From a virus (taxonomy: Duplodnaviria; Heunggongvirae; Uroviricota; Caudoviricetes): DNA of 64,000 nt. This document shows positions 1-64,000 of the stretch, piece by piece. The stretch is from IMG/VR virus record IMGVR_UViG_3300028887_000002, positions 212,278 through 276,277 of that record, one strand, 5' to 3'. How positions within the stretch are numbered: position 1 is the first letter of the stretch; each line of letters begins with the position of its first letter. The position numbers and the translations under genes are program-made. The notes below the pieces were generated by a model, which worked only from the letters and a program-made list of their open reading frames with translations, was not told the DNA's origin and did not search any database.

Positions 1-168
1 TTGGATATCACCCTTTACATAAGTTTGCCCATTCGCATCCGAAAAAACTTCAACATTATCTTCCTCGCTTCTATTTCCCAAGTCAGCCAATATTAAATTA
101 TAAAGTCTATCTCCCGATTGCATCACAATTTCGGAAATTGATTTTTCCTCGTTAATCATATGTTTCAT
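1..168 (-). CDS. hypothetical protein, C-terminus beyond window start (ATG complement at 166..168; MKHMINEEKSISEIVMQSGDRLYNL...)
   Basis: Open frame on the minus strand running off the left edge, in tight array with downstream minus-strand genes. Confidence 0.4.
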   Translation of the reverse strand, partial: MKHMINEEKSISEIVMQSGDRLYNLILADLGNRSEEDNVEVFSDANGQTYVKGDIQ

Positions 169-189
169 AATCAATTTTCTTTATTTTTG

Positions 190-1107
190 TTATTTTTCCT
201 GTTGATATTCGTCATAAAACGACTCAAGCCCATATGTCAATTCTCCGTACCAAACTTTTGAATTCTCAAAATCATTCAGTTGTTTTATCCTTTCACTAAC
301 CAAATCTGGTTTATAAGTAATAATGTATTTTTCATAAGCGTTACGTAACTTTTTACGAAGGCTCACCTTATTTTTAAAGAATATTAGATGTCCTAAATCA
401 GTAAATCTATCACCTAATTCGTATTGGTAAGAATATAGTGACACATCATTCTCCTTAATATATTCATATAATTTTCCAAATTCCTGAAATTCTGAAAAAC
501 CATCAAGTGTAGCTTTAAACTCATCATTAGTATCTTTTTCAATTAAATAGGAATAGAAATCTTGTGCAATATTTTTTTGTTTCTCCAATTCTTTATATGA
601 AACCAACTCACTAACAACACGGTCAGTTTTAATAATGCTGTTATAAAGTTTAAAAAAACGTTTATACCAGTTGTGCTTATCTGTAAGTTCGTTATAATAT
701 CTTTTTAACTTATGAATTTCCACGCTAACATTTGATTTGAACGATGACAACAACTCATCTTCCACTTGGAATCCGATAAGCCTCATATAATTTTTGTTAT
801 AGTCAAACTCCTGGTTGTAGGTTGTGCGCAAATTTAACAGGTTGAAATAATCTTGTCGGTCAAAACAAATATAGATATAGTATTCCACATTCAGCATATC
901 AATGTCAGGGATAATGTCACTGATTGGATATTCAATGTTTCCTGTTATATAGATTGCGCCGTTTGCCTTTGAAAACATATATTGGTCGGTCTCGACCTTT
1001 TCGTTAAAATCTTTCTCAATTATATCAAACAATCTTTCAGCAGACTCTCTAATTTCTGTCGGCATACATGAATATTCATCATATTCTATTGGTGTGTGAA
1101 TTATCAT
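190..1107 (-). CDS. hypothetical protein (305 aa)
   Basis: Long ORF in the track. An AT-rich CTATTTTTATCAAAAAAG element lies about 28 nt upstream on the minus strand and resembles the putative late-promoter core. Confidence 0.6.
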   Translation of the reverse strand: MIIHTPIEYDEYSCMPTEIRESAERLFDIIEKDFNEKVETDQYMFSKANGAIYITGNIEYPISDIIPDIDMLNVEYYIYICFDRQDYFNLLNLRTTYNQEFDYNKNYMRLIGFQVEDELLSSFKSNVSVEIHKLKRYYNELTDKHNWYKRFFKLYNSIIKTDRVVSELVSYKELEKQKNIAQDFYSYLIEKDTNDEFKATLDGFSEFQEFGKLYEYIKENDVSLYSYQYELGDRFTDLGHLIFFKNKVSLRKKLRNAYEKYIITYKPDLVSERIKQLNDFENSKVWYGELTYGLESFYDEYQQEK

Positions 1108-1162
1108 AAAAAATAACTTTTTTGATAAAAATAGGTGAAATTGAGAAGGAAACCAAGAACGA

Positions 1163-2713
1163 CTAACTTAGATATTCTTCCACCAGTTGATTGACCTCAC
1201 CATCAGATAACAGACGCATCGACTTTATCGGCTTTGGGTCGAAGAGGTAGAGAATATCAGTTGATTCGGTTGCAAACTCATAGGAATTATAACCAGCATC
1301 TTTAAGAAGCAACTTGTCATTATCATTTAACCCATCAATCCCGTCAAATGTTCCTTCGGGATAACCGCACACATCTTCAACTTCGTTTGTATCTGCCACA
1401 CACAACAAATTGTCATCAATAAGATATTCGGCAATATGTGCATTTGGTATAAGAGTTCCATCATCCTCGTCTTCAAATATATAAAGTAGTGTATCCATTG
1501 CGTCAGGTGTCAACCAAATCCCACCTTCTTTATGAGGAATATCGCCAGTGAAACCACGATAGTACTTCGTTGTACCGAAATCACGGCCATCCTCGTTCAA
1601 CTCACCTGAAGTGATGTAGTTGTCACAGATTTGGACACGGTTGTTTTTCATGTCAATGAAGTCGTTGAAGTCGTCCATATCCTTCTTCTCCATAATCTTG
1701 TCACATATTTCAGTCGTCATTTCAGCACCCTTTCGCGTCCCCATGAAAACGTTTTGCAGGTAGTTGTTGAACATTTCGGGTTCCATCCTTGAAACCACCA
1801 TAAGGTAGAAGTTGGGTTCTATCACCGACATGTCAACGTTAATCTTCTTGAACATCTTCATAATAAGTTCCCACAGTGGCAGTCCGATACGCTTATCCCA
1901 TCTGTCGGCAAGGGAGAAGTCAGCCTTCTTCAATATGTATTGTGTCCGTTCAAGGTCATCGGGTAATCCATGGGATATTGCAAGTTCCAATATACCCTTT
2001 ATCCCTTCCATAAGCAACAATGGAAATACCGCACCGCTTGCGACAATCTTCGGGGCAACCTTGTCACCACTTATATATAAGTCAACACTGGAATCGGAAT
2101 AACCCTCGCCGTGTTCGTCCTTCCTTTCGTTTCCCTTGCAGTAGAGTTCAGCCTGTGCCAGTATGTTGTAGTCGTTGTATAAGACAACAAGTTTGGGGTT
2201 GATTTTTTTCACCTCATCAGCATACAGTGATATGTCTGAAGCGTAGTACATTGCCGCCCCGTAAGTAAGTGCGTTGAGCATCCTGCGCTTGTAGACCTCA
2301 TCGGTAAGGCTTGCCATGTCGTCAATGTCACCGAACTCAAAATCGTCAGTCGGTTCGGGGAGTTCCCTGTGGCTTGAAACATCAACGCCAGGTATGAGTT
2401 GCAATACAAGTTCTATAGTATCGTCTGGCACATTGAACAGATTGCATATTACAGCACGGGCAATATCCTCAAGCGTACCAGCATCGGTTTCCTCAGTACG
2501 GCTACAGATACCAGTCAGTTTGTCAAGCATTGAAGGCACTTCCGACAGGTCATGGTCGCCAAGTTCTTCCATAATGCTTGTGAATTTGCGCGAAACCGCC
2601 TTGACAATGAACTTTTCCTCATCCTCTGGAGGGTATGAAGGGTGGTCGCCAAGCGATGTCTTATGCTGTCGTAATGCGTCCAGTATGTATGACGGCAACT
2701 TGAGTTGTTCCAT
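1163..2713 (-). CDS. hypothetical acidic protein (516 aa)
   Basis: Long ORF with higher GC (~45%) than neighbours. No recognisable motif. Antisense ORFs inside it are judged spurious. Confidence 0.6.
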   Translation of the reverse strand: MEQLKLPSYILDALRQHKTSLGDHPSYPPEDEEKFIVKAVSRKFTSIMEELGDHDLSEVPSMLDKLTGICSRTEETDAGTLEDIARAVICNLFNVPDDTIELVLQLIPGVDVSSHRELPEPTDDFEFGDIDDMASLTDEVYKRRMLNALTYGAAMYYASDISLYADEVKKINPKLVVLYNDYNILAQAELYCKGNERKDEHGEGYSDSSVDLYISGDKVAPKIVASGAVFPLLLMEGIKGILELAISHGLPDDLERTQYILKKADFSLADRWDKRIGLPLWELIMKMFKKINVDMSVIEPNFYLMVVSRMEPEMFNNYLQNVFMGTRKGAEMTTEICDKIMEKKDMDDFNDFIDMKNNRVQICDNYITSGELNEDGRDFGTTKYYRGFTGDIPHKEGGIWLTPDAMDTLLYIFEDEDDGTLIPNAHIAEYLIDDNLLCVADTNEVEDVCGYPEGTFDGIDGLNDNDKLLLKDAGYNSYEFATESTDILYLFDPKPIKSMRLLSDGEVNQLVEEYLS

Positions 2714-2717
2714 AGTA

Positions 2718-3116
2718 TTAGAGGTTTTTCAAAAATTTCTTGAAATTTATCTCACGGGAGTTTTCGCGGAGGAAATCCCTTCTCATACGCATAATATCTT
2801 CCTTCGACAATATTCTGCCTTCTTGCATACTTGCGGTAATTTCAGTCGGTTTGCCGTTAACATTAGCCTCGGTTCCCAACTTGACATCAGGGTCATTAAT
2901 GTTTATGCCGTTCTGTGTTGCAAGTTTTGCTGTGTTAGCAAGTGCCACCGACGGATTGTTTTTTTCGGATGATGTTGGGTGTGTCTTGCTTATTGTGACG
3001 TCATTCGACGGACTGTTGTCGCTGATAGATGTATCCTCGTCAATAGTCTGATAGTTTCCAGACATGAGGTATTCGTATTGTGATTCAGTTATTTTGAAGT
3101 TTCTTTTCATAATCAA
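2718..3116 (-). CDS. hypothetical protein (132 aa); N-terminus MIMKRNFKITESQYEYL weakly resembles the CTS-like family motif
   Basis: ORF in the track, 4 nt downstream of the gene at 3134..3553. Confidence 0.5.
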   Translation of the reverse strand: MIMKRNFKITESQYEYLMSGNYQTIDEDTSISDNSPSNDVTISKTHPTSSEKNNPSVALANTAKLATQNGININDPDVKLGTEANVNGKPTEITASMQEGRILSKEDIMRMRRDFLRENSREINFKKFLKNL

Positions 3117-3133
3117 ATAAAATAAAATTGTTA

Positions 3134-3553
3134 TTATTTTCTCCAGAATGAAACAATAAACGAATTAGCGTCAATATCATCAATTGTGCAATAGATGCCG
3201 AACTTATCCGTACCTCTGTTTATAGTTTTGTCCATATTTCTCATCATGCTATCCATCGGTTCATTGTCAAATGCACCAGTATAGTCACTCAAGAATGAAA
3301 CCTTAATGGCATTACCACCCATTTTCCATTCAACAACAGCCAATCCGTTTCCGTATGTACCTATGATAATTGGGTGTTGGTTTGTATATTTCGGCATACG
3401 GTAAGGGACATCAAGCAAGTCGTATATCCAGTCAGTTGTAATTTCCTTGCCGTCGATATAGGCTGGCTGGCGGTTGTTATTCATACTTTCGTTTAAAATA
3501 CGTTTCATACTGTTTTTTACTGCGTCACGTATTTGTTTCTCAGTTATCTCCAT
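3134..3553 (-). CDS. hypothetical protein with CTS-like N-terminal motif MEITEKQIRDAVKNSMKRILNE (start taken at the ATG at 3553 rather than the TTG at 3559)
   Basis: N-terminal 22 aa align position by position with the N-termini of the 48840..49190 and 38156..38800 proteins. ATATTTATT element 21 nt upstream. Confidence 0.6.
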   Translation of the reverse strand: MEITEKQIRDAVKNSMKRILNESMNNNRQPAYIDGKEITTDWIYDLLDVPYRMPKYTNQHPIIIGTYGNGLAVVEWKMGGNAIKVSFLSDYTGAFDNEPMDSMMRNMDKTINRGTDKFGIYCTIDDIDANSFIVSFWRK

Positions 3554-3574
3554 ATTCAATTAAATATTTTTTAA

Positions 3575-3615
3575 TAAATATTTGGTTGTTTGAAAAATAG
3601 TTTATATTTTTGCCA
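3575..3615 (+). promoter_or_regulatory. Bacteroidota-type promoter (TTTG 3581..3584, TATTTTTG 3605..3612, 20-nt spacing); part of a conserved divergent promoter block that is also present at 24364..24456
   Basis: Matches the -33 TTTG / -7 TAnnTTTG consensus. The ~60-nt block is about 80% identical to 24380..24440. Confidence 0.6.
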
Positions 3616-3643
3616 CGAATTTTAAAAATGAAAGGGTTATATT

Positions 3644-4222
3644 ATGTTAAGCGAGGAAAGAATTAATGCAAACTACTTGAAGTTCATCCAATACCTTGAG
3701 AAGTACGGATGCTATTCGGAAGAAATGATTAACGACATGGGGGAAAGAATCAAGAACGCCCCGTATTCTGGAACAGTTGACTTTGGCGGTGCCTACAGGG
3801 GTGGCCTTATTGACGTTACCTTGAACGTGCTTTGTAGGGTCGGTCACTTTGTAAACAGCGCACTGACGACAAACTGCAAGTTCCTTGGGGTAAACCAGAA
3901 TATGCTTATGAAGGTATTACTTTTGCTCAACGTGGCAAAGGCTGATATGTTCATACCGCAATCAAACGACTGGAAACGCAAGAATGGTATGCCCTACGAG
4001 TTCGTGGACAGCAAGACCAAGTTGAAGTTCGGTGAAAGAAGCCTATACCTGTGCCAGAAGTACGGAATTAAGTTGGAGGAGGAAGAGTTCGAGGCATTCC
4101 TCTGCATTGACCGCGAGGAGGACGCTGGCGAGAGATTCAGTTCACCGCTATATGCTATGGTGAAGGCTACCAAAATGTTCACGCTTGTCTATAACAGACA
4201 GTTGGTTTTGAGCGAAAAGTGA
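3644..4222 (+). CDS. hypothetical protein (192 aa)
   Basis: ORF directly downstream of the promoter at 3575..3615. Confidence 0.6.
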   Translation: MLSEERINANYLKFIQYLEKYGCYSEEMINDMGERIKNAPYSGTVDFGGAYRGGLIDVTLNVLCRVGHFVNSALTTNCKFLGVNQNMLMKVLLLLNVAKADMFIPQSNDWKRKNGMPYEFVDSKTKLKFGERSLYLCQKYGIKLEEEEFEAFLCIDREEDAGERFSSPLYAMVKATKMFTLVYNRQLVLSEK

Positions 4223-4395
4223 TAGATTCGTTTGATGTTGATAAAAGAGGTTATATAGAACATCATGGGTATGATATTAATGTCAATGATGCAAAAACCG
4301 ACCCAATCGGGTTCTTAAATTTCTTTTCAGAAAAATATGAAGAACCAGAAGATTGGTATGAAAGGGCAGAGCATGGTGATTTTGATAACGATTAA
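4219..4395 (+). CDS. possible small ORF (58 aa, GTG start overlapping the upstream stop as GTGA)
   Basis: Open frame VIDSFDVDKRGYIEHHGYDINVND... ending before a terminator hairpin. Below the ORF-track size cut-off. Confidence 0.3.
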   Translation: MIDSFDVDKRGYIEHHGYDINVNDAKTDPIGFLNFFSEKYEEPEDWYERAEHGDFDND

Positions 4396-4459
4396 ACTGC
4401 TTCGCATAATCCAAGTTCATCATATCTTATAATAAACCCAATAGATTACTTAACTATAT

Positions 4460-4492
4460 AAGCGAATCAATATTTGGTTCGCTTTTTCTTTT
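4460..4492 (+). terminator. rho-independent terminator-like hairpin (AGCGAA ... TTCGCT followed by TTTTTCTTTT)
   Basis: 6-7 bp stem plus T-run read directly from the sequence. Confidence 0.5.
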
Positions 4493-4531
4493 ATATTCAC
4501 TTGTTTTTATTTGTTCCCATAACTATTTTCA

Positions 4532-5674
4532 TTGAAAATTAATTTTATTTCGATGAAGAAAATATGGTTATGGCTTAAGTTAGCGTTCACATACCTGGCA
4601 TATGGTATGAAGAAGACCGAGCAGGACATCCTCACCACCAAGGGTTTGAAGGATGACGTTGACAGTGGCATTGAGGCTGAGGTTACAGACCAGCGAGTAT
4701 CAAAGGCTTTGCTGAAGGGTGAACTCACACAGGCGGTAAAGGAGTTGCGTTACAGGACGTACAAGGTCGATGCTGCATCAAGATTCTTTGAATATTATTC
4801 CCCGACACTTACCCACAAGCGCGAGAAACTTGAACAGAAAATGGTTGTATTTGAAAATTCCGACAATAGGGAACTCATAGTTATACAACCCAACTTTACA
4901 AAGACCGAGTCGTTGCTCGAATCAATGGAGAGGATTGAGAGACATGAGGAACGCAAGGAAGAATACTACCTTTACATAGGAAGGGAATATGATTTCAGTC
5001 CGAGGTTTCCGTTGGAGAAATACACGACAAAGGTTGCAGTTTTCAAGGGTGATGATGAAGAACATGCTGTAATCGACTTCTATGTATCGAAGTATGCCAA
5101 TCCAGACCTTAAGGTATCAAAGGCGTTCATCAGCGAGGTCGAAAGGGTTAGGGATATAGGAAAGTCAAGTGACATTACTGATATAAACGAACTCACCTTT
5201 ATGACACTTAACGCTTATGGTGTTGTTGATATGTTCCTTTATACATTCAAGGACTTCAAATTTATGAAGGTGTTGGAATTTGACGGCAGTTATGTAATAA
5301 GGTTTGGCTGTAGAATCGATGTCAATGGCGAGGATATGACCAAGGAATACTACTGCAAGGAGATGGATGAGAAATATAAGACCAACGCCCCGAAGGATTT
5401 TGTAGTGGACATTACCAACACCCCAGTGGTAAGGGAGTATGTATGTGCCGAATGCGGTAAGGTTGTTAGATACGATACTGCGGAAATAAATGCATTGGAA
5501 CCAGTATCGCTGGATGAACTGGACGAACAGGAGGAAAAAAGCAGTGTGACTGAATACATGGACATGGAGATGTCGGAACAGACATTTGGCAAGATGCTGT
5601 GCAAGGATTGTCTTGAAAAGAAACTGAATAGCCTCAAGTCCGTATATGAAAAGAGAACGAATAATAACAAGTAA
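4532..5674 (+). CDS. hypothetical protein with C-terminal zinc-ribbon (CAECG...CKDC); true start may be an internal Met (for example 4607)
   Basis: Long ORF with paired CxxC motifs near the C-terminus. Confidence 0.55.
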   Translation: MKINFISMKKIWLWLKLAFTYLAYGMKKTEQDILTTKGLKDDVDSGIEAEVTDQRVSKALLKGELTQAVKELRYRTYKVDAASRFFEYYSPTLTHKREKLEQKMVVFENSDNRELIVIQPNFTKTESLLESMERIERHEERKEEYYLYIGREYDFSPRFPLEKYTTKVAVFKGDDEEHAVIDFYVSKYANPDLKVSKAFISEVERVRDIGKSSDITDINELTFMTLNAYGVVDMFLYTFKDFKFMKVLEFDGSYVIRFGCRIDVNGEDMTKEYYCKEMDEKYKTNAPKDFVVDITNTPVVREYVCAECGKVVRYDTAEINALEPVSLDELDEQEEKSSVTEYMDMEMSEQTFGKMLCKDCLEKKLNSLKSVYEKRTNNNK

Positions 5675-5688
5675 ATTTATATAAAACT

Positions 5689-6144
5689 ATGAGTGACAAT
5701 ATTTTAGAAAACTATCTTAAACAGGTAGAAGAAGACAAGAAGAATGAAAACAACGACCTTCCAAATGGTATTAAGCGTGAAGATATGACAGACGAGCAGT
5801 ATGAACTCTATCAGAAGGAACTGAACAAACTCAGACAGCAGTCGAATGCGGAAGCCGAAGCAAAGAGGAAGTTCAATGAAACCTACATCAAGATTTCAGA
5901 GGAAAGCCTCATATCTACAGACAAACTGGCAGTTGAGGATGCAACCATAAAGGTAAAGAGGGCATATTGTCCTCATTGTGGCAAGGAAATAGTATCCAAG
6001 TTGCCGTCGATGTGGAATCCTTATACAGGAGAAAAGATTTGCCGTTATGACTGTGAATGTGGTTTCAAGGCTAATCTAGAATATACTTATCCAAGGCTAG
6101 TAATACTTGACAAGGATGGAAACGAACTTGATATTCAATTCTAA
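5689..6144 (+). CDS. hypothetical zinc-ribbon protein (CPHCG ... CRYDCECG)
   Basis: ORF with CxxC pairs. Confidence 0.6.
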   Translation: MSDNILENYLKQVEEDKKNENNDLPNGIKREDMTDEQYELYQKELNKLRQQSNAEAEAKRKFNETYIKISEESLISTDKLAVEDATIKVKRAYCPHCGKEIVSKLPSMWNPYTGEKICRYDCECGFKANLEYTYPRLVILDKDGNELDIQF

Positions 6145-6173
6145 TAATAATGAGAAGAAATTGTAATTGAGAA

Positions 6174-6773
6174 ATGAAGAAGACTATTGCGATTGACCTT
6201 AATGATGTGGTAAGGGATTTCAGCGGGCAGTTTACCTTCTTATACAAGAAGTACATTGATGGTACTTGTGAAATCAAGAAGGAAGACATTACCGATTTTG
6301 ACCTATCGAATGTGTTTGAGTTCGAGGATGAAGATGCATACAGGAACTTCAGATTTGTCGACTATGCATTCGACCTTCATGCACGGGCAATGATGTGTGA
6401 CGACAGGCTGAGTGCATCGTTGAACAACTGGATTTGCAATGAGTTGGGCAATCTTGACGAGCCTCCGACAGTATTGGTGGTAAGTCCGTTTGAGATTGCG
6501 CTTACAATCCAGTCAACACTTTCGTTCCTTGCCGCACACGGCTGTAGGGAGAGAGAATATTACTTCCCGATGGATTCGGCGACTATATGGGACAGATGTG
6601 ACGTTCTTATTACGGCTAATCCTAACCTTATCGCTATGAAACCCGAAGGCAAGACTGCCATCAAGATTGACGCTGCTTATAACAAGGATGTTGAAAGTGA
6701 TTATGCATTCAAGTCGATGATGGATGTTATTGAAGATAAGGAAGAAACTGTATTAAAACTATTGGAGGAATAG
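6174..6773 (+). CDS. HAD-fold 5'(3')-deoxyribonucleotidase (NT5C)-like protein with a degenerate active site
   Basis: IAIDLNDVVRDFSGQF resembles the NT5C motif I VLVDMDGVLADFEGGF, and VVSP resembles motif II. The second motif-I Asp is Asn, and the motif-IV Asp pair is replaced (VLITANPN). Confidence 0.45.
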   Translation: MKKTIAIDLNDVVRDFSGQFTFLYKKYIDGTCEIKKEDITDFDLSNVFEFEDEDAYRNFRFVDYAFDLHARAMMCDDRLSASLNNWICNELGNLDEPPTVLVVSPFEIALTIQSTLSFLAAHGCREREYYFPMDSATIWDRCDVLITANPNLIAMKPEGKTAIKIDAAYNKDVESDYAFKSMMDVIEDKEETVLKLLEE

Positions 6774-6776
6774 ACA

Positions 6777-7166
6777 ATGAGTGAATTTATTTTATTTGAA
6801 GACAAGAAGTATGCACTGGACTTGAACAAGTGCATTGAGTTTATGTTGAGTGGCAAGGACGTTGAAACCAGCAAGACCGAGACATACGGACTACTTGAAG
6901 ATACCAATAAGTTGGAAATGGTAGGACGTGAGTTTTCTGAAACAAAGAGTGCTTGTAACGATGTAATATCGAACATCAAGTACGACCTGCTGAAGAACGT
7001 GTTGAATATGCTTTTCTCGCCGATATTTGATTCAAGCGGACAGCCGTTGATGGTTAAATGCTTTGACCATATGCACTTTGGACAGATGCTGGCTTTCAAC
7101 ACATTGGTTAATGCTGGAATTTTGATTGAAATTGATGAAGATAACGAAAATAAAATTGAATATTAA
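6777..7166 (+). CDS. hypothetical protein (129 aa)
   Basis: ORF with compact spacing to its neighbours. Confidence 0.55.
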   Translation: MSEFILFEDKKYALDLNKCIEFMLSGKDVETSKTETYGLLEDTNKLEMVGREFSETKSACNDVISNIKYDLLKNVLNMLFSPIFDSSGQPLMVKCFDHMHFGQMLAFNTLVNAGILIEIDEDNENKIEY

Positions 7167-7174
7167 TAAGAACT

Positions 7175-8350
7175 ATGAGCAACAAGAAGGACACTAAGAT
7201 TATAGAGAGGGTTGATTTTGCCATAAGCAATATCAAGGAAAAGAAGAACAAGTGGTTTTTCTTCGTGGTAGATTCCAAGAACGTGCCTAATTCAGGTATG
7301 GAATATATGTACCAGATGGCGTACACATTGAAGGAAAAGGGGTTTGATGTTACAATGCTTTACCAGTTGGACAATGAATATACGCCTGAAGAGATTGAAG
7401 ACCTCAAGAAGAAGAATATGCCGTTGGATAACAACCGCGTATTTACTGGGGTTGGCGAATGGCTAGGAACTGAATATGCCGAACTTCCACATATGAACAT
7501 TCAGAAGGAACAGTGGGTTGTTTCACCATCGGACTTTCTGTTTGTACCAGAGGTATTTTCATCGCTTTTGAAACAGACCTACCAACACAATATTCCGTGC
7601 AAGCGCTTTGTTGTATTGCAGAACTATGACTACATCAGCGAGTTTATTCCATTTGGTGACCAGTGGGCATCTTACGGCGTGGGTGATGCTATTGCAACGA
7701 CTGAACAACAGAAGGAACTTATATTAAACGTATTCCCATATTTGAAGTGCAAGGTACTCAATCCTTATATAAAGGAATGTTTCAGAAGTCCGATTAAGCC
7801 ACAGAACCTTATTGTTAATATCATCAGCAAGAGACAGTCGGATGTAAACCGCATCATTAAGCCGTTCTATTGGAGAAACCCGTGGTTGCAGTTCGTAACT
7901 TTCAGAGACTTGCGTGGTTATTCGCAGAGCGAATTTGCTGACAAACTTAAGGAAGGTGCCATTACTGTATGGGTTGACGATGAAACGCCTTTCGGATACA
8001 GTGCACTTGAAGCAATAAGATGTAATAATATTGTATTAGGTAAAATACCTCAGAACATTCCCGAATGGATGGGCAACAAGGAAAAGCTCTTTGATAATGG
8101 TATTTGGTTCAGCAACATTAATGATGTGCCAGATATGCTTGCTAATATTGTCACATCGTGGATGAACGATGAAATACCCGAACCTTTCATTAATGCTATG
8201 AATGAGACAAACAAACTTTATACCCGTGAGGATTGGGAAAGCAACATTGACGGTATCTTCAACAGCATAATGGAAGAACGCATTGCCGAACTTGAGAATG
8301 TAAAGGAAACCATCAAGAATAAGAAGAATAACGAAGAGGAGGCTGAATAA
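7175..8350 (+). CDS. GT-B fold glycosyltransferase (GT4/GT1-like)
   Basis: C-terminal FGYSALEAIRCNNIVLG matches the E-x7-E region of retaining GT-B enzymes. Size and layout are consistent. Confidence 0.65.
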   Translation: MSNKKDTKIIERVDFAISNIKEKKNKWFFFVVDSKNVPNSGMEYMYQMAYTLKEKGFDVTMLYQLDNEYTPEEIEDLKKKNMPLDNNRVFTGVGEWLGTEYAELPHMNIQKEQWVVSPSDFLFVPEVFSSLLKQTYQHNIPCKRFVVLQNYDYISEFIPFGDQWASYGVGDAIATTEQQKELILNVFPYLKCKVLNPYIKECFRSPIKPQNLIVNIISKRQSDVNRIIKPFYWRNPWLQFVTFRDLRGYSQSEFADKLKEGAITVWVDDETPFGYSALEAIRCNNIVLGKIPQNIPEWMGNKEKLFDNGIWFSNINDVPDMLANIVTSWMNDEIPEPFINAMNETNKLYTREDWESNIDGIFNSIMEERIAELENVKETIKNKKNNEEEAE

Positions 8351-9180
8351 TGGAAAATATGGCTAATTTTAACGATATTGCAGTAATTGTTCCACTGCAT
8401 AAGATTGACGAAAACAACGATAAGAAGTATATGGACGATTCATACAACAGTGTTGTTGAATGCCGTAAGTTTTATAATGGAAGCCTTGACTTGGTTTATG
8501 TTGTTGCCCCAGAAGTTGAAACTTATATCAAGAGTTTCCTTGAAGGCAAGGTAGGTTGCAATTACATTGTTAACACCACTGGCGAGACTGACTTCTGTTC
8601 ACAGATAAACTTTGCTGTCGATAATATTGACGAGAAGTACCAGTATTTCAGCATACTTGAATATGATGACGTATACAGGCCGAAGTGGTTCAAGATGGCA
8701 TCGGATTATTACCGTACCAACGAACAGGTCTCCATATTTCTCCCAGTAAATATTATTCATTCATCCGATGATGAGAGATGGCAGTATGGTAATGAGTTAC
8801 CACTTGCTGGTTCGTTCAGCAACAACCTTGGGTTCATTGACAACGAATGTCTTGAAACCTATTTCAACGTAAACTTGACTGGTGGTATCTTCAACCGTGA
8901 GGACTTTGTTAGTGCTGGCAAGTACAAACCGTCAATAAAGGTTGCGTTCAACTATGAACTTTTGCTCAGAATGACAAAGAAGGAATACAAGGTTATGGTA
9001 GTTCCGAAGGAGGGTTATGTCCATATGATTGGCAGGGAAGGTTGTCTTAACATGATATATATGCAGACAATCCCCGACAAGGATGTAAAGAAATGGTTTG
9101 AACTTGCAAAAAGGGAAAGTAAGTTTGACGAGGATAGGAAGAAGGCTATTTCCAGCAAGGAAAGTGAAGACTTAAAATAA
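8350..9180 (+). CDS. GT-A fold family 2 glycosyltransferase
   Basis: N-terminal IAVIVPLH followed by a DxD-type motif (LEYDDV), typical of GT2. Confidence 0.7.
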   Translation: MENMANFNDIAVIVPLHKIDENNDKKYMDDSYNSVVECRKFYNGSLDLVYVVAPEVETYIKSFLEGKVGCNYIVNTTGETDFCSQINFAVDNIDEKYQYFSILEYDDVYRPKWFKMASDYYRTNEQVSIFLPVNIIHSSDDERWQYGNELPLAGSFSNNLGFIDNECLETYFNVNLTGGIFNREDFVSAGKYKPSIKVAFNYELLLRMTKKEYKVMVVPKEGYVHMIGREGCLNMIYMQTIPDKDVKKWFELAKRESKFDEDRKKAISSKESEDLK

Positions 9181-9201
9181 GAAGACTTATGTTGATACGC
9201 C

Positions 9202-9987
9202 GTGAACGACAATGCCAATATTACTACAACGCAGGAAGTTGCAACTCCAAAGAAACGGGGGCGCAAACCAAACCCAGATAAGCGGAAGATGTATTTTGAC
9301 GCAAGGGAAGAAGAGGCGTTCAGACAGTATCTGACAACCACCGACAAGGCAGAGAAGGATGAGATTTTCCACAAGATACTTTATCCTGCTCTGTCCAAGA
9401 TGGTGGAATGTATCATTAGGCGCTACAATCTGTCAACACCAAATGAAGATTACGAGAGTACGTTTAAAGATACGTTGTCATTCCTGATAACCAAGACCAG
9501 CACTTTTAACCCTGAAAAGAACAAGAAGGCTTATTCCTACTGCGGTACAATCTGCAAGAACTACCTCATATTCAAGATGACTGCCTATTCAAAGAAGGAA
9601 TCAAAGAACTCTTCCTACGAAACGGTCTATAATGAGCATAATCCCGATGTCCGTTCAAGTGAGGAAAGGGAAACTGAAACAACGGAATTCAACCAGGAAT
9701 TGTTGGAGTTGATGAGACTGCGTCTCTCACAGTACCTTGAGAAGAAATCAAACTTGAACGAGAATGAACGCAAGGTAGGGTATGCATTATGCGAACTCCT
9801 TGAACATTGGGATGAGATATTTAATAACTTTGACGGTGATGAGACGAAGAAGTACAACAAGACCAACGTTCTCTACTATATCAAGGAGAATACGCTGTTG
9901 ACAACAACCGAGGTACGAAATGCCATGAAGATGTACAAGAAGTTGTACCGCAACACCAAGAAACGCTTCTTGGATAGCCAAATTTAG
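9202..9987 (+). CDS. sigma-70 family (region 2-like) factor with N-terminal AT-hook-like basic tract (KKRGRKPNPDKRK)
   Basis: DYESTFKDTLSFLITKTSTFNPEKNKKAYSYCGTICKNYLI matches sigma region 2.1-2.2 (FDP..g..FSTYA..I). Size 261 aa. Confidence 0.55.
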   Translation: MNDNANITTTQEVATPKKRGRKPNPDKRKMYFDAREEEAFRQYLTTTDKAEKDEIFHKILYPALSKMVECIIRRYNLSTPNEDYESTFKDTLSFLITKTSTFNPEKNKKAYSYCGTICKNYLIFKMTAYSKKESKNSSYETVYNEHNPDVRSSEERETETTEFNQELLELMRLRLSQYLEKKSNLNENERKVGYALCELLEHWDEIFNNFDGDETKKYNKTNVLYYIKENTLLTTTEVRNAMKMYKKLYRNTKKRFLDSQI

Positions 9988-10025
9988 TGTTTTCGGATAT
10001 TTATACTTAGTAAAACTTATACGAT

Positions 10026-10436
10026 ATGCCAGTACTTAAGAAATATAAGGTGAAACTCAACTCGAAGGATAATCTTGAATGCCTCTTGCAGGAACTTTAT
10101 GACGAGGCTTGCAAGAACCTTGTTGAGATACAGAACCAGATGAACAAACTTACAAGTTCCGTCCAACTCAACGATGAGATTATGGATGGCAAGGCGAAGT
10201 ATGCCAAGGCGATGAACGACTATCTCACCAACAAGAACAAGGCGATAAACACCAAACTGGATGTTGCAAGGCTTCTTTCTGATGTAATAAAGATGCAGGG
10301 CGACAAGCGCAAGGACAAGGGTGACGTTGATGAGGTTGGCGACTGGGATAAACTGCTTGACAATCTGAGTGAAAAGGATATGCTTCCGATTTCTTCAACC
10401 AACGAGAAGAAGGGTGAACAATATATTTTGAAATAA
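10026..10436 (+). CDS. hypothetical coiled-coil protein (136 aa)
   Basis: ORF with an ATATTTATAC element about 33 nt upstream. Confidence 0.55.
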   Translation: MPVLKKYKVKLNSKDNLECLLQELYDEACKNLVEIQNQMNKLTSSVQLNDEIMDGKAKYAKAMNDYLTNKNKAINTKLDVARLLSDVIKMQGDKRKDKGDVDEVGDWDKLLDNLSEKDMLPISSTNEKKGEQYILK

Positions 10437-10448
10437 TCTTTTGAGGTT

Positions 10449-12569
10449 ATGGCTACCAGTAAGGAGATGAAGGAGAAGACATTGGCTACTATTGATGGTG
10501 CGCTGTGTGTTTTGGACAAGTTACCGAGGCTTGACCCGACCAATATCGACATATCATTCAATGCATCGGTAAACCCGTTTGAACTTCTTCTTGATATGCT
10601 GAAGCGTACAAGGGGATATGACGGGATGATTGAGATACTGTCAAAGATAATTGGTTGGTCGGTGGACGCATTGGAACCCATAGTCAAGGCATTGATAATT
10701 TCAAACCTCAAGTCTTATTTCACCTGTAGCATAAACCCAATAATACCCGACAGGCTGTTGGAGGACGGATTTGTCTTTGACTTGAAAAAGATTGACATAA
10801 ACGGCATAATGAACTATTCTCCTATAAGTTCAAGAGCAAAGTTGCCGTACTACGATGATAATCCTGGCAAATATATGTACTTTGGTTGTGAGGATTTTGA
10901 AACCACCGATGACCTTATAAACGCCACCGACTTTGACGCATTCTTGTGGTATGTGAAGAACTGTACCACGGACAGACAAGTTTGGTTGGGGGTTGACTTA
11001 CTTAAGGCTAACCAAATATCAGGTTCTCCGAGGCCAAATTCAAAATTTACCAAGCAACGCAAGTCAGATGGCATTGTGACGCTTGAATATAACGGGCGTT
11101 CATCGGGGTTGACTAAGGCTATGGGGGAAGCATATAATATTCCACCAGCAACACTTAACACCCAAGTCCCGTTCAACAACTGCATACATTTGTTCATAGG
11201 AAATGTACTGAAAGTTCCAGAAAATGAAGTACAGGCGCTTTATAGTACAATACCGATGGTTAGACGTAATATTAGTGACTTACATAACACCATTGATAAG
11301 GCTAGAGATTATATCAGTGAAATAGAAGAGACTTTAAAAGAACTGAAAAACGACAAGAACCTTACGGCAGAGGAACTGAAAGAGAAGGAAAACTTCTGCA
11401 ATGCAGACATCTCCAACCTCAGAACTGCTATAAAGGCAATGAAGGGAACGCGCCGTAATGATACATCAGTCCAAGATGTTATGGGTAACATATTAGTTCC
11501 AGACGGGGATACGCAGAAACTTCTTCCTTTACAATCAATAAACACCGAACTGGTTATACCGACATCAATAGTCGAAACAAGCATAATTGAAGAGGAGAGG
11601 TATTTAAGACAAGCGGTTCAATCGGAACAGACCCAAGCCAACAACGGAATGTATCGTCCGATTGAAATGAACTACTACTACCGCAAGCCTTTATTCCTGT
11701 TCAACTACGACTATGTAATGTCATTGAAGATATTTGACAAGAAGGTTGTTACCGCACAGTTGGTTGATGCGTTGACGCAATGCTTTACCGTCAATATGTC
11801 GTTGTCCTACGAGGAGGCTCTTATCCGTGCGGAAGTGGAACGGATGGTAAATGATATTGTTGAGAGTGATGACACCTATGTGAACGACTGTTTCTTTACG
11901 TTCGCCAACGATACCTACAATGATATGCTGGAGACCACGCAGATGAACCATATGGGTATTCATACGGACAGCAATGGAAACGGACGTGTTATTGACTATA
12001 GTAGCATAATGGATGCTCTGAACCAAGTAAGCGAGGCTGCCACTGAAAACGATATGAGTACTGCAATAGAGGGTGTGTTGAGTGTTGCTTCAGCCTCATT
12101 GTTAAGTATAGATGAAACTAGGGAGCGAGATTTCAAGGCTGACATTACATTGATTGAAAGTTTTATGACAAATCTTGCTGCTGTGCTGGTAAGAGCGTTG
12201 ATTTCACCCAAACTATATATGCTGATGGCTGTAAATATGCGTGTTATGGGTGATGCGAACCCCAACTTCGATGTCGGTAACTTCATAAGGATGAATAAGA
12301 ACATGATGGTTTCGCTTATCCGTTCCATAAGGGATGAACTCATTAGGCTTATAATGAATGAGGTTATGTCCATCCTTAAGGATATTGCTGAAAGTGTTAT
12401 GGCAAAGTTGACGGTTGAACAGTTCCAGTACTACAAGAACCTGCTTGCAAGTTGCATTGAATGCTTCAGACTGTTCGGTACTGGCATCAGCGACTGGAAT
12501 ATGGATAATGTTGATTACGCTGACATCTATGAGACTGACGAGCCTGAACCACAACCAAATAACTGCTAA
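10449..12569 (+). CDS. large virion structural protein, probably a baseplate or tail component (706 aa)
   Basis: Long ORF immediately upstream of the small paralogs and the gp5/gpV-like hub gene. Function inferred from context only. Confidence 0.45.
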   Translation: MATSKEMKEKTLATIDGALCVLDKLPRLDPTNIDISFNASVNPFELLLDMLKRTRGYDGMIEILSKIIGWSVDALEPIVKALIISNLKSYFTCSINPIIPDRLLEDGFVFDLKKIDINGIMNYSPISSRAKLPYYDDNPGKYMYFGCEDFETTDDLINATDFDAFLWYVKNCTTDRQVWLGVDLLKANQISGSPRPNSKFTKQRKSDGIVTLEYNGRSSGLTKAMGEAYNIPPATLNTQVPFNNCIHLFIGNVLKVPENEVQALYSTIPMVRRNISDLHNTIDKARDYISEIEETLKELKNDKNLTAEELKEKENFCNADISNLRTAIKAMKGTRRNDTSVQDVMGNILVPDGDTQKLLPLQSINTELVIPTSIVETSIIEEERYLRQAVQSEQTQANNGMYRPIEMNYYYRKPLFLFNYDYVMSLKIFDKKVVTAQLVDALTQCFTVNMSLSYEEALIRAEVERMVNDIVESDDTYVNDCFFTFANDTYNDMLETTQMNHMGIHTDSNGNGRVIDYSSIMDALNQVSEAATENDMSTAIEGVLSVASASLLSIDETRERDFKADITLIESFMTNLAAVLVRALISPKLYMLMAVNMRVMGDANPNFDVGNFIRMNKNMMVSLIRSIRDELIRLIMNEVMSILKDIAESVMAKLTVEQFQYYKNLLASCIECFRLFGTGISDWNMDNVDYADIYETDEPEPQPNNC

Positions 12570-12583
12570 AACAATATAAATTT

Positions 12584-12979
12584 ATGAGTTGGATAAAACA
12601 GATTTCAGACAGGGTAAACACACTTTTTGAGAATGCAAGGGCGCCAATGCCCACCATTCCTCCGATACTGCTTGCGTGTGAGATTATGCGCCGTCCAGGG
12701 CTTTCGGCTATGGCGTTGGCTGCTTCAATAATAAGGAGACTTCCAGAAGCAGGTGTTCCTACTGACAGAAATCCCGATGGTAGCGAGAATGTCGTGGTGA
12801 AGACAATAATGATTGGGTGTGAGGAACTGGTGAGGGAGATAAAGGAGAACTCCTCGGTAACGTGCGCATTAAGTCCTGGACAGATAAACGTGACAATAAG
12901 CGGTGGTAATGCTGGCGGTCCTATCATTGGTACGGGAACCAACGTTGCACCATTTACAATAAAAGGTATATTCCAATAG
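12584..12979 (+). CDS. hypothetical protein, paralog A (131 aa)
   Basis: MSWIKQISDRVNTLFENARAPMPTIPPILLACEIMRRPGLSAMALA... is clearly homologous to the next ORF. Confidence 0.55.
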   Translation: MSWIKQISDRVNTLFENARAPMPTIPPILLACEIMRRPGLSAMALAASIIRRLPEAGVPTDRNPDGSENVVVKTIMIGCEELVREIKENSSVTCALSPGQINVTISGGNAGGPIIGTGTNVAPFTIKGIFQ

Positions 12980-12983
12980 GACT

Positions 12984-13358
12984 ATGGGGTGGATAAAGAC
13001 TATATCATCACGGGTGAACAACCTTTTTAAGAATGCAAGAACACCAATCCAAAGCATCCCCCCGATACTTATGCTCTGTGAAATCTACCGACGCCCTGGA
13101 CTTTCTGCTATGGCTTTGGCTTCACAGGTGATAAGAAGGCAGGAGGTTACCGATGACTATTGCCCCTGCGGTATTGCGAATGTTAACAACAGGGTTTGGA
13201 AGATAATAGCTGAGGAGGTTGTAAAGCATATCAAGGACTATGGCATTGCTAAATGTACGATAAATATGGGCGACATTCAGTTCCAATGTATTATTGGCGA
13301 AACCACTATGTCGGGTAGCAACCTCAATACGATAGGTATTGATGGAATCGGAAGTTGA
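12984..13358 (+). CDS. hypothetical protein, paralog B (124 aa)
   Basis: MGWIKTISSRVNNLFKNARTPIQSIPPILMLCEIYRRPGLSAMALA... is a tandem duplicate of the 12584..12979 protein. Confidence 0.55.
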   Translation: MGWIKTISSRVNNLFKNARTPIQSIPPILMLCEIYRRPGLSAMALASQVIRRQEVTDDYCPCGIANVNNRVWKIIAEEVVKHIKDYGIAKCTINMGDIQFQCIIGETTMSGSNLNTIGIDGIGS

Positions 13359-13383
13359 TAACAAAGAAAAAATTCATTAATAT

Positions 13384-13575
13384 ATGGAAATAGAAATGTT
13401 TACGAACAAGGAACTCGAAGACCAGATGGCTTCCATTGAGAAGAGGTACAATGAGGAGAAGTACAACTGCAAGGTCACCATTGACGAGGCTATCGAACGT
13501 ATGGAAAAACTTTCAAACGAATATGAAAAGGTAAAGGCAGAATTAAAGCGTAGAGGAGGACAGATTAATGGTTGA
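13384..13575 (+). CDS. small coiled-coil protein (63 aa)
   Basis: ORF overlapping the next gene start by 8 nt. Confidence 0.4.
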   Translation: MEIEMFTNKELEDQMASIEKRYNEEKYNCKVTIDEAIERMEKLSNEYEKVKAELKRRGGQING

Positions 13576-14479
13576 GTTTAGTAAAGACAAATATATCATT
13601 CGAATGTGTGAGGTTGTCTCCGTTGACGATGAGAACGAGGGGCAACGCATAAAAGTGTTTATACCTGGTATTGATGAGTATGATAGGGTTTCCGAAGGTA
13701 TGACAATGCCGAGAACTGACAAGTTGCCGTACTGTTTCCCGTTATTACCAAAGATGCTACACGTTATGCCGAAGGTTGGCGAGTGTGTATTGGTGTTGCT
13801 GGAGGAAATGGGTGTTACTGGCGGTCAACGCTATTATATCGGGCCGATTATCTCTCAGGACTACAAGATGAAAAAGGATAGTTTCAAGGTCAGTGCGACA
13901 AGCCTTATGAACGGACAGCGCAAGTTCCCGCCACTTCCAGCGCCTTCATTAAATCCTGAAACCGAAGGTAGTATCCCCGACAAGGATGATATTGCAGTGA
14001 GGGGAAGAAACAATAGCGATATGGTACTGAAGGACAATGAACTACGACTTAGGGTTGGGTTTACTGATACCGACAAGAAGAACGATGTGCTTAACTCTCT
14101 GAACTACAACCATACCGACCTTGGATATATACAGATGAAATATGCTGAACGCAACGACGAGAAACGCAGGACTTATAACAGCAGTATCAACATTGTGGCT
14201 GACAGGATAAACATATTGTCCCACGATTCAGTTGACAAGTTCGAGATACAGGACAGGAACGAACTGGTTCCTAACAGCGAGATGGCAAAGATACTCGAAA
14301 AAGCACATCTATTACCATATGGCGACTTATTGGTGGACTTCTTGAAGGAGTTCATAAGGATATTCAAGAGCCACACCCATCCGTATGCAATGCTTCCGCC
14401 TTGTCTGCCCTCACAGGACGTAAAGATATTGGACACGGACTTGAGCACTTTGTTATCCAAATCAATAAGAATCAATTAG
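13568..14479 (+). CDS. baseplate hub/spike protein, gp5 / gpV-like N-terminal OB-fold domain
   Basis: RIKVFIPGI...PKVGECVLVLLEEMGVTGGQRYYIGPI matches the conserved gp5/gpV N-terminal pattern (RVrV...vGdeVlV.F..GD...piilG). Confidence 0.55.
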   Translation: MVEFSKDKYIIRMCEVVSVDDENEGQRIKVFIPGIDEYDRVSEGMTMPRTDKLPYCFPLLPKMLHVMPKVGECVLVLLEEMGVTGGQRYYIGPIISQDYKMKKDSFKVSATSLMNGQRKFPPLPAPSLNPETEGSIPDKDDIAVRGRNNSDMVLKDNELRLRVGFTDTDKKNDVLNSLNYNHTDLGYIQMKYAERNDEKRRTYNSSINIVADRINILSHDSVDKFEIQDRNELVPNSEMAKILEKAHLLPYGDLLVDFLKEFIRIFKSHTHPYAMLPPCLPSQDVKILDTDLSTLLSKSIRIN

Positions 14480-14503
14480 CGGAAATAGACTATTTATTAT
14501 ATA

Positions 14504-15280
14504 ATGGATAGCAGATTCAAAGATATTATCAACAAGGAAATTATCGCCTATGAGACGATATATTGGGATATTTGCCGTGACATGATTTCCATAATGGGAA
14601 AACCGACGAAGCCGAACTACTACAAAGCAAGAAAAATTACCCATGAGTTGAAGAATAGGTGTTTAAGAAATATCACAGTTGCGCCAAAAAAAATCTCTTT
14701 TGATAAATATGAAGATTTTGAATACTGGGCAGAAGATTGCAGGAATTTCAAACTACCAGCCAACTTTGGTGAAACTAGAACAATTCCAAGGTATGACATA
14801 AGTGTTAAGGATGATAACAACCAATATTGTTCTTCAATAACACCCTTTATAATGCTCAATATGTGCAACGATATTTTTGAAAGTTATAACTACGACATAC
14901 CTAATAGCTATATGAAAGAATATATTGATAATGAGTTGGATAAGATATATAAATTATTAATAGCAAAACATTTCTTCACTGTGGATATTGACTACATAAC
15001 GGATATATGTAAGTCGGTTGACAATTTCATTACAAACACAAACCTTTACAAAAAAATGACTTCAATCGTTGAAGGTGGTGAAATGTTGGGTGGAGAAAAT
15101 ATTTCAGACTCCAACGAAGATATTAGAGACTTGATAAACTATACAGCAAGGAAATTAGCGCGAATAGTCTTCCAATTCAAACAAATGGTAATAATGGATT
15201 ATTCGCTACCGCATAAACATTCAATACAAGAAAGTGATATCTATTATCAAAATCATATAAAAAAATACTTAATAAGATGA
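14504..15280 (+). CDS. hypothetical protein (258 aa), very low GC
   Basis: ORF whose composition is strongly AT-skewed relative to the flanking structural genes. Confidence 0.5.
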   Translation: MDSRFKDIINKEIIAYETIYWDICRDMISIMGKPTKPNYYKARKITHELKNRCLRNITVAPKKISFDKYEDFEYWAEDCRNFKLPANFGETRTIPRYDISVKDDNNQYCSSITPFIMLNMCNDIFESYNYDIPNSYMKEYIDNELDKIYKLLIAKHFFTVDIDYITDICKSVDNFITNTNLYKKMTSIVEGGEMLGGENISDSNEDIRDLINYTARKLARIVFQFKQMVIMDYSLPHKHSIQESDIYYQNHIKKYLIR

Positions 15281-16086
15281 AGTTAAACAATAAATACATC
15301 AGACGGATACTTCGTGAAGCAATAGAAGAATCATTGGGCATTTCAGATAAAGTAAAAGAAGTATCTGATTCAATATTAAGAGCCGCACTTAATGGTGAAA
15401 CTCACGTAAAAATGGATGACATTGACATCTGTTTATCGTATGAAAATATCAATTTTAAGAATTTTGGTGAATATGAACGCTGGGTTGACACCAATCACCG
15501 ACTAGCATTTAGTTTCATTAAGTTTCACAAAGTAATCACGTTTGGTAATCTATATTTCAAACTTATTTATATAGATGGAAAATTAGACTATGCTGAAACC
15601 CTTAATTCAATATACCATGAAGTAGAACACATATTTCAACAAATAAAACAAAATAAAAGTTTTGGAAATGAAAGGAATAACACTAAATACTCTAAAGTAG
15701 ATATACCACCCACCAACAAATATGAACAATTTGTATGGACTGTAAAATATTTATCTTTCCGTTATGAAATAGATGGTGAAATTAATGGTTTATATGGTAG
15801 TTTAAATGGCTGTGCTGAAAAAGGTGAAATACCAAAAAATAAATATGAAATATTAGATATTGTAAAAGAAAGTGATATCTTTAAGAAGATGAATGTTATA
15901 AAGGATGGTTTATCATTGACAAAAACCAACCCTAAAGAAATAACTAAGGCTCTTATGTGTTACGGTTATAATGAACCATCTTTAGAAAAATTAGAAGTTA
16001 AAGCAACCCATATATTAAACGCTGTAAAATTGAAAATTTGGCGCCTAATAACTAAATTTATGGAGGACTACAATATAAATAACTAA
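15277..16086 (+). CDS. hypothetical protein (269 aa), very low GC; contains HEVEH (HExxH-like)
   Basis: ORF overlapping the upstream stop. N-terminal IRRILREAIEE has weak resemblance to the CTS-like motif. Confidence 0.5.
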   Translation: MKLNNKYIRRILREAIEESLGISDKVKEVSDSILRAALNGETHVKMDDIDICLSYENINFKNFGEYERWVDTNHRLAFSFIKFHKVITFGNLYFKLIYIDGKLDYAETLNSIYHEVEHIFQQIKQNKSFGNERNNTKYSKVDIPPTNKYEQFVWTVKYLSFRYEIDGEINGLYGSLNGCAEKGEIPKNKYEILDIVKESDIFKKMNVIKDGLSLTKTNPKEITKALMCYGYNEPSLEKLEVKATHILNAVKLKIWRLITKFMEDYNINN

Positions 16087-16105
16087 TTACTATATTCATT
16101 AGATT

Positions 16106-17542
16106 ATGATTGAAACACATACATTCTTGGACAAATGCAACACGTTGATGGTTAATTCGGAGATAAACTACTGCCTTAACCCGATGATTGAACTTTATTA
16201 CGGCTACGAACTGTCAAGGTGCATAATACATTTTGACACCGACAAGGTAAAGCAACTTGTTGATAATAAGATATACCCTGACATTACCAAGTTAAGGCAC
16301 AGGCTGAAGATGGTAAATACAGCGAATTTCGAGGCTAACGAGAAACTGAACCGTCCGTTCCCAGACCTGCCGTGTACCGACCTCAGGCAACGTGCAATAT
16401 CATTCGACCTCGTATTTTTCCTTGTACCGAAGGATTGGGATGGTGGCCGAGGGTTTGATTCAGATACCGATTTGCATCAGATAATACCAAGCAGGTCAGT
16501 ATCAACAAAGCCATCCAACTGGTTTTATGCTACAAGCATACATAAGTGGGATAAGCCTGGCATCTTTAGTTTTGAAGATTATGAAACTTCCTATTATGCT
16601 GACCAGCAAAGTTCAGAACAAGTACCTTTCATAATTGGTAGCCAGCATTTTGAATACGGTAACGAGGATATTGACATTGACATTACCGATGTTTTCAACA
16701 AGTTTATGCTAGGCGAATACCCCAACTACGGAATAGGCATTGCATTTTGTCCTGAACTTGAGGGTACACCACAGAAGTTATCACAGTATGTTGGATTTTT
16801 CTCAAACACAACCAACGGGTTTTATGAACCATATGTTGAAACAAGATATGACGACTGTCTTTCTGATGACAGAACCGACTTCTATCTTGACAAGGAGAAC
16901 AGACTTTACTTTTACGCAACGGCTGGCGGTCAGTCAATAGAACTTGACAATTTGCCGACCGTAATGCTGAACGACAAGGAATATACAGCCAAGATGCAGA
17001 CAAGGGGTGTGTATTACATTGACGTAATGCTTTCATCGGAAGAATATGAACCCGAAACAATGTACTATGATGTATGGACTAACCTCAACTACAAGGGTAG
17101 ACATATTCCCGACAGTGAACTTTATTTCACAACAAAGGCTCCAGAAGGTTATTTCACTTTTGGTCTCCCATATGAAACCAAATACAACGAGAAGTTTGTC
17201 CCATCAATATACGGTATAAAACAGAATGAAAGGGTATGCCGTGGTGACGTGAGAAAGGTAAACATTGACTGTAAGATACAATACACCAAGAAGCAGATAT
17301 ACCCTACCGACAATATTGAGTATCGTTTATATATACTGGATGGCCAGCGTGAATACGATGTTATCAACTGGTCAAAGGTTGACAGGGGATATAACACAAG
17401 TTACTTTATGATTGATACTGAATCACTGTTACCAGCCGACTATTATGTAGACCTCCGCATTAAGTACGACATGGAGGAGATTATTCATCACAAGCAATTG
17501 AAGTTTACGGTTGTAAACAATATGACAGAAACACACAATTAG
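16106..17542 (+). CDS. hypothetical protein (478 aa), possibly tail-associated
   Basis: Long ORF after the baseplate module. No diagnostic motif. Confidence 0.5.
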   Translation: MIETHTFLDKCNTLMVNSEINYCLNPMIELYYGYELSRCIIHFDTDKVKQLVDNKIYPDITKLRHRLKMVNTANFEANEKLNRPFPDLPCTDLRQRAISFDLVFFLVPKDWDGGRGFDSDTDLHQIIPSRSVSTKPSNWFYATSIHKWDKPGIFSFEDYETSYYADQQSSEQVPFIIGSQHFEYGNEDIDIDITDVFNKFMLGEYPNYGIGIAFCPELEGTPQKLSQYVGFFSNTTNGFYEPYVETRYDDCLSDDRTDFYLDKENRLYFYATAGGQSIELDNLPTVMLNDKEYTAKMQTRGVYYIDVMLSSEEYEPETMYYDVWTNLNYKGRHIPDSELYFTTKAPEGYFTFGLPYETKYNEKFVPSIYGIKQNERVCRGDVRKVNIDCKIQYTKKQIYPTDNIEYRLYILDGQREYDVINWSKVDRGYNTSYFMIDTESLLPADYYVDLRIKYDMEEIIHHKQLKFTVVNNMTETHN

Positions 17543-17554
17543 AAGAAAAATTTT

Positions 17555-18502
17555 ATGAAACAGGTGATTGACAAGGAAATAAGGAAACGCAGTTTCAGAC
17601 GAATGCTGAGAAACAACGCAGTTGAAAGCAGACAATATACAAGCGTGGGCAGTGGCAGGACTTCTGAAGCATACAGGTCGGTAATAAGGAAGAACAGCGA
17701 TATACACGTTGCATTATGTGCAATGGCAAAGATGGAAAACAACTACCTTAGGGAGTGGGTTGAATACCACCTTAACCTTGGATTCGACCACATATTCATA
17801 TACGACAACAACGACAAGGACAGCGAGAGGTGCGAGGACTGCCTTACACCCGAATTGTTGCAAAAGGTTACTATTGTTGACTATAGGGGTAGGATACAGG
17901 GCGACTGCAAGATACAGGTTACCGCCTACCAGGACTGCTACGACAAGAGGCTGAAGGACTACGACTGGGTTTCGTTCCTTGACATTGACGAGTTTATGAC
18001 ATTCACAAAACATAATTCAGTCAAGGATTATCTTACAGCAAGCGTATTCAATGCGTTTGACTGCATAAAGATAAGTTGGCTCTGCTATGACGACAACGAC
18101 AAGTTGCACTACGAGGACAAGCCTGTGCTCGAAAGGTTTACAAGACCATGCTCCGACAAGTCGGTGAACCAGCACTACAAATTGTTCGTAAGGACTGGGC
18201 TGAACGGGTTGAAGATACCCAACGTACATTACACTTCCTATATCAAGGATGTTTGCAACAACTGTGGCAAGCGGGTTACATGGTCTAAGAGCACCAGATT
18301 CTCGCCAGTTACATATGAGTGGGCTTATATAAGGCACTATTGCACCAAGAGCCTTGAGGAGTTTGTGAACATCAAGAAGAAACGCCGTAGCAAGGGGTCT
18401 TCGGAGACAAGGCTCAGCGAGAGGTTCTACTGGAAGTACAACAAGAAGACAGCCGAGAAGGAAAAACTGCTGAAGGAATTGTTCAAGGGGTTGAGAAAAT
18501 AA
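17555..18502 (+). CDS. GT-A fold glycosyltransferase (GT2/GT92-like) with basic N-terminal extension (IRKRSFRRMLRNN)
   Basis: ENNYLREWVEYHLNLGFDHIFIYDNN and a DxD motif (FLDIDEF). Confidence 0.6.
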   Translation: MKQVIDKEIRKRSFRRMLRNNAVESRQYTSVGSGRTSEAYRSVIRKNSDIHVALCAMAKMENNYLREWVEYHLNLGFDHIFIYDNNDKDSERCEDCLTPELLQKVTIVDYRGRIQGDCKIQVTAYQDCYDKRLKDYDWVSFLDIDEFMTFTKHNSVKDYLTASVFNAFDCIKISWLCYDDNDKLHYEDKPVLERFTRPCSDKSVNQHYKLFVRTGLNGLKIPNVHYTSYIKDVCNNCGKRVTWSKSTRFSPVTYEWAYIRHYCTKSLEEFVNIKKKRRSKGSSETRLSERFYWKYNKKTAEKEKLLKELFKGLRK

Positions 18503-18524
18503 TAAAAAATGGATTATTATCAAC

Positions 18525-19439
18525 ATGGATGGCTATAAGATGAAAAACATCAATGAGACTTGGATGAAGCAACGCTCGTTTAGGCGATTGGTACGAACCA
18601 ATATGAAAAACGCAAATGGCGGGAATGGCACACCAATTAACAATGAAAGTGTTTCAACCGCAAGAAGCAACAGGTTCGCGAGGATGGGGAGACCAATAAA
18701 CACGACATCCGTAAGCGAAGGTATATCAATATGCCTTACGGCTTGGAAGACTGCCGACTATATTGAGGAATGCCTTGATAGTATTGAAAACCAGAGTTGG
18801 TTCAAGACACACGACAACTTTGAGGTACTGCTTGGTATTGACGCTTGCGAGGAAACACTTGCAAAGGTGAAGGAGATAATGCACAAGTACAGAAACCTTT
18901 CTGTCTACATGATGGAGAAGAACGTTGGGACTTATGTGACCACAAACACAATGATGAACCTTGCCCAATATGAATGGTTATTAAGGTTCGATACGGATGA
19001 TATTATGTTGCCCAATATGATTGAAACTCTTATGACGAGAAAAGGTAATGCCGAGTTCGTAAGATTTCAAATGGAAAACTTTACCGAGAGTGGTGTCAAG
19101 TGTAATAGAAGTAAAATACAGTTGGCTCATGGTCCGATTCTAATGAAAAAAACTATTTTCCTTAAATTCAAAGGTTATAAGGATTGGGTGTGCAGTGGTG
19201 ATTCCGATTTGATTAAGCGTGTTAAACATTATTGTAGGTATTTTGAATTGAAAGAGGTTTGTTTTAGAAGAAGGATACAGAAAAATTCATTGACAGTAAA
19301 AAAAGACACTAATAACAAATCAGAAGAAAGAAGACGTTTCAACAAACTATTGGGTGACAATAACAATTACTCAACATTAGCAAAATGTATAAATGATGAA
19401 ATTATAACAAATCCATTCTATGAGATATATAAAAAATAA
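18525..19439 (+). CDS. family 2 glycosyltransferase with basic N-terminal extension (MKQRSFRRLVRTN)
   Basis: ISICLTAWKTADYIEECLDSIENQ resembles the GT2 N-terminal signature, and FDTDDIM is the DxD motif. Confidence 0.65.
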   Translation: MDGYKMKNINETWMKQRSFRRLVRTNMKNANGGNGTPINNESVSTARSNRFARMGRPINTTSVSEGISICLTAWKTADYIEECLDSIENQSWFKTHDNFEVLLGIDACEETLAKVKEIMHKYRNLSVYMMEKNVGTYVTTNTMMNLAQYEWLLRFDTDDIMLPNMIETLMTRKGNAEFVRFQMENFTESGVKCNRSKIQLAHGPILMKKTIFLKFKGYKDWVCSGDSDLIKRVKHYCRYFELKEVCFRRRIQKNSLTVKKDTNNKSEERRRFNKLLGDNNNYSTLAKCINDEIITNPFYEIYKK

Positions 19440-19444
19440 AAATA

Positions 19445-21025
19445 TTGTATATGAACATTAAACATTTTATAATAACACGCTTCATGTCTGAACAATTTAA
19501 TCATAGTGATGAAGAATTGTTTAACGAAAGTTTTCTTATACAATCATATAATCTAATGAAAAATCATTTACTTCAAACACTTTCAATACAAACTAATAAA
19601 AATTTTGAATTAATAATTCTCATACATGATAGAGTCCCATTACAAAATGTAAAATTTTTGTACGAATTGGAAGAAAAATATAATTTTCCTATTACTATTA
19701 AAAGGAGTGGTGCTCTTAAAGAATACATTAACACTTTCAAAAATCAATATGATTTTGTCATAACAAGCCGAATTGATTATGATGACCATATTTATAAATG
19801 CGTGGTAGATGACACGCAAAAACGAATTGATAATAAGTATGCTGTGCAACTGTATGGCTTATTGAATGGTGTATCTATTATTGATAATAACACAGAAGCA
19901 CATTTTATGACTAAAAATTATAATAATCAAGGCTTTTTTTCAGTTTTTGAAACTCTTATATTGAACACACATAAAATAGACAAGTTATTTAGCATATATG
20001 ATTTAGGCAACCATACGAAAGTCTGTGAAACGATAAAGAAAAAATACCGTGAGTTTGATATTCCGAATATAAATGCAATTAAAATTGAATATGACAAATG
20101 TAAAGATATAAGGTATATTTGGATAAGGCATAAAAACTCACAGTCAGTGCTCATTAGCAATAAATATCATTGTACAAATAATATTATTAGAGGATTAAAT
20201 TTATCTGATTTTGGATACACGCCTAAACCGAGCGATAGCCTAGTATCTAACAACAATCAAGAGAAAAGTGTTAAAAGGTCTGATGTGCAAATATTTGTAT
20301 TGTGTTATAAAAAAGTGAACCATAACATACCAGACAATTCTTTATATACACCGTTACAATGCGGAGCAAGCGTATTCGCCAATACTGATTTATGTAAACT
20401 TAAAGATAACTGCGGAGACAATATATCGGAAAGAAATGAATTTTATGCTGAAGTAACTGGAACATATTTCTTATGGAAAAATAAGAGTAAAGACTATAAA
20501 TACATTGGCCAGACACAATACCGAAGACAACTCATACTTGATGAAAGTACTGATTTTGATGAAATTTTTAAAAAATATGATGTAATATTACCAAAGAGAC
20601 TATCTTTTCAAAATATGACGGTTTTTGAACAATATGCTCTACATCATAATCATAAAGATTTGGAATTAATGTGGAAAATTATTACAAATAAATTTCCTGA
20701 GTATTCCAATGATTTTAAAACTTATATATTGGAAGGTAATGAATTGTTTGCCCATTCGGGTTTAATTATGAGAAGCGAAGATTTTGACAAATATTGTAAA
20801 TTTCTTTTTACTTGCATAAATGAACATTCAAAAATTTGTGGTATTAAAAATGTTAATGATATGAGGAAGTACATACTAAAAAATTTTCCTAAAGGTAGAC
20901 AAAAGGTTGAAAGGCAAAAATTCTTGTATGGATTTTTAGCGGAGAGATTGTTAACATTATTTATATTTCACAATTTCAAAAATATAATGGAAATGAATTA
21001 CACTTTTTATGACGTGAAAAAATGA
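19445..21025 (+). CDS. two-domain glycosyltransferase-like protein (N-terminal rhamnosyltransferase-like HFIITRF region, C-terminal DUF4422-like region)
   Basis: N-terminus KHFIITRF resembles the putative rhamnosyl transferase family start. The C-terminal half (LQCGA...YAEVTGTYFLWKN) resembles capsule-associated DUF4422. Very low GC. Confidence 0.45.
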   Translation: MYMNIKHFIITRFMSEQFNHSDEELFNESFLIQSYNLMKNHLLQTLSIQTNKNFELIILIHDRVPLQNVKFLYELEEKYNFPITIKRSGALKEYINTFKNQYDFVITSRIDYDDHIYKCVVDDTQKRIDNKYAVQLYGLLNGVSIIDNNTEAHFMTKNYNNQGFFSVFETLILNTHKIDKLFSIYDLGNHTKVCETIKKKYREFDIPNINAIKIEYDKCKDIRYIWIRHKNSQSVLISNKYHCTNNIIRGLNLSDFGYTPKPSDSLVSNNNQEKSVKRSDVQIFVLCYKKVNHNIPDNSLYTPLQCGASVFANTDLCKLKDNCGDNISERNEFYAEVTGTYFLWKNKSKDYKYIGQTQYRRQLILDESTDFDEIFKKYDVILPKRLSFQNMTVFEQYALHHNHKDLELMWKIITNKFPEYSNDFKTYILEGNELFAHSGLIMRSEDFDKYCKFLFTCINEHSKICGIKNVNDMRKYILKNFPKGRQKVERQKFLYGFLAERLLTLFIFHNFKNIMEMNYTFYDVKK

Positions 21026-21191
21026 TTAAAATATATCATCTTACACAGCATTCCTGCCACGACTATAATATGTTTCATAAACATCGTCGTTCAGACCGTA
21101 GTCGACCATTACACCAAGAACATAATAAAAACCAAGGCAGTTGCAAAACTAATTTTGGATAAGAAGTTGGTTTAAATATAGAATAGTATGT

Positions 21192-21956
21192 CTAGAATAG
21201 ATATTCGTTCTCACTATGGATAGTATTCGCATCCCGTACACTTCCCCAGACCATAAGGTCTCTAAGTTCTGGCGGATTGCCGTAGAAGATGACCCTGTTG
21301 TTCTTTTTGTCCTCAACATATCTGCAATAGCAATCTTCGGCATTGTCCATCAACCTATATAAGTCGAACCTATAGCCGTCCCTTAATTTAGGTTTCACTT
21401 CGTTTCCACTTTCACTGTTGACAAACTTCACCTTCACATCGTCAACCATAATGCTTTCGGTCAACAGTTGTTTCCAAGTTGTTTTCTTATGGGTATCTTC
21501 GTAGAGCATTCTGATTACATTCTCGTCAAGGTTTACCTTCTTGTGCATATGTTTTGAAGGTGCGTCCACAATGTCCTTCTGGCACTTTTCAGTCCAGTTT
21601 CTGAACAGTATGTTGCCGTCCTTGTAGGCTTCCTCCTCAAACGGAACGAGGTTGCTGTCCTCGCTGGTCTTGTCGGACGAAAATCTGCCCATATCGAGCC
21701 TGTTCTCAAGGTTCTGGCAGTGATGTATCATCTCGTGTGCAAAACTCCTTAAAACGTCCTTAGGATGCCTGTCCCTGATGAACAGGACAATCGTATAGAT
21801 GTCGGGTCTGTAGTACCCTGTGCGTATGAATACGCCGTCCTGCTTCCTGTTGGTGAGTTTTACCTTCGGGAAGGGCTTGCAGGTTATGTTGTCGGCTATG
21901 AAGTTGGCCAACGACTTGATGTATGGTATGTAGTTGAAATGCTTCTTGGTTTTCAT
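21192..21956 (-). CDS. putative zinc metallopeptidase (HExxH: FAHEMIHHCQ), SprT/ImmA-like
   Basis: Single HExxH motif in a 254-aa ORF. Confidence 0.4.
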   Translation of the reverse strand: MKTKKHFNYIPYIKSLANFIADNITCKPFPKVKLTNRKQDGVFIRTGYYRPDIYTIVLFIRDRHPKDVLRSFAHEMIHHCQNLENRLDMGRFSSDKTSEDSNLVPFEEEAYKDGNILFRNWTEKCQKDIVDAPSKHMHKKVNLDENVIRMLYEDTHKKTTWKQLLTESIMVDDVKVKFVNSESGNEVKPKLRDGYRFDLYRLMDNAEDCYCRYVEDKKNNRVIFYGNPPELRDLMVWGSVRDANTIHSENEYLF

Positions 21957-22216
21957 TACTTCAACAATTTGCTTCTAATCTGACGCATTACTGATTCGGT
22001 TATCTGGTCAACATATCTGTCAACGCTTTCGTCCTTTGAGGATTTTACTCGTTCGGGAAGTCCTTTGTCTTTGGTTTTTGCAAACTTGCGTACTTCTTTC
22101 CTTGTCATTGAGTCTGCGGCTTTCTTTACCTCTGGACTTGCATTATCCAGTTCGCCCTTCTTGTAGGCATCAACTAACCTGAAAAAGCGGGCCTGTTTCT
22201 TACTCTTCGCTGGCAT
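21956..22216 (-). CDS. small lysine-rich hypothetical protein (86 aa)
   Basis: ORF whose start overlaps the downstream gene by 1 nt. Confidence 0.45.
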   Translation of the reverse strand: MPAKSKKQARFFRLVDAYKKGELDNASPEVKKAADSMTRKEVRKFAKTKDKGLPERVKSSKDESVDRYVDQITESVMRQIRSKLLK

Positions 22217-22233
22217 TGGTTTAAATATTTATA

Positions 22234-24363
22234 TTAGTTATTATATTCATCTTCGACTTCTTCTTCACCAAAACCATAATATTCGTCTTCCACCTCAACT
22301 GGTCTGAAATGCCCATATTCATCCTTTACGTATTCATTGTAGTCCTCATCACGATACAACGGTTCGTCATCCTCACGGTTCATCATCTCCCAACCATGTG
22401 GAACTCTAGTGTTATGGGGTTCAAACCATTCGTTAGGACGATGTTCCTCATCTGACGGATATTCAATATCACCTCTCTGGTTCATCTGTATTTCAAAATT
22501 ACCAAGCCCATACATTTCATTGATTACTCGCTTGACACCGTTTGAGATAACCCTCTTCAACTGGGATTCTGTTAGTCTTATAGTTCTCTTTGTCATATTA
22601 TTATAATTTTTGTTATAATTATTTTCGTTAATTCTGCGATTATATAATGAGTTAGGATTCTTTTTTTCAAGTTCTTGAATCTTCAGATTTATAACGTCCT
22701 GTTTACGAACCAATTCATTCGGGAGATTTCTCAATATTTCATCCCTCTTGGCATTGGCTTCAGCAAGCGCGTCGTTTAGTAACTGTTCGTTCTTCGGTTC
22801 CGCAGTCCATTTGTCCACAAACCAATCTGACCACTCGTCATGCATTGCCCCGCACTCATTATAGACTCGTGTGTAGGGATATTCGTGGTTTCTGAAGATT
22901 TCAACCAAACAGTCATTTCCTGTTTTATATGCGTTTCCCAAATCAGTGTTCACATTCACAATATTCTTTACCAAAAAATCATCTATTTCACTTTGGATTT
23001 TCAAATATTCAGACCTTAATAAGTCTTTTTCTTTCACATATTCTTCAAACGCAATCTGTTCGGGACTTACATAATCATTGAAATATTCAGCGACTGTTTC
23101 AGGGGAATAATAGTTCGTCCTATTCCCATACATACTGGTGTGATGCCATTCATCGGGGGTTATGTTCGGCAGTTCCCTTTTGATTCGTGCAACCGAAACC
23201 TTCACACTGCCGTTATTTTGTTTGATTAGATTATTCACCTCCTCAGCAAATTCTCTTCCAATCTGCGACTTGTTTCTCAGCCCACGGCTTTCAGCATCAA
23301 CAGCCCTTCGGCTTTTTGAATAGCCGACATAACCGCTGTTACCACCGAAGTATCTCCTTCCTTCATTCACATCATAGAACACCTCGTCGTTCCGTAGCAG
23401 TTCCAACGAAGCCTTTTCCATCTCGGAAGGTTCCCTTGGCGGAAAGTCTCTCTTAGGTATTGTGAACCCAGGTTCCTTGCGTTCGTAGTCATCCTTCGGT
23501 TTAGGTCTCAAATCAGACAAAATGTGATTTATCCTTTCACGGTTTCTAGTGAAGAGATTTCTAACCAAGAGTTTGTTATACAGTGGTTTTCCATTGACCT
23601 CTATTGTATAGGCTTTATTACCAAACACATCGAGCGCACTACAGATTGCGTTGGCTTCATAGGTGTTAATCTTGTCGTCCCTCATCACTGACCTTAATAT
23701 TGTTATGACTCCAGTATAAAACGTGTATTTATTTTCGCCATCCAACGATTTCTTAACCTCGTTCACGCTTTCAACGGTGTCAATCCTTATAAACTTTTCG
23801 TTAAGTTTCTTAACATTGAATATGACATATATATCATCTTCCCTATAACCATCATAACCCAGTTTCAACAGCATATCGGCAATGAACGGAATATAGTTGC
23901 TTGGGACGTGGCTATACCATAACTCCCTCATACTTGAAGGCTTTTTCCACTTGACAATATCAATTATGCGTTCAGTTATGCTGTCGCAAACAATGCTCTT
24001 GTAGAAATCATTTGTTTTGTTGATTTCCGTCTCGTACATATCATAGTCACGGTTGTTCCTTACTTCGCTTTGCTTGTTTCGAAGCCATTGTAGGTCATCT
24101 TCCGCATTGATAACGTCTTTAAAAACCTCTGTTGGGTTTGCGTTGGTACTGACAAAGTTAAACTCATCAGCCTTTACCGCATAGAACTTCGTGCCGTAGT
24201 CCAGCGCCTTTGACGGACGTGACGTGAAATAGAAGCCGTAGCCCTCACCAGCCCTAAACCCACCTTTTATGAAGGATGAATCGAACTTATCTATGTCTAG
24301 GTTCGTGCCGTGTACAATATAACCATTTCCAATATATTCAGCAATGAGTTTAAACAAGTCCAT
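22234..24363 (-). CDS. 709-aa multidomain protein: N-terminal PARP-like (H-Y-E class) ADP-ribosyltransferase-like domain, Asn-rich linker, C-terminal 120-aa module (22234..22596) starting MTKRTIRLTESQLKRVI that is homologous to the CTS-like family
   Basis: YIVHGTNLDIDKFDSSFIKGGFRAGEGYGFYFTSRPSKALDY matches the PARP signature HG[ST]...I...GF...G.GIYFA..SKS..Y. The C-terminal module aligns with the N-termini of the 38156..38800 and 48840..49190 proteins and has an acidic, aromatic-rich tail. Confidence 0.5.
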   Translation of the reverse strand: MDLFKLIAEYIGNGYIVHGTNLDIDKFDSSFIKGGFRAGEGYGFYFTSRPSKALDYGTKFYAVKADEFNFVSTNANPTEVFKDVINAEDDLQWLRNKQSEVRNNRDYDMYETEINKTNDFYKSIVCDSITERIIDIVKWKKPSSMRELWYSHVPSNYIPFIADMLLKLGYDGYREDDIYVIFNVKKLNEKFIRIDTVESVNEVKKSLDGENKYTFYTGVITILRSVMRDDKINTYEANAICSALDVFGNKAYTIEVNGKPLYNKLLVRNLFTRNRERINHILSDLRPKPKDDYERKEPGFTIPKRDFPPREPSEMEKASLELLRNDEVFYDVNEGRRYFGGNSGYVGYSKSRRAVDAESRGLRNKSQIGREFAEEVNNLIKQNNGSVKVSVARIKRELPNITPDEWHHTSMYGNRTNYYSPETVAEYFNDYVSPEQIAFEEYVKEKDLLRSEYLKIQSEIDDFLVKNIVNVNTDLGNAYKTGNDCLVEIFRNHEYPYTRVYNECGAMHDEWSDWFVDKWTAEPKNEQLLNDALAEANAKRDEILRNLPNELVRKQDVINLKIQELEKKNPNSLYNRRINENNYNKNYNNMTKRTIRLTESQLKRVISNGVKRVINEMYGLGNFEIQMNQRGDIEYPSDEEHRPNEWFEPHNTRVPHGWEMMNREDDEPLYRDEDYNEYVKDEYGHFRPVEVEDEYYGFGEEEVEDEYNN

Positions 24364-24389
24364 AATAAATGAAAATATTTTCTAATAAA

Positions 24390-24425
24390 TATTTGGTGTA
24401 TTGAAAAATAACAATTATTTTTGCC
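24390..24425 (+). promoter_or_regulatory. Bacteroidota-type promoter (TTTG 24393..24396, TATTTTTG 24416..24423); second copy of the conserved divergent promoter block
   Basis: Same architecture and about 80% identity to 3575..3615. It drives the small ORF at 24457 and, by read-through, tnpB. Confidence 0.6.
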
Positions 24426-24456
24426 ACGATTTTTGAAAGAAAAATATAAAAACAAA

Positions 24457-24592
24457 TGGCTGACACGAAACTGACTATAGAAGAGATAGAAGTAGCACTT
24501 GCGGAGTCAAGGGATTTCAGTTATCTGAAGAACCTTATGGTATTCAATGTCTATGGATTATTGAAAAAATTTAAAAAGTTACCTATTTTTTA
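24457..24592 (+). CDS. small ORF (44 aa, MADTKLTIEEIEVALAESRDFSYLKNL...) immediately downstream of the promoter and ending at the IS junction
   Basis: Open frame ending 14 nt before the GC-rich IS. Its C-terminus may have been altered by the insertion. Confidence 0.35.
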
Positions 24593-24605
24593 ATAAAAGA
24601 AAAAA

Positions 24606-25950
24606 ACTTGATACGCAACTACACATACCGCCTCTACTCCTCCAAGCACCACAAGGCTTTGGCGAGCCTCATCACGACGGCAAACCACACGTGGAACCAT
24701 ATCGTCGCCCTGTGCCACAGGTACTACCGCCGATACGGGAAGTCCGTGTCGGAGGGACAACTGAAGCGCCACATGGCGAAGATGGCGAAGAGGGACAGGT
24801 ATATGTCAAAGTTGCACTCACAGTCGCTCCAGGCAATATGTGAACGGTACGAGGACGCGCTGAAACAAGCCTTCAAGATAAAGGGTCGTGGATTGCCCCA
24901 CGCCCGAAGGATGTTCGGGAAAGGCTCGGTGCTGTTCAAGGGCAACGGTGGGTATGTCCTTGAAGCCGTAGGCAACAAGGGCGTACTGCGCATAAACAAA
25001 CTGGGGAAAAACTGGAAGTTCCGCTTCAAACTAACACGTCAGTGGGGCGAGGTAAGGAACGTCACGGTAAAAAGGGATGAAGACGGCTACTACTACCTGA
25101 CGGTATGCTGCAACGTCCCCGACGAACATCTCGAAAGGGAAGGTTACGCCTCCATCGGGATGGACTTCGGGATGAAGACGTTCCTCACGCTGTCGGACGG
25201 CACTGCCGTGCAGATTCCCGACTACCACAGGAAGGCGCTTGCCGAACTGAAGGCTGCCGACAGGTCGCTGTCGCACAAGCGCAACGCAAAGGTCTATGGT
25301 TCATCATACCGCAGGGCGAAACACCACAGGCAGGTCGCCTATGCCAAGGTCACCAACAGGCGGTCGGACTTCCACTGGAAACTCGCGCACGAACTGTGCA
25401 GGAAGTACAGTTTCATCGCCATCGAGGACTTGAACATGAAGTCCATGCAGATGCACAGGAACTGGGGAAGGAAGGTCTCTTCCCTTGGGTACTCGGAGTT
25501 TGTAATGAAACTCATGGTCGTTGCAGAGAAGTACGGTACGGTCGTCCACAAGATTGACCGCTGGTATGCATCCAGCCAGACTTGCAGCAAGTGCGGGTAT
25601 GTGTACAAGGGAACGAAAGACCTTAAAGTCCGCGAGTGGACTTGTCCTGTCTGCGGTACCGTCCACGACAGGGACGTGAACGCGGCTATTAACATATTGA
25701 ATGTCGCCTTAAACGACATAAGCGGGAAGGGCGTTTCCCGCGTCGGGAGCAATAGTAAGACCCCCAAGGGGCAACCCTCGGAGGCAGTTGCGCACGGGTC
25801 TTGCGACCCCGCTACCGACCAAGAATCCCACTCACTTTGATTTGTTTTCAACAGTGGTGGGAGTACGTCAATGGGCTTCAATTGAAGCACCATATCCCAA
25901 GAAACTGTTCCTTGAACAGCAACTGGAACTTGCACGGCTCGGCAGTATGA
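24606..25950 (+). mobile_element. IS200/IS605-family tnpB-only (IS1341-like) element, GC-rich insertion
   Basis: A block of roughly 55-60% GC with abrupt boundaries in ~35% GC DNA. It contains an intact tnpB plus about 105 nt of GC-rich 3' region with a perfect 14-nt palindrome (GCTTCAATTGAAGC) consistent with a right end / omega-RNA scaffold. Confidence 0.7.
24608..25840 (+). CDS. tnpB: TnpB (OrfB) RNA-guided RuvC-like nuclease, apparent TTG start
   Basis: N-terminal YTYRLY resembles the TnpB start. RuvC-I is GMDFG, RuvC-II is AIEDLN, the zinc finger is CSKCG...CPVCG and RuvC-III is DRDVNAAINI. Confidence 0.85.
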   Translation: MIRNYTYRLYSSKHHKALASLITTANHTWNHIVALCHRYYRRYGKSVSEGQLKRHMAKMAKRDRYMSKLHSQSLQAICERYEDALKQAFKIKGRGLPHARRMFGKGSVLFKGNGGYVLEAVGNKGVLRINKLGKNWKFRFKLTRQWGEVRNVTVKRDEDGYYYLTVCCNVPDEHLEREGYASIGMDFGMKTFLTLSDGTAVQIPDYHRKALAELKAADRSLSHKRNAKVYGSSYRRAKHHRQVAYAKVTNRRSDFHWKLAHELCRKYSFIAIEDLNMKSMQMHRNWGRKVSSLGYSEFVMKLMVVAEKYGTVVHKIDRWYASSQTCSKCGYVYKGTKDLKVREWTCPVCGTVHDRDVNAAINILNVALNDISGKGVSRVGSNSKTPKGQPSEAVAHGSCDPATDQESHSL

Positions 25951-25995
25951 GAGTGGTGGTAGCAAAAAAAAAGATTAATAAAAAACAAAGAACAA

Positions 25996-26633
25996 TGATA
26001 GACGATTTAACATTACAGCCAGCAGGTGAGGTCATTGACAACTTTGAACTCATCAAGCCAATCCTTGAGTTCAACAGTGAGGACGACTTCTATTTTGTGC
26101 AGATATTGGAACGGAAGAAGGAACATCCCGAACTCGGTTCAAATTCAAGAGTGTTGAAAACATATTATATCAAGAACATAGGGCATCTCAACTACCTTTA
26201 TGATGAGATACGGACATTGTGCATAGTCTTCAATGCCCGTGCCTATATCCATCCGACTAAGCGTTCGTTCGAGAGGATAACCTATCAGACCTTGAAGATG
26301 GTGACGGACTATATTATCCAGCCCGATTTTTCACATGCCCACAGGTCTTGGGATTCTGCTTGTGGCAAATACGCCACGGGCAACGGCAAGAGATGGATTG
26401 TAGATGTTGACAACGGCTGTTGCGAGGATGACGAGGAAACCCTACGAAACTTTATAAACGGCATATTCCCTGCAACGGACGACAGGATATTGCTTAAGGT
26501 TCCCACCAAGAACGGCTATCATCTAATCACAAAGCCGTTCAATCTGATGGAGTTCAAGAAGCAATATCCCAACATTGACGTTCACAAGAATAATCCGACA
26601 TTGCTGTTTGCTGTGAAAAAATTTGACAAATAA
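25996..26633 (+). CDS. hypothetical protein (start probably MIDDLTLQ at 25996, or MRVVV at 25947)
   Basis: AT-rich ORF resuming just after the IS right boundary. The 5' part of the track ORF (25788..) lies in IS DNA and is not native. Confidence 0.5.
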
Positions 26634-26650
26634 TAAAAAACTAACGAAAC

Positions 26651-27037
26651 ATGTGTTTAAAGAAGAAAAATTTTGTTGCTGACGCACTGCTTAATGTTGT
26701 GAAAACAAACAACACATTAAGTTATATAACAAATGGTTTTATCAAAATTGAAAAAACATTAAATACCATAACATCGCCATTACATCTATCGGTGATAGAT
26801 AACTACATCCAAATATATGAAACAGTTGCAAATTCTAAAATTAATTCCATTGGCGATGAAGATACAAGAGATTGGCTTCAGGAAGTTCTTGTCAGACGGC
26901 TTAACGCTTTGGAGAAACTTCAAGACAAAATAATTACTGATATGGCAACATATGCCAAAATAGGCACCGAAAGGATTAACAAGGAAATTGAACACGAGAA
27001 TCATTGGCGTGAAAACAACAAAAAAAATGAAAAATAA
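26651..27037 (+). CDS. hypothetical protein (128 aa)
   Basis: ORF. Confidence 0.5.
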   Translation: MCLKKKNFVADALLNVVKTNNTLSYITNGFIKIEKTLNTITSPLHLSVIDNYIQIYETVANSKINSIGDEDTRDWLQEVLVRRLNALEKLQDKIITDMATYAKIGTERINKEIEHENHWRENNKKNEK

Positions 27038-27070
27038 TTTGGTAGTTTCAAAATAACCGATTATATTTGC
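27035..27070 (+). promoter_or_regulatory. Bacteroidota-type promoter (TTTG 27037..27040, TATATTTG 27061..27068)
   Basis: Matches the consensus with 20-nt spacing. Upstream of the gene at 27098. Confidence 0.55.
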
Positions 27071-27097
27071 AAATATTAACTTTAAAACTTTACGACT

Positions 27098-27727
27098 ATG
27101 GGAGGAAACAAACATTGGATTTGTGAAACAATGGACGAAAAGGATGCAAGAGAATTGGCGGAAGATTGGGTAAAAAGTGGCGGACAGGTTCGTGAAGACG
27201 GCCCGCACGGTGGAAACAATACTGACCATTTACACTTGTTCTTGGACAATGACAAGAACAACGACGTTGTACTCAACTACACTCGTGGCACAGGCTACGA
27301 AGGAGAAGAAGACCACAGCGGAAGCAGTGACTCTTCGAGTTCAAACGACGATTACGACTGGCCTGACGACAACAGCGACAGTAGTAGTTCGGATGACGGC
27401 GGTTGCTTTATCACCACTGCGGTTTGCGGTTCATTGGGAAAACCCGACAACTGTGAGGAACTGACTTTGTTCAGACGTTTCCGCGACACATATATGCAAC
27501 AGACTGTTGACATGCGTTCGGATATCGCTGAATACTACGAGGTAGCACCAAAGATATGCACCGCCATTGATGCGCTTGGAAAGCAAAAGGTTGACAAGGT
27601 CTACGGACAGATATGGAACGAGATGCTTAAGCCGACCTTTAATGCGTTGAAGAAGGGAGAAATGGACAAGACGTATCGCCTTTATAAGGGAATGGTTATG
27701 ACATTGAAGAAAAAATATTTAAAATAG
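27098..27727 (+). CDS. hypothetical protein with Ser/Asp-rich low-complexity tract and GGCFITTAVCGS motif
   Basis: ORF. The motif is not confidently assignable to a known family. Confidence 0.5.
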   Translation: MGGNKHWICETMDEKDARELAEDWVKSGGQVREDGPHGGNNTDHLHLFLDNDKNNDVVLNYTRGTGYEGEEDHSGSSDSSSSNDDYDWPDDNSDSSSSDDGGCFITTAVCGSLGKPDNCEELTLFRRFRDTYMQQTVDMRSDIAEYYEVAPKICTAIDALGKQKVDKVYGQIWNEMLKPTFNALKKGEMDKTYRLYKGMVMTLKKKYLK

Positions 27728-27742
27728 TAAATTAGAAAAATC

Positions 27743-28204
27743 ATGAAGAAACAATCGGTAGAGTACAGAGTGAGGCAGGAAGACCTCCTCAGAGCAGAAT
27801 ATCGCGGGATAATAGAATATTCAAAATTACATTTGGTTGCACGAAAAGGTGAACCAGTTAGAACCTACGAAGACCGAAAGAACTGGCTGGGCAACGTGAA
27901 GGAAGTTTGTATTATTTCAGAAACTGAAACATATCAAGAGGATATGTATGTTACTGACTGGACTAACAGCCGTCGGGAAAGGGAAAAATATGAAAGCATG
28001 AATCCCATAAGTGCATGGATAATGGAAGATATGAAATGCTTCATAGAAGATAATATTATCTATTTTAAGCCATATGTGACGTTATATTTCAAAGAAGATT
28101 GTGGGAATGACATTACTATACCTTTTAACAAGGAAGAAGAAGCCCTTGAGTATCTTGACAGCCTGAAGGAAGAATTGCCCATGCTGGTGGTTGTGAAGGA
28201 ATAA
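27743..28204 (+). CDS. hypothetical protein (153 aa)
   Basis: ORF. Confidence 0.5.
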   Translation: MKKQSVEYRVRQEDLLRAEYRGIIEYSKLHLVARKGEPVRTYEDRKNWLGNVKEVCIISETETYQEDMYVTDWTNSRREREKYESMNPISAWIMEDMKCFIEDNIIYFKPYVTLYFKEDCGNDITIPFNKEEEALEYLDSLKEELPMLVVVKE

Positions 28205-28223
28205 CAAAAAATTAGTTAATATC

Positions 28224-28796
28224 ATGGAAATACTAGTTAAAGAATTTTGTGATGGTTACGGACGGAATGTCAAAATCCCATCAGATGTTCTTTCCAAGGC
28301 GATTGAACGTTATAAAACTGAAACTAACAAATTGGAGAATAGTTTTGGTTGTTTGTTAGAATACAGAAAACTTCCATTACAAATGTCGGTTTCTGATATT
28401 AGTCATAAAATATCATCAATTGAACAAAACGGAGATAATAGTCTAATATGTAAGATTGAGACATTCAAATCGCCTCTCAATGTTTTGGATGAAATATTAG
28501 AAAACGAACCCGAAACACTTATGCCAGTAGTAAGCGGTTGGAAGGATGAAAATGGTGAATATAATATTCATTCAATAAATTTCGTACCAAATGTCACGGA
28601 AAATCAATTTGATTGCAAATACCAAGGCAGACTGGTCAATCAGGGAATGACATTATGCTTTGCTGATGAGGATGTCAACTTCCCGAACTGTTCGGAGGAT
28701 TGTCCTAAATATAAAAAGTACGAACCAAAAGAACCTAAATACACTACGGATGAGAATGGCAATGTAGTAATTGACTTGGTTGACGAAAATAATTAA
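28224..28796 (+). CDS. hypothetical protein (190 aa)
   Basis: ORF. Confidence 0.5.
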   Translation: MEILVKEFCDGYGRNVKIPSDVLSKAIERYKTETNKLENSFGCLLEYRKLPLQMSVSDISHKISSIEQNGDNSLICKIETFKSPLNVLDEILENEPETLMPVVSGWKDENGEYNIHSINFVPNVTENQFDCKYQGRLVNQGMTLCFADEDVNFPNCSEDCPKYKKYEPKEPKYTTDENGNVVIDLVDENN

Positions 28797-28809
28797 AAAA
28801 AGTGAATTA

Positions 28810-29793
28810 ATGGAAATTATTCAAACAACTTTCAATTTCACCCCGACAATTACCTTCATTGACTTGTTCGCTGGCATAGGCGGATTTCGCAAGGCGCTTG
28901 AAAGTCTTGATTGCAAGTGTGTGTTTTCATCGGAAATTGATAATGATGCAAGACAGACATATCTGACAAATTACGGAGACCTTCCGTCTGGCGACATAAC
29001 GTTGGAAGAAACAAAAGCCTTGATACCAAAGGACGTTGATATTGTTTGTGGAGGTTTTCCCTGCCAGGCTTTCTCAATAGCAGGACTGCGTAGAGGTTTT
29101 GAGGACACAAGAGGAACTTTATTCTTTGACGTAGCAGAAATCGTGAGTACACACAAGCCAAAGGTTATTTTCCTTGAAAACGTCAAGAACCTACTATCGC
29201 ATGACAACGGCAACACCTTCAAGGTTATAAAAGAGACTTTGGAAAAATTGGGATACAAAGTCTACTATAAGGTGATGAATGCAATGGAATACGGAAATGT
29301 ACCACAAAACAGGGAACGCATATACATTGTAGCGTTCGAGCCGACAAAAGTACCCAACTACGAAAAGTTCAAGTTCCCCGAACCACTTCCTCTGACAAGA
29401 ACTGCTATGGATTGCTATGACAAACTGGATGATATTTCATCAAAATACTACTACACCGATAAATCCCCTGTCTATAACGACCTCGTGGCTAATATGAAAG
29501 ACAAGACATCCGTCTACCAGTGGAGACGTGTCGGTGAAATAAGGGAGAACAAGCACAAGGTCTGTCCTACGTTGCTTTCCTCTATGGGGTGTGGTGGCAA
29601 CAAGGTTCCATTAGTCATTGATGATAGGGGGATTAGGAAATTCACACCTACGGAATGTTTGAAGTTTCAAGGCTATGAGGATTTCAAGTTTCCCAATACA
29701 ATGTCAGATAGCGTGAAATATAGATTGATAGGAAATTCGGTGGTGGTTCCACTGATAAGACGGATTGGCGAAAATATTATCGAAGTTTTTTAA
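28810..29793 (+). CDS. DNA (cytosine-5)-methyltransferase (Dcm-like)
   Basis: Motif I FIDLFAGIGGF, motif IV GFPCQAFS and motif VI ENVKNL. Start taken at the ATG at 28810 after the upstream stop. Confidence 0.85.
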   Translation: MEIIQTTFNFTPTITFIDLFAGIGGFRKALESLDCKCVFSSEIDNDARQTYLTNYGDLPSGDITLEETKALIPKDVDIVCGGFPCQAFSIAGLRRGFEDTRGTLFFDVAEIVSTHKPKVIFLENVKNLLSHDNGNTFKVIKETLEKLGYKVYYKVMNAMEYGNVPQNRERIYIVAFEPTKVPNYEKFKFPEPLPLTRTAMDCYDKLDDISSKYYYTDKSPVYNDLVANMKDKTSVYQWRRVGEIRENKHKVCPTLLSSMGCGGNKVPLVIDDRGIRKFTPTECLKFQGYEDFKFPNTMSDSVKYRLIGNSVVVPLIRRIGENIIEVF

Positions 29794-29799
29794 GAAAAA

Positions 29800-29833
29800 G
29801 TTTGTTAGTATCAAAAAATCATTCTATTTTTGC
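29800..29833 (+). promoter_or_regulatory. Bacteroidota-type promoter (TTTG 29801..29804, TATTTTTG 29825..29832)
   Basis: Consensus match with 20-nt spacing. Implies the gene start is at 29854, not 29830. Confidence 0.5.
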
Positions 29834-29853
29834 GGAAAGAAAAAATTATTACT

Positions 29854-30438
29854 ATGGAATACAAAGGATTTAGAATTTACAACGAAAAGGAAACCGAAGA
29901 ATTGAAAAGGCGTTACTTTGAGTCGCAACTGAACGGCGTTGTTGACAATGATGCGTTGATATGGTCGCAAGATGACATAAGGCTTGGTTTTATTGAAATG
30001 CTGATGGGTCTTTCTGTCCAAATGATTCACTATAATCTTGCTGTTGAGTTTGAGACTTACCATAAAGACCGTTTTGACTATCGGTTTAATTGTTTAATGA
30101 ACTACAAAAAGACAAATTGCAAGGACTTTGATGAGAAGGAATGCATTGGGGTAATCCGTGAGGAAGCACAAGAATTTGCTGACGAATGGCTTAACGATAG
30201 GAAGATGGAAACTCCTGAATGGATACTTCAAAAAGGCTATGTACTAGTGACACACAATATATATATACTAAGGGACGAGGAAAGTTTCATGCAATTTTTA
30301 AACTCCATACTCGCCAGTGGAAATAATATTGAAAAATCACTTAACAATCTTGATGATAACGGAAAACCATTAAGAATATTCCAAGGGATGTGTACTACTG
30401 GTTATGACTACGAACTGACAAAGGTGGTTAACAAATAA
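29854..30438 (+). CDS. hypothetical protein (194 aa)
   Basis: ORF. Start chosen downstream of the predicted promoter. Confidence 0.5.
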   Translation: MEYKGFRIYNEKETEELKRRYFESQLNGVVDNDALIWSQDDIRLGFIEMLMGLSVQMIHYNLAVEFETYHKDRFDYRFNCLMNYKKTNCKDFDEKECIGVIREEAQEFADEWLNDRKMETPEWILQKGYVLVTHNIYILRDEESFMQFLNSILASGNNIEKSLNNLDDNGKPLRIFQGMCTTGYDYELTKVVNK

Positions 30439-30471
30439 TTTTGGTTTAACAAAAAATAGTTAATTTTTTTT

Positions 30472-30828
30472 ATGAAAACTATAGAAAAGGTACAGAAAGA
30501 ACTGAAGAAGTATGAAAAGACCAAGATGGTCGATGGAAACGAAGTGGTTTATTACACGCCAGGTGCTGAGAAGTGCAAGGAGGCGATAAAGTTTCTCACC
30601 TACAATAACGAGCACAATCATTATGATGATGAATGGCTTAAGAAGGAATTGGAAACCATTGAGAAGAAACGCAAGGTTCTAAGTGAAAGGTGTAAGTCAA
30701 TGGAAGAAATCAACATCCACGATGGTGTGAAAACCATAAGACACGGTTACGAGGAACAGTACAAGGATGTCTGTGAAAAACTTAGGGATGTTAACCGTCA
30801 GAGAAGATTCCTAAAATATTTAATGTAA
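30472..30828 (+). CDS. hypothetical protein (118 aa)
   Basis: ORF. Confidence 0.5.
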   Translation: MKTIEKVQKELKKYEKTKMVDGNEVVYYTPGAEKCKEAIKFLTYNNEHNHYDDEWLKKELETIEKKRKVLSERCKSMEEINIHDGVKTIRHGYEEQYKDVCEKLRDVNRQRRFLKYLM

Positions 30829-30832
30829 AAAA

Positions 30833-30870
30833 TATTTGGTAGTTTGAAAAATATTGTTTTTCTTTGCACC
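30833..30870 (+). promoter_or_regulatory. Bacteroidota-type promoter with conserved AATATTTGGTAGTTTGAAAAAT upstream element
   Basis: TTTG at 30835..30838 and a TTTCTTTG -7-like element about 20 nt downstream. Followed by an AGAAAGGAAT Shine-Dalgarno-like sequence and the ATG at 30894. Confidence 0.5.
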
Positions 30871-30893
30871 GAATTTTAGAAGAAAGGAATTTT

Positions 30894-31580
30894 ATGACAG
30901 ACTTTAGAAACTATGCAGTGAAGGGGCTTGGCATTAGTAGCAATGCCTTCGACCAGTACACAAAAAGTGTAAGTGCAAGATACGGAACAAGTTTCGTAAA
31001 CCCCACAATCATTGAGGAGAGACAACTGAACGTTGCACAAATGGATGTGTTCTCACGCCTTATGATGGACAGAATCATATTCATTGGCACCGACATTGAC
31101 GACTACACAGCAAATGTTGTAGAGGCACAACTTTTATATTTAAGTAGCGTTGATGAGAACAAGGACATATCATTGTACCTCAACACCCCTGGCGGTAGCG
31201 TATATGATGGACTTGCAATCTACGACACAATGCAGTATGTGAAATGTGATGTATCAACCGTATGTATGGGTATGGCCGCTTCAATGGGGTCAATTCTCCT
31301 ATCGGCTGGAACCAAGGGCAAACGATATGCATTGCCACACTCACGTGTCATGATACATCAGCCACTCGGCGGTATTTCACAGGCACAATGCTCCGACATT
31401 CAGATTACAGCCAACGAAATCCAAAAGTGCAAGGACGAACTCTTCAAGATATTGTCCGAGAATACTGGACAGCCGTTGGAGAAAATAAATACCGATGGCG
31501 ACAGGGACTTCTGGATGACGGCGAACGAGGCATTGAAATATGGTATTATTGATGAGATTTTTGGAAAGCAGGGAAAATAA
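30894..31580 (+). CDS. clpP: ATP-dependent Clp protease proteolytic subunit ClpP
   Basis: YLNTPGGSVYDGLAIYD, the Ser nucleophile in GMAASMGS, His in MIHQPLGG and DRDFWMTANEALKYGIID. Near-canonical bacterial ClpP along its full length. Confidence 0.85.
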   Translation: MTDFRNYAVKGLGISSNAFDQYTKSVSARYGTSFVNPTIIEERQLNVAQMDVFSRLMMDRIIFIGTDIDDYTANVVEAQLLYLSSVDENKDISLYLNTPGGSVYDGLAIYDTMQYVKCDVSTVCMGMAASMGSILLSAGTKGKRYALPHSRVMIHQPLGGISQAQCSDIQITANEIQKCKDELFKILSENTGQPLEKINTDGDRDFWMTANEALKYGIIDEIFGKQGK

Positions 31581-31615
31581 TTTGTTTAATTTATAATTTT
31601 AGGAAAGGATTTTTT

Positions 31616-32449
31616 ATGAACACAAGAAGATTAATCACAATCGGAATCATTTTAGCGGTAGTTATTATTCTCATGTCATGCTTTATGAGATGTTCAAAGG
31701 TTGACAGCGCAGAGGTTGGTATCAAGTTCAACAAGTTGAGCCTTACCGAACAGGGAACATTGGACGCAACAGTCGTTACGGGTTATACGTGGTACTGCCC
31801 AGTCACAACAGACCTCCATACCTATCCAGTGTTTGTACAGAGAAAGAACTACACACCATTTACGGTTAATACGAAGGACGCAGCCGAATTCACGATGGAC
31901 CCGACAATCGCCTACCAGATAAACCGTGACCGTGCCATTGACATCTTCCAGAAATACCGCAAGTCATTGGAAGAAATCGAAGACGGATATATGAGAACTG
32001 TTATCTATGACGCATACCGTATCACTGCCAATAGATATACATCCGACAGTATTATGGGCAATCGCGCCCGTTTCGAGAGCGAAGTACGCATTATGCTCGA
32101 CACAGCACTTTCTAACGAAGGATTTATGGTAACTGAGTTCACTTCGCAAATAACACCGCCAGCATCACTCCGCGCAATGATAGACTCGAAGAATGCTGCA
32201 ATACAGTCAGCACTTAAAGCCGAAAACCAAGTGAAGGAAGCAGAAGCCAATGCAAAGATTGCTGTGGCTAAGGCTGAAGGTGAAGCCCAAGCGTTGAAGA
32301 TTAAGGCTGACGGCGAAGCATATTATAACAGAACGGTAGCCGCCTCGTTGAACAGCATCCTTGTCGAACAATACGCAATTGAAAAGTGGAACGGACAGAT
32401 GCCACAGGTCACAGGCAACGGCGGAATGCCATTCATCAACTTGAAGTAA
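31616..32449 (+). CDS. SPFH/Band-7 (stomatin/HflC-like) membrane protein
   Basis: N-terminal TM helix, SPFH core and C-terminal Ala/Glu-rich coiled coil (AEANAKIAVAKAEGEAQALKIKADGEA). Confidence 0.75.
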   Translation: MNTRRLITIGIILAVVIILMSCFMRCSKVDSAEVGIKFNKLSLTEQGTLDATVVTGYTWYCPVTTDLHTYPVFVQRKNYTPFTVNTKDAAEFTMDPTIAYQINRDRAIDIFQKYRKSLEEIEDGYMRTVIYDAYRITANRYTSDSIMGNRARFESEVRIMLDTALSNEGFMVTEFTSQITPPASLRAMIDSKNAAIQSALKAENQVKEAEANAKIAVAKAEGEAQALKIKADGEAYYNRTVAASLNSILVEQYAIEKWNGQMPQVTGNGGMPFINLK

Positions 32450-32469
32450 TGATATTTCCATAATTTTGT

Positions 32470-33177
32470 TTGTTTTATTATATTGATTTTGCACATTATA
32501 TACCCCAATATATAATGTGCATTTTTTCATATTTTATGTTGAAAATCAGAAAGATAATCAAAGATATTGACAAGACGCAAGCAATATTATTAACCTGTGT
32601 TTTTATTGATACGATATTACAATCATTAGCGTATCCAATGATTAGGAAGACCACAGGGGAACTCTTGCCTTCAAGATATTTCGCCATAGAGGGAATAGTC
32701 TGTAGCGTCTCAATCATAATAGCCTGTGCCTTGTGGAATTCAAAGAAGTTCAGAAAATTCTCCTTCAAGATATATGCAACACTTGCTGTCATTGAGAGCA
32801 TTGCCTGGTTATCATTAGGCTTGACAATGTACTTCCACTTCAACGTTTGGGTATTTGCTATTGGTTCTCTCTTGTGTGTGAGTGTCATATCAGTCTATAT
32901 CGCAAGGATTATAAATTCCTTTCGCGTGGCATTGTTCCCCGACCGCAAGCGCGAGTTCTATGACAACAACGTCCGTCTGGTTGATAGCATATCAGGGTTG
33001 ATAGGACTTGGCATTGCCGCGATATTCCCATTGCCCCTTGATATTTCAGTGCTTCTGTGGGGAATAGGTACAGTTGGTACGGTCGGGTGGTTGATAGTCT
33101 ATGGAAAGAATAGGAAACGGCTTGACAACATTGAGAAGGATGACGATGACATATATATCATTGAGGACATCCACTAA
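32470..33177 (+). CDS. polytopic membrane protein (possible partner of the SPFH protein); start uncertain (Met at 32470, 32515 or 32536)
   Basis: Several hydrophobic helices read from the translation. Operonic with the SPFH gene. Confidence 0.5.
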   Translation: MFYYIDFAHYIPQYIMCIFSYFMLKIRKIIKDIDKTQAILLTCVFIDTILQSLAYPMIRKTTGELLPSRYFAIEGIVCSVSIIIACALWNSKKFRKFSFKIYATLAVIESIAWLSLGLTMYFHFNVWVFAIGSLLCVSVISVYIARIINSFRVALFPDRKREFYDNNVRLVDSISGLIGLGIAAIFPLPLDISVLLWGIGTVGTVGWLIVYGKNRKRLDNIEKDDDDIYIIEDIH

Positions 33178-33183
33178 CCAATA

Positions 33184-34281
33184 TCAATAACTGAAAACCT
33201 TGAAGACCTTTCGTTGCAAGTCACCATTTTCAACCCAGAGCATTTCAATTATATAATACCCATATATATTCAACCGTCTTGTCTCATATGGTTTTAGCCT
33301 TATGTCATATCTTATCCTCCCGTCGGGATAATATATATAGGCATCACAAATCCTGTCAATTCCAACAAGGCATATGCCATTCTCATAATATGCAGAAGGT
33401 GTAATCTTGACAACGGCAGGTTTCCTCATCGCAACGACAATGTCCGAATAATATGTTGCGGAATATGATGTGCTGTCCATCTGCTCGAACCTGTAGTATG
33501 TCGTGTCTGACGGCGGATTGTCATCAAGGAAGGAATAATAGGTGTTCTCAATTGAATTACCCCCACAAGCAGTCGAAACCCACGCAAAGTCAGTCCAGTC
33601 TATTGCATCGGTTGACCGTTGAAGTTTGAAGCCAGCGTTATGCTCCTCGGTGGCTGTCACCCATTCAAGAAGGTTGCCTTCGGGGTCGGTGTTGACCGTG
33701 AAGGATAGAAGGGTAATGGGTAAAGGGCTACTAACTTCCCAGTATATGAAAATAGTATCAAGATATATTGCATTCTGATAAGAACGTATTCCGATGTAAG
33801 AATAAGTACCTTGCAACAGGGTCAAGTCCAACTCTTCATCCTGGTCAAAACGTGTCCATATAAGTTCACCTAGTAAAGTTCCCCTTTCCCTATTATTAAA
33901 TAAATCATTGGGTGTTGCATATGGCGTGTTTTTTCCGTAGAACATCAGTTCTCTTGAATCATTGGTATTTTGCTGATGCCACTTTACACATATTTTGTTT
34001 ATAGTACCAATTTCTGTTGTTGTGACTATACCTTCATTTGAATTTTTAGTTCTTATCTTAAAACAATTTTGTTGAAAATTATCTTCGCCCCCACTATTAC
34101 CATTGTAAACAATGTCTGAATTAAATGATTTCTCCCAAGAAGAATAACTACTACCTAATATACCAATTGATTGTTGTGTTAAAGTATCTATTATTATGTT
34201 TTGCCCCCAAACAGTACCGTTTGCAAGCAGTCCCAGGGATGCTAACAATATCATAATCATTTGTCTTACAAATCTTTCCAT
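33184..34281 (-). CDS. secreted protein with N-terminal signal peptide and C-terminal Por/T9SS sorting domain
   Basis: Signal peptide MERFVRQMIMILLASLGLLANGTVWGQ. C-terminal ~80 aa (YYPDGRIRYDIRLKPYETRRLNIYGYYIIEMLWVENGDLQRKVFKV) fit the T9SS CTD pattern. Start taken at the ATG at 34279..34281. Confidence 0.6.
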   Translation of the reverse strand: MERFVRQMIMILLASLGLLANGTVWGQNIIIDTLTQQSIGILGSSYSSWEKSFNSDIVYNGNSGGEDNFQQNCFKIRTKNSNEGIVTTTEIGTINKICVKWHQQNTNDSRELMFYGKNTPYATPNDLFNNRERGTLLGELIWTRFDQDEELDLTLLQGTYSYIGIRSYQNAIYLDTIFIYWEVSSPLPITLLSFTVNTDPEGNLLEWVTATEEHNAGFKLQRSTDAIDWTDFAWVSTACGGNSIENTYYSFLDDNPPSDTTYYRFEQMDSTSYSATYYSDIVVAMRKPAVVKITPSAYYENGICLVGIDRICDAYIYYPDGRIRYDIRLKPYETRRLNIYGYYIIEMLWVENGDLQRKVFKVFSY

Positions 34282-34364
34282 ATGAATATAATTTTTCTTA
34301 TAAATATTTGTCCAACTGGATTTTTTGCAATAACTTTGCATCATCAATTATATAAGCATTAGAA

Positions 34365-34544
34365 CTGATGAACCGAAGAAGAAAAAACAAGCGTCTGATA
34401 ATGGATATGGTCAAGGCCTTGCGGAAGAAGTCCCGCGAGGAGGAGATAGAACTGTTCGGCAAGCAGGTCTCAATGCAAACCAAGGTCTCCGAAAGCAAGA
34501 AGGCCTACAAGCGACATAGGAAGCATAGGGGAAAATGGGAATAA
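34365..34544 (+). CDS. possible small basic ORF (59 aa, MNRRRKNKRLIMDMVKALRKKSREEE...), locally GC-rich
   Basis: Open frame of about 50% GC inside an otherwise AT-rich intergenic region. Below the ORF-track cut-off. Confidence 0.3.
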   Translation: MMNRRRKNKRLIMDMVKALRKKSREEEIELFGKQVSMQTKVSESKKAYKRHRKHRGKWE

Positions 34545-34557
34545 AAAATAATTTTTT

Positions 34558-34592
34558 TATTTGTTTTTCAGAAATTCCGATATATATTTGCA
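34558..34592 (+). promoter_or_regulatory. Bacteroidota-type promoter (TTTG 34560..34563, TATATTTG 34583..34590) for the DNA polymerase gene
   Basis: Consensus match with 19-nt spacing. Confidence 0.55.
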
Positions 34593-34657
34593 TCGGCAAA
34601 TGATGTTACCGAAGTGTAACTTAACCTTGCCCTGAATAATTATATAAATTATTATCA

Positions 34658-37600
34658 ATGGAAGAAAAAAACATTTATCATTCAACCAAGGAAGACATCC
34701 AGAGTTTCCTTTCGGGTTCCAACCCGTTCGAGCACATAATCAAGATTGAGTGCGACAATACCGACAACGAGGTAACGATAATCTACCGTGACGAGAACTA
34801 CAACAAGCAGATGATGAAGGACGACTTCAAGCCTTTCTGTTGGTGTACCCAGAGGGTTGCCCGTGAAATGTATAATGGTGACCGTAACAAGTTAAAGTCC
34901 GCAATGGCAAAGTATGGAATATCTTGCAGGGGGCTTGTAACAGCAAGGTCTGACGGGAGAGTTCCCGAAAGGATGGCAAACGGCTTCAACATAATGTTCT
35001 TCGCCACCGAGAAGATGTCCTACCGCGACTTTATGAAGTTCTTCAAGGAGGCTGGCGTACCAATCTATCCGAGGGAAGGCGACAAGAACTACGACAGGGT
35101 TGACTATGTGGTTGTTGCCCCAGCCGAGCAGTATATGATACAGACGGGCAAACGGTTGTTCAAGGGGTATGAAGACTACGATGAACTGCTTAGGATGGAG
35201 TGGGACTTGGAAACCGAGGGACTTGACCCTAACAAGTGTATGATTAGCCAGATAGGTATCAGAACCAACCACGGCTACGAGAAGATTATCCCGATAGACG
35301 GCGAGGGTGACGAGAAATACGACAACGAACTGGAAGGCATACTACAGTTCTTCTCAATCATCAAGGAACTTTCCCCCGACATACTGACAGGCCACAACAC
35401 CGAGAACTTCGACTGGAACTTCATTGACGTGCGACTTAGGGTGCACGGGCTTGAAATGTCGGAGGTAAGCAAGGACTACTTCCCAAAGGGTGTATATAAG
35501 AAAGACAAGGAGAATGTACTGAAACTCGGCGGTGAAATAGAATACTTCAAGCCGACAGTGATGTGGGGAACCAACATAACGGATTCGCTGTTCGCAGTAA
35601 GAAGGGCACAGGCGCTTGATTCCAATATGAAGAAGGCCGACTTGAAATACGTTACCAAGTATTCAGACCTCAACAAGCCGAACCGCGTCTATGTGCCTGG
35701 CAAGAAAATCAACGACACGTGGGTTGACAACAGTGAGACCTATGCCTTCAATGACGAGAACGGCATTTGGTTCAAGGTGGATGACAAGGTTATGTCCCGT
35801 ACATATATAGAGGTTGATGGGAACGGTGACGATATAAGGTCTACGAGGTTTGAGTTGAACGGCAAGAGCCTTCTTGACAAGCAGGACGGTGTGACATATC
35901 AGATGGTAAGCGGACGGTATATCGTTGAACGATACCTGCTGGACGACCTTTATGAGACGGACAAGGTTGAAGCACGTTACAACCAGTCGAACTATCTAGT
36001 GGGGAAGATGCTACCAGTATCATACGAGAAGATGTGTACGATGGGTACTGCTACAATATGGAAGTACCTTATGTTGGCGTGGAGTTACGAGCACGGGATT
36101 GCAATACCAGAACCAACCAAAAAAAGACCCTTCACGGGCGGGCTAAGTCGTTTAATAACAGTGGGTTACAGTAAAAATGTAGTCAAAAATGACTACAACA
36201 GCCTTTATCCTAGCATTATACTTACATTTAAAATCAAGACCGAAGTTGACATTACAGACGCAATGTTGTCGTTGCTTGAATATATCCTAACCCAGCGCGA
36301 ATACTACAAGGGGTTGAAGAGCAAATATGGCAAGGAGGCGAACAAGTTGGAAGACCAATTGTCAACGATGGACAAGTCTCACCCCGACTACAAGAAACTA
36401 AGCGAGAAGAAAAAGGAATGTAAGCGACTTAAGAGTCAGTATGACAAGATGCAACTACCGCTCAAGATTGTTGGGAACAGTTTTTTCGGAAGTTTTGCCG
36501 CGTGCGGAACGATATTTTATTGGTCAGATATGGACTGTGCCGAAAAGACAACCTGTATCGGCAGACAGATGTTTAGACTTCTTATCAGTTGGTTTAAACA
36601 TTTAGGTTATCAACCAATCGTAGGTGATACCGATGGTATAAACTTCAAGGTCGCCGACAACCTTAGGTACACAGATGAACACCCCTACATATCTAACGGC
36701 AAGGGGCGTAATACTGAAAAGGGTAAGGCGTACACAGACGTAAGGGCTGATGTCGCGGAGTTCGAGGACTTGTTCCTGACGGGCAAGAACGGCCTTGACA
36801 TTGACGAATTCGTTCCAGCCAGCGTATATCTGAAGCGAAAGAACTATGCCGACCTTCTTGATGACGGCAAGATGAAACTCGTAGGCAACACGTTGAAGTC
36901 AAAGAAGATGCCGTTGTATATAGAGAAGTTTATAGATACTGCGATGAGAATGCTCCTGGAGGGCAGGGGCAAGGATTTCCTTGACTATTACTACGACTAC
37001 ATTGAGAAGATATACAACCTACAGATTCCGTTGAACGAGATAGCCTCAGTCGGCAAGATTAAGACCAGTATAGACGATTACAAGAAGAACTGCAAGACGC
37101 TTACGTCCGCAGGTAACAAACGTGCAAGACAGGCATGGTACGAACTTGCAATCAAGCACAACCTCAGCGTAAACATGGGCGATACAATCTACTACATCAA
37201 CACTGGCGACAAGAAGTCGTCTTCGGACGTGCAGAGGCTGACCAAATACTACCGCAAGAACCTGTTCGGCGAGGATGATGTTACAAAGGATATTACCAAG
37301 GAATACAAGACCGCAGTCAAGAACGGTACTGTTCCAAAGTCAGTTAAACTGGCGCAGTATGTAGCCGAGAACCACAAGGACATCGAGGAGAGGGACGAAC
37401 TCATATTCAACTGCGTGATGATACCCAATACAATAATGGAGGACGAGGAAACGGAGCACCTCTGCGACGAAAACTTTGAATACAACGTTGATAAGTACAT
37501 TGACATGTTCAACAAGCGCATATCGGGTCTTGCAGTATGCTTCCACCCGTCAATAAGGTACAGGGTGGACGAGAATGGAAAAACAGTCAATAACCTGTTC

Positions 37601-38083
37601 GTTTCCAACCCATCCGACAGAAAGTACTTTACCGAGCAGGAGTGCGAACTGGTTGCAGGTATGCCGTTAGACCCCAAAGACCAGGACAGTTACGAGGATA
37701 TAATGCGAATGGAGGACAAGGAGATTAGGTTCTGGACTTCAGTCAACGAGATACCGCCTTATGTTGAAGAATGCGGTATGAACTGGGACGAGATTGTAAG
37801 TGACTACAACGTAAGGCAGGAGGAACTGAGAAAGGAAGGAATACGCCAGGAGGTTGAATTATACAATCTAATCATAGACAATATGACACAGGAACAGATT
37901 GACGAGTTCGAGGATGAGGGGACATTGCCTGAAACCCTGTTGAATATCGTAGAGGAAGGAAAGGGCATGGAATTCGTATCAAAGAAGTACGGAGTCGCAA
38001 TCGGTACAATATACGACATAATTGACCGCGAACCCGTCGGAGATGGTGACAGTACACCGATTCCATCGTTCCCTTCAAATTAG
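34658..38083 (+). CDS. family B DNA polymerase with 3'-5' exonuclease domain (1141 aa)
   Basis: Exo I WDLETEGL, motif A DYNSLYPSII, motif B KIVGNSFFG and motif C VGDTDGI. Confidence 0.9.
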   Translation: MEEKNIYHSTKEDIQSFLSGSNPFEHIIKIECDNTDNEVTIIYRDENYNKQMMKDDFKPFCWCTQRVAREMYNGDRNKLKSAMAKYGISCRGLVTARSDGRVPERMANGFNIMFFATEKMSYRDFMKFFKEAGVPIYPREGDKNYDRVDYVVVAPAEQYMIQTGKRLFKGYEDYDELLRMEWDLETEGLDPNKCMISQIGIRTNHGYEKIIPIDGEGDEKYDNELEGILQFFSIIKELSPDILTGHNTENFDWNFIDVRLRVHGLEMSEVSKDYFPKGVYKKDKENVLKLGGEIEYFKPTVMWGTNITDSLFAVRRAQALDSNMKKADLKYVTKYSDLNKPNRVYVPGKKINDTWVDNSETYAFNDENGIWFKVDDKVMSRTYIEVDGNGDDIRSTRFELNGKSLLDKQDGVTYQMVSGRYIVERYLLDDLYETDKVEARYNQSNYLVGKMLPVSYEKMCTMGTATIWKYLMLAWSYEHGIAIPEPTKKRPFTGGLSRLITVGYSKNVVKNDYNSLYPSIILTFKIKTEVDITDAMLSLLEYILTQREYYKGLKSKYGKEANKLEDQLSTMDKSHPDYKKLSEKKKECKRLKSQYDKMQLPLKIVGNSFFGSFAACGTIFYWSDMDCAEKTTCIGRQMFRLLISWFKHLGYQPIVGDTDGINFKVADNLRYTDEHPYISNGKGRNTEKGKAYTDVRADVAEFEDLFLTGKNGLDIDEFVPASVYLKRKNYADLLDDGKMKLVGNTLKSKKMPLYIEKFIDTAMRMLLEGRGKDFLDYYYDYIEKIYNLQIPLNEIASVGKIKTSIDDYKKNCKTLTSAGNKRARQAWYELAIKHNLSVNMGDTIYYINTGDKKSSSDVQRLTKYYRKNLFGEDDVTKDITKEYKTAVKNGTVPKSVKLAQYVAENHKDIEERDELIFNCVMIPNTIMEDEETEHLCDENFEYNVDKYIDMFNKRISGLAVCFHPSIRYRVDENGKTVNNLFVSNPSDRKYFTEQECELVAGMPLDPKDQDSYEDIMRMEDKEIRFWTSVNEIPPYVEECGMNWDEIVSDYNVRQEELRKEGIRQEVELYNLIIDNMTQEQIDEFEDEGTLPETLLNIVEEGKGMEFVSKKYGVAIGTIYDIIDREPVGDGDSTPIPSFPSN

Positions 38084-38094
38084 GGTATAAAAAA

Positions 38095-38128
38095 ATAAAG
38101 CGGGCTAAATTGATAGTCCGCTTTTATA
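38095..38128. terminator. bidirectional terminator-like hairpin between the convergent genes (AAAGCGG ... CCGCTTT with flanking A and T runs)
   Basis: 7-bp stem read from the sequence. Confidence 0.5.
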
Positions 38129-38155
38129 ATGTTATGAAAGTATCTTATCTAATAA

Positions 38156-38800
38156 TTAACGAATATAGTTGCGGATGATACGGGAAACAGTTTCATTAAT
38201 ATTATTTTCCCTCCGATTTTTCCAACCCTCACCTTTAATATAATTTGTTCTACCATGAAGATAATTGTCTATAGTATGACCTATTTCGTTATTTTGTAGG
38301 AATTCTTTATATTCATCATCGGTTTCAAAATCATATTTTTCTCTGCCTATAGGAATATCACCATATTCTTCAAACTTACCATTCCAATCAATCTTTTCCA
38401 TATCCCTATCCCAATCAATATCATGAGGACTTTTATAGTGATACCCAAAGAATACAGGCCCAGTTGCATTACTTCCGTCAGACCACCAACCATCATTATC
38501 CTTTACATATACATCATCACCTATAGGCCGTAGTGATAAATTTCTACCAAATTGTTTAGACAAACCTTTGCTAGCACTTGTACTAAAATCTCTAGCTCTA
38601 TTATCTTCTTTTTTATATTCATTCCGATTTTTATCCCAATCGTCTCGTTTGGAAGGGTCAACATACCTTTTGTAAGCAGCGTCGGCTTTTTTCTGTGCCT
38701 TTCTTGCCGCATTCATATAAGTTTTCCAATCAAGTTCGTTGATTGCTTCTCTGACAATATTCCTTAGGTCAGATTCTGTAAGTCTAATTCTTTGTTTCAT
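38156..38800 (-). CDS. hypothetical protein with CTS-like N-terminus MKQRIRLTESDLRNIVREAINE and Trp/Asp/Glu-rich body (214 aa)
   Basis: N-terminal motif shared with the proteins at 48840..49190 and 3134..3553 and with the module at 22234..22596. Late-promoter-like element upstream. Confidence 0.6.
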   Translation of the reverse strand: MKQRIRLTESDLRNIVREAINELDWKTYMNAARKAQKKADAAYKRYVDPSKRDDWDKNRNEYKKEDNRARDFSTSASKGLSKQFGRNLSLRPIGDDVYVKDNDGWWSDGSNATGPVFFGYHYKSPHDIDWDRDMEKIDWNGKFEEYGDIPIGREKYDFETDDEYKEFLQNNEIGHTIDNYLHGRTNYIKGEGWKNRRENNINETVSRIIRNYIR

Positions 38801-38825
38801 ATTATAATCAATTTTATTTCGTTAT

Positions 38826-38848
38826 TATGATTATAAATAGTACAAGAT
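38826..38848 (-). promoter_or_regulatory. putative phage late promoter element (minus-strand GTACTATTTATAATCATAATAAC, core TATTTAT at 38833..38839, 33 nt from the ATG)
   Basis: Conserved with the elements upstream of the capsid, scaffold and 48840 genes at similar spacing. Confidence 0.45.
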
Positions 38849-38869
38849 AAAAAAATAATAAAAAAAAAA

Positions 38870-38904
38870 TCTTGTTACTTTCAAATATTTGATTTATCTT
38901 TGCA
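38870..38904 (+). promoter_or_regulatory. Bacteroidota-type promoter (TATCTTTG 38895..38902) for the methyltransferase gene
   Basis: Consensus -7 element. Upstream TTG(T) at 38872..38875 is a weak -33 element. Confidence 0.45.
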
Positions 38905-38923
38905 CTCATAAAATTAACTAATA

Positions 38924-40411
38924 ATGGAAAATAGTTTTACATTCATAGATTTGTTTGCTGGTATTGGCGGATTTCACATAGCACTAAGTAACGTCGGTGG
39001 TGAATGTGTTGGTTATAGTGAAATAGCACAGGACGCAATAGAAGCATACTGCAAGAATTTTAATGAAAGCAAGGAAGATAATCTTGGTGATATAACAAAG
39101 TTAGAAACTTTACCCTGTCATGATTTTCTTACTGCTGGAGTTCCGTGCCAAAGTTGGTCGTGCGCTGGCAAGAAACTTGGATTTGACGACCAGCGCGGGC
39201 AGTTGTGGTTTAACACGCTATCTCTCTTGGAAACATCCAAACCAAAGGCGTTTATATTCGAGAATGTGAAAGGGCTGACCGAACCAAGGAATAAAGACGC
39301 ATTAGAATATATTATGAACCGTATTCGTGAGGCAGGATATTATGCAAACATTTATATACTCAATGCCTATGATTATGGTGTGCCGCAGGCTAGAATCCGT
39401 CTCTATATAGTCGGTTTTGATGACGAGAAGTATTACAAGCGGTTTAAGTTAGGCGCTACTTGTCCAGGAAGCGTACAACTTGGCGATATTCTTGATGACT
39501 TCAGAAGTAACGATACAAAAATTGGCAATAGCGTTAGCCTGGGACAGAGTTTATCAAGTAACGAAGATGGCATTAATGACTATTTTCTGTTTAACGACAT
39601 GAGGGGTGGTCAAACGACAATACATTCATGGGACATACAGGAGACTACTGACAGGGAGAAGAGCATATGCAATCTCCTGCTTAAAAACAGAAGGAAGGCT
39701 TATTATGGCAATTTGGATGGCAATCCATTATCTTTTGAACATTTCAAGGAACTAGATGAGACGATTACCAACGACGAACTTGAAGAACTGGTTAATAAGC
39801 ATATTTTCAGAAAAGTCCCATATACTTATCAAATTATTGATATTGGAAAGACTGAAACTGACTTTGAAAGACTCTTGACAAGCCTTTCAATTGACGATAT
39901 CATAAAGGTATATGACGTTAAGAACAATCGTGCAGTGAAAAAGACGGGAATAAATGTAGTCAAACAATTGTCCGATATGGAGAATAAGGGCATAGTGAAA
40001 TTAGTTGAAACAAGATACGATTTCAAAAATGCAAAGGCAAGCACTGGCATTAATGGGGTTAACCGAATTTTTCTACCTACATCAAAGATATATCCGACAC
40101 TCGTCGCAAGTGATTCCGCTGACTACATCTCGACAGTCGGCATAGAAGTCGGTCCACCCGAAGCATTCAAGAGAAAGTTTCTTGAAAAGGTTTATGCTCC
40201 GCATAATTTTAGAAAGATAACCAAGGAAGAGGCTTGCAGAATACAGTCGTTCCCCGATAATTTCATATTACCCGAAACACGGGCAAGATGGATGAAACTG
40301 CTAGGCAACAGCGTATGTCCAAAGGTAGTTCAGATGATTGCCCAAAGCGTAGTTGATACAGGTATTTTTAAAAAAAAAGTAAACTTCACTGCCCAATTAC
40401 GAACGTTTTAG
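38924..40411 (+). CDS. DNA (cytosine-5)-methyltransferase with large variable target-recognition region (495 aa)
   Basis: FIDLFAGIGGF, GVPCQSWS and ENVKGL. Confidence 0.85.
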   Translation: MENSFTFIDLFAGIGGFHIALSNVGGECVGYSEIAQDAIEAYCKNFNESKEDNLGDITKLETLPCHDFLTAGVPCQSWSCAGKKLGFDDQRGQLWFNTLSLLETSKPKAFIFENVKGLTEPRNKDALEYIMNRIREAGYYANIYILNAYDYGVPQARIRLYIVGFDDEKYYKRFKLGATCPGSVQLGDILDDFRSNDTKIGNSVSLGQSLSSNEDGINDYFLFNDMRGGQTTIHSWDIQETTDREKSICNLLLKNRRKAYYGNLDGNPLSFEHFKELDETITNDELEELVNKHIFRKVPYTYQIIDIGKTETDFERLLTSLSIDDIIKVYDVKNNRAVKKTGINVVKQLSDMENKGIVKLVETRYDFKNAKASTGINGVNRIFLPTSKIYPTLVASDSADYISTVGIEVGPPEAFKRKFLEKVYAPHNFRKITKEEACRIQSFPDNFILPETRARWMKLLGNSVCPKVVQMIAQSVVDTGIFKKKVNFTAQLRTF

Positions 40412-40444
40412 CTTCGGAAGGGTTATATATGTAAGTGAAATTTG

Positions 40445-40469
40445 AAATGTTTAACTAAAAGAAAGGAAT
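40445..40469 (+). promoter_or_regulatory. conserved 25-nt 5' leader AAATGTTTAACTAAAAGAAAGGAAT with strong Shine-Dalgarno-like GAAAGGA; identical copy at 49839..49863
   Basis: Exact 25-nt identity between the two sites. Both precede an ATG GCx start. Confidence 0.5.
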
Positions 40470-40475
40470 AATATT

Positions 40476-41609
40476 ATGGCAAAGGAAACTGAAAAGATGG
40501 AAAACAAGTTTGAATTGTATTCACCGAAGGAAATCAAGGCTCACCTTGACAACCACGTAATCGGACAGGAAGAAGCAAAGAAGATACTGTCGGTTGCAAT
40601 ATACAACCACTACAAGCGTATGCTTTCGACGAAGTATGACATCGGCAACGACAATCCAGCATACAAGGATGTGACAATAGAGAAGTCCAACATCATACTG
40701 CTCGGCAACACTGGTACTGGAAAGACATTCCTCGTACAGACAATTGCAAAGATGCTCGGTGTACCCCTGTTCATACAGGACTGCACCAAACTGACCGAAA
40801 GCGGTTATGTGGGAGAGGATGTAGAGAACTGCGTTGGCGGACTGCTTCGTGCCTGTGATTATGACGTTGAAAAGGCTGAAATGGGCATAGTAATACTTGA
40901 CGAGGTCGATAAGATTGCAAAGACCACAAAGGGCAATATGTCAATAACCCGTGACGTTGGTGGTGAAGGTGTACAGCAGGGTCTGCTGAAGATAGTTGAA
41001 GGAAGTGTTGTAGGCGTACCACCCCAGGGCGGTAGAAAGCACCCAGAACAGAAACTCGTGGAAGTCGATACACGCAACATATTGTTCATAGCACTTGGCG
41101 CATTCCCAGGCATCGACAAGGAGATTGAAAGACGTTTCAACAAGACAAGCGTTGGTTTCAGGAACTCTTCAGACACCAAGACAATATCAAACCTCACGCA
41201 GGACACAATCCTCGGCAAGGTAAAGGGCGATGACCTCAAGAACTTCGGACTTATACCAGAATTCGTAGGCAGGTTCCCAGTTATTACGCACACCAACCCG
41301 TTGAAGGTGGAGGATATGGTAAGGATTATCACCGAACCGCAGAACAGTCTTCTGAAGCAGTACCAGAAACTGATGGACATGGATAACGTTGACCTTGTGT
41401 TTACTGACGACGCCATAAGGATTGTCGCCGAGGAAGCGTTGAAGTGTGAAACGGGTGCAAGAGGTCTCAGGGGCATAATGGAACAGATACTCACCGACGT
41501 GATGTATGAATATGCCGAAACAAAAAAGAATACCAAACTCAAGATTGACAAGGCGTTCGTTGAAAAAATCCTCGGAGAGAAGGAAACACTTTACGGTGAA
41601 ACGGCTTAA
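40476..41609 (+). CDS. clpX: ClpX-like AAA+ unfoldase lacking the N-terminal C4 zinc-binding domain
   Basis: Walker A GNTGTGKTF, pore-1 loop GYVGEDVE, Walker B IVILDEVDKI, VGF in place of the IGF ClpP-docking loop, LIPEFVGRFPV and sensor-2 TGARGLR. Begins at the region that corresponds to about residue 60 of E. coli ClpX. Confidence 0.9.
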   Translation: MAKETEKMENKFELYSPKEIKAHLDNHVIGQEEAKKILSVAIYNHYKRMLSTKYDIGNDNPAYKDVTIEKSNIILLGNTGTGKTFLVQTIAKMLGVPLFIQDCTKLTESGYVGEDVENCVGGLLRACDYDVEKAEMGIVILDEVDKIAKTTKGNMSITRDVGGEGVQQGLLKIVEGSVVGVPPQGGRKHPEQKLVEVDTRNILFIALGAFPGIDKEIERRFNKTSVGFRNSSDTKTISNLTQDTILGKVKGDDLKNFGLIPEFVGRFPVITHTNPLKVEDMVRIITEPQNSLLKQYQKLMDMDNVDLVFTDDAIRIVAEEALKCETGARGLRGIMEQILTDVMYEYAETKKNTKLKIDKAFVEKILGEKETLYGETA

Positions 41610-41636
41610 TTGACTTTTCCAAAGCCATATATATTT

Positions 41637-41680
41637 GAAAGGACGGTTGCTAATATTAACTTCCGTCCTTTTTTTGTTTT
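41637..41680 (+). terminator. rho-independent terminator (AAGGACGG ... CCGTCCTT plus TTTTTTGTTTTT)
   Basis: 8-bp stem and T-run. Confidence 0.6.
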
Positions 41681-41729
41681 TCCGCGATTTAGATTTGTTT
41701 AGATTTCTTCGTCTCCTTCAAAATCAAGG

Positions 41730-43280
41730 TCAATCTTTCTTCTTCCATACATACTTGAACAGCCCGCAGTTCCATACACGGTCGTAGCCCAACTCACGGG
41801 TCATCTCGGTCTCGGTCATTGTAAGGGGAAGTCCGTATTTCTTATGGAGTATCTGCTTTCTAAACAAAAACTTATGGTATCTCTTGCATTCCCCTGTCTT
41901 ATAATATGTATAGTCTGGTTCGGTAATACTTTCAAGTTCAAATCCAAGATGTGTATATAGATTATCCGATGGGTTCAATGTCCACCTCCTGTCAGCAAAC
42001 GACTTTACTATTGTCGGGTTATAGTTCTTTATAAAATAAGAAAACAACTTTCCACCAACACCCTGACATATATATCGGCTGTCAGTCGCAAACCTCACAA
42101 GATTCCATTCTTCACCATTCTTTGTAAAAGACATAACCCCAATGAGAATATTTTCATAGTATGCACCAACATGGATGGTAGAATTCGCAAAACCCTGTAT
42201 GTGGTTGGCGTTTAAAAATGCTTCAGCGGTCTTCTTATCAAGAACACTTATATTGCATTTCCTTCCGCCAACTTTTGGCTTTGAATCATCATCAATTCCA
42301 AGCGAGTGGCATATCTTGTCGAATATTATATCCTTATGTTGTACATATTCATCCTCGAATATCTGAATAAGTCCGACACCCTTGCTATTGGCCAATAGTG
42401 TCTTGTTAAGGTGATATGACTTGTCCTTTCCGCCGAACCATTCCGAATGCCATCTAAGACCGTTATATTCAATCCCCACATTGAAACTGGGTATATATAT
42501 GTCAACCTCCAGTCCGTCAAGCAACGATTTGTCGTGTAATATAACCTTATCCTCACCCAACTTGTTGCATAGCATTTCATATATTTCAAGTTCGGCGTAT
42601 GAAAGGTGTTTCCCGCATTTAGGACAACCCTTCCCCTGCAATAACGCATCAGGATTCATTTTAAACACTCCGTGGGGCTTCCCGTTGGAACCAATCTTGT
42701 TACATATTATACTGACATCAATTTGGCTTGCCTTGTAGTCGACCAATGAATAGTCGTAGTCATCGTCCTTATGAACAGCCTTGCACTTCTCAATGAATGT
42801 TTCATTGTCATATCTGTTCCTTTCAGCATTCCTGTCAATTGTCAATCTCTTATGCGAACAACCTTTCAGATGCACCACTGGTTCCTGCCAGAATTCGCCA
42901 TACTCATTACCATCCGCATCAAGTTCACGACATATTATACAGACTGGTGTATGCATATTGACATATTCAACCTTAGAATAGTCAAGTTTCTCCCCCTTAT
43001 GCACCTGCTTGAAGCGTTCAACAACTTCCTCCGTTGTAAGCGACTTAGACCTTGAAATCTTATTGCCACGTTTCCTTGGGTGCGACTGCCCCTTGAACAG
43101 GTTGTTTGGTGTTGCCTTGAAAGCACCATATTCCTTACCGTTCTCGTCAAGGTCACGGTCTATTATAATGACGTTTGTTCGGTTGTTCACATATACGACC
43201 TCCGAAAAGTCAAGGTTCTCGTTGGGGTGGGACGCCTTGACCTTCTCAATGAACTCGTCCATTGTCATTCGCCTACTCAT
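41730..43280 (-). CDS. multi-domain nuclease-like protein, paralog 1 (three N-terminal ~55-aa Cys/His repeats, PD-(D/E)xK Vsr/DUF559-like core DIYIPS..IEYNG..WH, conserved C-terminal tail)
   Basis: Internal repeats FIEKxKxVH..DYSxVxY...IIC...G..HG.F..P..LL.G.GCPKCG. The C-terminal 40 aa are almost identical to those of the next gene (LHKKYGLPLTMTETEMTRELGYDRVWNCGLFKYVWKK). Confidence 0.55.
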   Translation of the reverse strand: MSRRMTMDEFIEKVKASHPNENLDFSEVVYVNNRTNVIIIDRDLDENGKEYGAFKATPNNLFKGQSHPRKRGNKISRSKSLTTEEVVERFKQVHKGEKLDYSKVEYVNMHTPVCIICRELDADGNEYGEFWQEPVVHLKGCSHKRLTIDRNAERNRYDNETFIEKCKAVHKDDDYDYSLVDYKASQIDVSIICNKIGSNGKPHGVFKMNPDALLQGKGCPKCGKHLSYAELEIYEMLCNKLGEDKVILHDKSLLDGLEVDIYIPSFNVGIEYNGLRWHSEWFGGKDKSYHLNKTLLANSKGVGLIQIFEDEYVQHKDIIFDKICHSLGIDDDSKPKVGGRKCNISVLDKKTAEAFLNANHIQGFANSTIHVGAYYENILIGVMSFTKNGEEWNLVRFATDSRYICQGVGGKLFSYFIKNYNPTIVKSFADRRWTLNPSDNLYTHLGFELESITEPDYTYYKTGECKRYHKFLFRKQILHKKYGLPLTMTETEMTRELGYDRVWNCGLFKYVWKKKD

Positions 43281-44958
43281 TGCTGACTCCTTTCTTCCAT
43301 ACGTACTTGAATAGTCCGCAGTTCCAGACGCGGTCGTAGCCCAACTCGCGGGTCATTTCGGTTTCGGTCATCGTGAGGGGTAGGCCGTACTTCTTGTGGA
43401 GTATCTGCTTGCGGAAGCCGAACTTGTGGAAACGCTTAGTTCCGTCAATCTTCTTGTTGTAGTAGTAATAGTCAGGCTTAATTGTCTGAACCATATTGAA
43501 ACCGAGTTTGGTATAAAGGTTATCCTCCGCCCACATAGTCCAGCGTCTGTCGGCAAATGTCTTTACTTCATCTACATTATAGTTTCTGATGAAATGTTTG
43601 AAGAGTTTACCGCCCACGCCTTGGCATACTGCGTCATATAGGCTAGCATATCTTGTGAGATTCCATTGACCTGGAGTTTCTTCAATAAAAGTCATAACGC
43701 CAACCAACGCATTATTATAGTATGCACCAAGATATAAACTTGAATTAGCAAAACCTTGTATATGGTTTGTTTCAAGGAATATTTTGGCAACATCCTTGCA
43801 TATTTCCGTTACAGTGCATTTTCGGCCAGGAATAACCGTTTGCCCTTCTATTCTTACGTTTAAGAGGTGACGTATCTTTGATAATACTAAATTCTTGTGA
43901 TGGATGAACTCGTCATCATATATATGTATTAGTCCAATACCGAGTTTGTTACACTCAATCGTCTTGTTTAAGTGATAGTTCCTGTCCTTGCCGTACTTTT
44001 CAGTATGCCACATATTTCCATCATATTCAATGGCAATCTTCTTTGAAGGTATATAAATGTCAAGTTCCCTACCTTTTAGGATTTTCCTGTCTGCATAACA
44101 ATCAAATCCCAATGACCTGATAAATTCCATTATTTCTAGTTCCGCACTGCTCTGACGCTTGAAGGTCATATTTTCATTAACAGCCGTCACCTGTTTAACG
44201 AGCAAGTCGTGGAATTCCTTTGATACAAGTGGAGTATCGTACAATTCTCGATATCTCAACTTATCCAGTCCATGCTTTTTCAAATGGACATTGTCAATAC
44301 GTGCGAGTTTTTCTCCGCATACTTGACATACAACAAATTTGTCAGGGTCGGTTTCCATTGAACGGTCTAAGGATTTATTTACTAACGCGAAATAAGGACG
44401 TTCTTCAGGGTGTTCTTCAAGATATTGAAACTTTGTCATATTATGGGTGTTCCTTAAATGCACCTCAAATGCACCACTCTTGTTATCCAAGTCTGTTGTA
44501 GTCCAATCACAATAAGGGCATTTTTTGGCTTCTTTGTCCTTTACTAATTTTACTTTCAGCCATTGTTCCCACCAGTAGTTTCCTGTACGTCTGTAATACA
44601 TTTGACGTTCATGTAACGACGGAGTTGGAATACCATACTCCTTCTCAATATAAGTTGTTAATACACCGCCCTTATTTCCAATATCAATACTTTCAAAGTC
44701 AGTTTTTTCGTCATACACGACATAGTGTGTCATATTGTCAGGCTCAGGGTATTTTTCAGTATGATAATCCTCCACGACATAATCGTATTTGAAACCTTGA
44801 TTACCCTTCTTTTTAATAGGTATATTGTTTCGGTCAAGAATTTCACGGATTCTTTTCTTTCCGACATGATGTTTTAAGGCTAAAGTTTCAATACGTTCTT
44901 CACCATTTATATATTCTTTGCAAATTTCAGTTTCATCCAATGATGTTTTCGCTTTCAT
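43273..44958 (-). CDS. multi-domain nuclease-like protein, paralog 2 (561 aa; ELDIYIPSKKIAIEYDGNMWH core, GNAT-like CQGVGGKLF motif)
   Basis: Same architecture as paralog 1. About 85% nucleotide identity over the 3' ~130 nt. Confidence 0.55.
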   Translation of the reverse strand: MKAKTSLDETEICKEYINGEERIETLALKHHVGKKRIREILDRNNIPIKKKGNQGFKYDYVVEDYHTEKYPEPDNMTHYVVYDEKTDFESIDIGNKGGVLTTYIEKEYGIPTPSLHERQMYYRRTGNYWWEQWLKVKLVKDKEAKKCPYCDWTTTDLDNKSGAFEVHLRNTHNMTKFQYLEEHPEERPYFALVNKSLDRSMETDPDKFVVCQVCGEKLARIDNVHLKKHGLDKLRYRELYDTPLVSKEFHDLLVKQVTAVNENMTFKRQSSAELEIMEFIRSLGFDCYADRKILKGRELDIYIPSKKIAIEYDGNMWHTEKYGKDRNYHLNKTIECNKLGIGLIHIYDDEFIHHKNLVLSKIRHLLNVRIEGQTVIPGRKCTVTEICKDVAKIFLETNHIQGFANSSLYLGAYYNNALVGVMTFIEETPGQWNLTRYASLYDAVCQGVGGKLFKHFIRNYNVDEVKTFADRRWTMWAEDNLYTKLGFNMVQTIKPDYYYYNKKIDGTKRFHKFGFRKQILHKKYGLPLTMTETEMTRELGYDRVWNCGLFKYVWKKGVSNE

Positions 44959-45044
44959 AAAATTATTTTTTAAATCACATATATTATTACAAAAATCGTG
45001 CCATAATTTTGCGGTGACCTACAAGTACCTTTCCTATTGTAGGG

Positions 45045-45081
45045 GCAAAAATAAAAGGGTTGAATATAAAATCCAACCCTT
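45045..45081 (-). terminator. rho-independent terminator downstream of the major capsid gene (AAGGGTTG ... CAACCCTT; the minus strand reads hairpin then TTTTATTTTTG); second hairpin at 45018..45044
   Basis: 8-bp stem with T-run on the minus strand. Confidence 0.6.
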
Positions 45082-45124
45082 AAAGTTTTAGTGTAACTCA
45101 AACACTTAACTCGTTGATACACAA

Positions 45125-47068
45125 CTATCTCAATTCGAGAGTTGACCAGTGTACCAAACCGTCGCAACGGATTGCACCGTAGTAGCGGTTGTTAACGAGT
45201 TTCTTCGCGTAACGGGTCATGATACCCTTTACTGGTGCAAAGTTGAAAGGATTTGTTACAGTTGGGGTCAAAGCCATCGGGATATAAGGTGCATAGATGT
45301 AACCAGTATCCAAGAGGCTTGTTCCGTGGTGACCCATGATGAGTGACCAGTAAGGTGCATACGGGTCAACGATTACTTTGTAACGTCCCTGCAACGAACC
45401 AATCTTTTCGATACCCATGTTGTACTGTTCGCTTTCAGCAGAAGCGTCAGTTACGTGGAAGTATTCGAGGTCGTTAAGAACTGCGCTGATTTCAGCCGAT
45501 ACAACGATGAAGTTTGCACCGCCTTGAAGTGTCGACTTTTGGATTTGTGCCGAAATCATGTTAATCTTGGTCATAAGGGTCTGGTTCCAGTCCTTCTGAG
45601 TGTAAACGGTAGAAGTTGTACCAAGTCTCTGCCATCCGTTGTAGTCCCAACGAGCCTGCCATGGAGCAGCCTTACGAAGGTCGCGGAGGATTTCACGGTC
45701 AAGTTCTGCTGCAATCTGTTCAGAAAGGATTGCGGTAAGTTCTGCTTCAGCATCAATGTTGTGGAAAGCAGATACGTCCTGTGCCAATTCAGGTGACCAG
45801 GTTGCTCTCAACTTTCTTTCTTCAACAGCAACGGTAACTGAAGTGAGTTCGAACGATACTTCGCCCATTTCGGTTTCGAGTTCGAGTGAATCGTACTGAA
45901 TCCAAGCGATGTCGAACAACTGGCTTCCGTCAGTAGCGTTGTCAGTGTTAGGACTGCCGTTGGTGAACAATGCGCTAGCGTCAACACCGATATAGCCGTC
46001 AATAGTACCACCCTGTGCAGTGCAAGGCTTTGTGAGGTCAAGTTCGATATACAACTTACCCTGAGCATCACAGATGTCACCGTAGTTTACGGTGCCATGT
46101 CCGTACTTCTGAGTAACAACTCTGAAAGGAACAGATTCGTTCTGCTTGAAAGACGAGGTCTTCAAGGTGTCGCTACCTTCAACGGCAACTGGAGCGATTG
46201 CGTTCTTGGTGATAACCTTCAATGAAGCGAGGAATGCTTCGGTATCCATTTCGTTTCCGTCAGGACCTGTCAGACGACCTGCGTTGTATGAAGCGAAACC
46301 GCTAACTTCGAGGATAACAGATGCAACAGCACCGTTAAGCAACGGAAGTTCTTCTTCGCTTGCTACTGGAACGAATTCGCCGTTTTCAGCAAGTCTTACG
46401 ATGTCAGCCTTACCAACCTTGATGGTTGCCTTACCCTTCGAGTTATCATAGAGGAAATCATCATAGAACAAGTCGTAGAGCGATTTCTTCATATAGGTGG
46501 TAACTTCGGGTTCAGTAGTTCTGCTGCTGGTCTGAACTGGGTCAACTACTGTGTCGTCAAGATAGTAGCGGTTGTACTGCTCGTTGTATCTTGCATCCAG
46601 TGGAGTTGCTGGCCAAGTACCTGTTGGTTCTTCAGCGTTCTTGTCATAGAATCTGTTGGTTCTCTTGTAACCCATGAGACCAGTGTGGCTTCCTTGGTTA
46701 CCATCAACCATTTCGTCGTAATCCCACTTGCGTTCGCTGGTTACTGGACGGATGTAGAACAACTTACCTACTGGGAGGTTCATTGCCTGTACTGATACGA
46801 TGTCGTTAGCAAGGAGTTTGCTGAAGACACGTCTAATCAACGGGAACACTACGGTTTCGAACGAACCTGAGTTATCCGATGCAGTTGCTTCGTAGATAAG
46901 GTTCTTTGCCTGGTTTTCGTAAAGTGTTGCCATATTTTCCTTGATGTGACCGTTAAGGCCGTTAAGGAATCCGAGCTTATCCCATCTCTTCTGGATATCT
47001 TCGCGGATTTTCTTTTGTGCATCGTATTCAATTGAGCCGACTGCACCTGATGTTAAAAGTTCTCTCAT
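45125..47068 (-). CDS. major capsid protein, T4 gp23-like
   Basis: Multiple long blocks align to T4 gp23: VQAMNLPVGKLFYIRPV / VQPMNSPTGQVFALRAV; WSPELAQDVSAFHNIDAEAELTAILSEQI / YSIELAQDLRAVHGMDADAELSGILATEI; GANFIVVSAEISAVL / GNFIIASRNVVNVL; IYAPYIPMALTP / IYYAPYVALTP; NFAPVKGIMTRYA / NFQPVMGFKTRYG. Start taken at the ATG at 47066..47068. Confidence 0.9.
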   Translation of the reverse strand: MRELLTSGAVGSIEYDAQKKIREDIQKRWDKLGFLNGLNGHIKENMATLYENQAKNLIYEATASDNSGSFETVVFPLIRRVFSKLLANDIVSVQAMNLPVGKLFYIRPVTSERKWDYDEMVDGNQGSHTGLMGYKRTNRFYDKNAEEPTGTWPATPLDARYNEQYNRYYLDDTVVDPVQTSSRTTEPEVTTYMKKSLYDLFYDDFLYDNSKGKATIKVGKADIVRLAENGEFVPVASEEELPLLNGAVASVILEVSGFASYNAGRLTGPDGNEMDTEAFLASLKVITKNAIAPVAVEGSDTLKTSSFKQNESVPFRVVTQKYGHGTVNYGDICDAQGKLYIELDLTKPCTAQGGTIDGYIGVDASALFTNGSPNTDNATDGSQLFDIAWIQYDSLELETEMGEVSFELTSVTVAVEERKLRATWSPELAQDVSAFHNIDAEAELTAILSEQIAAELDREILRDLRKAAPWQARWDYNGWQRLGTTSTVYTQKDWNQTLMTKINMISAQIQKSTLQGGANFIVVSAEISAVLNDLEYFHVTDASAESEQYNMGIEKIGSLQGRYKVIVDPYAPYWSLIMGHHGTSLLDTGYIYAPYIPMALTPTVTNPFNFAPVKGIMTRYAKKLVNNRYYGAIRCDGLVHWSTLELR

Positions 47069-47087
47069 TATAATCAATTTTTTTATT

Positions 47088-47109
47088 CTTATTTGTTAAA
47101 TAAATATTC
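47088..47109 (-). promoter_or_regulatory. putative phage late promoter element upstream of the capsid gene (minus-strand GAATATTTATTTAACAAATAAG, core TATTTAT at 47100..47106)
   Basis: Conserved motif and spacing (about 32 nt to the ATG) shared with the scaffold, 48840 and 38156 upstream regions. The downstream AAATTGATTATAATG is shared with the 38156 leader. Confidence 0.45.
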
Positions 47110-47130
47110 ACCAAATTTCAAAAGTGAAAA

Positions 47131-48672
47131 TTATTTTAAGCGTTCAACCCTCTCCATCAGACTGATGGTCTTCTTGAGGTCGTCGCTCAGAAGTGTTGTT
47201 TCTACTAACTTGTTATTTTCTGAAGATGACTTGCTTTCGGTGATAGGTGTGCCGTTGAGTGTCTTCTTGATGTCGTTAATCGGGTGGCTCCTCTTAAGTT
47301 CCTCGTTAATTTGGGTATAGAGTGCCTTCGACTCGTTGATGGACTTAACAGCGTTGAACCTGTTGATAATATTCATCTTCTCTTCCTTGGTTGTCGAGTT
47401 CTCAGTGACAAGTTTTATAATCTTTGCGAGGCTGCTGTTGACTACGGTGGCTTCATTCAACTGCTTTGTGATTTTTGCCGCGATATTCTTCAACTGTTTG
47501 TTCTCTGCAAGGATTGCGTTTGCCTTTCTGCGGAGGTTTTCGTTCATACCTTCTACAGTACCTTCGTATTCGCCATTGTCTCTTGAAATCGCGTGGCTTC
47601 CGTAAGCAGTGGAATCCTTTTCGGACTTCAATGTCTTGTGCATTCCACGTTCGTTTCCATGTCCGAAGCGTGACTGTTCCTCAAGTGCTTCGTCATATTC
47701 GTAGTCGAAGTCAAACTCTTCGGTATCATCATCGCCATAGTCAGCAAGCAAATCTTCGGTAAAGTCTTCGTCCTCGATGTAGTCCTTACCGAATTCGCGT
47801 CTCATAGCATTCTTTGCGGCACGTTTGCTACTTGGATTCCTTCTTTCGTCAGTTTCCTCGTCGCATTCAAGGCATACTTCGTAGAGAGGTTCCTCGCCCT
47901 TCTTGACTTCCTTTGAGTAAGGAGTTGAATCGCCAGCATCTCCGACCCAGCGCTTAACGTTGTTCTTTGCGCCCTTCGGAACACCGCCGTCGAAATCCAT
48001 ACCACCCTTACGTCCGTCATCAGCGGGCATGGTCATCGCACTCTTGTCCTGGTAACCGCCAGTGTAACCAAGGTTATCCGACTCGTTCATCATAGTTGTG
48101 TCGTCTGTTTCAAAATTATTATCGGCTTCCCCACTCAGGTCAATGATATATTCCTTGTCCGTAGTGTCATCGGTCAGTGTCAGATTGTCGCCGTTCATTA
48201 CAACGCGAACGCCGTCCTCTGGGGTGACCGTTTGGAACACCTTGTGCAATTGGGCATCATTCATTCCCGTGCAGTCATATTCGCCGTCACCGCATTTGAA
48301 CTGTTCAAGTTCATCGTCCCATGTCGTGTCTTCTTCACCTGTCTCTGGTGCTTCAGTAGCATCAGTTGCGAGGTCTTCCGTACCTGCTACCGTTTCGGTT
48401 TCGCCTTCTGGCGTTGCTTCTGCGGTTTCGGTTTCCACATCGGTTACCTGTTCAGTCTCTGGAGTGGACGGGATATCTTCCTTCTGGTAGGTATCGTCCT
48501 CTTTCTTTGTTTCTTCCTTCTTTTCGGAAAGAATTTCCCTCAAGTTCTGGTTTACTGCTTCTCCGAGGAGGTTCTTCAACGATTCCTTCGTGCTTTTTAC
48601 GAATTCTTCATCGAGAGCCTTCTTTTCGCTAACCAGGTTCTTGATATATTCGCTTCTAATTTTACTAGCCAT
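47131..48672 (-). CDS. acidic prohead scaffold/core protein (gp22-like by position and composition, 513 aa)
   Basis: Immediately upstream of the gp23-like gene. Highly acidic with coiled-coil termini and many (L/I)-x-E motifs. Confidence 0.5.
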   Translation of the reverse strand: MASKIRSEYIKNLVSEKKALDEEFVKSTKESLKNLLGEAVNQNLREILSEKKEETKKEDDTYQKEDIPSTPETEQVTDVETETAEATPEGETETVAGTEDLATDATEAPETGEEDTTWDDELEQFKCGDGEYDCTGMNDAQLHKVFQTVTPEDGVRVVMNGDNLTLTDDTTDKEYIIDLSGEADNNFETDDTTMMNESDNLGYTGGYQDKSAMTMPADDGRKGGMDFDGGVPKGAKNNVKRWVGDAGDSTPYSKEVKKGEEPLYEVCLECDEETDERRNPSSKRAAKNAMRREFGKDYIEDEDFTEDLLADYGDDDTEEFDFDYEYDEALEEQSRFGHGNERGMHKTLKSEKDSTAYGSHAISRDNGEYEGTVEGMNENLRRKANAILAENKQLKNIAAKITKQLNEATVVNSSLAKIIKLVTENSTTKEEKMNIINRFNAVKSINESKALYTQINEELKRSHPINDIKKTLNGTPITESKSSSENNKLVETTLLSDDLKKTISLMERVERLK

Positions 48673-48693
48673 TTGCGTAAAAATTTTTTTTGA

Positions 48694-48715
48694 GTTATTT
48701 TTAAAAATAAATATA
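48694..48715 (-). promoter_or_regulatory. putative late promoter element upstream of the scaffold gene (minus-strand TATATTTATTTTTAAAAATAAC, core at 48707..48713)
   Basis: Same core and spacing (35 nt) as the capsid upstream element. Confidence 0.4.
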
Positions 48716-48787
48716 TCAGCGTTTTCATTTTTGATAAAAAAATTAACGGTGTGATTAAAAATATTTTAATTTTTTTCGAGGGAAGAT

Positions 48788-48816
48788 AAAAAAAACACCC
48801 CATTGGTTGTGGGGTG
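48788..48816 (-). terminator. rho-independent terminator after the 48840..49190 gene (CACCCCA ... TGGGGTG followed on the minus strand by TTTTTTTT)
   Basis: 7-bp GC-rich stem plus an 8-nt T-run on the minus strand. Confidence 0.6.
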
Positions 48817-48839
48817 CATAAATAATATTGTACCTTTTT

Positions 48840-49190
48840 CTACCACTTCAAATCTGAGACATCATTTATCGCGTTAGGAATCTCAATTGCACCAAATTCA
48901 ATTAGTTCAATCTCCTTATTTGTGCTGTCGGCTGGATTTATCTTTCCGCTAACATCAGTGATGTCTATTATATCGTAGTGTGGAAATTCCCTGCGTACTT
49001 TTTTCACAGCTTCCTTGTCCGAACCAGTTTCAGATATTGCGGCAACAAAAATTATATCGTCAGTCTCGTTGTAACACTCAATGCACTTCACGTACAAATC
49101 ACCAATATCTTCCTTCAGTACTCTCTTGACGGATTCCTTAACAATATTGCGCAAGTCTGATTCGTTAAGTCTTATAACTTTCTTTGTCAT
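48840..49190 (-). CDS. small prohead core / internal-protein candidate with CTS-like N-terminus MTKKVIRLNESDLRNIVKESVKRVLKE (116 aa)
   Basis: Sits at the position of T4 gp67/gp68 (just upstream of the scaffold and capsid genes). Carries the shared N-terminal motif. Late-promoter-like element upstream. Confidence 0.55.
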   Translation of the reverse strand: MTKKVIRLNESDLRNIVKESVKRVLKEDIGDLYVKCIECYNETDDIIFVAAISETGSDKEAVKKVRREFPHYDIIDITDVSGKINPADSTNKEIELIEFGAIEIPNAINDVSDLKW

Positions 49191-49221
49191 ATAATATTCA
49201 GTTTTTATATTGTTATTTTAT

Positions 49222-49240
49222 GTTTATAAATAGTTCCCCG
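49222..49240 (-). promoter_or_regulatory. putative late promoter element (minus-strand ACTATTTATAAACATAAAA, core at 49226..49232, 36 nt from the ATG)
   Basis: Near-identical to the element upstream of the 38156 gene. Confidence 0.45.
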
Positions 49241-49332
49241 ATTTCAAAAACAATATATAAATTGTTGGCACGGAATTTGCATTATATACCTTATAATATA
49301 TAATAATAACTATCAAAAACAATTATAGAATT

Positions 49333-49728
49333 ATGAAGAAGATTATACTTACAATGAGTGTTTTGTTCGCAATGGCTTTTGCCTGTGTAGCACAGGAAGT
49401 GCTTACGGCTACAAGGGTTGTCAAGTCAAGGGGCGCTGAAAGCGAATACGTATTGCCCAACATGAACGATGAGGTTGCTATCGAAAGACCTGTCCTTTCA
49501 AGGGGCGGTTGCGTGGTAAAGATTGATAACTGGACTGGATACTACATAGACCTCTGGGTCGACAAGAACTACAAGGGCAGACTTAACCCATGGGAAAACT
49601 CGCAGTTGATTATGCCCAACGGCTTCAACGAAATATACTGTAGGACTATGGGTGAATCGTACCAATGGTTGGCTGGGGGCGAATGTAACGAGCAGTTCGT
49701 ACTGTCAATGCCCGAAGAGGACGAATAG
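49333..49728 (+). CDS. secreted or periplasmic protein with signal peptide (MKKIILTMSVLFAMAFACVAQ)
   Basis: Hydrophobic N-terminus with a plausible cleavage site. Confidence 0.5.
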   Translation: MKKIILTMSVLFAMAFACVAQEVLTATRVVKSRGAESEYVLPNMNDEVAIERPVLSRGGCVVKIDNWTGYYIDLWVDKNYKGRLNPWENSQLIMPNGFNEIYCRTMGESYQWLAGGECNEQFVLSMPEEDE

Positions 49729-49789
49729 GAGGAATGTTGACAAGACGAAGAATGACGATTATTAATTAGTCGTCATTTTTTTTTATTTT

Positions 49790-49826
49790 TTATTTGGTAG
49801 TTTCAAAAATAGTGTATATATTTGCA
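49790..49826 (+). promoter_or_regulatory. Bacteroidota-type promoter (TTTG 49793..49796, TATATTTG 49817..49824), followed by the conserved 25-nt leader at 49839..49863
   Basis: Consensus match with 20-nt spacing. Confidence 0.55.
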
Positions 49827-49869
49827 TCGTCAAAATACAAATGTTTAACTAAAAGAAAGGAATTAAATT

Positions 49870-50133
49870 ATGGCACAGAGTTACATTGAGTTCACTAGGG
49901 TGCAGCAGGTAAGAGTACCGTTGAAGAAGAAAATTAATGCTCAGCAGTTCATATATTATATGAACGGCGAGGACAATATGTTCGACGATGAAGATATCGA
50001 CTTCGACAACGAGGAAATTGTCGAGGAGGAATATTCATTTACCAACCACGACTGCAAGTTGGTTATTGACGGCAAGATGGTTTACGAATTCAAAAGCCCG
50101 TGGGTTATTGGCACATTATTCAAAATCAAATAA
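49870..50133 (+). CDS. hypothetical protein (87 aa)
   Basis: ORF after the promoter and conserved leader. Confidence 0.5.
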   Translation: MAQSYIEFTRVQQVRVPLKKKINAQQFIYYMNGEDNMFDDEDIDFDNEEIVEEEYSFTNHDCKLVIDGKMVYEFKSPWVIGTLFKIK

Positions 50134-50154
50134 CATTAGAAAGGAGAAGTGATT

Positions 50155-50589
50155 ATGCCGAACCTATTTGAAGCATCATGCGACCAGAAGTCGTTTGAAA
50201 CCCTCAAACAAATCAAGGCTAACTTTGAAGCCGAGCAAGCGGAAGAAAAGCACAGAGAGCGCGAGAGAATGGTAGAACACCATAAGCACACACATATATT
50301 TGATTCCTACGAACAGGCACTTGACTGGCTTGTAGAACATTCCGACAGAAGTATTGAATGGCATTGTAAAACATTATCATGGCTACCCGAAAAGAAGGTA
50401 TACCAGTCGTTTGAACAAGAGTTTGATATAGATGGTGTCATCCCTTATGATGTAGTCAGATATTACACAAGGGAGCAATTGCTTGGCGGCATAAAGGAAC
50501 ATATAATATATATGAAAGAAAAATATAATGCCGATGATAGCAGACTTTTTGACGAATATGGAAAATTGAATTATGTTGAAATAATATAA
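50155..50589 (+). CDS. hypothetical protein (start at the ATG at 50155 after AAAGGAGAAG)
   Basis: ORF with a Shine-Dalgarno-like sequence. Confidence 0.5.
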   Translation: MPNLFEASCDQKSFETLKQIKANFEAEQAEEKHRERERMVEHHKHTHIFDSYEQALDWLVEHSDRSIEWHCKTLSWLPEKKVYQSFEQEFDIDGVIPYDVVRYYTREQLLGGIKEHIIYMKEKYNADDSRLFDEYGKLNYVEII

Positions 50590-50602
50590 ATTGTATTTAA
50601 CT

Positions 50603-51499
50603 ATGGAAGAAAACATTAACATTGCGAAGATTTTGGAGAATGCCCCCAAGGGGTTAAAACTATATAGCCCGATTTGTGGAGAGTGTGAACTGAGATGTGT
50701 TGGCAGTCAACTTATAACTGTCGTTGATTGTGAAGATGGTATGTATAACTTTGGCATCTACGGGGAGAAGACTGTTAATGGTGAATGTCTATTGTTCCCA
50801 TCAAAAGACCGCAGAACTTGGAATAACTGGCAGGAAGTATTGTTCCAAAATGGCGATGTAGTAACAAGTACAGAAACTGAAAATACATTTATTATAATAT
50901 TTAAAAATGATGTTGGTTTTAATGGAATAGATAAATCTAACTTATGCCATAAATTATGGTATAAAAATTATCGTTATGCCACTCCAGAAGAACGTGAACA
51001 ATTTATGGCAGAACTCAATGCAAACGGTTACAAGTGGAACGCTGATACCAAACAGATAGAAAAGATTGAACAGCAATACACACCGAAATATAAAGTTGGA
51101 GATTGGATAACTGGAAAGTATATTGGCACAATACAAATAATAGGAATCACAAATAACTATTATAATTTTAGTAATAATACTATATCAGACATATATTCGT
51201 TTGATAATAACAAACAATGTTGCATTGCAAGTGAACTTGACTTAATAAATATTGGTATCAAAGAAAAACCATTCTCAATCAATGAACTAAAACCATTTGA
51301 TAAAGTATTAATGCGTAATGAAGGAGAATATTGGAGAATAGAAATATTTCAAAGTTATTTTAAAGGCGGTGGAGATTATATAGTATATTCTGGTATTACA
51401 CATCAAAAGCATCAATGCATTCCTTACAATGATGAAACCAAACATCTATTAGGAACTACTGAGGATTGTCCTGAAAAATACAAAACATGGGGGGAATAA
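50603..51499 (+). CDS. hypothetical protein; contains ATPEEREQFMAELNANGYKWN motif shared with the 56929..57660 protein
   Basis: ORF. Start taken at the ATG at 50603. Confidence 0.5.
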   Translation: MEENINIAKILENAPKGLKLYSPICGECELRCVGSQLITVVDCEDGMYNFGIYGEKTVNGECLLFPSKDRRTWNNWQEVLFQNGDVVTSTETENTFIIIFKNDVGFNGIDKSNLCHKLWYKNYRYATPEEREQFMAELNANGYKWNADTKQIEKIEQQYTPKYKVGDWITGKYIGTIQIIGITNNYYNFSNNTISDIYSFDNNKQCCIASELDLINIGIKEKPFSINELKPFDKVLMRNEGEYWRIEIFQSYFKGGGDYIVYSGITHQKHQCIPYNDETKHLLGTTEDCPEKYKTWGE

Positions 51500-51501
51500 C
51501 G

Positions 51502-51726
51502 ATGAGAAAGATTATTGAAATAATATTATTGTTGACCGCAATTGCATTTGCTTCCTGCTCTTATGATAGGTACAAGGACGGTGCAAGCACATATATTGAA
51601 ACGGATTTCTATAAGATTAGGCTTCTCAGCGACACAACGGCACTGGTGATTCCTAATCATATTGAATCAGCAAAGATAACGCAACCCTATATAATTTCAA
51701 CAAAATGCAAGGAAGAACGCCAATAA
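51502..51726 (+). CDS. small putative lipoprotein (signal peptide plus AFASC)
   Basis: Hydrophobic N-terminus followed by Cys. Confidence 0.4.
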   Translation: MRKIIEIILLLTAIAFASCSYDRYKDGASTYIETDFYKIRLLSDTTALVIPNHIESAKITQPYIISTKCKEERQ

Positions 51727-52034
51727 CAAAAGAATTGCTCGAAGCCAACGGCTTTGAATATTTCAACCGCAAGTGCGAGAACTATAACGAATATTTCCTT
51801 TATAGTGAAGGATGGAACGAGTTGCACGGGGAGGAAGATATAATCATAACGATATATCCGATATTGAACGGATTTTGGCAACTTGAGATAATCAACCATA
51901 TTGACTATGCGGTTGTTGAAGTCGGTGTGAAATATGCTGAGGAACTACAGATGGCGTTGGATTTGTTTAGGATTGAAAAGAAAATTGAAACGAACAACCG
52001 TATTTTGAACGTTTCAACTTCCTGCGACTTATGA
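51705..52034 (+). CDS. hypothetical protein (109 aa)
   Basis: ORF. Confidence 0.45.
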   Translation: MQGRTPITKELLEANGFEYFNRKCENYNEYFLYSEGWNELHGEEDIIITIYPILNGFWQLEIINHIDYAVVEVGVKYAEELQMALDLFRIEKKIETNNRILNVSTSCDL

Positions 52035-52559
52035 ATGGTGAAGATGTTTAACAAAAAAAGAAAGGAAATTAATATGATTGAAAATTGGGTTTATAATGAC
52101 ATTGTCCTTTATTCAAAAGGATGGTACAAGAGCCACGGAAATATGGTAGAAGACCTTGGTTATTTGTTCACCAAGATTTACGGATGGACACCGACCACAG
52201 AGGAAGAAGTTGCAAGAATGATGCTTCGCGTTATCGACAAGTTATATGAGGCGAAGGAAGTGAAGTTTTCATCGGGTTCCTATATGAAGTCATTTGAATA
52301 TCTGTTCAATGAAATTAACCACAAAGTACGATTTTATAACAAATCATATTCATTAGCAACGATTGAGATATGTTTATCAATATTGTTTGACTTAGATACG
52401 TCCGAGATAAAGTTAAATCCACCCCACTACGGAAAGAAGGAACATTTTAGGCTTGGCGGTTTTCAAAATTATCCAATAAGTATGACCTATAGTTCCGTTT
52501 TTCATAGTAAACTATTGAAAAACATTCTTTTCCTGCTTCGCCGAGCCACAACTTCTTAG
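52035..52559 (+). CDS. hypothetical protein whose last ~10 codons lie in GC-rich IS DNA (C-terminus probably altered by the insertion)
   Basis: The AT-rich ORF runs into the GC-rich block at about 52530 and terminates inside it. Confidence 0.45.
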   Translation: MVKMFNKKRKEINMIENWVYNDIVLYSKGWYKSHGNMVEDLGYLFTKIYGWTPTTEEEVARMMLRVIDKLYEAKEVKFSSGSYMKSFEYLFNEINHKVRFYNKSYSLATIEICLSILFDLDTSEIKLNPPHYGKKEHFRLGGFQNYPISMTYSSVFHSKLLKNILFLLRRATTS

Positions 52560-53741
52560 GCCACTCGCGTGACGGTCGTCCATTGGAGGGTTCTCCACAG
52601 GCGTGAATTCGGGCGAACTCAGCCCTACTCCTAATATTCTAAGCCCCTCGTCCCTGATATTCAGGGCGGCGTTGAGGTCGCGGTCGATGACCGCCCCGCA
52701 ACTGGGGCATATCCATTCCCTGTCGTTCAGGGTCAGGTCTCTCTTGATATATCCGCAGTCGTGGCACGTCTTGCTTGACGGGTAGAACCGTCCCACGAGG
52801 ACGAGCGTCCGCCCGTACCACTGGCACTTGTATTCCATCATCCTGCGGAACTCGCCGAGGTTCACCTCGCATATGCTCTCGGCGAGGCGGTGGTTCCTGG
52901 TCATCCCCTTGACGTTCAAGTCCTCCATGCAAACGACTTGGTTTTCGTCGATTAACTTGTTGGAAACGTCGTGGAGATACCAGTCCTTCCTGTGGCATAC
53001 CTTCTCGTATGCCTTGGCGAGCCTTATCCTCGCCTTGTCCCTGTTTTTACTGCCTACCTGCTTGTGGGACAACTGTCGGTGAAGCCTTTTCAGCCTCTTC
53101 GAGACGGACTTCTTGAAGTGCATGTTCGCATAGCGCGTACCGTCGCTTGCAATAACGAAGTCCTTCACTCCGAGGTCAATGCCTATGATGCCCTTGGCGT
53201 CGCTGCGCTGTTCGACCTCGCATTCGATTAGTACTGACAGCAGGTACTTCCCGCTTGCGCCCCTCGTGAGGGTCAGCGACCTCACGCTCGACTGCTGGCG
53301 GTTGAGGGTTATCTCGTCCAGTCTGGAGCACTTGAAGTGGATGTCGGACAGTTTCTTCGTCAGGTCGATGCGGTTGCCCCTTATGCCGATAAAAGCATCG
53401 GATGGGAAACGGCAGGATTCCACGTTGGAGTGCTTGCGCGACTTGAACTTCGGGAAGCCCCTGTGGTGCTTGAAGAAATTGTCGTAGGCGGTGTTCATGT
53501 CCCTAACAGCCTGTTGAAGTACCTTCGAGTGTGCATCCTTCAGCCAGGGGAACTCCTTTTTCAAGTCAACGAGGTGTTTTATTGCATCAACGCCCGATAC
53601 GGATTTGTTTTCCTTCTCGTAGGCATCCTTTCGGTAGGCAAGGCACTTGTTGAAGACAAAACGGCAGCAACCGAGCAACTGGTTGATTATGCGCTGTTGT
53701 TCGTCCGTCGGGTAGAGCCGTATCTTTATAGCCTTCAACAT
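52512..53741 (-). CDS. tnpB: TnpB (OrfB) RNA-guided RuvC-like nuclease
   Basis: N-terminus MLKAIKIRLYPTDEQQ, RuvC-I GIDLG, RuvC-II CMEDLN, zinc finger CHDCG...CPSCG and RuvC-III DRDLNAALNI. Confidence 0.85.
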   Translation of the reverse strand: MLKAIKIRLYPTDEQQRIINQLLGCCRFVFNKCLAYRKDAYEKENKSVSGVDAIKHLVDLKKEFPWLKDAHSKVLQQAVRDMNTAYDNFFKHHRGFPKFKSRKHSNVESCRFPSDAFIGIRGNRIDLTKKLSDIHFKCSRLDEITLNRQQSSVRSLTLTRGASGKYLLSVLIECEVEQRSDAKGIIGIDLGVKDFVIASDGTRYANMHFKKSVSKRLKRLHRQLSHKQVGSKNRDKARIRLAKAYEKVCHRKDWYLHDVSNKLIDENQVVCMEDLNVKGMTRNHRLAESICEVNLGEFRRMMEYKCQWYGRTLVLVGRFYPSSKTCHDCGYIKRDLTLNDREWICPSCGAVIDRDLNAALNIRDEGLRILGVGLSSPEFTPVENPPMDDRHASGLRSCGSAKQEKNVFQ

Positions 53742-53745
53742 AAAT
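52530..53745 (-). mobile_element. second IS200/IS605-family tnpB-only element (GC-rich insertion), a different subfamily from the first
   Basis: Abrupt GC-rich block. The tnpB start coincides with the GC boundary at about 53741, and the tnpB stop (52512) lies about 20 nt beyond the other GC boundary, in AT-rich phage DNA. Confidence 0.65.
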
Positions 53746-53750
53746 AAAAA

Positions 53751-53778
53751 TTAAATCATTATATAAATATAATGATTT
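53751..53778. other. perfect 13-bp AT-rich palindrome (TAAATCATTATAT aa ATATAATGATTTA), 10 nt from the tnpB start
   Basis: Read directly from the sequence. Either a phage terminator or hairpin, or an IS left-end feature. Confidence 0.5.
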
Positions 53779-53807
53779 AAAAATATTTTTCAAGAAATTT
53801 TCAAAAA

Positions 53808-53844
53808 TATTTTGGTAGTTTGGAAAAGACGTTGTATCTTTGTC
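53808..53844 (+). promoter_or_regulatory. Bacteroidota-type promoter (TTTG 53811..53814, TATCTTTG 53835..53842)
   Basis: Consensus match with 20-nt spacing. Confidence 0.55.
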
Positions 53845-53872
53845 CTGACTCTTAAACGGGAGGTTTTAGTAT

Positions 53873-53989
53873 ATGATTGAAAATAATAGAAAATATTCAA
53901 TAAAATTAAAAGGAATTACTAATAAATCAGCGAATATTTATAATACACAGATGAACAGGATTGCAAACGAATGGTTTAACAAAAAATAA
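53873..53989 (+). CDS. possible small ORF (38 aa) after GGGAGG
   Basis: Shine-Dalgarno-like sequence then ATG. Below the track cut-off. Confidence 0.3.
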   Translation: MIENNRKYSIKLKGITNKSANIYNTQMNRIANEWFNKK

Positions 53990-53998
53990 CAAAAAAAT

Positions 53999-54295
53999 AT
54001 GAATACAAGGCTTCTGAAACGTTATAGAAAAGATGCACTAAGGAATGTGAAGTGCGACATTAAGAACAATGGTGGAATATATATCAAACTTTATCTTACA
54101 GGAGAACGCTTTCACAAGAATTTAAGTTTCTTCGCTATGTGTGATGATGTACTTTATTGGGATTATGATTTTTTTCAAACCAATGATATTGAAGAAGCAA
54201 AGAATGTTCTCAAGGTAGCACGGAGAGTCTACATTATGGAATTAGTTAGGGAAGAAAGGGAAAGAAGACTTAGAGAAAAGGTTATTAATTTATAA
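53999..54295 (+). CDS. hypothetical early protein (98 aa)
   Basis: ORF. Confidence 0.5.
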   Translation: MNTRLLKRYRKDALRNVKCDIKNNGGIYIKLYLTGERFHKNLSFFAMCDDVLYWDYDFFQTNDIEEAKNVLKVARRVYIMELVREERERRLREKVINL

Positions 54296-54307
54296 ATTTA
54301 TAATATT

Positions 54308-54571
54308 ATGTCAAGAGAAAAAGAAAGAATTGATGCGAGTTTTAACTACACAATGTCAATCAGACCAAATGTGATTGGCGGTTCAGCGTTGCTAACGGAA
54401 GAGGAATATATCAACTTCAACAGAAATCCAGCATTTGAAGCAGGTGCGATTTGGAGTGACAAGACCCTGATTGAAAAAGCGCACAAGTGGATAAGTGAGC
54501 ATGTCGCTGAAGCCACTGGGATTGATAGTGTTGCTTTGATTGAAAGTTTTGATGAATTTATTGAAAACTAA
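54308..54571 (+). CDS. hypothetical protein (87 aa)
   Basis: ORF. Confidence 0.5.
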   Translation: MSREKERIDASFNYTMSIRPNVIGGSALLTEEEYINFNRNPAFEAGAIWSDKTLIEKAHKWISEHVAEATGIDSVALIESFDEFIEN

Positions 54572-54586
54572 AAAACTATAAGAACT

Positions 54587-54781
54587 ATGAGCGTTTTATT
54601 AATTATCATGATGGCAGTGATGTGTTTTGTACTGTCAGTGGTTTTGAGAGTAATGTCTAATATGTACAAACTAAACAAAAAGGTTACGGCATCCAGTGTT
54701 TGCAGTCACATTTCATATGGATTGGGAATTGTCGCTGGCGTGTTTGTTGGCTGGCTGTTCGCTATGCTGATGATGGTCTAA
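54587..54781 (+). CDS. small two-TM membrane protein (64 aa)
   Basis: Two hydrophobic helices in the translation. Confidence 0.45.
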   Translation: MSVLLIIMMAVMCFVLSVVLRVMSNMYKLNKKVTASSVCSHISYGLGIVAGVFVGWLFAMLMMV

Positions 54782-54793
54782 GTGAATATTACT

Positions 54794-55072
54794 ATGCGAA
54801 AGAAAGTACATTTAGCACCTTCCACCAATAAGGACATCGCCAAGGAAATTGGTAGGGATGTTGAGGAAAAACTTCTAATTTCTTCAACGTTATCTATGGG
54901 TAAAATAGAAAAGTTCGGTGACTGCGCACAGGATAGTGCCTTGAAGATGGCTGAATATAAGGACGAAATCGCATTGAGCGCATTCTGTGAAACCTGCCGA
55001 CTATCAAGTGAATGCAATAGCGACTGTGAACTACTCAAGAAATTTGAATTATTAATCAAGGGAGAGAAATGA
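54794..55072 (+). CDS. hypothetical Cys-rich protein
   Basis: ORF. Start taken at the ATG at 54794. Confidence 0.45.
   Translation: MRKKVHLAPSTNKDIAKEIGRDVEEKLLISSTLSMGKIEKFGDCAQDSALKMAEYKDEIALSAFCETCRLSSECNSDCELLKKFELLIKGEK

Positions 55073-64000: not shown

Follow-up and report, generated by a model that had tools for sequence, protein, structure and literature searches.

The gene on the minus strand at positions 22234..24363 of the window (the whole 64,000-nucleotide stretch of DNA that was analysed) encodes a predicted polyvalent effector protein. Judged by its homologues, the product is a four-part mosaic, consisting of an N-terminal ADP-ribosyltransferase (ART) domain (module A), modules B and C, and a short leader peptide followed by a WW-like module (D). 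We lean towards the view that the protein is a polyvalent ART effector of a jumbo T4-like phage, which would be addressed by its leader, cleaved, injected and used to modify the host. The gene is organized as follows.

22234..24363, minus strand: whole open reading frame (ORF), 709 aa, 83.7 kDa, pI 5.1, ATG start; mosaic 'polyvalent' effector protein (predicted)
23749..24363, minus strand: module A (aa 1-205), predicted ART-PolyVal-type ADP-ribosyltransferase domain, from Pfam PF18760, hhalign and an AF2 model
23371..23748, minus strand: module B (aa 206-331), ending in a Pro-rich stretch and FPPREPSEMEKASLELLRNDEVFYD; in relatives the N-terminus of separate ~400-aa proteins
23080..23352, minus strand: module C core (aa 338-428), YFGGNSGYVGYSKSRRA...EWHHTSMYGNRT..Y, a small conserved alpha/beta domain (AF2 pLDDT 88.7)
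22654..23067, minus strand: module C extension (aa 433-570), a long helix and a region common to P0007, P0009, P0022 and P0026
22597..22629, minus strand: Asn-rich linker NENNYNKNYNN (aa 579-589), resembling a 5' leader or an intergenic spacer that came to be translated
22516..22596, minus strand: leader (aa 590-616), MTKRTIRLTESQLKRVISNGVKRVINE, starting at the internal Met, with LTE at 597-599 and INE at 614-616
22297..22404, minus strand: WW-like motif (aa 654-689), VPHGWEMMNREDDEPLYRDEDYNEYVKDEYGHFRPV; 36 representative proteins carry the family
22237..22296, minus strand: acidic, aromatic C-terminal tail EVEDEYYGFGEEEVEDEYNN

As initially annotated, the frame is uninterrupted, the internal Met is residue 590 with its first base at 22596, and the Asn-rich linker and the acidic, aromatic end (the final 20 residues) are present. 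An identical 709-aa product is encoded on four contigs from independent samples, the longest being 339,275 bp (Ga0310696_10000014 of JGI 3300031993) and 237,576 bp, so the ORF is not an assembly artefact. The opposite strand carries only short ORFs, and Rfam and tRNA scans found no Rfam families or tRNAs in the window. The window encodes PolB and a Gp23-type capsid protein (E 4e-71). The latter, together with the 339 kb contig, identifies the source as an uncultured jumbo T4-like phage, from gut or rumen, whose host probably belongs to the Prevotellaceae. The whole protein found nothing at E <= 1 among PDB chains in a sequence search, no family in NCBIfam and no match by megablast, and its sole match among phages was one of 15% in Streptococcus phages.

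The N-terminal domain is a predicted ADP-ribosyltransferase of the ART-PolyVal family (PF18760) and of the H-Y-D class. It begins with YIVHGTNLDIDKFDSSFIKGGFRAGEGYGFYFTSRPSKALDYG, as quoted initially, which is of the HGT...GYGFYF type. The triad of ARTs from polyvalent proteins comprises a His in strand 1, a Tyr in strand 2 and an Asp in strand 5 (Iyer et al. 2017, PMC5512222). The corresponding residues are invariant in an alignment of 67 relatives, and in the model they lie within strands 15-20, 44-47 and 172-175 or where these begin.

24310..24312, minus strand: codon of His18, HGT motif, model strand 1, first residue of the H-Y-D triad
24229..24231, minus strand: codon of Tyr45, GYGFYF motif, strand 2, second residue of the triad
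23851..23853, minus strand: codon of Asp171, GYDG motif, directly before strand 172-175, third residue of the triad
23863..24135, minus strand: helical insertion of ~90 aa within the ART core (aa 77-167, containing VRNNRDYD), typical of the subfamily

The match to PF18760 scores 24.0 bits (E 7.3e-5) with the whole protein and 28.1 bits (E 3.8e-6) with residues 1-210, both below the gathering score of 31.2 bits. Among the 67 aligned relatives, 23 match PF18760, with a best E-value of 3.4e-27. A profile of eight relatives, searched against 5.8 billion sequences, retrieved the Pfam-positive proteins P0090-P0098 (E 2.9e-10 to 3.7e-4), and hhalign of the domain against the Pfam-positive set gave a probability of 98.2% and an E-value of 3.8e-14. 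The AF2 model of module A (pLDDT 91, pTM 0.84) has an ART-like strand order. A profile of module A yielded nothing useful among PDB sequences.

The domain resembles other ART-PolyVal domains, which are Tox-ART-HYD2-related and belong to polyvalent proteins of phages and conjugative elements (PMC5512222), in its triad and its HGT, GYGFYF and GYDG motifs, and in being part of a multidomain phage protein, beside other polyvalent modules, with predicted delivery together with the DNA. Unlike them, it belongs to a divergent subfamily under the gathering threshold, with the ~90-aa helical insertion. Its close relatives are mostly standalone, with a length of ~225 aa and mostly without a leader, and Pfam lacks its partner modules B, C and D. 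Furthermore, it is found in a jumbo T4-like phage, whereas N4-like or MuF contexts were stressed in PMC5512222.

The initial annotation described the N-terminus as a PARP/ARTD signature. The part of this description that stands is membership of the ART superfamily and of its H-Y-[EDQ] clade, PARPs included; the PARP assignment itself does not. That the protein is a PARP/ARTD-type (H-Y-E) enzyme, possibly one that makes poly-ADP-ribose, is very improbable indeed. The HGT and GxGxYF motifs are PARP-like, and PARP4, PARP1 and PARP16 are the top three ART-type matches in a Foldseek search of the ART model against the PDB, but their E-values (0.1-1.2) are not significant. The protein matches ART-PolyVal in Pfam, whereas the PARP family gives no match at E <= 1, and by hhalign the domain clearly belongs with ART-PolyVal. 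The acidic residue that never varies is the Asp of GYDG, and in this subfamily the positions after it show no conserved Glu. The absence of a catalytic Glu, taken initially as grounds for rejecting an ART, is not a valid objection here, because Asp171 is the norm of the ART-PolyVal family.

The first residues, MDLFKLIAE, were considered as a second, T4-like CTS. The resemblance is probably coincidental and the candidate was dropped, because the ART model places these residues in a confidently predicted helix and the Glu varies; in P0032 the corresponding stretch ends in IAG.

Each of the four modules has independent homologues, which bears out the earlier description of a modular protein with a leader-bearing final module. 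Modules B, C and D are without a Pfam family. Between close relatives (~90-96% nucleotide identity) modules are swapped exactly at domain borders. A nucleotide-level breakpoint relative to L002 is at 23372, the border of module B, and in one close relative an LRR gene replaces the ART behind the same promoter. The core of module C is a 'GGNSGY...EWHHTS' module that is present in genuine polyvalent proteins. It is matched by 348 protein clusters, mostly standalone proteins of 100-205 aa, and is also found inside proteins with MuF_C, ART-PolyVal, LPD3, LPD23, Kinase-PolyVal and InPase domains. A profile of module C found nothing useful among PDB sequences.

The consensus of the leader, (M)xKKxIRLTESDLHRIVKESVxRILxE, is 27 aa long. 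The homology of the C-terminal module to standalone CTS-family proteins, claimed initially, is real for its first ~27-30 residues, that is, for the leader; the rest of the module is unmatched in the window. The best in-window tblastn match of the module is to 48840..49190 (50% identity over 30 aa, E 1.4e-4), and matches to 38156..38800 and 3134..3559 are weaker. In total, 87 unique copies were collected from 62 loci, 72 of them N-terminal and 15 internal, and the leader is also found at C-termini, in trains of modules. The cargo is very diverse, falling into 64 clusters among 85 sequences, and the families are unrelated. The LTE motif keeps its L and its E in all 89 copies, and 75 of the 89 have Glu as the last residue of the final [IV][LI]xE, beyond which conservation collapses. 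The leader's codons are constrained at positions 1 and 2 and free at position 3; as read from these sequences, selection acts at the level of the peptide. The peptide resembles an amphipathic helix, and a protein may contain two copies of it.

The association of the leader with ARTs is recurrent. ART relatives carry it at the N-terminus (P0069, P0073) or at the C-terminus (P0041, P0050). P0047, present on 38 contigs, has the same layout as the protein described here, namely an ART, an Asn-rich spacer and a Met-initiated leader, but with a different cargo, and P0001 is a further ART-spacer-leader fusion with different cargo. Homologues of gp21 are encoded in eight leader loci (E 1e-17 to 1e-21), with a weaker match in a ninth, and those of gp23 in five at E <= 1e-4. 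One or both are present in 11 of 58 leader loci and sometimes adjoin a leader gene. The 64-kb window has no gp21 protease detectable by Pfam and PHROGs searches of ~35 ORFs or by tblastn of T4 gp21. In the 50,697 deposited phage genomes the leader has one weak match, in an uncultured 484-kb phage, and a literature search for the leader string found none. Two cultured Prevotellaceae genomes carry leader ORFs with no phage genes within 8 kb, which counts against the favored reading. Both of these ORFs adjoin an IS1595-like element that is also present on a viral contig.

Two elements precede the gene.

24384..24392, minus strand: promoter-like motif ATATTTATT, preceding the ATG by about 28 nt
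24416..24429, minus strand: upstream element TCGTGGCAAAAATA, with exact copies at two places only

The ATATTTATT motif is also found 27-42 nt upstream of the capsid gene, the scaffold-like gene at 47131..48672 and the other leader-bearing genes. ATATTTATW occurs 13 times compared to 3.25 expected, a number reached in none of 100 shuffles. The genes that the motif precedes hint that it might mark late genes. TCGTGGCAAAAATA is part of a ~65-nt block, a near-exact copy of which is upstream of the gene at 3134..3553.

T4 Alt is an ADP-ribosyltransferase that is packaged, injected and modifies the host RNA polymerase. An Alt-like packaged-and-injected role, suggested initially for the present protein, is plausible by analogy. 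Both are ARTs from phages with a T4-type head, both precursors are about 700 aa long, and the candidate terminal propeptides here are bounded by L/I-x-E. Unlike the present H-Y-D domain, Alt belongs to the R-S-E clade, and T4 Alt (NC_000866) had no tblastn match in the window at E <= 1. ARTs of the present class were already proposed in 2017 to reside in multidomain virion-delivered phage proteins, by analogy with Alt (PMC5512222).

T4 gp21 cleaves after L/I-x-E, and Alt loses both its N- and C-terminal propeptides (PMC9026906). Candidate L/I-x-E sites in the 709-aa protein are at residues 7, 129, 187, 486, 533, 562, 578, 597 and 614, and the leader holds two such motifs. The T4 CTS is a 10-aa N-terminal propeptide (PMC9026906). 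Like the CTS of IPI, IPII and IPIII, the leader is, in most of its copies, a short conserved N-terminal peptide that ends in L/I-x-E before very diverse small cargo. It is present in many copies per genome, in a lineage in which some leader loci encode a gp21-type protease, a gp23-type capsid protein or both. The T4 CTS, MKTYQEFIAE, is as long as the first 10 residues of the leader, M-x-K-K-x-I-R-L-T-E. Nevertheless, the leader has 27 residues, an unrelated sequence and two L/I-x-E motifs, and whereas the T4 CTS is N-terminal, the copy described here is internal, and the family includes internal and C-terminal copies. By analogy, the leader may direct proteins into the phage head.

The ejection and inner-body proteins of the giant phages phiKZ, 201phi2-1 and SPN3US offer another parallel, as these jumbo phages, too, load many head proteins. 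To our knowledge, no common leader has been described for their processed head proteins. Their cleavage logo is S/A/G-x-E, unlike that considered here, and the present capsid protein is clearly Gp23-like. In giant phages a gp21-related protease processes the head proteins by cutting behind Glu residues, and the sites within the propeptides are redundant (PMC9026906).

In the mechanism towards which we lean, the gene would be expressed together with the head genes, and the leader would send the protein to the prohead core. There, a gp21-like prohead protease would cut the L/I-x-E sites around the leader (aa 562-616), removing the WW-like acidic tail in a way comparable to the loss of the terminal propeptides of Alt. 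The ART-containing part would then be injected with the DNA and would ADP-ribosylate a host macromolecule early in the next infection. Counted for this reading were, among others, the recurrent ART-leader linkage, the leader loci with gp21 or gp23, and the shared upstream motif. Counted against it were the PF18760 score under the gathering threshold, the lack of a leader in most standalone ART relatives, the internal position of the leader and its dissimilarity to the T4 CTS, and the lack of a gp21 match in the 64-kb window.

A wider proposal, put forward tentatively as a real possibility that falls somewhat short of probable, is that jumbo T4-like phages of Prevotellaceae have an undescribed system for loading cargo, in which the leader is the signal for both address and processing. 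Small proteins and enzymes by the dozen, unrelated to one another and with this ART among them, would go to the prohead core, and a gp21-like protease would split the products of module-train genes at the leader's two L/I-x-E sites.

It is somewhat unlikely, in our view, that the protein is an intracellular effector that is never packaged, with an ART that acts inside the cell that makes it, as T4 ModA/ModB and the anti-CRISPR ART AcrF11 do. In that case the leader would be only a helix for structure or oligomerisation, or a handle for binding a partner, and protein-protein contacts would be made by the WW-like motif. The amphipathic-helix-like character of the leader and its occasional duplication within one protein fit such a role, as do its absence from most standalone ART relatives and the leader ORFs outside recognisable phage regions in the two bacterial isolate genomes. 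Against it, the peptide is overwhelmingly N-terminal, precedes ~64 unrelated cargo families and loses its conservation abruptly at a Glu. The clustering of leader genes near gp21 and gp23 homologues and the upstream motif common to this gene and the capsid and scaffold-like genes also argue against it, as does the company of module C relatives, which includes MuF_C, a domain of phage head-associated MuF proteins (PMC5512222).

The junction before the leader is the source of a different explanation, which we consider distinctly improbable: the 709-aa ORF would be a recent read-through fusion without function, and the 120-aa module would be made separately from the ATG at 22596. The 36 nt before this ATG have an A+T content of 92%, the highest in the gene and similar to that of the true 5' leaders of neighboring genes (86-92%), and by composition they resemble a 5' leader, whether a former one or one that is still usable. 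Met is retained in 11 of the 15 internal leaders. At the equivalent junction in L002 an intact TATTTATA motif is located 28 nt before the internal ATG, and in L001 the leader module is a separate gene adjoining a B-X-D-Y gene. In the window, however, the internal ATG is preceded by a degenerate form of the promoter-like motif, and a sigma-70-type promoter scan found no minus-strand site upstream of 22596. A fusion without function is also at odds with the same fused ORF on four contigs from independent samples and with the recurrence of ART-spacer-leader fusions before other cargo (P0047, P0001). Internal initiation would add to the full-length protein and not replace it.

Polyvalent-protein ARTs of phages were predicted in 2017, and the gene described here adds an example, both clean and intact, in a jumbo T4-like phage. 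If the leader were a capsid-targeting propeptide, the T4 CTS principle would extend to a large group of uncultured phages, and sequence alone would mark proteins delivered into Prevotella-type hosts. The injected proteome of uncultured phages would become readable from sequence if the cargo-loading system were real, and the leader might serve as a tag that can be moved onto foreign proteins to load them into such capsids. The locus also illustrates how effector loci may evolve, with cassettes exchanged at module borders and fusions turning spacers into linkers.

Module D has a pattern, LPxGWE...Y.D...G..F.P, in common with the WW domains of YAP1, Itch, NEDD4 and Pin1. A profile of the module found only WW domains among PDB sequences (23 matches, E 0.0037 for YAP1, the best, to 1.6), although these E-values (0.004 and above) are marginal. 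The Pfam WW model did not match ten module-D relatives even at E <= 10, and the module has Phe or Tyr at the second conserved aromatic position, where WW domains have Trp. The motif has no paralogue in the window and is found in standalone proteins elsewhere; across the 36 representative proteins its position is N-terminal, internal or C-terminal.

The reading frame at 22234..24363 on the minus strand opens with ATG and runs for 709 open codons. Its N-terminus, Asn-rich stretch, internal Met and acidic, aromatic tail were re-read from the sequence and are as quoted in the initial annotation. The same 709-aa product was found on four contigs from independent samples, among them one of 339,275 bp (the longest; JGI 3300031993) and one of 237,576 bp (ENA). 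Thus the fused long ORF is real and its source is a jumbo phage. Other products of the window are a family-B DNA polymerase and a major capsid protein of T4 type (Pfam Gp23, E 4e-71). Among deposited sequences, the capsid genes nearest to this one come from Microcystis phage Mel-JY01, Flavobacterium phage immuto, Rhodothermus phage RM378 and uncultured huge phages. The strand opposite the gene carries short ORFs and no other gene; neither Rfam families nor tRNAs were found in the window. Local alignments to homologues delimit four modules, listed here with smaller features, all on the minus strand:

aa 1-205: module A, the ADP-ribosyltransferase (ART) domain
aa 206-331: module B, in relatives the N-terminus of separate ~400-aa proteins
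aa 338-428 (23080..23352): module C core, GGNSGYVGYSxSxRA...EWHHTS..GN.T
aa 579-589: Asn-rich stretch NENNYNKNYNN
aa 590 (first base 22596): internal Met
aa 590-709: module D, the leader-bearing C-terminal module
last 20 residues (22237..22296): acidic and aromatic C-terminal tail

The N-terminal domain is a predicted ART of the H-Y-D ART-PolyVal kind rather than a PARP. The sole Pfam match of the protein is ART-PolyVal (PF18760), with an E value of 7e-5 when the whole protein is searched and 3.8e-6 with residues 1-210 alone, both scores lying under the curated threshold. A search with a profile built from eight relatives brought up 68 proteins, the majority standalone and ~225 aa long, Pfam-positive ART-PolyVal proteins included. 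PF18760 matched 23 of the 67 aligned relatives (best E 3.4e-27), and a profile-profile comparison with the Pfam-positive set gave a probability of 98.2% (E 3.8e-14). Invariant in the 67-sequence alignment are H18 (HGT), Y45 (GYGFYF) and D171 (GYDG). This is exactly the configuration of the ARTs of polyvalent proteins, whose triad is His (strand 1), Tyr (strand 2) and Asp (strand 5), and which have been placed alongside the Tox-ART-HYD2 clade, a relative of PARPs and of toxins of the diphtheria type (Iyer et al. 2017, PMC5512222). The AlphaFold2 model of the domain is confident (pLDDT 91, pTM 0.84), places the three residues inside strands 15-20, 44-47 and 172-175 or where these begin, and has a helical insertion of ~90 aa (residues 77-167). 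The initial annotation had proposed a PARP-type ART, to be checked by profile and structure prediction. The superfamily stands, given the profile link, the invariant triad and the confident model; the family does not, the acidic residue of the triad being Asp171 and Pfam's single match being ART-PolyVal. The missing catalytic Glu, which had been held to speak against an ART, is normal for ART-PolyVal, with Asp171 invariant.

The N-terminus MDLFKLIAE (residues 1-9; 24337..24363, minus strand) looks like the T4 capsid targeting sequence (CTS) MKTYQEFIAE in its aromatic residue at position 4 and its IAE end. This is probably a coincidence: in the ART model these residues make up a confidently predicted helix, and the protein P0032 has IAG.

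The GGNSGYVGYSxSxRA...EWHHTS domain of module C is a widespread family without a Pfam model. Its core has 348 homologous clusters, chiefly small standalone proteins (P0134-P0253 are among the family), and also occurs within proteins with MuF_C, ART-PolyVal, LPD3, LPD23, Kinase-PolyVal and InPase, domains that typify polyvalent proteins. Structure prediction of the core gave a confident model (pLDDT 88.7), and its comparison with solved folds gave no match and no detectable fold relative. Acidic tails closing on an aromatic residue are common at module ends (DDEYDF, NDLDF, EEPEF, NNEF; proteins P0001-P0006 and P0099-P0123) and bring to mind the tips at the C-termini of SSB and T7 gp2.5. A D-x-[VI]-x-[FY] motif (DEVFYD, DIRFS) closes module B and many polyvalent proteins, just ahead of the next module.

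Module D had been regarded as homologous to standalone CTS-family proteins. The likeness holds for its first 27-30 residues, matched at the N-termini of the products of 48840..49190, 38156..38800 and, weakly, 3134..3559; the remainder resembles no other window protein. The 27-aa leader (residues 590-616) was searched for in IMG/VR and GTDB genomes with a degenerate DNA pattern for LTESDLHR[ILMV]VKES. IMG/VR yielded 58 stretches, on contigs up to 412 kb, and the GTDB genomes 19, mostly in MAGs from the rumen assigned to Prevotella or Prevotellaceae. When 62 loci (0.6 Mb) were scanned with an HMM, 87 unique strong leaders came to light, 72 of them N-terminal and 15 internal, the Met being kept in 11 of the latter. 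The consensus is M-[NK]-K-[KQ]-[LI]-I-R-L-T-E-S-D-L-H-R-I-V-K-E-S-V-x-[RK]-[IV]-L-x-E. All 89 copies have the L and E of LTE, a figure inflated, as for the whole motif core, because the pattern itself demanded the core; the positions on either side of it and the additional copies per locus are unaffected. The final Glu is present in 75 of 89 copies, and conservation collapses directly past it. Information resides in codon positions 1 and 2 and none in position 3, so selection acts on the peptide, not the DNA. The cargo past the leader falls into 64 clusters among 85 sequences (median ~100 aa). The leader is the more original element of the protein.

Further into module D, an LPxGWE...IYxDxDGNEYxKDEYGxFxP motif recurs in 36 representative proteins in N-terminal, internal or C-terminal position. 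Against PDB sequences the module D profile matched WW domains only (23 matches, best YAP1, E 0.0037). The Pfam WW model does not match module D, and the motif is therefore called WW-like, no more.

The sequence ATATTTATW occurs 13 times in the window, well above the 3.25 copies expected. The looser TATTTAT[AT] lies 27-42 nt ahead of the ATG in seven minus-strand genes: the ART gene, the capsid gene, the scaffold-like gene, three other leader-bearing genes and one TnpB gene. From these genes we infer that it marks late genes. Stretches of about 65 nt ahead of the ART gene (24364-24460) and of gene 3134..3553 (3554-3650, minus strand) are near-identical to each other, and TCGTGGCAAAAATA together with CCAAATATTTATTA is found exactly in these two places only, which suggests a duplicated promoter cassette. 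The 36 nt ahead of the internal ATG are the most AT-rich of the gene (92% versus 60%), like genuine 5' leaders nearby, and the equivalent junction of L002, a related contig, retains an intact TATTTATA motif. The Asn-rich linker therefore has the look of a spacer that came to be translated, and translation may also begin at the internal Met.

The locus of the gene is a cassette site. Two related contigs, L001 and L002, share the gene order of the window, with a nucleotide identity of ~90-96%. In L002 the promoter and modules A and B are 96% identical as far as window position 23372, past which a different leader-bearing module takes the place of module C; module D follows (82% identity), then another module and an extra gene. 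In L001 an LRR protein (305-aa LRR_5, 8621..9538) replaces the ART behind the same promoter region, an effector replacement at one locus; a 109-aa leader-bearing gene stands alone there and B-X-D-Y forms a separate gene. The surroundings include:

24561-25872: IS605-type TnpB element just upstream of the gene, of higher G+C (0.48), TnpB ORF 24608..25840 (+)
52512..53741 (-): second TnpB/IS605 OrfB copy, TATTTATA motif 28 nt upstream
21956..22216 (-): DUF3008 protein, downstream of the gene, same module network
21192..21956 (-): neighbour of 254 aa with a HEMIHH (HExxH-like) motif

The upstream TnpB insertion is polymorphic, being absent from the same site in L001, L002 and the ENA contig with the identical 709-aa gene. 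L027 and L054, two other leader loci, have direct fusions of a DUF3008-like end (KHKGLPEKVEE) with leader and cargo. The HEMIHH protein is truncated next to its relatives of 456 aa (L002 6711-8081) and 372 aa (L001 12227-13345), whose extra C-terminal part looks, by eye, like a protein-kinase glycine loop (LGSGSSRVVY...VLKLAK); Pfam gave no match.

An analogy with T4 Alt, a packaged ART, is plausible for the 709-aa protein, and such a role has already been anticipated for the H-Y-D class. The leader would send the protein to the head, a gp21-like protease would trim it, and the ART would be injected with the DNA. In T4 a 10-aa CTS directs internal proteins to the core, gp21 cuts after L/I-x-E, and propeptides are removed from both ends of Alt (PMC9026906). 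In the T4 sequences themselves the CTS of IPII and IPIII is MKTYQEFIAE|A, the gp23 site reads SFLTE|AEIGG and Alt begins with MELITELFDE. Like the T4 CTS, the first ten residues of the leader close on such a motif, L-T-E, and the full leader on [IV]-[LI]-x-E; four of the nine L/I-x-E motifs of the 709-aa protein lie within residues 562-616, around the leader. Homologues of gp21 occur in eight leader loci (E 1e-17 to 1e-21), with a weaker match in a ninth, and gp23 homologues in several; 11 of 58 loci have one or both, and some leader genes directly adjoin them. In the window a leader gene lies directly upstream of these two genes:

47131..48672 (-): very acidic 513-aa protein with coiled-coil ends, immediately upstream of the capsid gene
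45125..47077 (-): Gp23-type capsid protein, 650 aa, with a large insertion (roughly aa 100-390) relative to T4 gp23

The former is scaffold-like by position and composition only, showing no T4 gp22 similarity and no family match. The N-terminus of the capsid protein is propeptide-like and closes on NLIYE|ATASD, which by eye resembles the gp23 maturation site.

Several observations count against packaging: the leader is internal in the 709-aa protein, no gp21 was found in the window, and leader ORFs occur in two cultured Prevotellaceae genomes with no phage genes within 8 kb. Both of these ORFs lie beside an IS1595-like element, and such an element also adjoins a leader gene on L040, a viral contig; the two bacterial ORFs may therefore be fragments that were transposed. 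As to linkage between leader and ART, the leader is N-terminal to the ART in P0069, P0073 and other relatives and C-terminal in P0041 (at its end) and P0050; P0047, on 38 contigs, has ART, Asn-rich spacer, Met-leader and a different cargo. The leader is absent from the majority of standalone ART relatives.

The pairing of an IS1595-like transposase gene with a leader gene on a viral contig recurs, whole or in fragments, in the Segatella bryantii DSM 11371 and Prevotella sp. MA2016 chromosomes; the loci concerned are L040 2556..3847, L077 6889-7281, L079 4692-6223, L069 and L081. This points to Prevotellaceae as hosts and to leader genes being moved about by IS elements. Other genes of the window are:

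41730..43280 and 43273..44958 (-): two large genes whose products resemble HNH or homing endonucleases (PHROG 559/3339), next to the capsid gene on its downstream side
30864..31580, 31616..32449 and 40476..41609 (+): ClpP protease, Band_7/SPFH protein and ClpX/ClpB-like AAA+ ATPase
28771..29793 and 38924..40411 (+): two C5-cytosine DNA methyltransferases

The ClpP-Band_7 pair is also present on L001.

Follow-up and report, generated by a model that had tools for sequence, protein, structure and literature searches.

A left-end-truncated, tnpA-less IS200/IS605 element in a jumbo-phage genome: deletion history and putative TnpA-independent RNA-guided homing

The window (the whole 64,000-nt stretch of DNA that was analysed) and the element described here are part of a 339-kb (339,275-nt) jumbo-phage contig. 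The element carries a tnpB gene (24608-25840, + strand) that begins with TTG and encodes a predicted RNA-guided RuvC nuclease of 410 amino acids. The DNA derived from the insertion sequence (IS) spans about 24559/24562 to 25871. The same TnpB protein is carried by a second, near-identical contig of 339,287 nt, so the block is not an assembly artefact. The GC scan of the window gave 0.51-0.60 for the block (about 24600-25900). The GC content of the tnpB ORF is 0.553 (about 0.55) compared with 0.395 (about 0.40) for the remainder of the window, and its GC3 is 0.75 compared with 0.44-0.61 for phage genes. The original prediction of a GC-rich block in phage DNA of 35% GC is right about the block but not about the background, which is about 0.40. 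A GC content of 0.28 is limited to the 300 nt directly upstream of the block.

The Pfam domains OrfB_IS605 (PF01385; 1e-15) and Cas12f1-like_TNB (PF07282; 2e-23) were identified in TnpB. The alignment with ISDra2 TnpB (8BF8/8EXA) runs from end to end (residues 2-368; E 1e-47), with identical residues at all three positions of the catalytic D/E/D and with both CxxC pairs of the zinc finger (CxxC...CxxC) matching. These domains and this alignment bear out the proposal of an intact TnpB with its RuvC residues and zinc finger. The position of the tnpB start is common to the ATG copies (L176 and L177) and the GTG copy (L178) of related phages, while gene callers place it at Met56, which gives a 355-aa form. 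The TTG start codon was counted against the explanation of the gene as a functional homing nuclease. The dN/dS of 0.08-0.12 (about 0.1) between the window tnpB and four close copies indicates that the gene is under purifying selection, as measured over all copies and not specifically after the loss of the left end.

The block lies inside a phage gene. A related phage contig without the block (L180) has an intact 168-aa ORF (L180 6669-7175) and matches the window on both sides, where L180 6594-6774 matches window 24378-24561 (87%) and L180 7050-9376 matches window 25872-28206 (91%). Window 24562-25871 is replaced in L180 by 275 nt of the intact ORF. The disrupted gene matches phrog_2776 (E 3e-16). 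Its 5' part (24456-24561, + strand) consists of the first 35 codons of the 168-aa gene, and its 3' remnant (25872-25994, + strand) consists of about 40 codons that include the peptide WASIEAPYPKKLFLEQQLELARLG shared with L180. The 45-aa ORF at 24456-24593 is the 35 codons fused to the IS leader. The small phage ORF that had been placed 14 nt before the element does stop 14 nt before tnpB, but it is a truncated gene start. The annotation is corrected here, in that the phrog_2776 gene is split and the "small ORF" is an artefact of the split. We call the split gene non-essential.

The right end of the element is intact and has a subterminal palindrome and a defined terminus, as in IS200/IS605. 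It comprises a subterminal hairpin (25827-25861, + strand; CCCACTCAC...GTGGTGGG) with a 14-nt loop insertion and the terminal 10 nt (25862-25871, + strand; AGTACGTCAA). The IS ends at 25871, which is 31 nt past the tnpB stop codon (...GGGAGTACGTCAA). The module AGAATCCCA-stem-loop-TGGGAGTAYGTCAA was found in 57 distinct loci where the stems co-vary. Homology with L167, L176, L177, L178/L179, L208/L209, and L210 always stops at ...GTACGTCAA and the flanks differ, and the homology with L180 restarts at 25872. The 14-nt loop insertion is also present in L210, whose left end is intact. This insertion might affect the RNA and was counted against function. About 105 nt of GC-rich sequence with a palindrome had originally been assigned to the right end and omega-RNA region, but the IS extends only 31 nt beyond the stop codon. 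The 14-nt palindrome (GCTTCAATTGAAGC; 25876-25889) is part of the roughly 120 nt that form the 3' remnant of the phage gene. It was rejected as a right-end feature because it codes for protein in the split gene and the corresponding sequence of L180 is no palindrome.

The left end is present only as a remnant (24562-24607, + strand) that holds the inner leader before tnpB, and the hairpin and the cleavage site are gone. The AT-rich leader of 48-49 nt (24559/24562-24607) precedes the TTG start and is the homologue of the last 49 nt of the left end of about 114 nt in L210/L208 and of the L178 leader. The GC boundary at TTG is thus not the start of the IS as had been thought, since the leader lies before it. 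The TTGAT that had been seen across the junction is the start codon and the next two bases (24608-24612), and it was discarded as a target motif because the relatives point to TTAT/TTAC. A left boundary of 24570, taken from L167 alone, was revised to 24559-24561 after comparison with L178, L208, L210, and L180. TTAT is found at the left deletion breakpoint (24558-24561, + strand), as read from the aligned window, L180, and L210. Its TAT (24559-24561) is common to the phage and the IS sequence, which makes it a junction microhomology.

In L180, TTAT stands directly 5' of the sequence that follows the right end in the window. The alignment with L180 and the siblings shows that the element, as reconstructed, entered 3' of TTAT inside the 168-aa phage gene without target duplication. 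It also shows that a deletion of about 340 bp followed, which by this reconstruction comprises 275 bp of the gene and the first 62-65 nt or so of the left end. This deletion took the left-end hairpin and the cleavage site. The earlier remark that there is no room for a left end is correct in that a functional left end is absent, but the cause is this secondary deletion and not the native design. The comparison with relatives without the insertion that had been suggested gave the boundaries through L180 and a target motif of TTAT. A TnpA-mediated origin of the deletion, suggested by TTAT at the breakpoint, is indistinguishable from a microhomology-mediated deletion through the shared TAT.

In contigs of related phages, copies with 91-94% nucleotide identity occupy at least six different sites. 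Some comprise tnpA+tnpB, some have tnpB alone with the left end intact, and others lack the left end. The siblings L176 and L177 encode a 134-aa Y1 TnpA (Y1_Tnp Pfam; 3e-40) whose gene overlaps tnpB, and the 339,275-nt contig to which the window belongs also contains the autonomous tnpA+tnpB copy L176. The window copy has no tnpA, and a TnpA is encoded in trans elsewhere in the genome. The left end has also been lost, independently, from the L167 copy, whose leader, tnpB, and right end are intact. The L175 copy has a premature stop, and the protein cluster also holds fragments of 222 and 349 amino acids. By homology and end structure, the window element is a member of the IS200/IS605 family without tnpA and without a functional left end.

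In nine loci the left-end hairpin is preceded, at 18-19 nt, by TTAT or TTAC, and from these loci the target motif of the IS clade is read as TTAT/TTAC. An empty target site in the window (6127-6150, - strand) consists of TTAT (6150-6147) and then TATTAGAATTGAATATCAAG, and it is occupied in L177. A full tnpA+tnpB IS of about 1880 nt separates the L177 flanks, which match window 13515-6146 and 6146-4457. This pair of empty and occupied sites shows insertion directly after TTAT without target duplication, and there are two mismatches between the guide of L177 and the empty site in the window. The siblings are similar to IS608/ISDra2-type elements in having Y1 TnpA with tnpB, subterminal hairpins at both ends, and insertion 3' of a tetranucleotide (TTAT/TTAC) without duplication. 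The target of IS608 is TTAC. The geometry is also that of IS608, in which the right end finishes in TCAA, 10 nt beyond the hairpin, and cleavage at the left end falls 18-19 nt ahead of the hairpin there. The window copy differs from these elements in the absence of tnpA, the left-end hairpin, and the cleavage site. The phage family differs in that it resides in jumbo phages rather than in bacterial chromosomes, and in that its long-form left end carries an outward-facing promoter motif.

The left-end hairpin is present in the siblings L177, L178, L208, L210, and L001, and its motif was not found anywhere in the window with up to three mismatches allowed. Because the left-end hairpin and the cleavage site are lost, Y1 TnpA can no longer excise or move the window copy despite the TnpA in the genome. 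An alternative is continued mobility of the copy by way of a cryptic left end lying further upstream or by another mobilisation route, and the TnpA of the same genome and the TTAT before the left breakpoint are in its favour. However, the DNA to the left of 24561 is phage DNA that is collinear with L180, the window has no such hairpin, and a TnpA of the IS200/IS605 family needs the subterminal hairpin, a requirement established for IS608. We give this explanation almost no weight.

The best match of TnpB among 185,579 bacterial and archaeal species genomes has 54% amino acid identity and is located on a 1.2-kb Bacteroidales MAG contig. The remaining matches are from Poribacteria (35-39%). The suggested check for a donor IS in bacteria was thus negative, with no close copy among those genomes. 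All copies of at least 90% amino acid identity are in phage contigs. Megablast with 22000-28500 as the query found no match among 50,697 cultured-phage records, and the sole match of the element in a distant search of the cultured-phage records is 84 nt in Lactobacillus phage Lb338-1. No close relative was found in IMG/VR, where the best match of TnpB has 52% amino acid identity and the neighbouring gene is matched at no more than 44%. The exact right-end sequence was not found by the IMG/VR pattern search.

The dS between copies is 0.22-0.39. The identity profiles among the copies are mosaic, which suggests that the copies have recombined with one another, and dating of the insertion by dS is unreliable because of these mosaic profiles. 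The recent acquisition from a Bacteroidota host that had been proposed is contradicted by the close copies that are all from phages, their dS, and the best bacterial match of 54%. In its full form, that proposal is of a complete tnpB-only IS that came fresh from a Bacteroidota chromosome, with no native left end and a palindromic right end of about 105 nt. The strong contrast in GC and GC3 with the phage and the relative on the short Bacteroidales contig agree with it. It is nevertheless very improbable, since no bacterial genome has a close copy, the copies of at least 90% identity occupy at least six sites in phage contigs, the siblings have a defined left end, and the right end stops at 25871 with the palindrome being phage coding sequence. 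The GC-rich gene is better described as endemic to these phages than as a fresh import from a host.

The original prediction had stated that the same GC-rich gene at the same place in related phages, with a conserved function, would mean a domesticated gene. The gene lies elsewhere in L176, L177, L178, L208, and L210, and the site is uninterrupted in L180. These positions support the view that tnpB has not been domesticated at a fixed locus.

The predicted omega-RNA scaffold (25670-25871, + strand; 5' limit approximate) overlaps the last 170 nt or so of tnpB. The consensus fold of 10 homologues has 50 pairs, with 93.8% of cells paired compared with 40-53% when the partners are slid. Eighteen pairs are changed on both sides, and none of 500 shuffles reached the observed covariation. 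Taken by itself, the sequence from the window has a folding energy of -67.6 kcal/mol (z -3.7). Hardly any synonymous change is seen over the last 45 codons of tnpB, where the gene overlaps the omega-RNA. Folding of the 3' region as an omega-RNA, as had been recommended, thus yields a structure supported by covariation, but this structure lies mostly within tnpB. Rfam gave nothing at gathering thresholds for the whole window and nothing at E<=10 for 25500-26000. A structured omega-RNA is predicted to extend from the 3' part of tnpB to the right end, with a guide taken from the flank behind it. With the intact gene, the purifying selection, and this fold, TnpB appears functional still.

ISDra2 TnpB (8EXA, 8BF8, and 8H1J) is of the same length class as the window TnpB with D/E/D and zinc finger conserved, and its guide RNA scaffold likewise shares sequence with the 3' part of the gene and extends as far as the right end. 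The two differ in that they are distant in sequence, the target motif inferred for the window is TTAT and not TTGAT, and the omega-RNA of the window matches no Rfam family.

The flank that would encode the guide (25872-25891, + strand; TGGGCTTCAATTGAAGCACC) is the first 20 nt past the right end. L180 has TTAT followed by TGGGCATCAATCGAAGCACC at the homologous place, and 18 of the 20 guide nucleotides match. The suggestion that the guide is the adjacent phage sequence agrees with this match between the flank and the TTAT-preceded allele of L180. The two mismatches are synonymous (positions 6 and 12), and their number is what is expected in 20 nt from the background identity of 91%. Both fall inside the usual seed region, and L180 may escape cutting given these mismatches. 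The guide 20-mer is unique in the window with up to three mismatches allowed. The predicted recognition site is thus found in the allele without tnpB (L180), while the self copy in the carrying allele is preceded by TCAA in place of TTAT.

A promoter motif of the Bacteroidota type, TTTG-N20-TAttTTTG (24392-24423, + strand), belongs by position to the disrupted phage gene, and its function is predicted from the motif. This pattern has 14 matches in the window compared with 3.4 expected, and none of 100 shuffles reached 14. The promoter segment is conserved in L180. Its closest copy lies at 3562-3623 (84% identity), so the promoter that had been called duplicated does have a similar copy but is one of a family of 14 matches and not a simple duplicate. 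The motif is about 185 nt before tnpB, in agreement with the host-type promoter that had been placed about 190 nt upstream. No terminator-like site was found on the + strand between the promoter and tnpB. Transcription of tnpB by read-through from the upstream phage promoter, as originally proposed, is plausible from this arrangement.

We regard it as probable that the window holds a left-end-truncated, tnpA-less IS200/IS605 element with the deletion history above that is capable of TnpA-independent, RNA-guided homing. By the comparison with relatives, a compact tnpB-only IS (left end of about 114 nt, tnpB, and right end) inserted 3' of TTAT in the canonical way, and a single deletion of about 340 bp removed 275 bp of the phage gene together with the cleavage site and hairpin of the left end. 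The tnpB gene would then be transcribed from the split gene's own promoter, and the transcript would be the source both of TnpB and of an omega-RNA that has the 16-20 nt past the right end as its guide. The complex would spare its own genome, where TCAA stands in place of the TTAT motif. The uninterrupted allele of a co-infecting relative (TTAT and TGGGC.TCAAT.GAAGCACC) would be cut, and the rival would receive both tnpB and the deletion on repair of the break with the tnpB-bearing genome as template. The outcome would be TnpA-independent, non-restorative homing, and the window tnpB may spread in this way. The deletion allele of the window is carried by at least two near-identical contigs (339,275 and 339,287 nt). 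The exact allele was not found in a diverged phage backbone among the contigs listed, so there is no direct trace of spread by homing.

The element belongs to a known kind, and the natural setting in which it is found is informative. Cas12 descends from TnpB, whose natural role is now explained as homing directed by a guide RNA that keeps or spreads transposons, a role shown mainly in bacterial chromosomes and plasmids. Homing by TnpB/IscB has been described for Geobacillus IS elements (Meers et al., PMC10055086), and TnpA-independent "transposon non-restorative homing" has been described for plasmids and proposed for phages (review, PMC13565253). The proposed behaviour is similar to these systems in that the right flank sets the guide, the nuclease would recognise the transposon-free allele beside the target motif, and repair from the occupied allele would restore or spread the element. 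It differs in that the window copy would be limited to the non-restorative route because TnpA excision is impossible, the target would be in a co-infecting phage genome, and the 275-bp gene deletion would be transferred too.

The proposed behaviour is also similar to that of the free-standing homing endonucleases of T-even phages. SegF, SegB, and Mob of these phages act in intronless homing and marker exclusion. In both cases a selfish nuclease gene between conserved phage sequences cuts, or in the window would cut, the co-infecting allele without the gene. The window TnpB differs in being an RNA-guided RuvC nuclease of transposon origin and not GIY-YIG/HNH, so the likeness is in mode of action and not in family membership.

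A different explanation is that the block is an inert relic, a dead-end IS fragment whose tnpB is intact only because the deletion is recent, that has no useful expression, cuts nothing in nature, and will decay. Loss of the left end is an ordinary fate of IS copies, siblings such as L175 with its premature stop and the shortened cluster members have decayed, and the sole known intact allele (L180) mismatches the guide at two positions. The signal of selection does not come specifically from the lineage since the deletion, and the deletion could be recent. The TnpB of the window, however, has only one private substitution when compared with nine cluster members, where the mobile siblings have 1-7. 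The omega-RNA and the right end are intact, the deletion ends just before the tnpB leader and puts tnpB under the phage promoter, and in the independent copy L167 the leader, tnpB, and right end are likewise intact. We consider the inert relic to be the lesser possibility, at roughly one chance in a few.

Domestication of tnpB for the benefit of the phage, either by killing competitors without homing or by TldR-like transcriptional control, is improbable. The copy is immobilised yet intact, under a phage promoter and purifying selection, and homing endonucleases can give phages a competitive advantage (PMC13565253). The nuclease-dead TnpB-like repressors known as TldR (bioRxiv 10.1101/2023.11.30.569447) are similarly immobilised TnpB homologues with a fixed guide. 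The window TnpB is not a member of that group, since its catalytic D/E/D is intact. Its guide is the plain flank of the native insertion site as in any IS copy and has not been retargeted, and relatives do not have the gene at a conserved locus.

With homing retained as the favoured account, we tentatively propose, as an idea that may well be wrong, that the lost left end marks a route to the fixation of tnpB in jumbo phages as a TnpA-independent RNA-guided nuclease for homing or competitor exclusion, and not decay. The window copy and L167 speak for this route as two independent left-end-less copies in which the leader, tnpB, omega-RNA, and right end are intact. Related phages also carry the element at different loci, where each genome keeps an empty site of TTAT plus target for the guide of the other. 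If this is true, related jumbo phages would attack the genomes of each other with RNA-guided nucleases derived from transposons, as a programmable counterpart of the T-even Seg/Mob endonucleases. One phage lineage offers a natural series of an autonomous tnpA+tnpB copy, tnpB-only copies whose ends are intact, two left-end-less copies, a pseudogene, and matched empty sites with TTAT and the guide target, with which TnpA-independent TnpB homing between co-infecting phages could be tested. Next to the major head gene of the window there is, in addition, a gene for an HNH or homing endonuclease of the protein-based kind.

The GC content is 0.51-0.60 across ~24600-25900, 0.28 immediately upstream, and ~0.40 for the whole window. 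The GC-rich block contains a single long ORF (24608-25840(+), 410 aa, TTG start). Its product matches Pfam OrfB_IS605 and Cas12f1-like_TNB and exhibits a near full-length alignment with ISDra2 TnpB (8BF8/8EXA/8H1J, E 1e-47), where all three RuvC catalytic residues are shared and both CxxC pairs are present. A GC-rich block with an intact TnpB, as described in the original prediction, is therefore real in outline. The AT-richer background also stands, with ~0.40 (0.28 just upstream) in place of the 35% GC that had been given. Overall, the original observation was partly confirmed and its interpretation was partly supported. The gene content of the window is that of a phage, including a T4-type major head protein (phrog_138), a family B DNA polymerase, and an HNH/homing endonuclease. 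Window 14773-35840 is 100% identical to L207, a locus on a 339,275-nt metagenomic contig (JGI 3300031993 Ga0310696_10000014), and the window therefore derives from a jumbo phage.

A related phage contig that lacks the block (L180, 87-91% nt identity) was recovered by one scan of metagenomic data with the 212-aa product of the neighbouring gene as the query, and this comparison, which had been proposed as a check, gave the boundaries and the TTAT motif. Two parts of L180 align with the window: 6594-6774 with 24378-24561, and 7050-9376 with 25872-28206. The 275 nt of L180 between them belong to a 168-aa ORF that is intact there; this ORF matches phrog_2776 (E 3e-16) and has a weak, sub-threshold MmcB-like match. 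The right junction in L180 is ...AAGACTTAT|TGGGCATCAATCGAAGCACC, where TTAT is located directly 5' of the sequence that follows the right end in the window (TGGGCTTCAATTGAAGCACC). L180 and the window differ at two positions in this sequence, both synonymous.

Of the ~114-nt left end seen in L210 and L208 (tnpB-only copies on other related phage contigs), the window has kept just the final 48-49 nt, which form the AT-rich leader immediately upstream of tnpB. The first 62-65 nt, with the cleavage site and the hairpin, are missing, and the left-end hairpin motif does not occur anywhere in the window. L210 is the structurally closest copy, with the same 14-nt insertion in the right-end hairpin loop and an intact left end. 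The two sides of the left junction share 3 nt (TAT) as microhomology, and another TTAT (24558-24561) directly precedes the breakpoint on the phage side. The simplest history, which we consider very probable, is that a canonical IS insertion at TTAT would have been followed by one ~340-bp deletion across the left junction. The deletion may have been microhomology-mediated or may have been an aberrant TnpA event, and these routes are indistinguishable here. Two features in the original prediction are by-products of this history: the supposed small phage ORF (45 aa) consists of the 35 initial codons of the split gene, continued into the IS leader, and the 120 GC-moderate nt after 25871, which include the 14-nt palindrome that had been assigned to the right end, are the 3' remnant of that gene. 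Likewise, the element does not natively lack a left-end region as had been supposed; the L210/L208 comparison indicates that all but the leader was lost by deletion.

The protein search returned 18 members of the TnpB cluster (P0001) at >=90% identity, and the DNA context of several members was compared. The sibling elements are 91-94% nt identical and their flanks differ. Copies with both tnpA and tnpB are found in L177, from a related phage that is 85-92% identical to window 1157-13515, and in L176, on the same 339-kb contig as the window and ~100 kb away. Copies with only tnpB are found in L178/L179, from a related phage that is 90-99% identical to window 34554-47814, in L208/L209 and L210 (other related phage contigs), and in L167, which has no left end, the same right flank as L177, and a tRNA-Cys on its left (394-464(-)) directly beside the copy; the left flank of L167 is unrelated to that of L177.

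In every sibling, the homology ends at ...GGGAGTACGTCAA, which corresponds to window 25871. The right-end module (AGAATCCCA-stem-loop-TGGGAGTAYGTCAA) is present in 57 distinct loci among those retrieved, including Poribacteria elements that are only ~37% identical in protein, and the stems of its hairpin co-vary across loci. The left end of intact copies consists of TTAT|(C/T)GAA..GTGCGAGAAG(A/G) followed by the hairpin CCCACGTGTTTCAACCGTGGG. Four more distant relatives (L168, L172, L173, and L002) exhibit TTAC at the same 18-19 nt spacing to the left hairpin. The L177 insertion point corresponds exactly to window 6146, where the window is uninterrupted (...CTCATTAT|TATTAGAATTG, minus strand), and this empty-occupied pair therefore indicates insertion 3' of TTAT with no duplication. 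IS608 has TTAC 19 nt before its left hairpin and TCAA 10 nt after its right hairpin, and the end geometry of this element family (target motif spacing and right terminus) is the same. The siblings exhibit every defining IS200/IS605 feature, and the element belongs to this family by descent. The window copy lacks two of them (tnpA and the left end), so the most fitting description is a left-end-truncated derivative.

Other arrangements were observed at these loci. The left side of L176 does not have TTAT at 18-19 nt before the hairpin, and a TTAT is located 29 nt upstream. The 443-aa tnpB ORF of a 63%-identical relative (L172 6001-7332) runs past the conserved right end (7267) into flanking DNA. 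The DNA methylase and DNA polymerase genes are separated by a variable region: L178 7807-9430 holds the tnpB-only IS and ~320 nt that include a 56-aa ORF, whereas window 38131-38845 holds 715 nt of unrelated AT-rich sequence in which no simple empty site for the L178 insertion is definable.

Recent acquisition from Bacteroidota had been proposed, and the evidence is against recent import from the host. No close bacterial relative was found among 185,579 species genomes, where the best match is 54% identical (a 1.2-kb Bacteroidales MAG contig). The close copies and the 63-66% relatives (P0002, P0003, and P0005) all sit among phage-type genes. The dS between copies is 0.22-0.39, equal to or above the divergence of the phage backbones. 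The autonomous tnpA+tnpB copy that the window genome also holds (L176 7384-9250, contig ~186.6-203.8 kb) shares only 91% identity with the window copy (dS 0.35). The 68-nt right flanks of L167 and L177 are identical, and their tnpB genes differ by 6.5%. Identity profiles among copies are mosaic; in 100-nt windows, the identity among the window, L167, L176, L177, and L178 tnpB copies is 0.84-1.00, varying by place and pair, which suggests that the IS copies recombined with each other. The high GC content (GC3 0.75) is a stable property of the IS family in AT-richer phages and no mark of recency.

Compared with four siblings, the window copy has a dN/dS of 0.08-0.12, and the window TnpB has one private substitution (A249T) compared with 1-7 in each of nine full-length cluster members. 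The start position of tnpB is common to copies with ATG (L176 and L177), GTG (L178), and TTG (window, L167, L208, and L210). In three of four comparisons, the dS of the last 45 codons is 0-0.06 versus 0.23-0.42 elsewhere, and this near absence of synonymous change is read as the signature of an overlapping RNA. Folding of the 3' region as an omega-RNA, another proposed check, yielded a consensus fold of 50 pairs from ten homologues (52-96% aa identity), with its 3' limit at the right end (25871). In this fold, 93.8% of cells are paired versus 40-53% with partners slid, 18 pairs have changes on both sides, and the covariation was reached by 0/500 shuffles. A long-range helix pairs the DRDVN codons with an ACGUC immediately 5' of the right end. 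Folded by itself, the window sequence gives -67.6 kcal/mol (z -3.7), and no Rfam family matches the predicted omega-RNA.

A Bacteroidota-type promoter motif is located upstream of the split gene (24392-24423), with no terminator-like site on the + strand between it and the right end. The TTTG-N17-23-TAnnTTTG motif occurs 14 times in the window versus 3.4 expected, which points to a Bacteroidota host. The promoter-like family (TTTGGTnGTTTGAAAAATA...TATnTTTG) is located on the + strand at 3581, 24392, 27038, 29801, 49793, 53811, 57668, and 58695. The long-form IS left end also carries an outward Bacteroidota-type promoter motif (TTTGGTTGTATCAAAAAGACGTTGTATCTTTG; L176 ~7480-7515 and L178 ~7910-7945, minus strand) that is directed toward leftward neighbour genes and may reduce the polar effects that an insertion has on a phage operon.

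As its sequence shows, the window copy cannot be excised, since it lacks the left-end hairpin and the cleavage site. What it still has is tnpB, the scaffold, the right end, and a guide derived from the flank. TCAA, not TTAT, precedes the target copy in the window genome, and this 20-mer has no second occurrence in the window. The relative L180 has TTAT and 18/20 matching nucleotides. The inferred mechanism is that this omega-RNA would direct TnpB to the intact allele of a co-infecting relative, which would be cut and then converted by recombinational repair from the tnpB-bearing genome. Such a mechanism would be non-restorative homing, which is described for plasmid-borne IS605 and has been proposed to occur in phages (PMC13565253). 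It builds on the demonstrated cutting of the empty site by TnpB and IscB, which biases transposon inheritance (PMC10055086). The proposed behaviour parallels that of free-standing homing endonucleases of T-even phages. Weighed against a homing role are the guide mismatches to L180 at positions 6 and 12 and the existence of decayed siblings: a third close copy (L175 1-911, 95% nt) has a TAT-to-TAA change that creates a premature stop at the codon of window ~25339-25341, which makes it a decaying pseudogene of this IS. This deletion allele was also not found in a diverged backbone among the loci compared. The putative homing function of the window copy is a tentative reading, appreciable but short of probable.

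A reciprocal empty site is located at window 6127-6150(-), which consists of TTAT and TATTAGAATTGAATATCAAG. This site is occupied by the full 1.88-kb tnpA+tnpB element in L177 and by a left-end-less copy in L167. The site differs from the L177 guide at 2 positions, and the window genome is a potential target of the relative's TnpB. The window and L167 copies lost their left ends independently, with breakpoints ~10 nt apart at different insertion sites. This hints that immobilised copies may persist, although two examples do not make a trend. Phage genomes with IS605-type elements and tnpB genes have already been reported, and TnpB homing is already established; the value of this element is that related jumbo phages provide an allelic series in which TnpA-independent homing from phage to phage could be tested.

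The window contains a second tnpB (52512-53741(-), 409 aa, ATG start; HTH_OrfB_IS605, OrfB_IS605, and TNB domains) of an unrelated clade, 29% identical to the first. Its GC content is 0.54 (GC3 0.75) in surroundings of 0.26-0.35. A motif and leader near-identical to those of the long-form left end are located upstream of it (53811-53842(+)). Its homology with the viral loci L041 and L046 stops near 52530, within the last codons, so that the reading frame may extend past the right end of its own element. A relative in L181 is 83% identical in the last ~140 nt and adjoins a C5-methylase fragment. The 709-aa ORF divergent from the split gene (22234-24363(-)) has a weak, sub-threshold match to PF18760 (ADP-ribosyltransferase of polyvalent proteins, E 7e-5). 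A 561-aa ORF that matches phage homing endonuclease and HNH families (43273-44958(-); phrog_3339, 2e-92, and phrog_559) directly adjoins the major head protein gene (45125-47077).

Follow-up and report, generated by a model that had tools for sequence, protein, structure and literature searches.

A phage-encoded ClpX-family unfoldase without the zinc-binding domain, from a conserved and mostly phage-borne clade

ClpXP is among the best-understood proteolytic machines, and the zinc-binding domain (ZBD) of ClpX is the means of its control by adaptors in the cell. What, then, would a phage do with a ClpX that has no such domain? The question is raised by a gene at positions 40476..41609 (+ strand) of the 64-kb stretch of phage DNA analysed here, hereafter the window. 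This ORF, running from ATG to TAA, encodes a 377-aa protein that profile, PDB and structural-model matches assign to the ClpX family of AAA+ unfoldases, and that is devoid of the ZBD.

Identity of the clpX product and its motor motifs

An earlier note on this DNA had proposed a ClpX homolog in a phage. Profile, Pfam and PDB matches indeed all point to ClpX, and the flanking genes are those of a phage. The whole-protein score exceeds both curated NCBIfam equivalog cutoffs, with 497.2 bits for NF003745 (cutoff 359) and 472.1 bits for TIGR00382 (cutoff 370.75), these matches covering only positions 50–401 of 418 and 56–407 of 414 of the respective profiles. Pfam detects AAA_2 and ClpB_D2-small and no zf-C4_ClpX (PF06689); the protein is a single AAA+ module, with large and small domains, of ClpX fold. 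Matches to ClpX chains in the PDB reach E-values down to 1e-110 and start at chain residue 58–60. When the AF2 model (pLDDT 82.3, pTM 0.81) was compared with the PDB using Foldseek, the top matches were all ClpX chains (TM 0.74–0.88), with TM 0.75–0.88 for the ClpX subunits of ClpXP complexes, and the matches include 8e7v, an entry named 'DNClpX.ClpP'. The same note had described the protein as near-identical to bacterial ClpX in its AAA+ motifs; the motifs are conserved, but the wording was overstated, as overall identity is 48–55%.

The window protein keeps its ATPase residues (K83, D142/E143, R266 and R329) and its substrate loops GYVG and RKH, both of them exact. The Walker A motif GNTGTGKT (residues 77–84, 40704..40727; all motif coordinates are on the + strand) has G77, T79, G80, G82, K83 and T84 invariant in the alignment, which also places Walker B, ILDEVD with D142 and E143, at 40890..40907 and the sensor-2 motif GARGLR, with R329, at 41454..41471. 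The pore-1 loop GYVG (residues 110–113, 40803..40814) is invariant in 29 ZBD-less and 135 ZBD-containing ClpX sequences, and the RKH loop (R187, K188, H189; 41034..41042) is invariant among the ZBD-less ones. The arginine finger is R266 (41271..41273), in a GRFPV motif whose G265, R266 and P268 are invariant in the alignment. The GYVG, RKH-like and sensor motifs previously listed as retained are thus all intact, together with Walker A, Walker B and the arginine finger. Comparison with the gene of a 96%-identical relative (L001) gives a dN/dS of 0.046, and the window clpX is under strong purifying selection.

Absence of the zinc-binding domain and its distribution

An N-terminal C4 ZBD has been described as family-specific for ClpX (PMC9035409), and this domain (PF06689) is not found in the window protein. 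In place of the ZBD and linker there is a short N-terminal leader (residues 1–13, 40476..40514, + strand) that aligns to the linker following the ZBD in E. coli; residues 1–9 have pLDDT below 50 in the AF2 model. Residue 8 corresponds to residue 58 of E. coli ClpX, and the protein starts at about E. coli residue 51–58. The claim that the ZBD is missing and that the protein begins where the bacterial ZBD ends is borne out by the alignment, which sets in near E. coli residue 58, and by the profile matches, which start at positions 50–56.

The earlier note had named an upstream start or exon supplying a ZBD as what would overturn this claim, and there is none. An in-frame TAA is located at 40452–40454, 21 nt upstream of the clpX ATG, and neither tblastn with the E. 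coli ZBD nor a six-frame scan for CxxC...CxxC revealed a ZBD elsewhere in the 64-kb window. Since TAA, TAG and TGA each terminate long ORFs, the standard genetic code is used in the window. A ZBD hidden in an upstream extension, behind an alternative genetic code or in a separate ORF of the window is excluded by the TAA stop and these scans.

The window protein is not alone in this architecture. PF06689 is missing in 119 of its 120 closest database homologues (56–96% identical, 353–407 aa), and inspection of the sequences agrees. About 25 of 82 IMG/VR ClpX loci are without ZBD, among them every locus whose identity to the window protein reaches 55% or more. When 164 ClpX cores were placed in a neighbour-joining tree, built without support values, all sequences shown to be ZBD-less formed a single clade, sister to a group with Bacteroidota and Lak-like ClpX. 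Its members come mostly from viral contigs of 100–380 kb, and a few from MAGs of rumen Bacteroidales; relatives on contigs of 100–386 kb adjoin TerL and portal genes, with conserved synteny. Lack of the ZBD thus characterises an entire conserved clade and is no quirk of one phage. Clade-specific substitutions relative to E. coli are DCTKL for DATTL, FIALGAF for FICGGAF and GRFP for GRLP, GRFP being typical of the clade and GRLP of ZBD-containing ClpX. The trait does not extend to all phage ClpX, as phage G, Lak-A, Lak-B and Phosso carry the ZBD. A KK[AVS][AVS] C-terminal tail is common in the clade, the window protein ending instead in GETA. We considered this tail as a clade-specific self-degron comparable to RRKKAI of MuA and rejected the idea: the tail is not clade-specific, because small residues, AA or VA for example, also form the C-terminus of 73 of 119 ZBD-containing ClpX. 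No description of the ZBD-less phage clade was found in the open-access papers and preprints searched, where phage ClpX appears only as an annotation.

Could the gene nevertheless be a 5'-truncated pseudogene, a mis-called start, a product of alternative genetic code or bacterial contamination? Such errors do occur in this field. Lak megaphages, which also carry ClpX, recode TAG, and several database records of 'phage' ClpX are plainly bacterial; that of 'Acinetobacter phage MD-2021a', for instance, was discarded as a phage gene because the record is a bacterial tig-clpP-clpX region. In the window, TAA is the in-frame stop ahead of the ATG, all three stop codons are in use, no frame encodes a ZBD, 119 of the 120 closest homologues share the architecture, and the dN/dS is low (0.046). 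Phage origin is indicated by other products of the window, which include homing endonucleases, a family-B DNA polymerase and a major capsid protein of gp23-like type. The phage genes flanking clpX are conserved in L001, and an identical ClpX is present on a 339,275-bp metagenome contig, Ga0310696_10000014 of JGI 3300031993. An artefact is effectively already refuted. At the nucleotide level, neither clpX nor the 24 kb around it matched known phages. A terminator-like hairpin, read from the sequence, begins 29 nt past the clpX stop codon (41638..41682, + strand): AAGGACGG, a 16-nt loop, CCGTCCTT and then a T-run. A consensus scan overlooked it because its loop is longer than 8 nt.

A nearby clpP and the predicted protease

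The earlier note had placed a clpP about 9 kb from clpX, and a genuine one is indeed present on the same strand, 8.9 kb upstream of clpX. This gene (30894..31580, +) encodes a ClpP peptidase of 228 aa whose N-terminal extension is of the Bacteroidota type; its start is the ATG at 30894, the ORF listing giving an upstream TTG at 30864. The product is a full-length S14 peptidase whose Ser (GMAASMG), His (MIHQP) and Asp (DRDF) motifs align to solved ClpP structures. It scores 259 bits with Pfam CLP_protease, 287.6 with the ClpP subfamily model NF001368 (cutoff 249) and 358.8 with PRK14514 over positions 1–219 of 221, just below the cutoff of 361. A prohead protease was rejected, since the NF001368 cutoff is passed and the head-maturation model NF045542 gives only 89.4 (cutoff 120). 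Chromosomal ClpP proteins of Bacteroidales/Muribaculaceae are 64–68% identical to it. Because clpP and clpX are 8.9 kb apart, with DNA polymerase B, methylase and other genes between them, they are probably not co-transcribed. A conserved small adaptor encoded next to clpP was also considered: the 118-aa ORF at 30472–30828 is dissimilar to the small ORFs found beside a related bacterial clpP (118 and 117 aa, see below), and this candidate was dropped.

Do the two proteins work together? The ClpP-docking tripeptide of the window ClpX is VGF (residues 226–228, 41151..41159, + strand), aligned with I268-G269-F270 of E. coli, in a loop of low pLDDT, as expected of a flexible loop. The earlier note had found VGF in place of IGF noteworthy, and this did not hold up: 7 of 135 ZBD-containing ClpX in the collected loci have VGF as well, against 7 of 29 ZBD-less ones. 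VGF, IGF, LGF and MGF all occur among ClpX, and VGF is ordinary variation of IGF (of the 118 ZBD-less database homologues with a located motif, 24 have VGF and 85 IGF). The tripeptide takes the form [IV]-G-[FY] in 118 of these 118 homologues and [ILV]-G-[FY] in 29 of 29 ZBD-less ClpX of the collected loci. Without a ClpP partner it would be difficult to account for its retention in every ZBD-less sequence where it was located. Partnership is also supported by a bacterial contig, L125, with the gene order clpX' (370 aa), ORFs of 118 and 117 aa, clpP and clpX' (375 aa), in which only 67 nt separate clpP from the second clpX'. Identity to the window proteins is 74% for the ClpP of L125 and 70–71% for the two copies of ClpX'.

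This conserved docking loop, together with the full ClpP with catalytic motifs on the same phage and the L125 cluster, argues against a ClpP-independent unfoldase or chaperone that would remodel complexes in replication or virion assembly, or translocate proteins without degrading them, the nearby ClpP having a separate role. ClpX does remodel the MuA transpososome without degradation. Such a role would also fit the location of the window gene, flanked by a DNA methylase and the capsid-gene region, and that in many related huge phages, where clpX has TerL, portal and other morphogenesis-side genes as neighbours and the 10 kb on either side yielded no ClpP. Contigs with ZBD-less clpX were likewise absent from two IMG/VR ClpP scans, which used exact peptide patterns that a diverged ClpP can escape. 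No contig shared by ClpX and ClpP emerged from these two scans and one exact-DNA scan, all with exact patterns and covering ±10 kb per contig. In two MAGs, L130 (Bacteroidales) and L131 (Bacteroidia), the gene is present and the fetched stretch holds no ClpP. Virion proteomics of phage G identified both ClpX and ClpP (PMC12484599), which would also be in keeping with a ClpP-independent role. In any case, ClpP would be available from the host to phages without their own, and we regard a ClpP-independent role as rather unlikely, though deserving some weight.

We favour, with fair but far from complete confidence, the view that the window ORF is an intact and functional ClpX-type unfoldase, reduced to the motor module, which forms with phage and/or host ClpP a ClpXP-type protease whose specificity is set by degrons. 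An adaptor-independent protease of this type is its most likely function. Hexamer formation, docking on ClpP and ATP-dependent degradation are predicted from the docking loop, the nearby clpP and the gene adjacency in L125. The ZBD-less ClpX would assemble as a hexamer, recognise terminal degrons directly via its RKH, pore-1 and pore-2 loops, dock through its VGF loops on a ClpP tetradecamer, and pass the unfolded proteins into ClpP for degradation. The tetradecamer could be that of the phage, that of the host, or both; cross-docking is plausible given the 64–68% identity between phage and host ClpP. Adaptors tethered by the ZBD and ZBD-dependent substrates would be out of reach. Such a protease is reasonable, since the E. 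coli truncation ClpX-deltaN together with ClpP degrades Arc carrying lambdaO, OmpA, ssrA or MuA tags (PMC12723719). As to what the enzyme would degrade and how the phage would gain, we infer from the lack of ZBD that, during infection, it would add proteolytic capacity with a simpler specificity, relying on degrons alone. The further suggestion of the earlier note, that degradation could be redirected toward host proteins, found no support in anything we collected, and on the related huge-phage contigs no ClpP turned up within 10 kb of the ZBD-less clpX.

The similarity with host proteins also suggests another use. ZBD-less subunits might compete for host ClpP or form mixed assemblies with host ClpX, and so blunt adaptor- or ZBD-dependent proteolysis of phage proteins or of defence-triggering regulators, new substrates not being the point. 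The 55% identity to canonical Bacteroidales ClpX with all interface motifs kept, and the closeness of the phage ClpP to that of the host, would allow it; moreover, ZBD-less clpX copies in L131 adjoin a type I restriction R subunit gene in a stretch resembling a variable island. Competition would require no active motor, yet ATPase and pore motifs are under strong purifying selection. With PADLOC, only weak matches in the P-loop region were obtained for ClpX (the best being IetA, 33 bits) and none for ClpP, an SPFH protein or the L131 neighbours; a known anti-phage defence system was rejected, as nothing beyond generic AAA+ similarity was seen. Interference with host ClpXP appears improbable to us.

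To return to the adaptor-independent protease, its lineage stands next to Bacteroidota ClpX and would be carried mainly by huge gut and rumen phages of Bacteroidales, with few copies in MAGs. A bolder scenario, which we put forward tentatively and think less likely than not, is that the clade is a 'plug-in' unfoldase. It would be inherited vertically in huge Bacteroidales phages, often syntenic with TerL and a ClpA/B-like ATPase of 824 aa, and dock on host ClpP; here the phage would also have acquired a host-like ClpP. The resulting adaptor-blind protease, beyond host regulation, could serve takeover, by removing host regulators or defence proteins, or the timing of the phage's own protein turnover, and the bacterial copies (L125, L130, L131) would have been captured secondarily, into variable islands. 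The data suggest that an unfoldase, and in some cases a ClpP too, is supplied by the huge phages of gut and rumen themselves, and that this may reshape the proteome of the infected cell. If true, this would offer a tractable handle on host takeover by Bacteroidales jumbo phages, as well as naturally minimal ClpX enzymes for use in mechanistic studies and biotechnology.

Comparison with known systems

Among AAA+ unfoldases, HslU, the other partner in the ClpX/HslU clade, has a core related to that of the window ClpX (206 bits with the NCBIfam hslU model; PDB E=1e-44). However, this score is far under the cutoff of 362, and the window protein, which has no I-domain, possesses RKH and IGF-type loops specific to ClpX. 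Among cellular lineages, that of Bacteroidales, whose ClpX core is 52–55% identical, is the closest in the neighbour-joining tree. In their canonical clpP-clpX-recQ locus, ClpP shares with the window ClpP the N-terminal extension as well as the identity given above. In contrast to the window protein, the Bacteroidales ClpX is 421–422 aa long, has the ZBD (PF06689) and is encoded directly downstream of clpP.

Other huge phages also encode ClpX. Those of Bacillus phage G (gp258), the Prevotella Lak megaphages and Sinorhizobium phage Phosso are 46–56% identical to the window protein, but they keep the CxxC...CxxC ZBD and fall outside the ZBD-less clade in the tree. In phage G, clpP (gp257) is paired directly with clpX (gp258), and clpX of Lak-A1 has an extra intein-like insertion. 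A natural ClpX paralogue without N-terminal domain, ClpX3, exists beside the canonical ClpX in Myxococcus xanthus; as compared by description, it differs in being a chromosomal paralogue of a myxobacterium.

The nearest counterpart is the standard laboratory truncation E. coli ClpX-deltaN (residues ~62–424). It has the same boundaries as the window ClpX and the same large and small AAA+ domains, GYVG, RKH and IGF-type loops, sensor motifs and fold (8e7v). The window gene differs in being natural, not engineered, and its product, only 48% identical, carries some 8 extra residues inserted after NHYKR. With no ZBD but all motor, pore and docking elements kept, this conserved lineage, borne mostly by phages, amounts to a natural ClpX-deltaN experiment.

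A ClpX without zinc-binding domain

The ORF at 40476-41609 (plus strand, ATG to TAA) is a real gene and its ClpX annotation is correct. The 377-aa product scores 497 and 472 against two NCBIfam ClpX equivalog models (cutoffs 359 and 370.75), with matches restricted to profile positions 50-401 of 418 and 56-407 of 414, respectively. Its best PDB matches are ClpX chains (E=1e-110 to 1e-103), and its residue 8 aligns with residue 58 of E. coli ClpX, i.e. in the linker directly after the N-terminal C4 zinc-binding domain (ZBD). In the Pfam search AAA_2, AAA and ClpB_D2-small were matched, and no match with zf-C4_ClpX was obtained. No ZBD-like sequence was found in the 64-kb window either, using tblastn with the E. 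coli ZBD or a six-frame CxxC...CxxC search. All these approaches agree with the earlier note, according to which this phage ClpX lacks the ZBD and begins where that domain ends. An upstream in-frame start providing a ZBD, which the same note had named as a refutation, was not found: an in-frame TAA is located 21 nt 5' of the ATG. Since all three stops end the window ORFs of at least 200 codons (TAA 20, TAG 15, TGA 8), the standard code is used and the protein is therefore not extended N-terminally by stop-codon recoding. Artefact explanations for the ZBD-less gene are excluded. The preceding gene, at 38924-40411 (plus strand), encodes a 495-aa C5 DNA methylase with a large insertion inside the methylase domain. 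A hairpin followed by a T-run is present directly 3' of the clpX stop codon, and the protein, whose C-terminus is encoded at 41592-41606, ends with GETA.

The protein has the full set of catalytic and substrate-handling motifs: Walker A (GNTGTGKT, residues 77-84), the GYVG pore-1 loop (110-113), Walker B (D142 and E143), RKH (187-189), the docking tripeptide VGF (226-228), the arginine finger (R266) and sensor-2 (R329). The AAA+ motifs previously described as near-identical to those of bacterial ClpX are thus present, but near-identity is too strong a term, as overall identity is 48% with E. coli ClpX and 55% with a canonical Bacteroidales ClpX. VGF instead of IGF, which had been presented as a notable deviation, is ordinary variation, since VGF also occurs in 7 of the 135 ZBD-containing ClpX of the collected loci. 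The AlphaFold2 model (pLDDT 82.3, pTM 0.81) superimposes with TM scores of 0.74-0.88 on ClpX subunits from ClpXP structures, among them the E. coli 'DNClpX.ClpP' entry. Low confidence is limited to residues 1-9, 151-161 (the pore-2 loop site), about 221-240 (surroundings of the docking loop) and the last six residues. Comparison with clpX of a relative (L001, ClpX 96% identical) gave a dS of 0.39, a dN of 0.018 and a dN/dS of 0.046; the gene is under strong purifying selection.

A ZBD-less lineage carried mostly by huge phages

The window ClpX belongs to a coherent ZBD-less lineage, carried mostly by huge phages. PF06689 and the CxxC pairs are absent from 119 of the 120 closest proteins retrieved from 5.8 billion clusters. 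These proteins measure 353-407 aa and share 56-96% identity with the window protein. The one remaining sequence, of 606 aa, is aberrant and internally duplicated. Among 82 ClpX loci on IMG/VR viral contigs about 25 have no ZBD, including all those that share 55% identity or more with the window protein, and many of the ZBD-less loci are on contigs of 100-380 kb. The domain is kept in ClpX of the Lak-A and Lak-B megaphages, Bacillus phage G (gp258) and Sinorhizobium phage Phosso. The cores of 164 ClpX were placed in a neighbour-joining tree that has no support values; all sequences demonstrated to be ZBD-less fall in one clade, whose sister group includes Bacteroidota ClpX and Lak-like phage ClpX. 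The only 'ZBD-less' leaf outside this clade (L065) comes from an ORF that runs off the contig end, so that a ZBD may lie beyond. The clade has substitutions of its own (DCTKL versus DATTL, FIA/GxGAF versus FICGGAF, GRFP versus GRLP), and GYVG and RKH are invariant. The docking tripeptide is kept in every member where it could be located; for the 118 database homologues concerned it is IGF (85), VGF (24), IGY (6) or VGY (3).

In several loci on huge-phage contigs (L007, a 386-kb phage contig, L011-L016, L024 and L035) clpX is syntenic with the large terminase gene and a gene for an 824-aa ClpA/B-like double AAA+ protein. This conserved synteny in huge-phage contigs points to vertical inheritance of the ZBD-less clpX within a phage lineage. 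The position of clpX in such morphogenesis-side blocks, with no ClpP nearby, speaks for the main rival explanation, a ClpP-independent remodelling or assembly role, which has also been suggested in print for jumbo-phage ClpX (PMC7824862). We consider such a role rather improbable.

Several other features of these loci deserve mention. The 824-aa protein (L007:14176-16650, minus strand; AAA_lid_9, ClpB_D2-small) is encoded a few kb from the ZBD-less clpX and belongs to a conserved block that includes TerL and a T4-type portal gene; the 64-kb window contains no homolog of this protein. Most ZBD-less ClpX end with KK[AVS][AVS] (KKAV in 40 of 119), which resembles the MuA C-motif-2 degron RRKKAI. 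Small-residue ends are also found in 73 of 119 ZBD-containing ClpX of the collected loci (AA 36, VA 22), and the tail is therefore more widespread among ClpX and was rejected as a clade-specific trait. The ZBD-containing clpX of Lak-A1 (L005, MK250016.1, about 10001-11989) has an in-frame insertion of about 320 aa, from just past Walker B (FLDE|C...) to ...GN|CDKIA, that looks like an intein; the Lak-B gene is uninterrupted. Finally, the record 'Acinetobacter phage MD-2021a' (L003, CAKLQH020000005.1), with tig-clpP-clpX and a TonB-dependent receptor gene, is bacterial chromosome sequence filed as phage, so numbers given for phage ClpX call for care.

ClpP and gene context in phage and bacterial contigs

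The window is phage DNA. It encodes a gp23-like major head protein (45125-47077, minus strand; PHROG 138, E=8e-67), whose L001 orthologue is matched by Pfam Gp23, a family-B DNA polymerase (34658-38083) and, as the other of its two C5 cytosine DNA methylases, the product of 28771-29793 (plus strand). The order polB-methylase-clpX-...-capsid is common to the window and L001. An identical ClpX is encoded on a 339,275-bp contig (JGI metagenome 3300031993), so the window phage is a huge phage. A 516-aa ORF (1163-2713, minus strand) is 41% identical to a 377-aa protein encoded beside TerL in the 386-kb contig L007, which ties the window phage to this group of huge phages. The equally long product of 41730-43280 is unrelated to it; the latter gene forms with 43273-44958 a tandem pair of homing-endonuclease-like genes (minus strand; PHROG 559/3339, DUF723) between clpX and capsid. 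The paralogues are 57% identical over 294 aa. L001 has one copy in this interval, plus an S-AdoMet-lyase-like gene, indicating recent turnover of mobile endonucleases.

As the earlier note had proposed, a clpP gene (228 aa; start at 30894, ATG, best reading) lies 8.9 kb upstream of clpX on the same plus strand. Its product is a true ClpP: it scores 259 bits with Pfam CLP_protease, above cutoff with the NCBIfam ClpP subfamily model, slightly below cutoff with PRK14514 (358.8 bits versus 361, profile positions 1-219 of 221) and 89 versus a cutoff of 120 with the ClpP-related head-maturation model. Solved ClpP structures align with it at the Ser, His and Asp motifs, and its core starts at residue 37. 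Among cellular proteins it is closest to chromosomal ClpPs of Muribaculaceae and Bacteroidales (64-68% identity), from clpP-clpX-recQ loci with a ZBD-containing ClpX of 421-422 aa. The phage ClpP thus seems to have been acquired from the host, which probably belongs to the Bacteroidales. A gene for an SPFH/Band-7 membrane protein (31616-32449, plus strand; PF01145, 68 bits; weak HflK similarity) is located 36 nt 3' of clpP. This arrangement recalls stomatin/NfeD operons, NfeD being a protease of the ClpP class.

We scanned one genome per GTDB species with the patterns F[IV]QDCTKL and ESGYVGED, typical of the window subclade. This choice biases the sample, and the counts are not a census: 76 of the best 80 loci encode canonical ZBD-containing ClpX, mostly with clpP directly upstream, and four, from Bacteroidales or Bacteroidia MAGs, are ZBD-less. 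A rumen source is named in the record titles of at least three of these four; the L132/L133 loci may be bacterial or belong to mis-binned huge phages. L133, a Bacteroidales MAG locus, has a Band_7 gene (17418-18371) about 6 kb downstream of clpX. In the uncultured Bacteroidia RUG14538 (L131) the ZBD-less clpX is on a 1.39-Mb contig and shares 77% identity with the window gene. Its locus (1776-5300 and flanks) adjoins genes for a type I restriction R subunit, UPF0227/LRR proteins and uncharacterised ORFs, and resembles a variable or defence island; PADLOC gave no match at this locus, and no ClpP was found within 10 kb. A 44-kb ENA contig (k141_341385; L125/L127) with bacterial housekeeping genes (rplU, rpmA, NIF3, a T9SS-sorted protein) contains the cluster clpX'(370 aa)-118 aa-117 aa-clpP(230 aa)-clpX'(375 aa), where clpX' is ZBD-less. 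Its ClpP is 74% and both ClpX' copies are 70-71% identical to the window proteins, and 67 nt separate clpP from the second clpX'. This cluster is the strongest contextual evidence for joint action of this type of ClpP and the ZBD-less ClpX. The island (L125:7565-19061), between the T9SS-sorted protein gene and rplU of this Bacteroidota-like contig, holds the two clpX' paralogues on either side of clpP and the two small ORFs, both unknown, as well as genes for a 775-aa membrane protein, for a CAP-domain protein and others. The island may represent an accessory Clp module or, alternatively, a phage segment that was captured.

Possible function and known ZBD-less ClpX

The most economical reading, which we hold to be fairly probable, is that the phage ClpX would act as a hexameric unfoldase, choose its substrates solely by their terminal degrons and pass them through its VGF loops to ClpP of the phage, of the host or of both. 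A further, unsupported possibility is that it would interfere with host ClpXP, and the earlier idea of degradation being turned towards host proteins was over-read. SspB has been described for proteobacteria, and we know of no ClpX adaptor established for the likely host group. A standard version of the E. coli enzyme is ClpX-deltaN, an active laboratory truncation without ZBD. Together with ClpP, this version degrades Arc that carries a lambdaO, OmpA, ssrA or MuA degron (PMC12723719). The ZBD is the site for adaptors and some substrates (PMC9035409). In the searchable literature, where phage ClpX appears as annotation only, no description was found of a ZBD-less phage ClpX or of the mostly huge-phage lineage reported here, which in the window is accompanied by a host-like ClpP. 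A natural ZBD-less paralogue is known from bacteria, ClpX3 of M. xanthus (PMC11423568).

Follow-up and report, generated by a model that had tools for sequence, protein, structure and literature searches.

The window, the whole 64,000-nt stretch of DNA analysed here, carries on its minus strand an open reading frame (ORF) of 647 aa (45125..47068) whose product is, judged by sequence comparison, a major capsid protein of the gp23 family. The N-terminal MRELL... recurs in relatives, an argument for translation beginning at the ATG at 47068. The product matched the Pfam family Gp23 (PF07068) with E=4e-71 and 240.8 bits (cut-off 24.4), the solved structures of T4 gp23 (PDB 5VF3, 7VS5 and 6UZC) with E~1e-25, and gp24 with E=4e-7. 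A block-by-block match with T4 gp23 had been claimed in the earlier note on this DNA and was confirmed by collinear blocks: the N-terminal propeptide blocks KW..L.EG / ENQ / L-x-E|A align with those of T4 gp23, residues 72-110 correspond to residues 28-66 of mature gp23 (block 'P.irR....L.A.divsVQPm..P.G'), and residues 401-621 align with gp23 247-478. All top 14 Foldseek matches of the AF2 capsid model, a poor model with a pLDDT of 50, were T4 gp23 or gp24. The features of the window are detailed in Table 1.

Table 1. Features of the window, with positions in the 64,000-nt stretch
Feature	Position	Strand	Remarks
Early promoter 1	3581..3612	+	Bacteroidota sigma-A type (-33 TTTG / -7 TAnnTTTG), 32 nt upstream of gene 3644
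Probable phage sigma factor	9289..9987	+	232 aa
Predicted central baseplate spike, gp5/gpV/VgrG type	13568..14479	+	OB fold, C-terminal THTHP (HxH) motif
Early promoter 2	24392..24423	+	Motif family
Early promoter 3	27038..27069	+	29 nt upstream of gene 27098
Early promoter 4	29801..29832	+	22 nt upstream of gene 29854
Early promoter 5	30835..30866	+	Upstream of clpP; -7 element variant TTTCTTTG
ClpP protease subunit, Bacteroidota type	30894..31580	+	NCBIfam PRK14514, 359 bits, full length; host marker
Early promoter 6	34560..34590	+	68 nt upstream of polymerase gene
Family-B DNA polymerase, not T4 gp43 type	34658..38083	+	1141 aa; Pfam DNA_pol_B + exo1; phrog_262
Early promoter 7	38871..38902	+	Upstream of Dcm methylase gene; -33 variant CTTG
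Tandem paralogue of endonuclease-like ORF	41730..43280	-	516 aa; DUF723 repeats (precomputed annotation), GNAT-like C-terminus
Endonuclease-like ORF directly downstream of capsid gene	43273..44958	-	561 aa; Vsr/MTES_1575-type nuclease, zinc-ribbon regions
gp23-family capsid ORF	45125..47068	-	647 aa
TATTTAT, candidate late promoter element	47100..47106	-	38 nt upstream of capsid ATG; function inferred
Probable scaffolding (prohead core) protein	47131..48672	-	513 aa, acidic, helical C-terminus
Second TATTTAT copy	48707-48713		Upstream of scaffold gene
Small ORF heading minus-strand capsid cluster	48840..49190	-	116 aa, N-terminal motif IRLNESDL...VKRVLKE|D
Early promoter 8	49793..49824	+	46 nt upstream of gene 49870
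Early promoter 9	53811..53842	+	157 nt upstream of gene 53999
Early promoter 10	57668..57699	+	32 nt upstream of gene 57731
Early promoter 11	58695..58725	+	55 nt upstream of gene 58780

As in T4 gp23, the propeptide ends in (L/I)-x-E|A. The site, LIYE|A, lies at E60/A61 of the capsid protein and is aligned with LTE|A of T4, and the motif (L/I)-x-E|(A/S) at residues 57-61 is conserved throughout the clade; sites of this kind are processed in T4 by the gp21 protease, and cleavage here is predicted. The conserved blocks are separated by a clade-specific insertion region of 291 aa (residues 111-400), the longest among the gp23 proteins compared: T4 has 116 aa at this place and the others have 47-182 aa. 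It measures 270-320 aa in the clade of the window. The insertion is beta-rich, with four hypervariable patches, and no internal repeat was found in it. Its placement is tentative given the poor capsid model (pLDDT 50): it probably faces outwards from the shell, and would be an integral domain that stabilises or decorates a large capsid.

The gene preceding that of the capsid encodes an acidic protein with a pI of 4.49 and 23% D+E, very close to the values of T4 gp22 (pI 4.58, 22% D+E). It had been described previously as a gp22-like scaffold; its position and acidic composition agree with this description, but no sequence similarity to gp22 was detectable. No Pfam or PHROG match was obtained for this product, and its C-terminus was weakly similar to the equivalent protein of Flavobacterium phage immuto. 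In ~75 of 80 related loci the capsid gene was directly preceded by an acidic ORF of 400-600 aa, detectably homologous to the window protein in 68 of the 80; an acidic ORF also lies upstream of the capsid gene in the cultured phages RM378, immuto and Mel-JY01 (3/3 looked at). A T4 gp21-like protease gene was located just upstream of the capsid gene in 74-77 of the 80 related loci and a gp20-like portal gene near it in at least 33; in immuto the order is gp20, protease, acidic ORF and capsid gene. In the window phage, unlike T4, gp21- and gp20-like genes were absent from the window and its 20-kb flanks (84 kb, ~25% of the genome), and no gp24-like vertex paralogue was found near the capsid gene. 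The maturation pathway of the window phage is thus extrapolated from its relatives, as the gp21 and gp20 genes are not within these 84 kb. Nevertheless, a head module of T4 type is supported by the gp23-family capsid, the conserved gp21-type site and the acidic scaffold-like gene upstream.

An endonuclease gene just downstream of the capsid gene is a further likeness to T4, where it is segD, in addition to the acidic scaffold gene that precedes the capsid gene in both. The endonuclease-like ORF (Pfam MTES_1575, 1.8e-6, and also ROS_MUCR and Vsr) was restricted to 19 of 80 related loci. Over its C-terminal 294 aa it shares 57% identity with the adjacent ORF, which matched Pfam GNAT (1.7e-4) and was found in 23 of 80. 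The N-terminal 27-38 aa of the small ORF heading the cluster recur in six related loci. Several proteins were observed to share an N-terminal tag, 'IRLTES(D/Q)L...(L/I)xE', which ends in a protease-type site like that of the capsid propeptide; they include a protein of 709 aa that has an ADP-ribosyltransferase domain.

An identical capsid protein is encoded on a metagenome contig of 339,275 bp. Homologues of the capsid protein numbered at least 8000, with more than 600 of them on IMG/VR contigs, some of 295-412 kb, and the best 120 were 69-100% identical. The identical protein on the 339,275-bp contig and the thousands of relatives on contigs of up to ~410 kb indicate a widespread jumbo-phage clade; no similarity at the DNA level to any of 50,697 GenBank phages was found. 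The nearest sequenced relatives were Rhodothermus phage RM378, Flavobacterium phage immuto, Microcystis phage Mel-JY01 and the huge phages LR756508 and LR756511 (32-38% capsid identity; 36-38% for immuto and Mel-JY01). Two members of this set infect Bacteroidota-type hosts. Their capsids also have long insertions, of 146-182 aa compared with 270-320 aa in the clade of the window, and the genomes of the cultured relatives are of 130-190 kb against ~340 kb. The identity to T4 gp23 was 25% over 381 aligned columns.

In the neighbour-joining tree of capsid proteins (382 columns, rooted on gp24), the window capsid formed one group with LR756511, LR756508, immuto, Mel-JY01 and RM378 (87% bootstrap), and T4, KVP40-like phages, cyanophages, phiM12, Det7, Campylobacter phages and RaK2 formed the other (83% bootstrap). 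The capsid is placed on a deep branch shared with the other five phages of its group, sister to the classical T4/cyanophage/Ackermannviridae group and outside it. The capsid phylogeny, one of those called for in the earlier note, did not show the capsid nesting in T4-like clades. Together with the longer region between conserved blocks (291 versus 116 aa) and the low identity, this separate branch distinguishes it from gp23 of the Straboviridae.

The DNA polymerase was also found to differ from that of T4. T4 gp43 scored only 10 bits against it, and the tblastn matches were restricted to Salinibacter phages and cyanophages of the A-1(L)/N1 type, with no T4-likes among them; a gp43-type polymerase was therefore rejected. 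Homologues of gp18, gp19, gp20, gp21, gp44, gp45, gp46/47 and UvsW were not found in the 84 kb covered of the 339-kb contig. The presence of a gp5/gpV-like hub gene at 13568, also proposed earlier, is backed by the predicted structure of its product. The AF2 model (pLDDT 85) matched 7aef_q (2e-5) and 9vzk_q (5e-5) by Foldseek, as well as 8kea_D, 4s37, 8gra_G, 1wth (T4 gp5, probability 0.99) and 3qr8 (P2 gpV), with probabilities of 0.95-1.00 for the N-terminal OB fold and the spike architecture; these matches comprise the central spikes of the Algoriphagus eCIS, phage P1, R2 pyocin, VgrG, T4 gp5 and P2 gpV. The product would thus resemble P2 gpV, the OB domain of T4 gp5, R2 pyocin and T6SS VgrG in its OB-fold N-terminal domain and overall spike architecture, and its HxH motif near the C-terminus is presumably comparable to iron-binding spike tips. 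It differs from T4 gp5 in having no lysozyme domain and from known central spikes in having no sequence-level family match (Pfam Phage_base_V, only E=0.22). Every contractile system has a central spike, so its presence does not single out T4.

The probable sigma factor gave a BLASTP match of 8e-4. A profile of 51 relatives matched only sigma factors in the PDB, and weakly (SigA, 1e-3; T4 gp55, 0.13); its direct comparison with T4 gp55 by hhalign (probability 60%, E=8.6e-5, 116 columns) is a weak link. The product may be gp55-like and act on late genes. Its only phage matches were Mel-JY01 and LR756508.

These data bear on the possibility that the window phage is a true T4-like, i.e. a lineage of Straboviridae type, with the core genome of T4, which moved to a Bacteroidota host and exchanged its promoters. 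Such an origin would account for the gp23-family capsid, the gp21- and gp20-like genes of the relatives and the possible presence of a gp55-like sigma factor. However, it is improbable given that the capsid lies outside the clade of T4, KVP40-like phages, cyanophages and Ackermannviridae, that the polymerase is not gp43-like, that none of 20 large ORFs tested matched tail or baseplate PHROGs, a library in which T4 proteins should be present, and that the genome is twice the size of that of T4, with mostly orphan genes. The T4-like lineage adapted to Bacteroidota envisaged in the earlier note consequently stands as regards the T4-type head module and, as described below, the host, but not as regards the capsid, which falls outside the T4 clade, or the polymerase.

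The characteristics of the phage are in accordance with those of the 'group 2' jumbo phages, which were defined by a family-B polymerase, phage sigma factors and a gp23-type capsid and already include phages of Bacteroidetes, namely the Prevotella Lak megaphage and Tenacibaculum PTm1 (Iyer et al. 2021, PMC7824862). It shares with them the gp23-type capsid, the family-B polymerase and a genome above 200 kb (339,275-bp contig); a phage-encoded sigma factor is probable, and the ORFs of the window included none of an RNA polymerase family. It differs in that no UvsW-type helicase was seen within the 84 kb and, from Lak, which was translated with tables 11 and 15 (PMC7824862), in that it appears to use the standard genetic code. 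The window phage is a new member of the gp23-type group 2 jumbo phages, an already known kind.

A mosaic origin, in which an unrelated jumbo-phage backbone gained a T4-type head module (capsid, scaffold, protease and portal) by lateral transfer, would fit a polymerase related to those of Salinibacter and A-1(L)-type phages instead of gp43, the physical separation of the head module from the protease and portal genes in the window phage, and the orphan nature of most other genes; in that case the ancestry of the remaining genome could hardly be read from the capsid. On the other hand, the sigma-like gene and the capsid have the same nearest phage relatives (Mel-JY01 and LR756508), indicating shared descent of at least two unlinked modules, and the gp23 capsid, sigma factor and family-B polymerase were treated as one coherent group by Iyer et al. 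(PMC7824862). A mosaic is therefore rated as a serious but doubtful explanation.

With respect to transcription, the motif TTTG-N17-21-TAnnTTTG was found 12 times in the window against 2.5 expected, a number reached in 0 of 100 shuffles, while TAnnTTTG alone was not enriched (78 observed, 67 expected). Eleven copies (TTTG-N19/20-TAnnTTTG), all on the plus strand, form a family with an extended consensus; this stricter motif was expected 0.8 times in the window and was absent from 35 kb of T4. All 11 are located 22-157 nt upstream of plus-strand genes and 10 are intergenic, the copy at 34560-34590 overlapping a doubtful minus-strand ORF of 60 aa. The enrichment also holds in 80 relatives. The Bacteroidota promoters reported earlier before essentially every early gene are thus real as a motif, but they head operons, approximately one per operon and not one per gene. 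Elements and spacing (19-20 nt, with an A/T-rich tract between them) are those of the Bacteroidetes primary-sigma (sigma-ABfr) promoters, with the -33/-7 consensus TTTG/TANNTTTG (PMC6847099), but in the phage the copies agree over a far longer stretch, AATATTTGGTAGTTTCAAAAATA-N5-TATATTTGC, which points to a strong promoter optimised by the phage or to an additional site for a regulator.

The minus-strand capsid cluster has no TTTG/TAnnTTTG promoters. TATTTAT occurs 30 times in the window, 12 of them in sense orientation at no more than 70 nt upstream of a start; the start-proximal count of 11, compared with 4.1 +/- 2.2 in local shuffles, represents a moderate enrichment (z about 3). In ~17 close relatives, 'GTGTATATTTATA' was found 41-52 nt upstream of the capsid gene.

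The nearest named cellular homologues of ClpP belonged to Muribaculaceae and Bacteroidales (64-68% identity), with Rikenellaceae also near, and full-length matches, N-terminal extension included, were obtained only in Bacteroidota genomes. A Shine-Dalgarno-like core preceded only 13 of 77 genes (17%), and few Shine-Dalgarno sites are also typical of Bacteroidetes (PMC6847099). Capsid relatives were binned in metagenome-assembled genomes (MAGs) of Paludibacteraceae and Bacteroidales, most MAG labels being Bacteroidales. No close copy of the TnpB element of the window was found in 185,579 species genomes. The promoter consensus, the ClpP relatives, the scarcity of Shine-Dalgarno sites and the MAG bins are four independent lines that indicate a Bacteroidota host, most likely a member of the Bacteroidales.

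A host outside the Bacteroidota, with TTTG...TAnnTTTG as a phage-specific lookalike and ClpP acquired from a bystander, would be compatible with the lack of a CRISPR or prophage link, with the occurrence of single capsid and ClpP relatives in MAGs labelled 'Bacilli' and 'Clostridiales', respectively, and with the cyanobacterial host of Mel-JY01, the nearest cultured capsid relative. It is nonetheless very improbable, as the promoters agree with the published consensus (PMC6847099) in both elements, in spacing and in orientation, all 11 copies are placed 5' of genes and the motif is absent from the T4 DNA compared, in addition to the full-length ClpP matches, the scarce Shine-Dalgarno sites and the majority of the MAG labels. 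A gene encoding a T9SS C-terminal sorting domain, also put forward in the earlier note, was not confirmed: none of the 69 ORFs matched this domain (PF18962/TIGR04183/TIGR04131) in Pfam at E<=1e-3 or among the best 25 of 49 NCBIfam families, the best candidate selected by eye (33184-34344) had no match at E<=1 or E<=10, and neither did the ORF running off the window end, PDB giving no support either.

On the basis of these results, we consider it highly probable that 45125..47068 encodes the capsid protein of an uncultured jumbo phage of ~339 kb, belonging to a large metagenomic clade whose head module derives from the same stock as that of T4. In such a phage the capsid protein would assemble on the acidic scaffold around the portal, and a gp21-type prohead protease, encoded elsewhere in the genome, would cut ~60 N-terminal residues at LIYE|A and digest the scaffold. 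Plus-strand (early or middle) operons would be driven by the 11 strong TTTG/TAnnTTTG promoters, read by host RNA polymerase carrying the primary sigma factor of the Bacteroidota, and the minus-strand capsid cluster would be read from the TATTTAT ~40 nt upstream, possibly with the small phage sigma factor (9289-9987).

More tentatively, the clade could represent an undescribed family-level lineage of Bacteroidales jumbo phages in which the T4 head programme has been elaborated by a capsid surface module of ~290 residues and by N-terminal targeting tags. The hypervariable insertion may, in this lineage, be a built-in module for surface decoration or host interaction. By analogy with the sequences that target Alt and the internal proteins of T4 to the capsid, the 'IRLTES(D/Q)L...(L/I)xE' tag may serve to load effectors into the head for injection.

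Bacteroidota dominate gut and rumen communities. The present data document a very abundant yet uncultured clade of ~340-kb phages, extend the reach of the T4 head plan (portal, protease, scaffold and gp23 shell) beyond Proteobacteria and cyanobacteria, and provide a clean set of 11 strong Bacteroidota-type promoters as a usable output. Bacteroidota are already the commonest host in catalogues of gut jumbo phages (PMC11662467), and since these host catalogues and gp23-type jumbo phages of Bacteroidetes (PMC7824862) were already known, the value is incremental; the combination of T4-related head genes and a Bacteroidota host is known from other phages, and the find is solid and fairly ordinary. 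The features most worth attention are the enlarged hypervariable insertion of the capsid protein and the possible capsid-targeting tags.

The coordinates of the features discussed here are listed in the table below. The capsid gene is a real gene of the gp23 family. The encoded protein shares its MRELL... N-terminus with its relatives and matched the Pfam family Gp23 (PF07068) with an E-value of 4e-71 (240.8 bits, curated cut-off 24.4), and the only solved structures that it matched were T4 gp23 (E~1e-25) and gp24 (E=4e-7). In the PDB alignment, residues 72-110 corresponded to residues 28-66 of mature gp23, and residues 401-621 to gp23 247-478. The N-terminal propeptide was also aligned in a multiple alignment, from KW..L..EG through ENQ to the L-x-E↓A maturation site, and the block-by-block likeness to gp23 reported in the earlier note thus holds. 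The motif (L/I)(L/I)xE↓(A/S), at capsid residues 57-61, persists down to 50% identity; the capsid of the window has LIYE↓A, its relatives have LINE↓A, LLNE↓S or LLTE↓A, and the motif aligns with the T4 cleavage site.

Coordinates of features in the window
Feature	Coordinates	Strand	Remarks
Capsid gene	45125-47068	-	647 aa; start ATG at 47068
Scaffold candidate	47131-48672	-	directly upstream of capsid gene
Tandem paralogue	41730-43280	-	directly downstream of capsid gene
Tandem paralogue	43273-44958	-	overlaps the preceding one
Small paralogue	12584-12979	+	about 125-130 aa
Small paralogue	12984-13358	+	about 125-130 aa
Spike/hub gene	13568-14479	+
Sigma-like gene	9289-9987	+
Family-B polymerase	34658-38083	+	1141 aa
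ClpP	30894-31580	+
ClpX/HslU-like unfoldase	40476-41609	+	AAA_2, ClpB_D2-small
Secreted protein	33184-34344	-
CFI-box-CTERM protein	27098-27727	+
TnpB-type gene	24773-25840	+	possibly from 24608
TnpB-type gene	52512-53741	-
TnpB-like ORF	18027-19781		coordinates of flank L100, just past the window
Glycosyltransferase	8350-9180	+
Glycosyltransferases	17555-21025	+
ADP-ribosyltransferase-domain ORF	22234-24363	-	709 aa; strong IRLTES motif around aa 595
IRLTES motif, strong	48840-49190	-
IRLTES motif, strong	38156-38800	-
IRLTES motif, strong	3134-3553	-
IRLTES motif, weaker	15277-16086	+
IRLTES motif, weaker	2718-3110	-
TATTTAT	47100-47106	-	start without early promoter
TATTTAT	48707-48713	-	start without early promoter
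TATTTAT	49226-49232	-	start without early promoter
TATTTAT	38833-38839	-	start without early promoter
TATTTAT	24385-24391	-	start without early promoter
TATTTAT	3574-3580	-	start without early promoter
TATTTAT	9998-10004	+

A tblastn search against 50,697 phage records returned 2589 gp23-type hits, all below 60% identity, and the best matches were Rhodothermus RM378, Microcystis Mel-JY01, Flavobacterium phage immuto and the "huge phage" LR756508. A neighbour-joining tree was constructed from 382 well-aligned columns with 100 bootstraps and rooted on T4 gp24. The window clade grouped with LR756511, LR756508, immuto, Mel-JY01 and RM378 (87% support), and T4, a KVP40-like vibriophage, cyanophage S-SKS1, phiM12, Det7, a Campylobacter phage and RaK2/XaC1 formed the other group (83% support). 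The capsid was 25% identical to gp23 and 36-38% identical to its counterparts in immuto and Mel-JY01. The grouping in the tree places it as a gp23-family member outside the classical T4-like radiation. The earlier note had proposed a T4-like lineage and had named a position outside the T4-like clades as speaking against it; membership in the gp23 family stands, but the capsid does lie outside that clade.

At the DNA level, 20 kb of the window had no match among 50,697 GenBank phages (megablast). An identical capsid protein was present on a 339,275-bp JGI metagenome contig, Ga0310696_10000014 of data set 3300031993. At least 8000 capsid homologues were scored, the best 120 of which were 69-100% identical, with contigs as long as about 390 kb, and more than 600 capsid relatives were found in IMG/VR, some on contigs of 295-412 kb. 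The window is therefore part of a jumbo phage whose clade is uncultured and very widespread. Its long ORFs are intact under the standard genetic code. In the 10-kb flanks on each side, only two genes were recognised, one for a UvrD-type helicase and one for a further TnpB-like protein.

Between two conserved blocks, the capsid of the window carries a stretch of 291 aa. Clade members have 269-321 aa here and the nearest outgroups 146-182 aa, while the stretch is down to 116 aa in T4 and to 47 aa in RaK2. No internal repeat or duplication was found in this insertion, nor was BLAST-detectable similarity outside the clade. It contains four hypervariable patches, at about residues 141-160, 221-240, 281-300 and 361-380, with a column identity of 21-49% versus 88-99% in the core (55 clade members), which suggests exposed surface under diversifying pressure. 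The AF2 model of the capsid, based on 55 close homologues, showed the insertion as beta-rich with a local pLDDT of 70-83; with an overall pLDDT of only 50, and Foldseek only re-finding T4 gp23, this model was discarded as a description of the insertion. The insertion would be an outward-facing stabilising or decoration domain.

The scaffold candidate had no Pfam or PHROG hit, and phmmer comparison with the gp22 proteins of T4, phiM12, S-SKS1 and Det7 was not significant. Its composition resembles that of T4 gp22 (pI 4.49 vs 4.58; D+E 23% vs 22%). In about 75 of 80 related loci, the capsid gene is immediately preceded by an acidic ORF of 400-600 aa, and 68 of these ORFs show detectable homology to that of the window. 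The acidic gp22-like scaffold claimed earlier is thus supported by position and composition, but not by sequence similarity to gp22. In 74-77 of the 80 related loci, among them 24/24 close relatives, a T4 gp21-like protease gene lies 2-5 kb ahead of the capsid gene, and in at least 33 of 80 a T4 gp20-like portal gene is found there too. Their recurrence near the capsid gene indicates that the T4 order portal-protease-scaffold-shell protein is ancestral to the clade. Neither gene was found in the window or in the 10 kb on either side, and by their absence over these 84 kb the head module is split and rearranged in this phage; its prohead protease would be encoded elsewhere in the genome. ClpP was rejected for this role: with 359 bits for the PRK14514 model (cut-off 361) it is nearly an equivalog of the cellular enzyme, its early operon is 14 kb distant, and in relatives the role falls to a gp21-type enzyme. 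Downstream of the capsid gene, the tandem paralogues share 57% identity over their C-terminal 294 aa and combine DUF723 repeats with a Vsr/MTES_1575-type nuclease and a GNAT-like tail. Only 19-23 of the 80 relatives have them in this place, and they are likely mobile homing-type genes; T4 (segD), RM378 (HNH) and Campylobacter F358 also have an endonuclease at this position.

The pattern TTTG-N17-21-TAnnTTTG was observed 12 times in the window, against 2.5 expected. Of the 11 members of the early promoter family, nine are exact copies and two differ by one mismatch; the extended consensus of the family is AATATTTGGTAGTTTCAAAAATA-N5-TATATTTGC, in agreement with the -33/-7 promoter consensus published for Bacteroidetes (PMC6847099). 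Every member is on the + strand and precedes a + strand gene by 22-157 nt; ten have an intergenic position, and the one at 34560-34590 runs over a doubtful minus-strand ORF of 60 aa. The stricter TTTG-N18-20-TAHHTTTG occurred 11 times in the window (0.8 expected), 31 times in close relatives (5.1 expected) and 34 times in distant relatives (11.2 expected), and was absent from 35 kb of T4. The Bacteroidota promoter pattern noticed earlier is therefore enriched and oriented, but it heads operons and does not precede "essentially every early gene". Several of the first genes behind these promoters (30894, 40476, 49870, 57731 and 58780) show a conserved GAAAGGA about 10 nt upstream of the ATG. The minus-strand capsid cluster has no early promoter, and bears instead TATTTAT about 40 nt upstream of starts. 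The element precedes the starts concerned (capsid, scaffold and others) by 27-42 nt, and 11 copies were counted in upstream windows (4.1 +/- 2.2 expected). About 17 close relatives retain it as GTGTATATTTATA, and it differs from the TATAAATA of T4. These data suggest a candidate, separate late promoter class.

A motif, IRLTES(D/Q)L(R/K)x(I/V)(V/I)... ending in (L/I)xE, recurs in several ORFs, mostly N-terminally, and TATTTAT precedes 4/4 strong cases. It closes with VLKE↓D, AINE↓L, ILNE↓S or VINE↓M, sites of the type seen in the capsid propeptide. Speculatively, and by analogy with the T4 internal proteins and Alt, the motif may be a capsid-targeting or propeptide signal. One of the strong cases has an N-terminal ART-PolyVal ADP-ribosyltransferase domain (Pfam, 7.3e-5) and an internal IRLTESQL, and recalls the head-packaged Alt enzyme of T4.

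For the spike gene, the Pfam family Phage_base_V gave only E=0.22. An AF2 model based on 57 diverse homologues reached a pLDDT of 85, and Foldseek matched it to the central spikes of contractile systems, namely those of Algoriphagus eCIS, phage P1, cyanophage A-1(L) and R2 pyocin, VgrG, T4 gp5 and P2 gpV. The gp5/gpV-like hub proposed earlier thus stands on its predicted structure, but the protein is generic to contractile tails. Just upstream, the two small paralogues (MSWIKQISDRVN... and MGWIKTISSRVN...) matched no known family. A PHROG scan of 20 large ORFs gave almost no hits, so no baseplate or tail assignment was obtained by sequence among them. A glycosyltransferase cluster follows the spike/baseplate region, with GT2, GT92, DUF4422 and rhamnosyl-transferase-like Pfam families; the larger block was assigned by inspection, and the smaller ORF, scanned singly, gave a weak GT2 match. 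These enzymes may act in virion or DNA glycosylation.

A Bacteroidota host is indicated by several lines of evidence that agree with the promoters. The closest named cellular relatives of ClpP (63-68% identity) belong to Muribaculaceae, Bacteroidales and Rikenellaceae, and its N-terminal extension was matched by Bacteroidota genomes only. Shine-Dalgarno-like cores were few (13 of 77 genes), which is the expectation for Bacteroidetes (PMC6847099). Relatives of the capsid and spike were binned in Paludibacteraceae and Bacteroidales MAGs, and among the nearest cultured capsid relatives are two phages with Flavobacterium and Rhodothermus as hosts. No tRNA genes, sought for host inference, were found in the window, and the IS605-type TnpB gene on the minus strand had no close copy in 185,579 species genomes. 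At least two genes for TnpB-type RNA-guided nucleases (IS605/IS607 type) are present in the window. ClpP and the unfoldase stand behind or near early promoters and may form a phage-borne ClpXP system. The CFI-box-CTERM domain (NCBIfam NF041770, 3.7e-13, above cut-off) lies around GGCFITTAVC.

The gene with a T9SS C-terminal sorting domain announced in the earlier note was not recovered: profile scans (Pfam; NCBIfam, the best 25 of 49 families) gave no such match in any ORF. The claim likely stems from the secreted protein of the table, T9SS-like by eye only, which starts a signal peptide at an internal Met (MERFVRQMIMILLASLGLLANGTVWGQ) and ends in a beta-rich tail. Neither a rescan of it and its isolated C-terminus at E<=10 nor a PDB search gave support for T9SS, and no relatives were found in IMG/VR. 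The earlier note was thus largely real, right on the head module and the host, overstated on "T4-like" and wrong on T9SS.

The sigma-like gene probably encodes a small sigma factor. Its profile matched only sigma factors in the PDB (SigA 1e-3, T4 gp55 0.13), and hhalign against gp55 gave 60% probability, a weak likeness. Among sequenced phages its relatives were Mel-JY01 and LR756508 only, which also hold nearest capsid proteins, and metagenomes yielded 851 representative relatives. The only phage relatives of the family-B polymerase were Salinibacter phages and A-1(L)/N1-type cyanophages; no gp43 homologues were among its matches, and T4 gp43 itself scored only 10 bits. Its tblastn alignment ends at about residue 856 and its Pfam and PHROG matches by 641, leaving the C-terminal ~300 residues unmatched in these searches.

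Iyer et al. (2021, PMC7824862) characterise the "group 2" jumbo phages as having a family-B polymerase, a gp23-type capsid and sigma factors of their own but no RNA polymerase; they trace the group back to T4-like ancestors and count Bacteroidetes phages (Lak megaphage, PTm1) among its members. Bacteroidota are already the commonest predicted host in catalogues of gut jumbo phages (PMC11662467). The window fits this already known kind, the gp23-type "group 2" jumbo phages, including those of Bacteroidetes.
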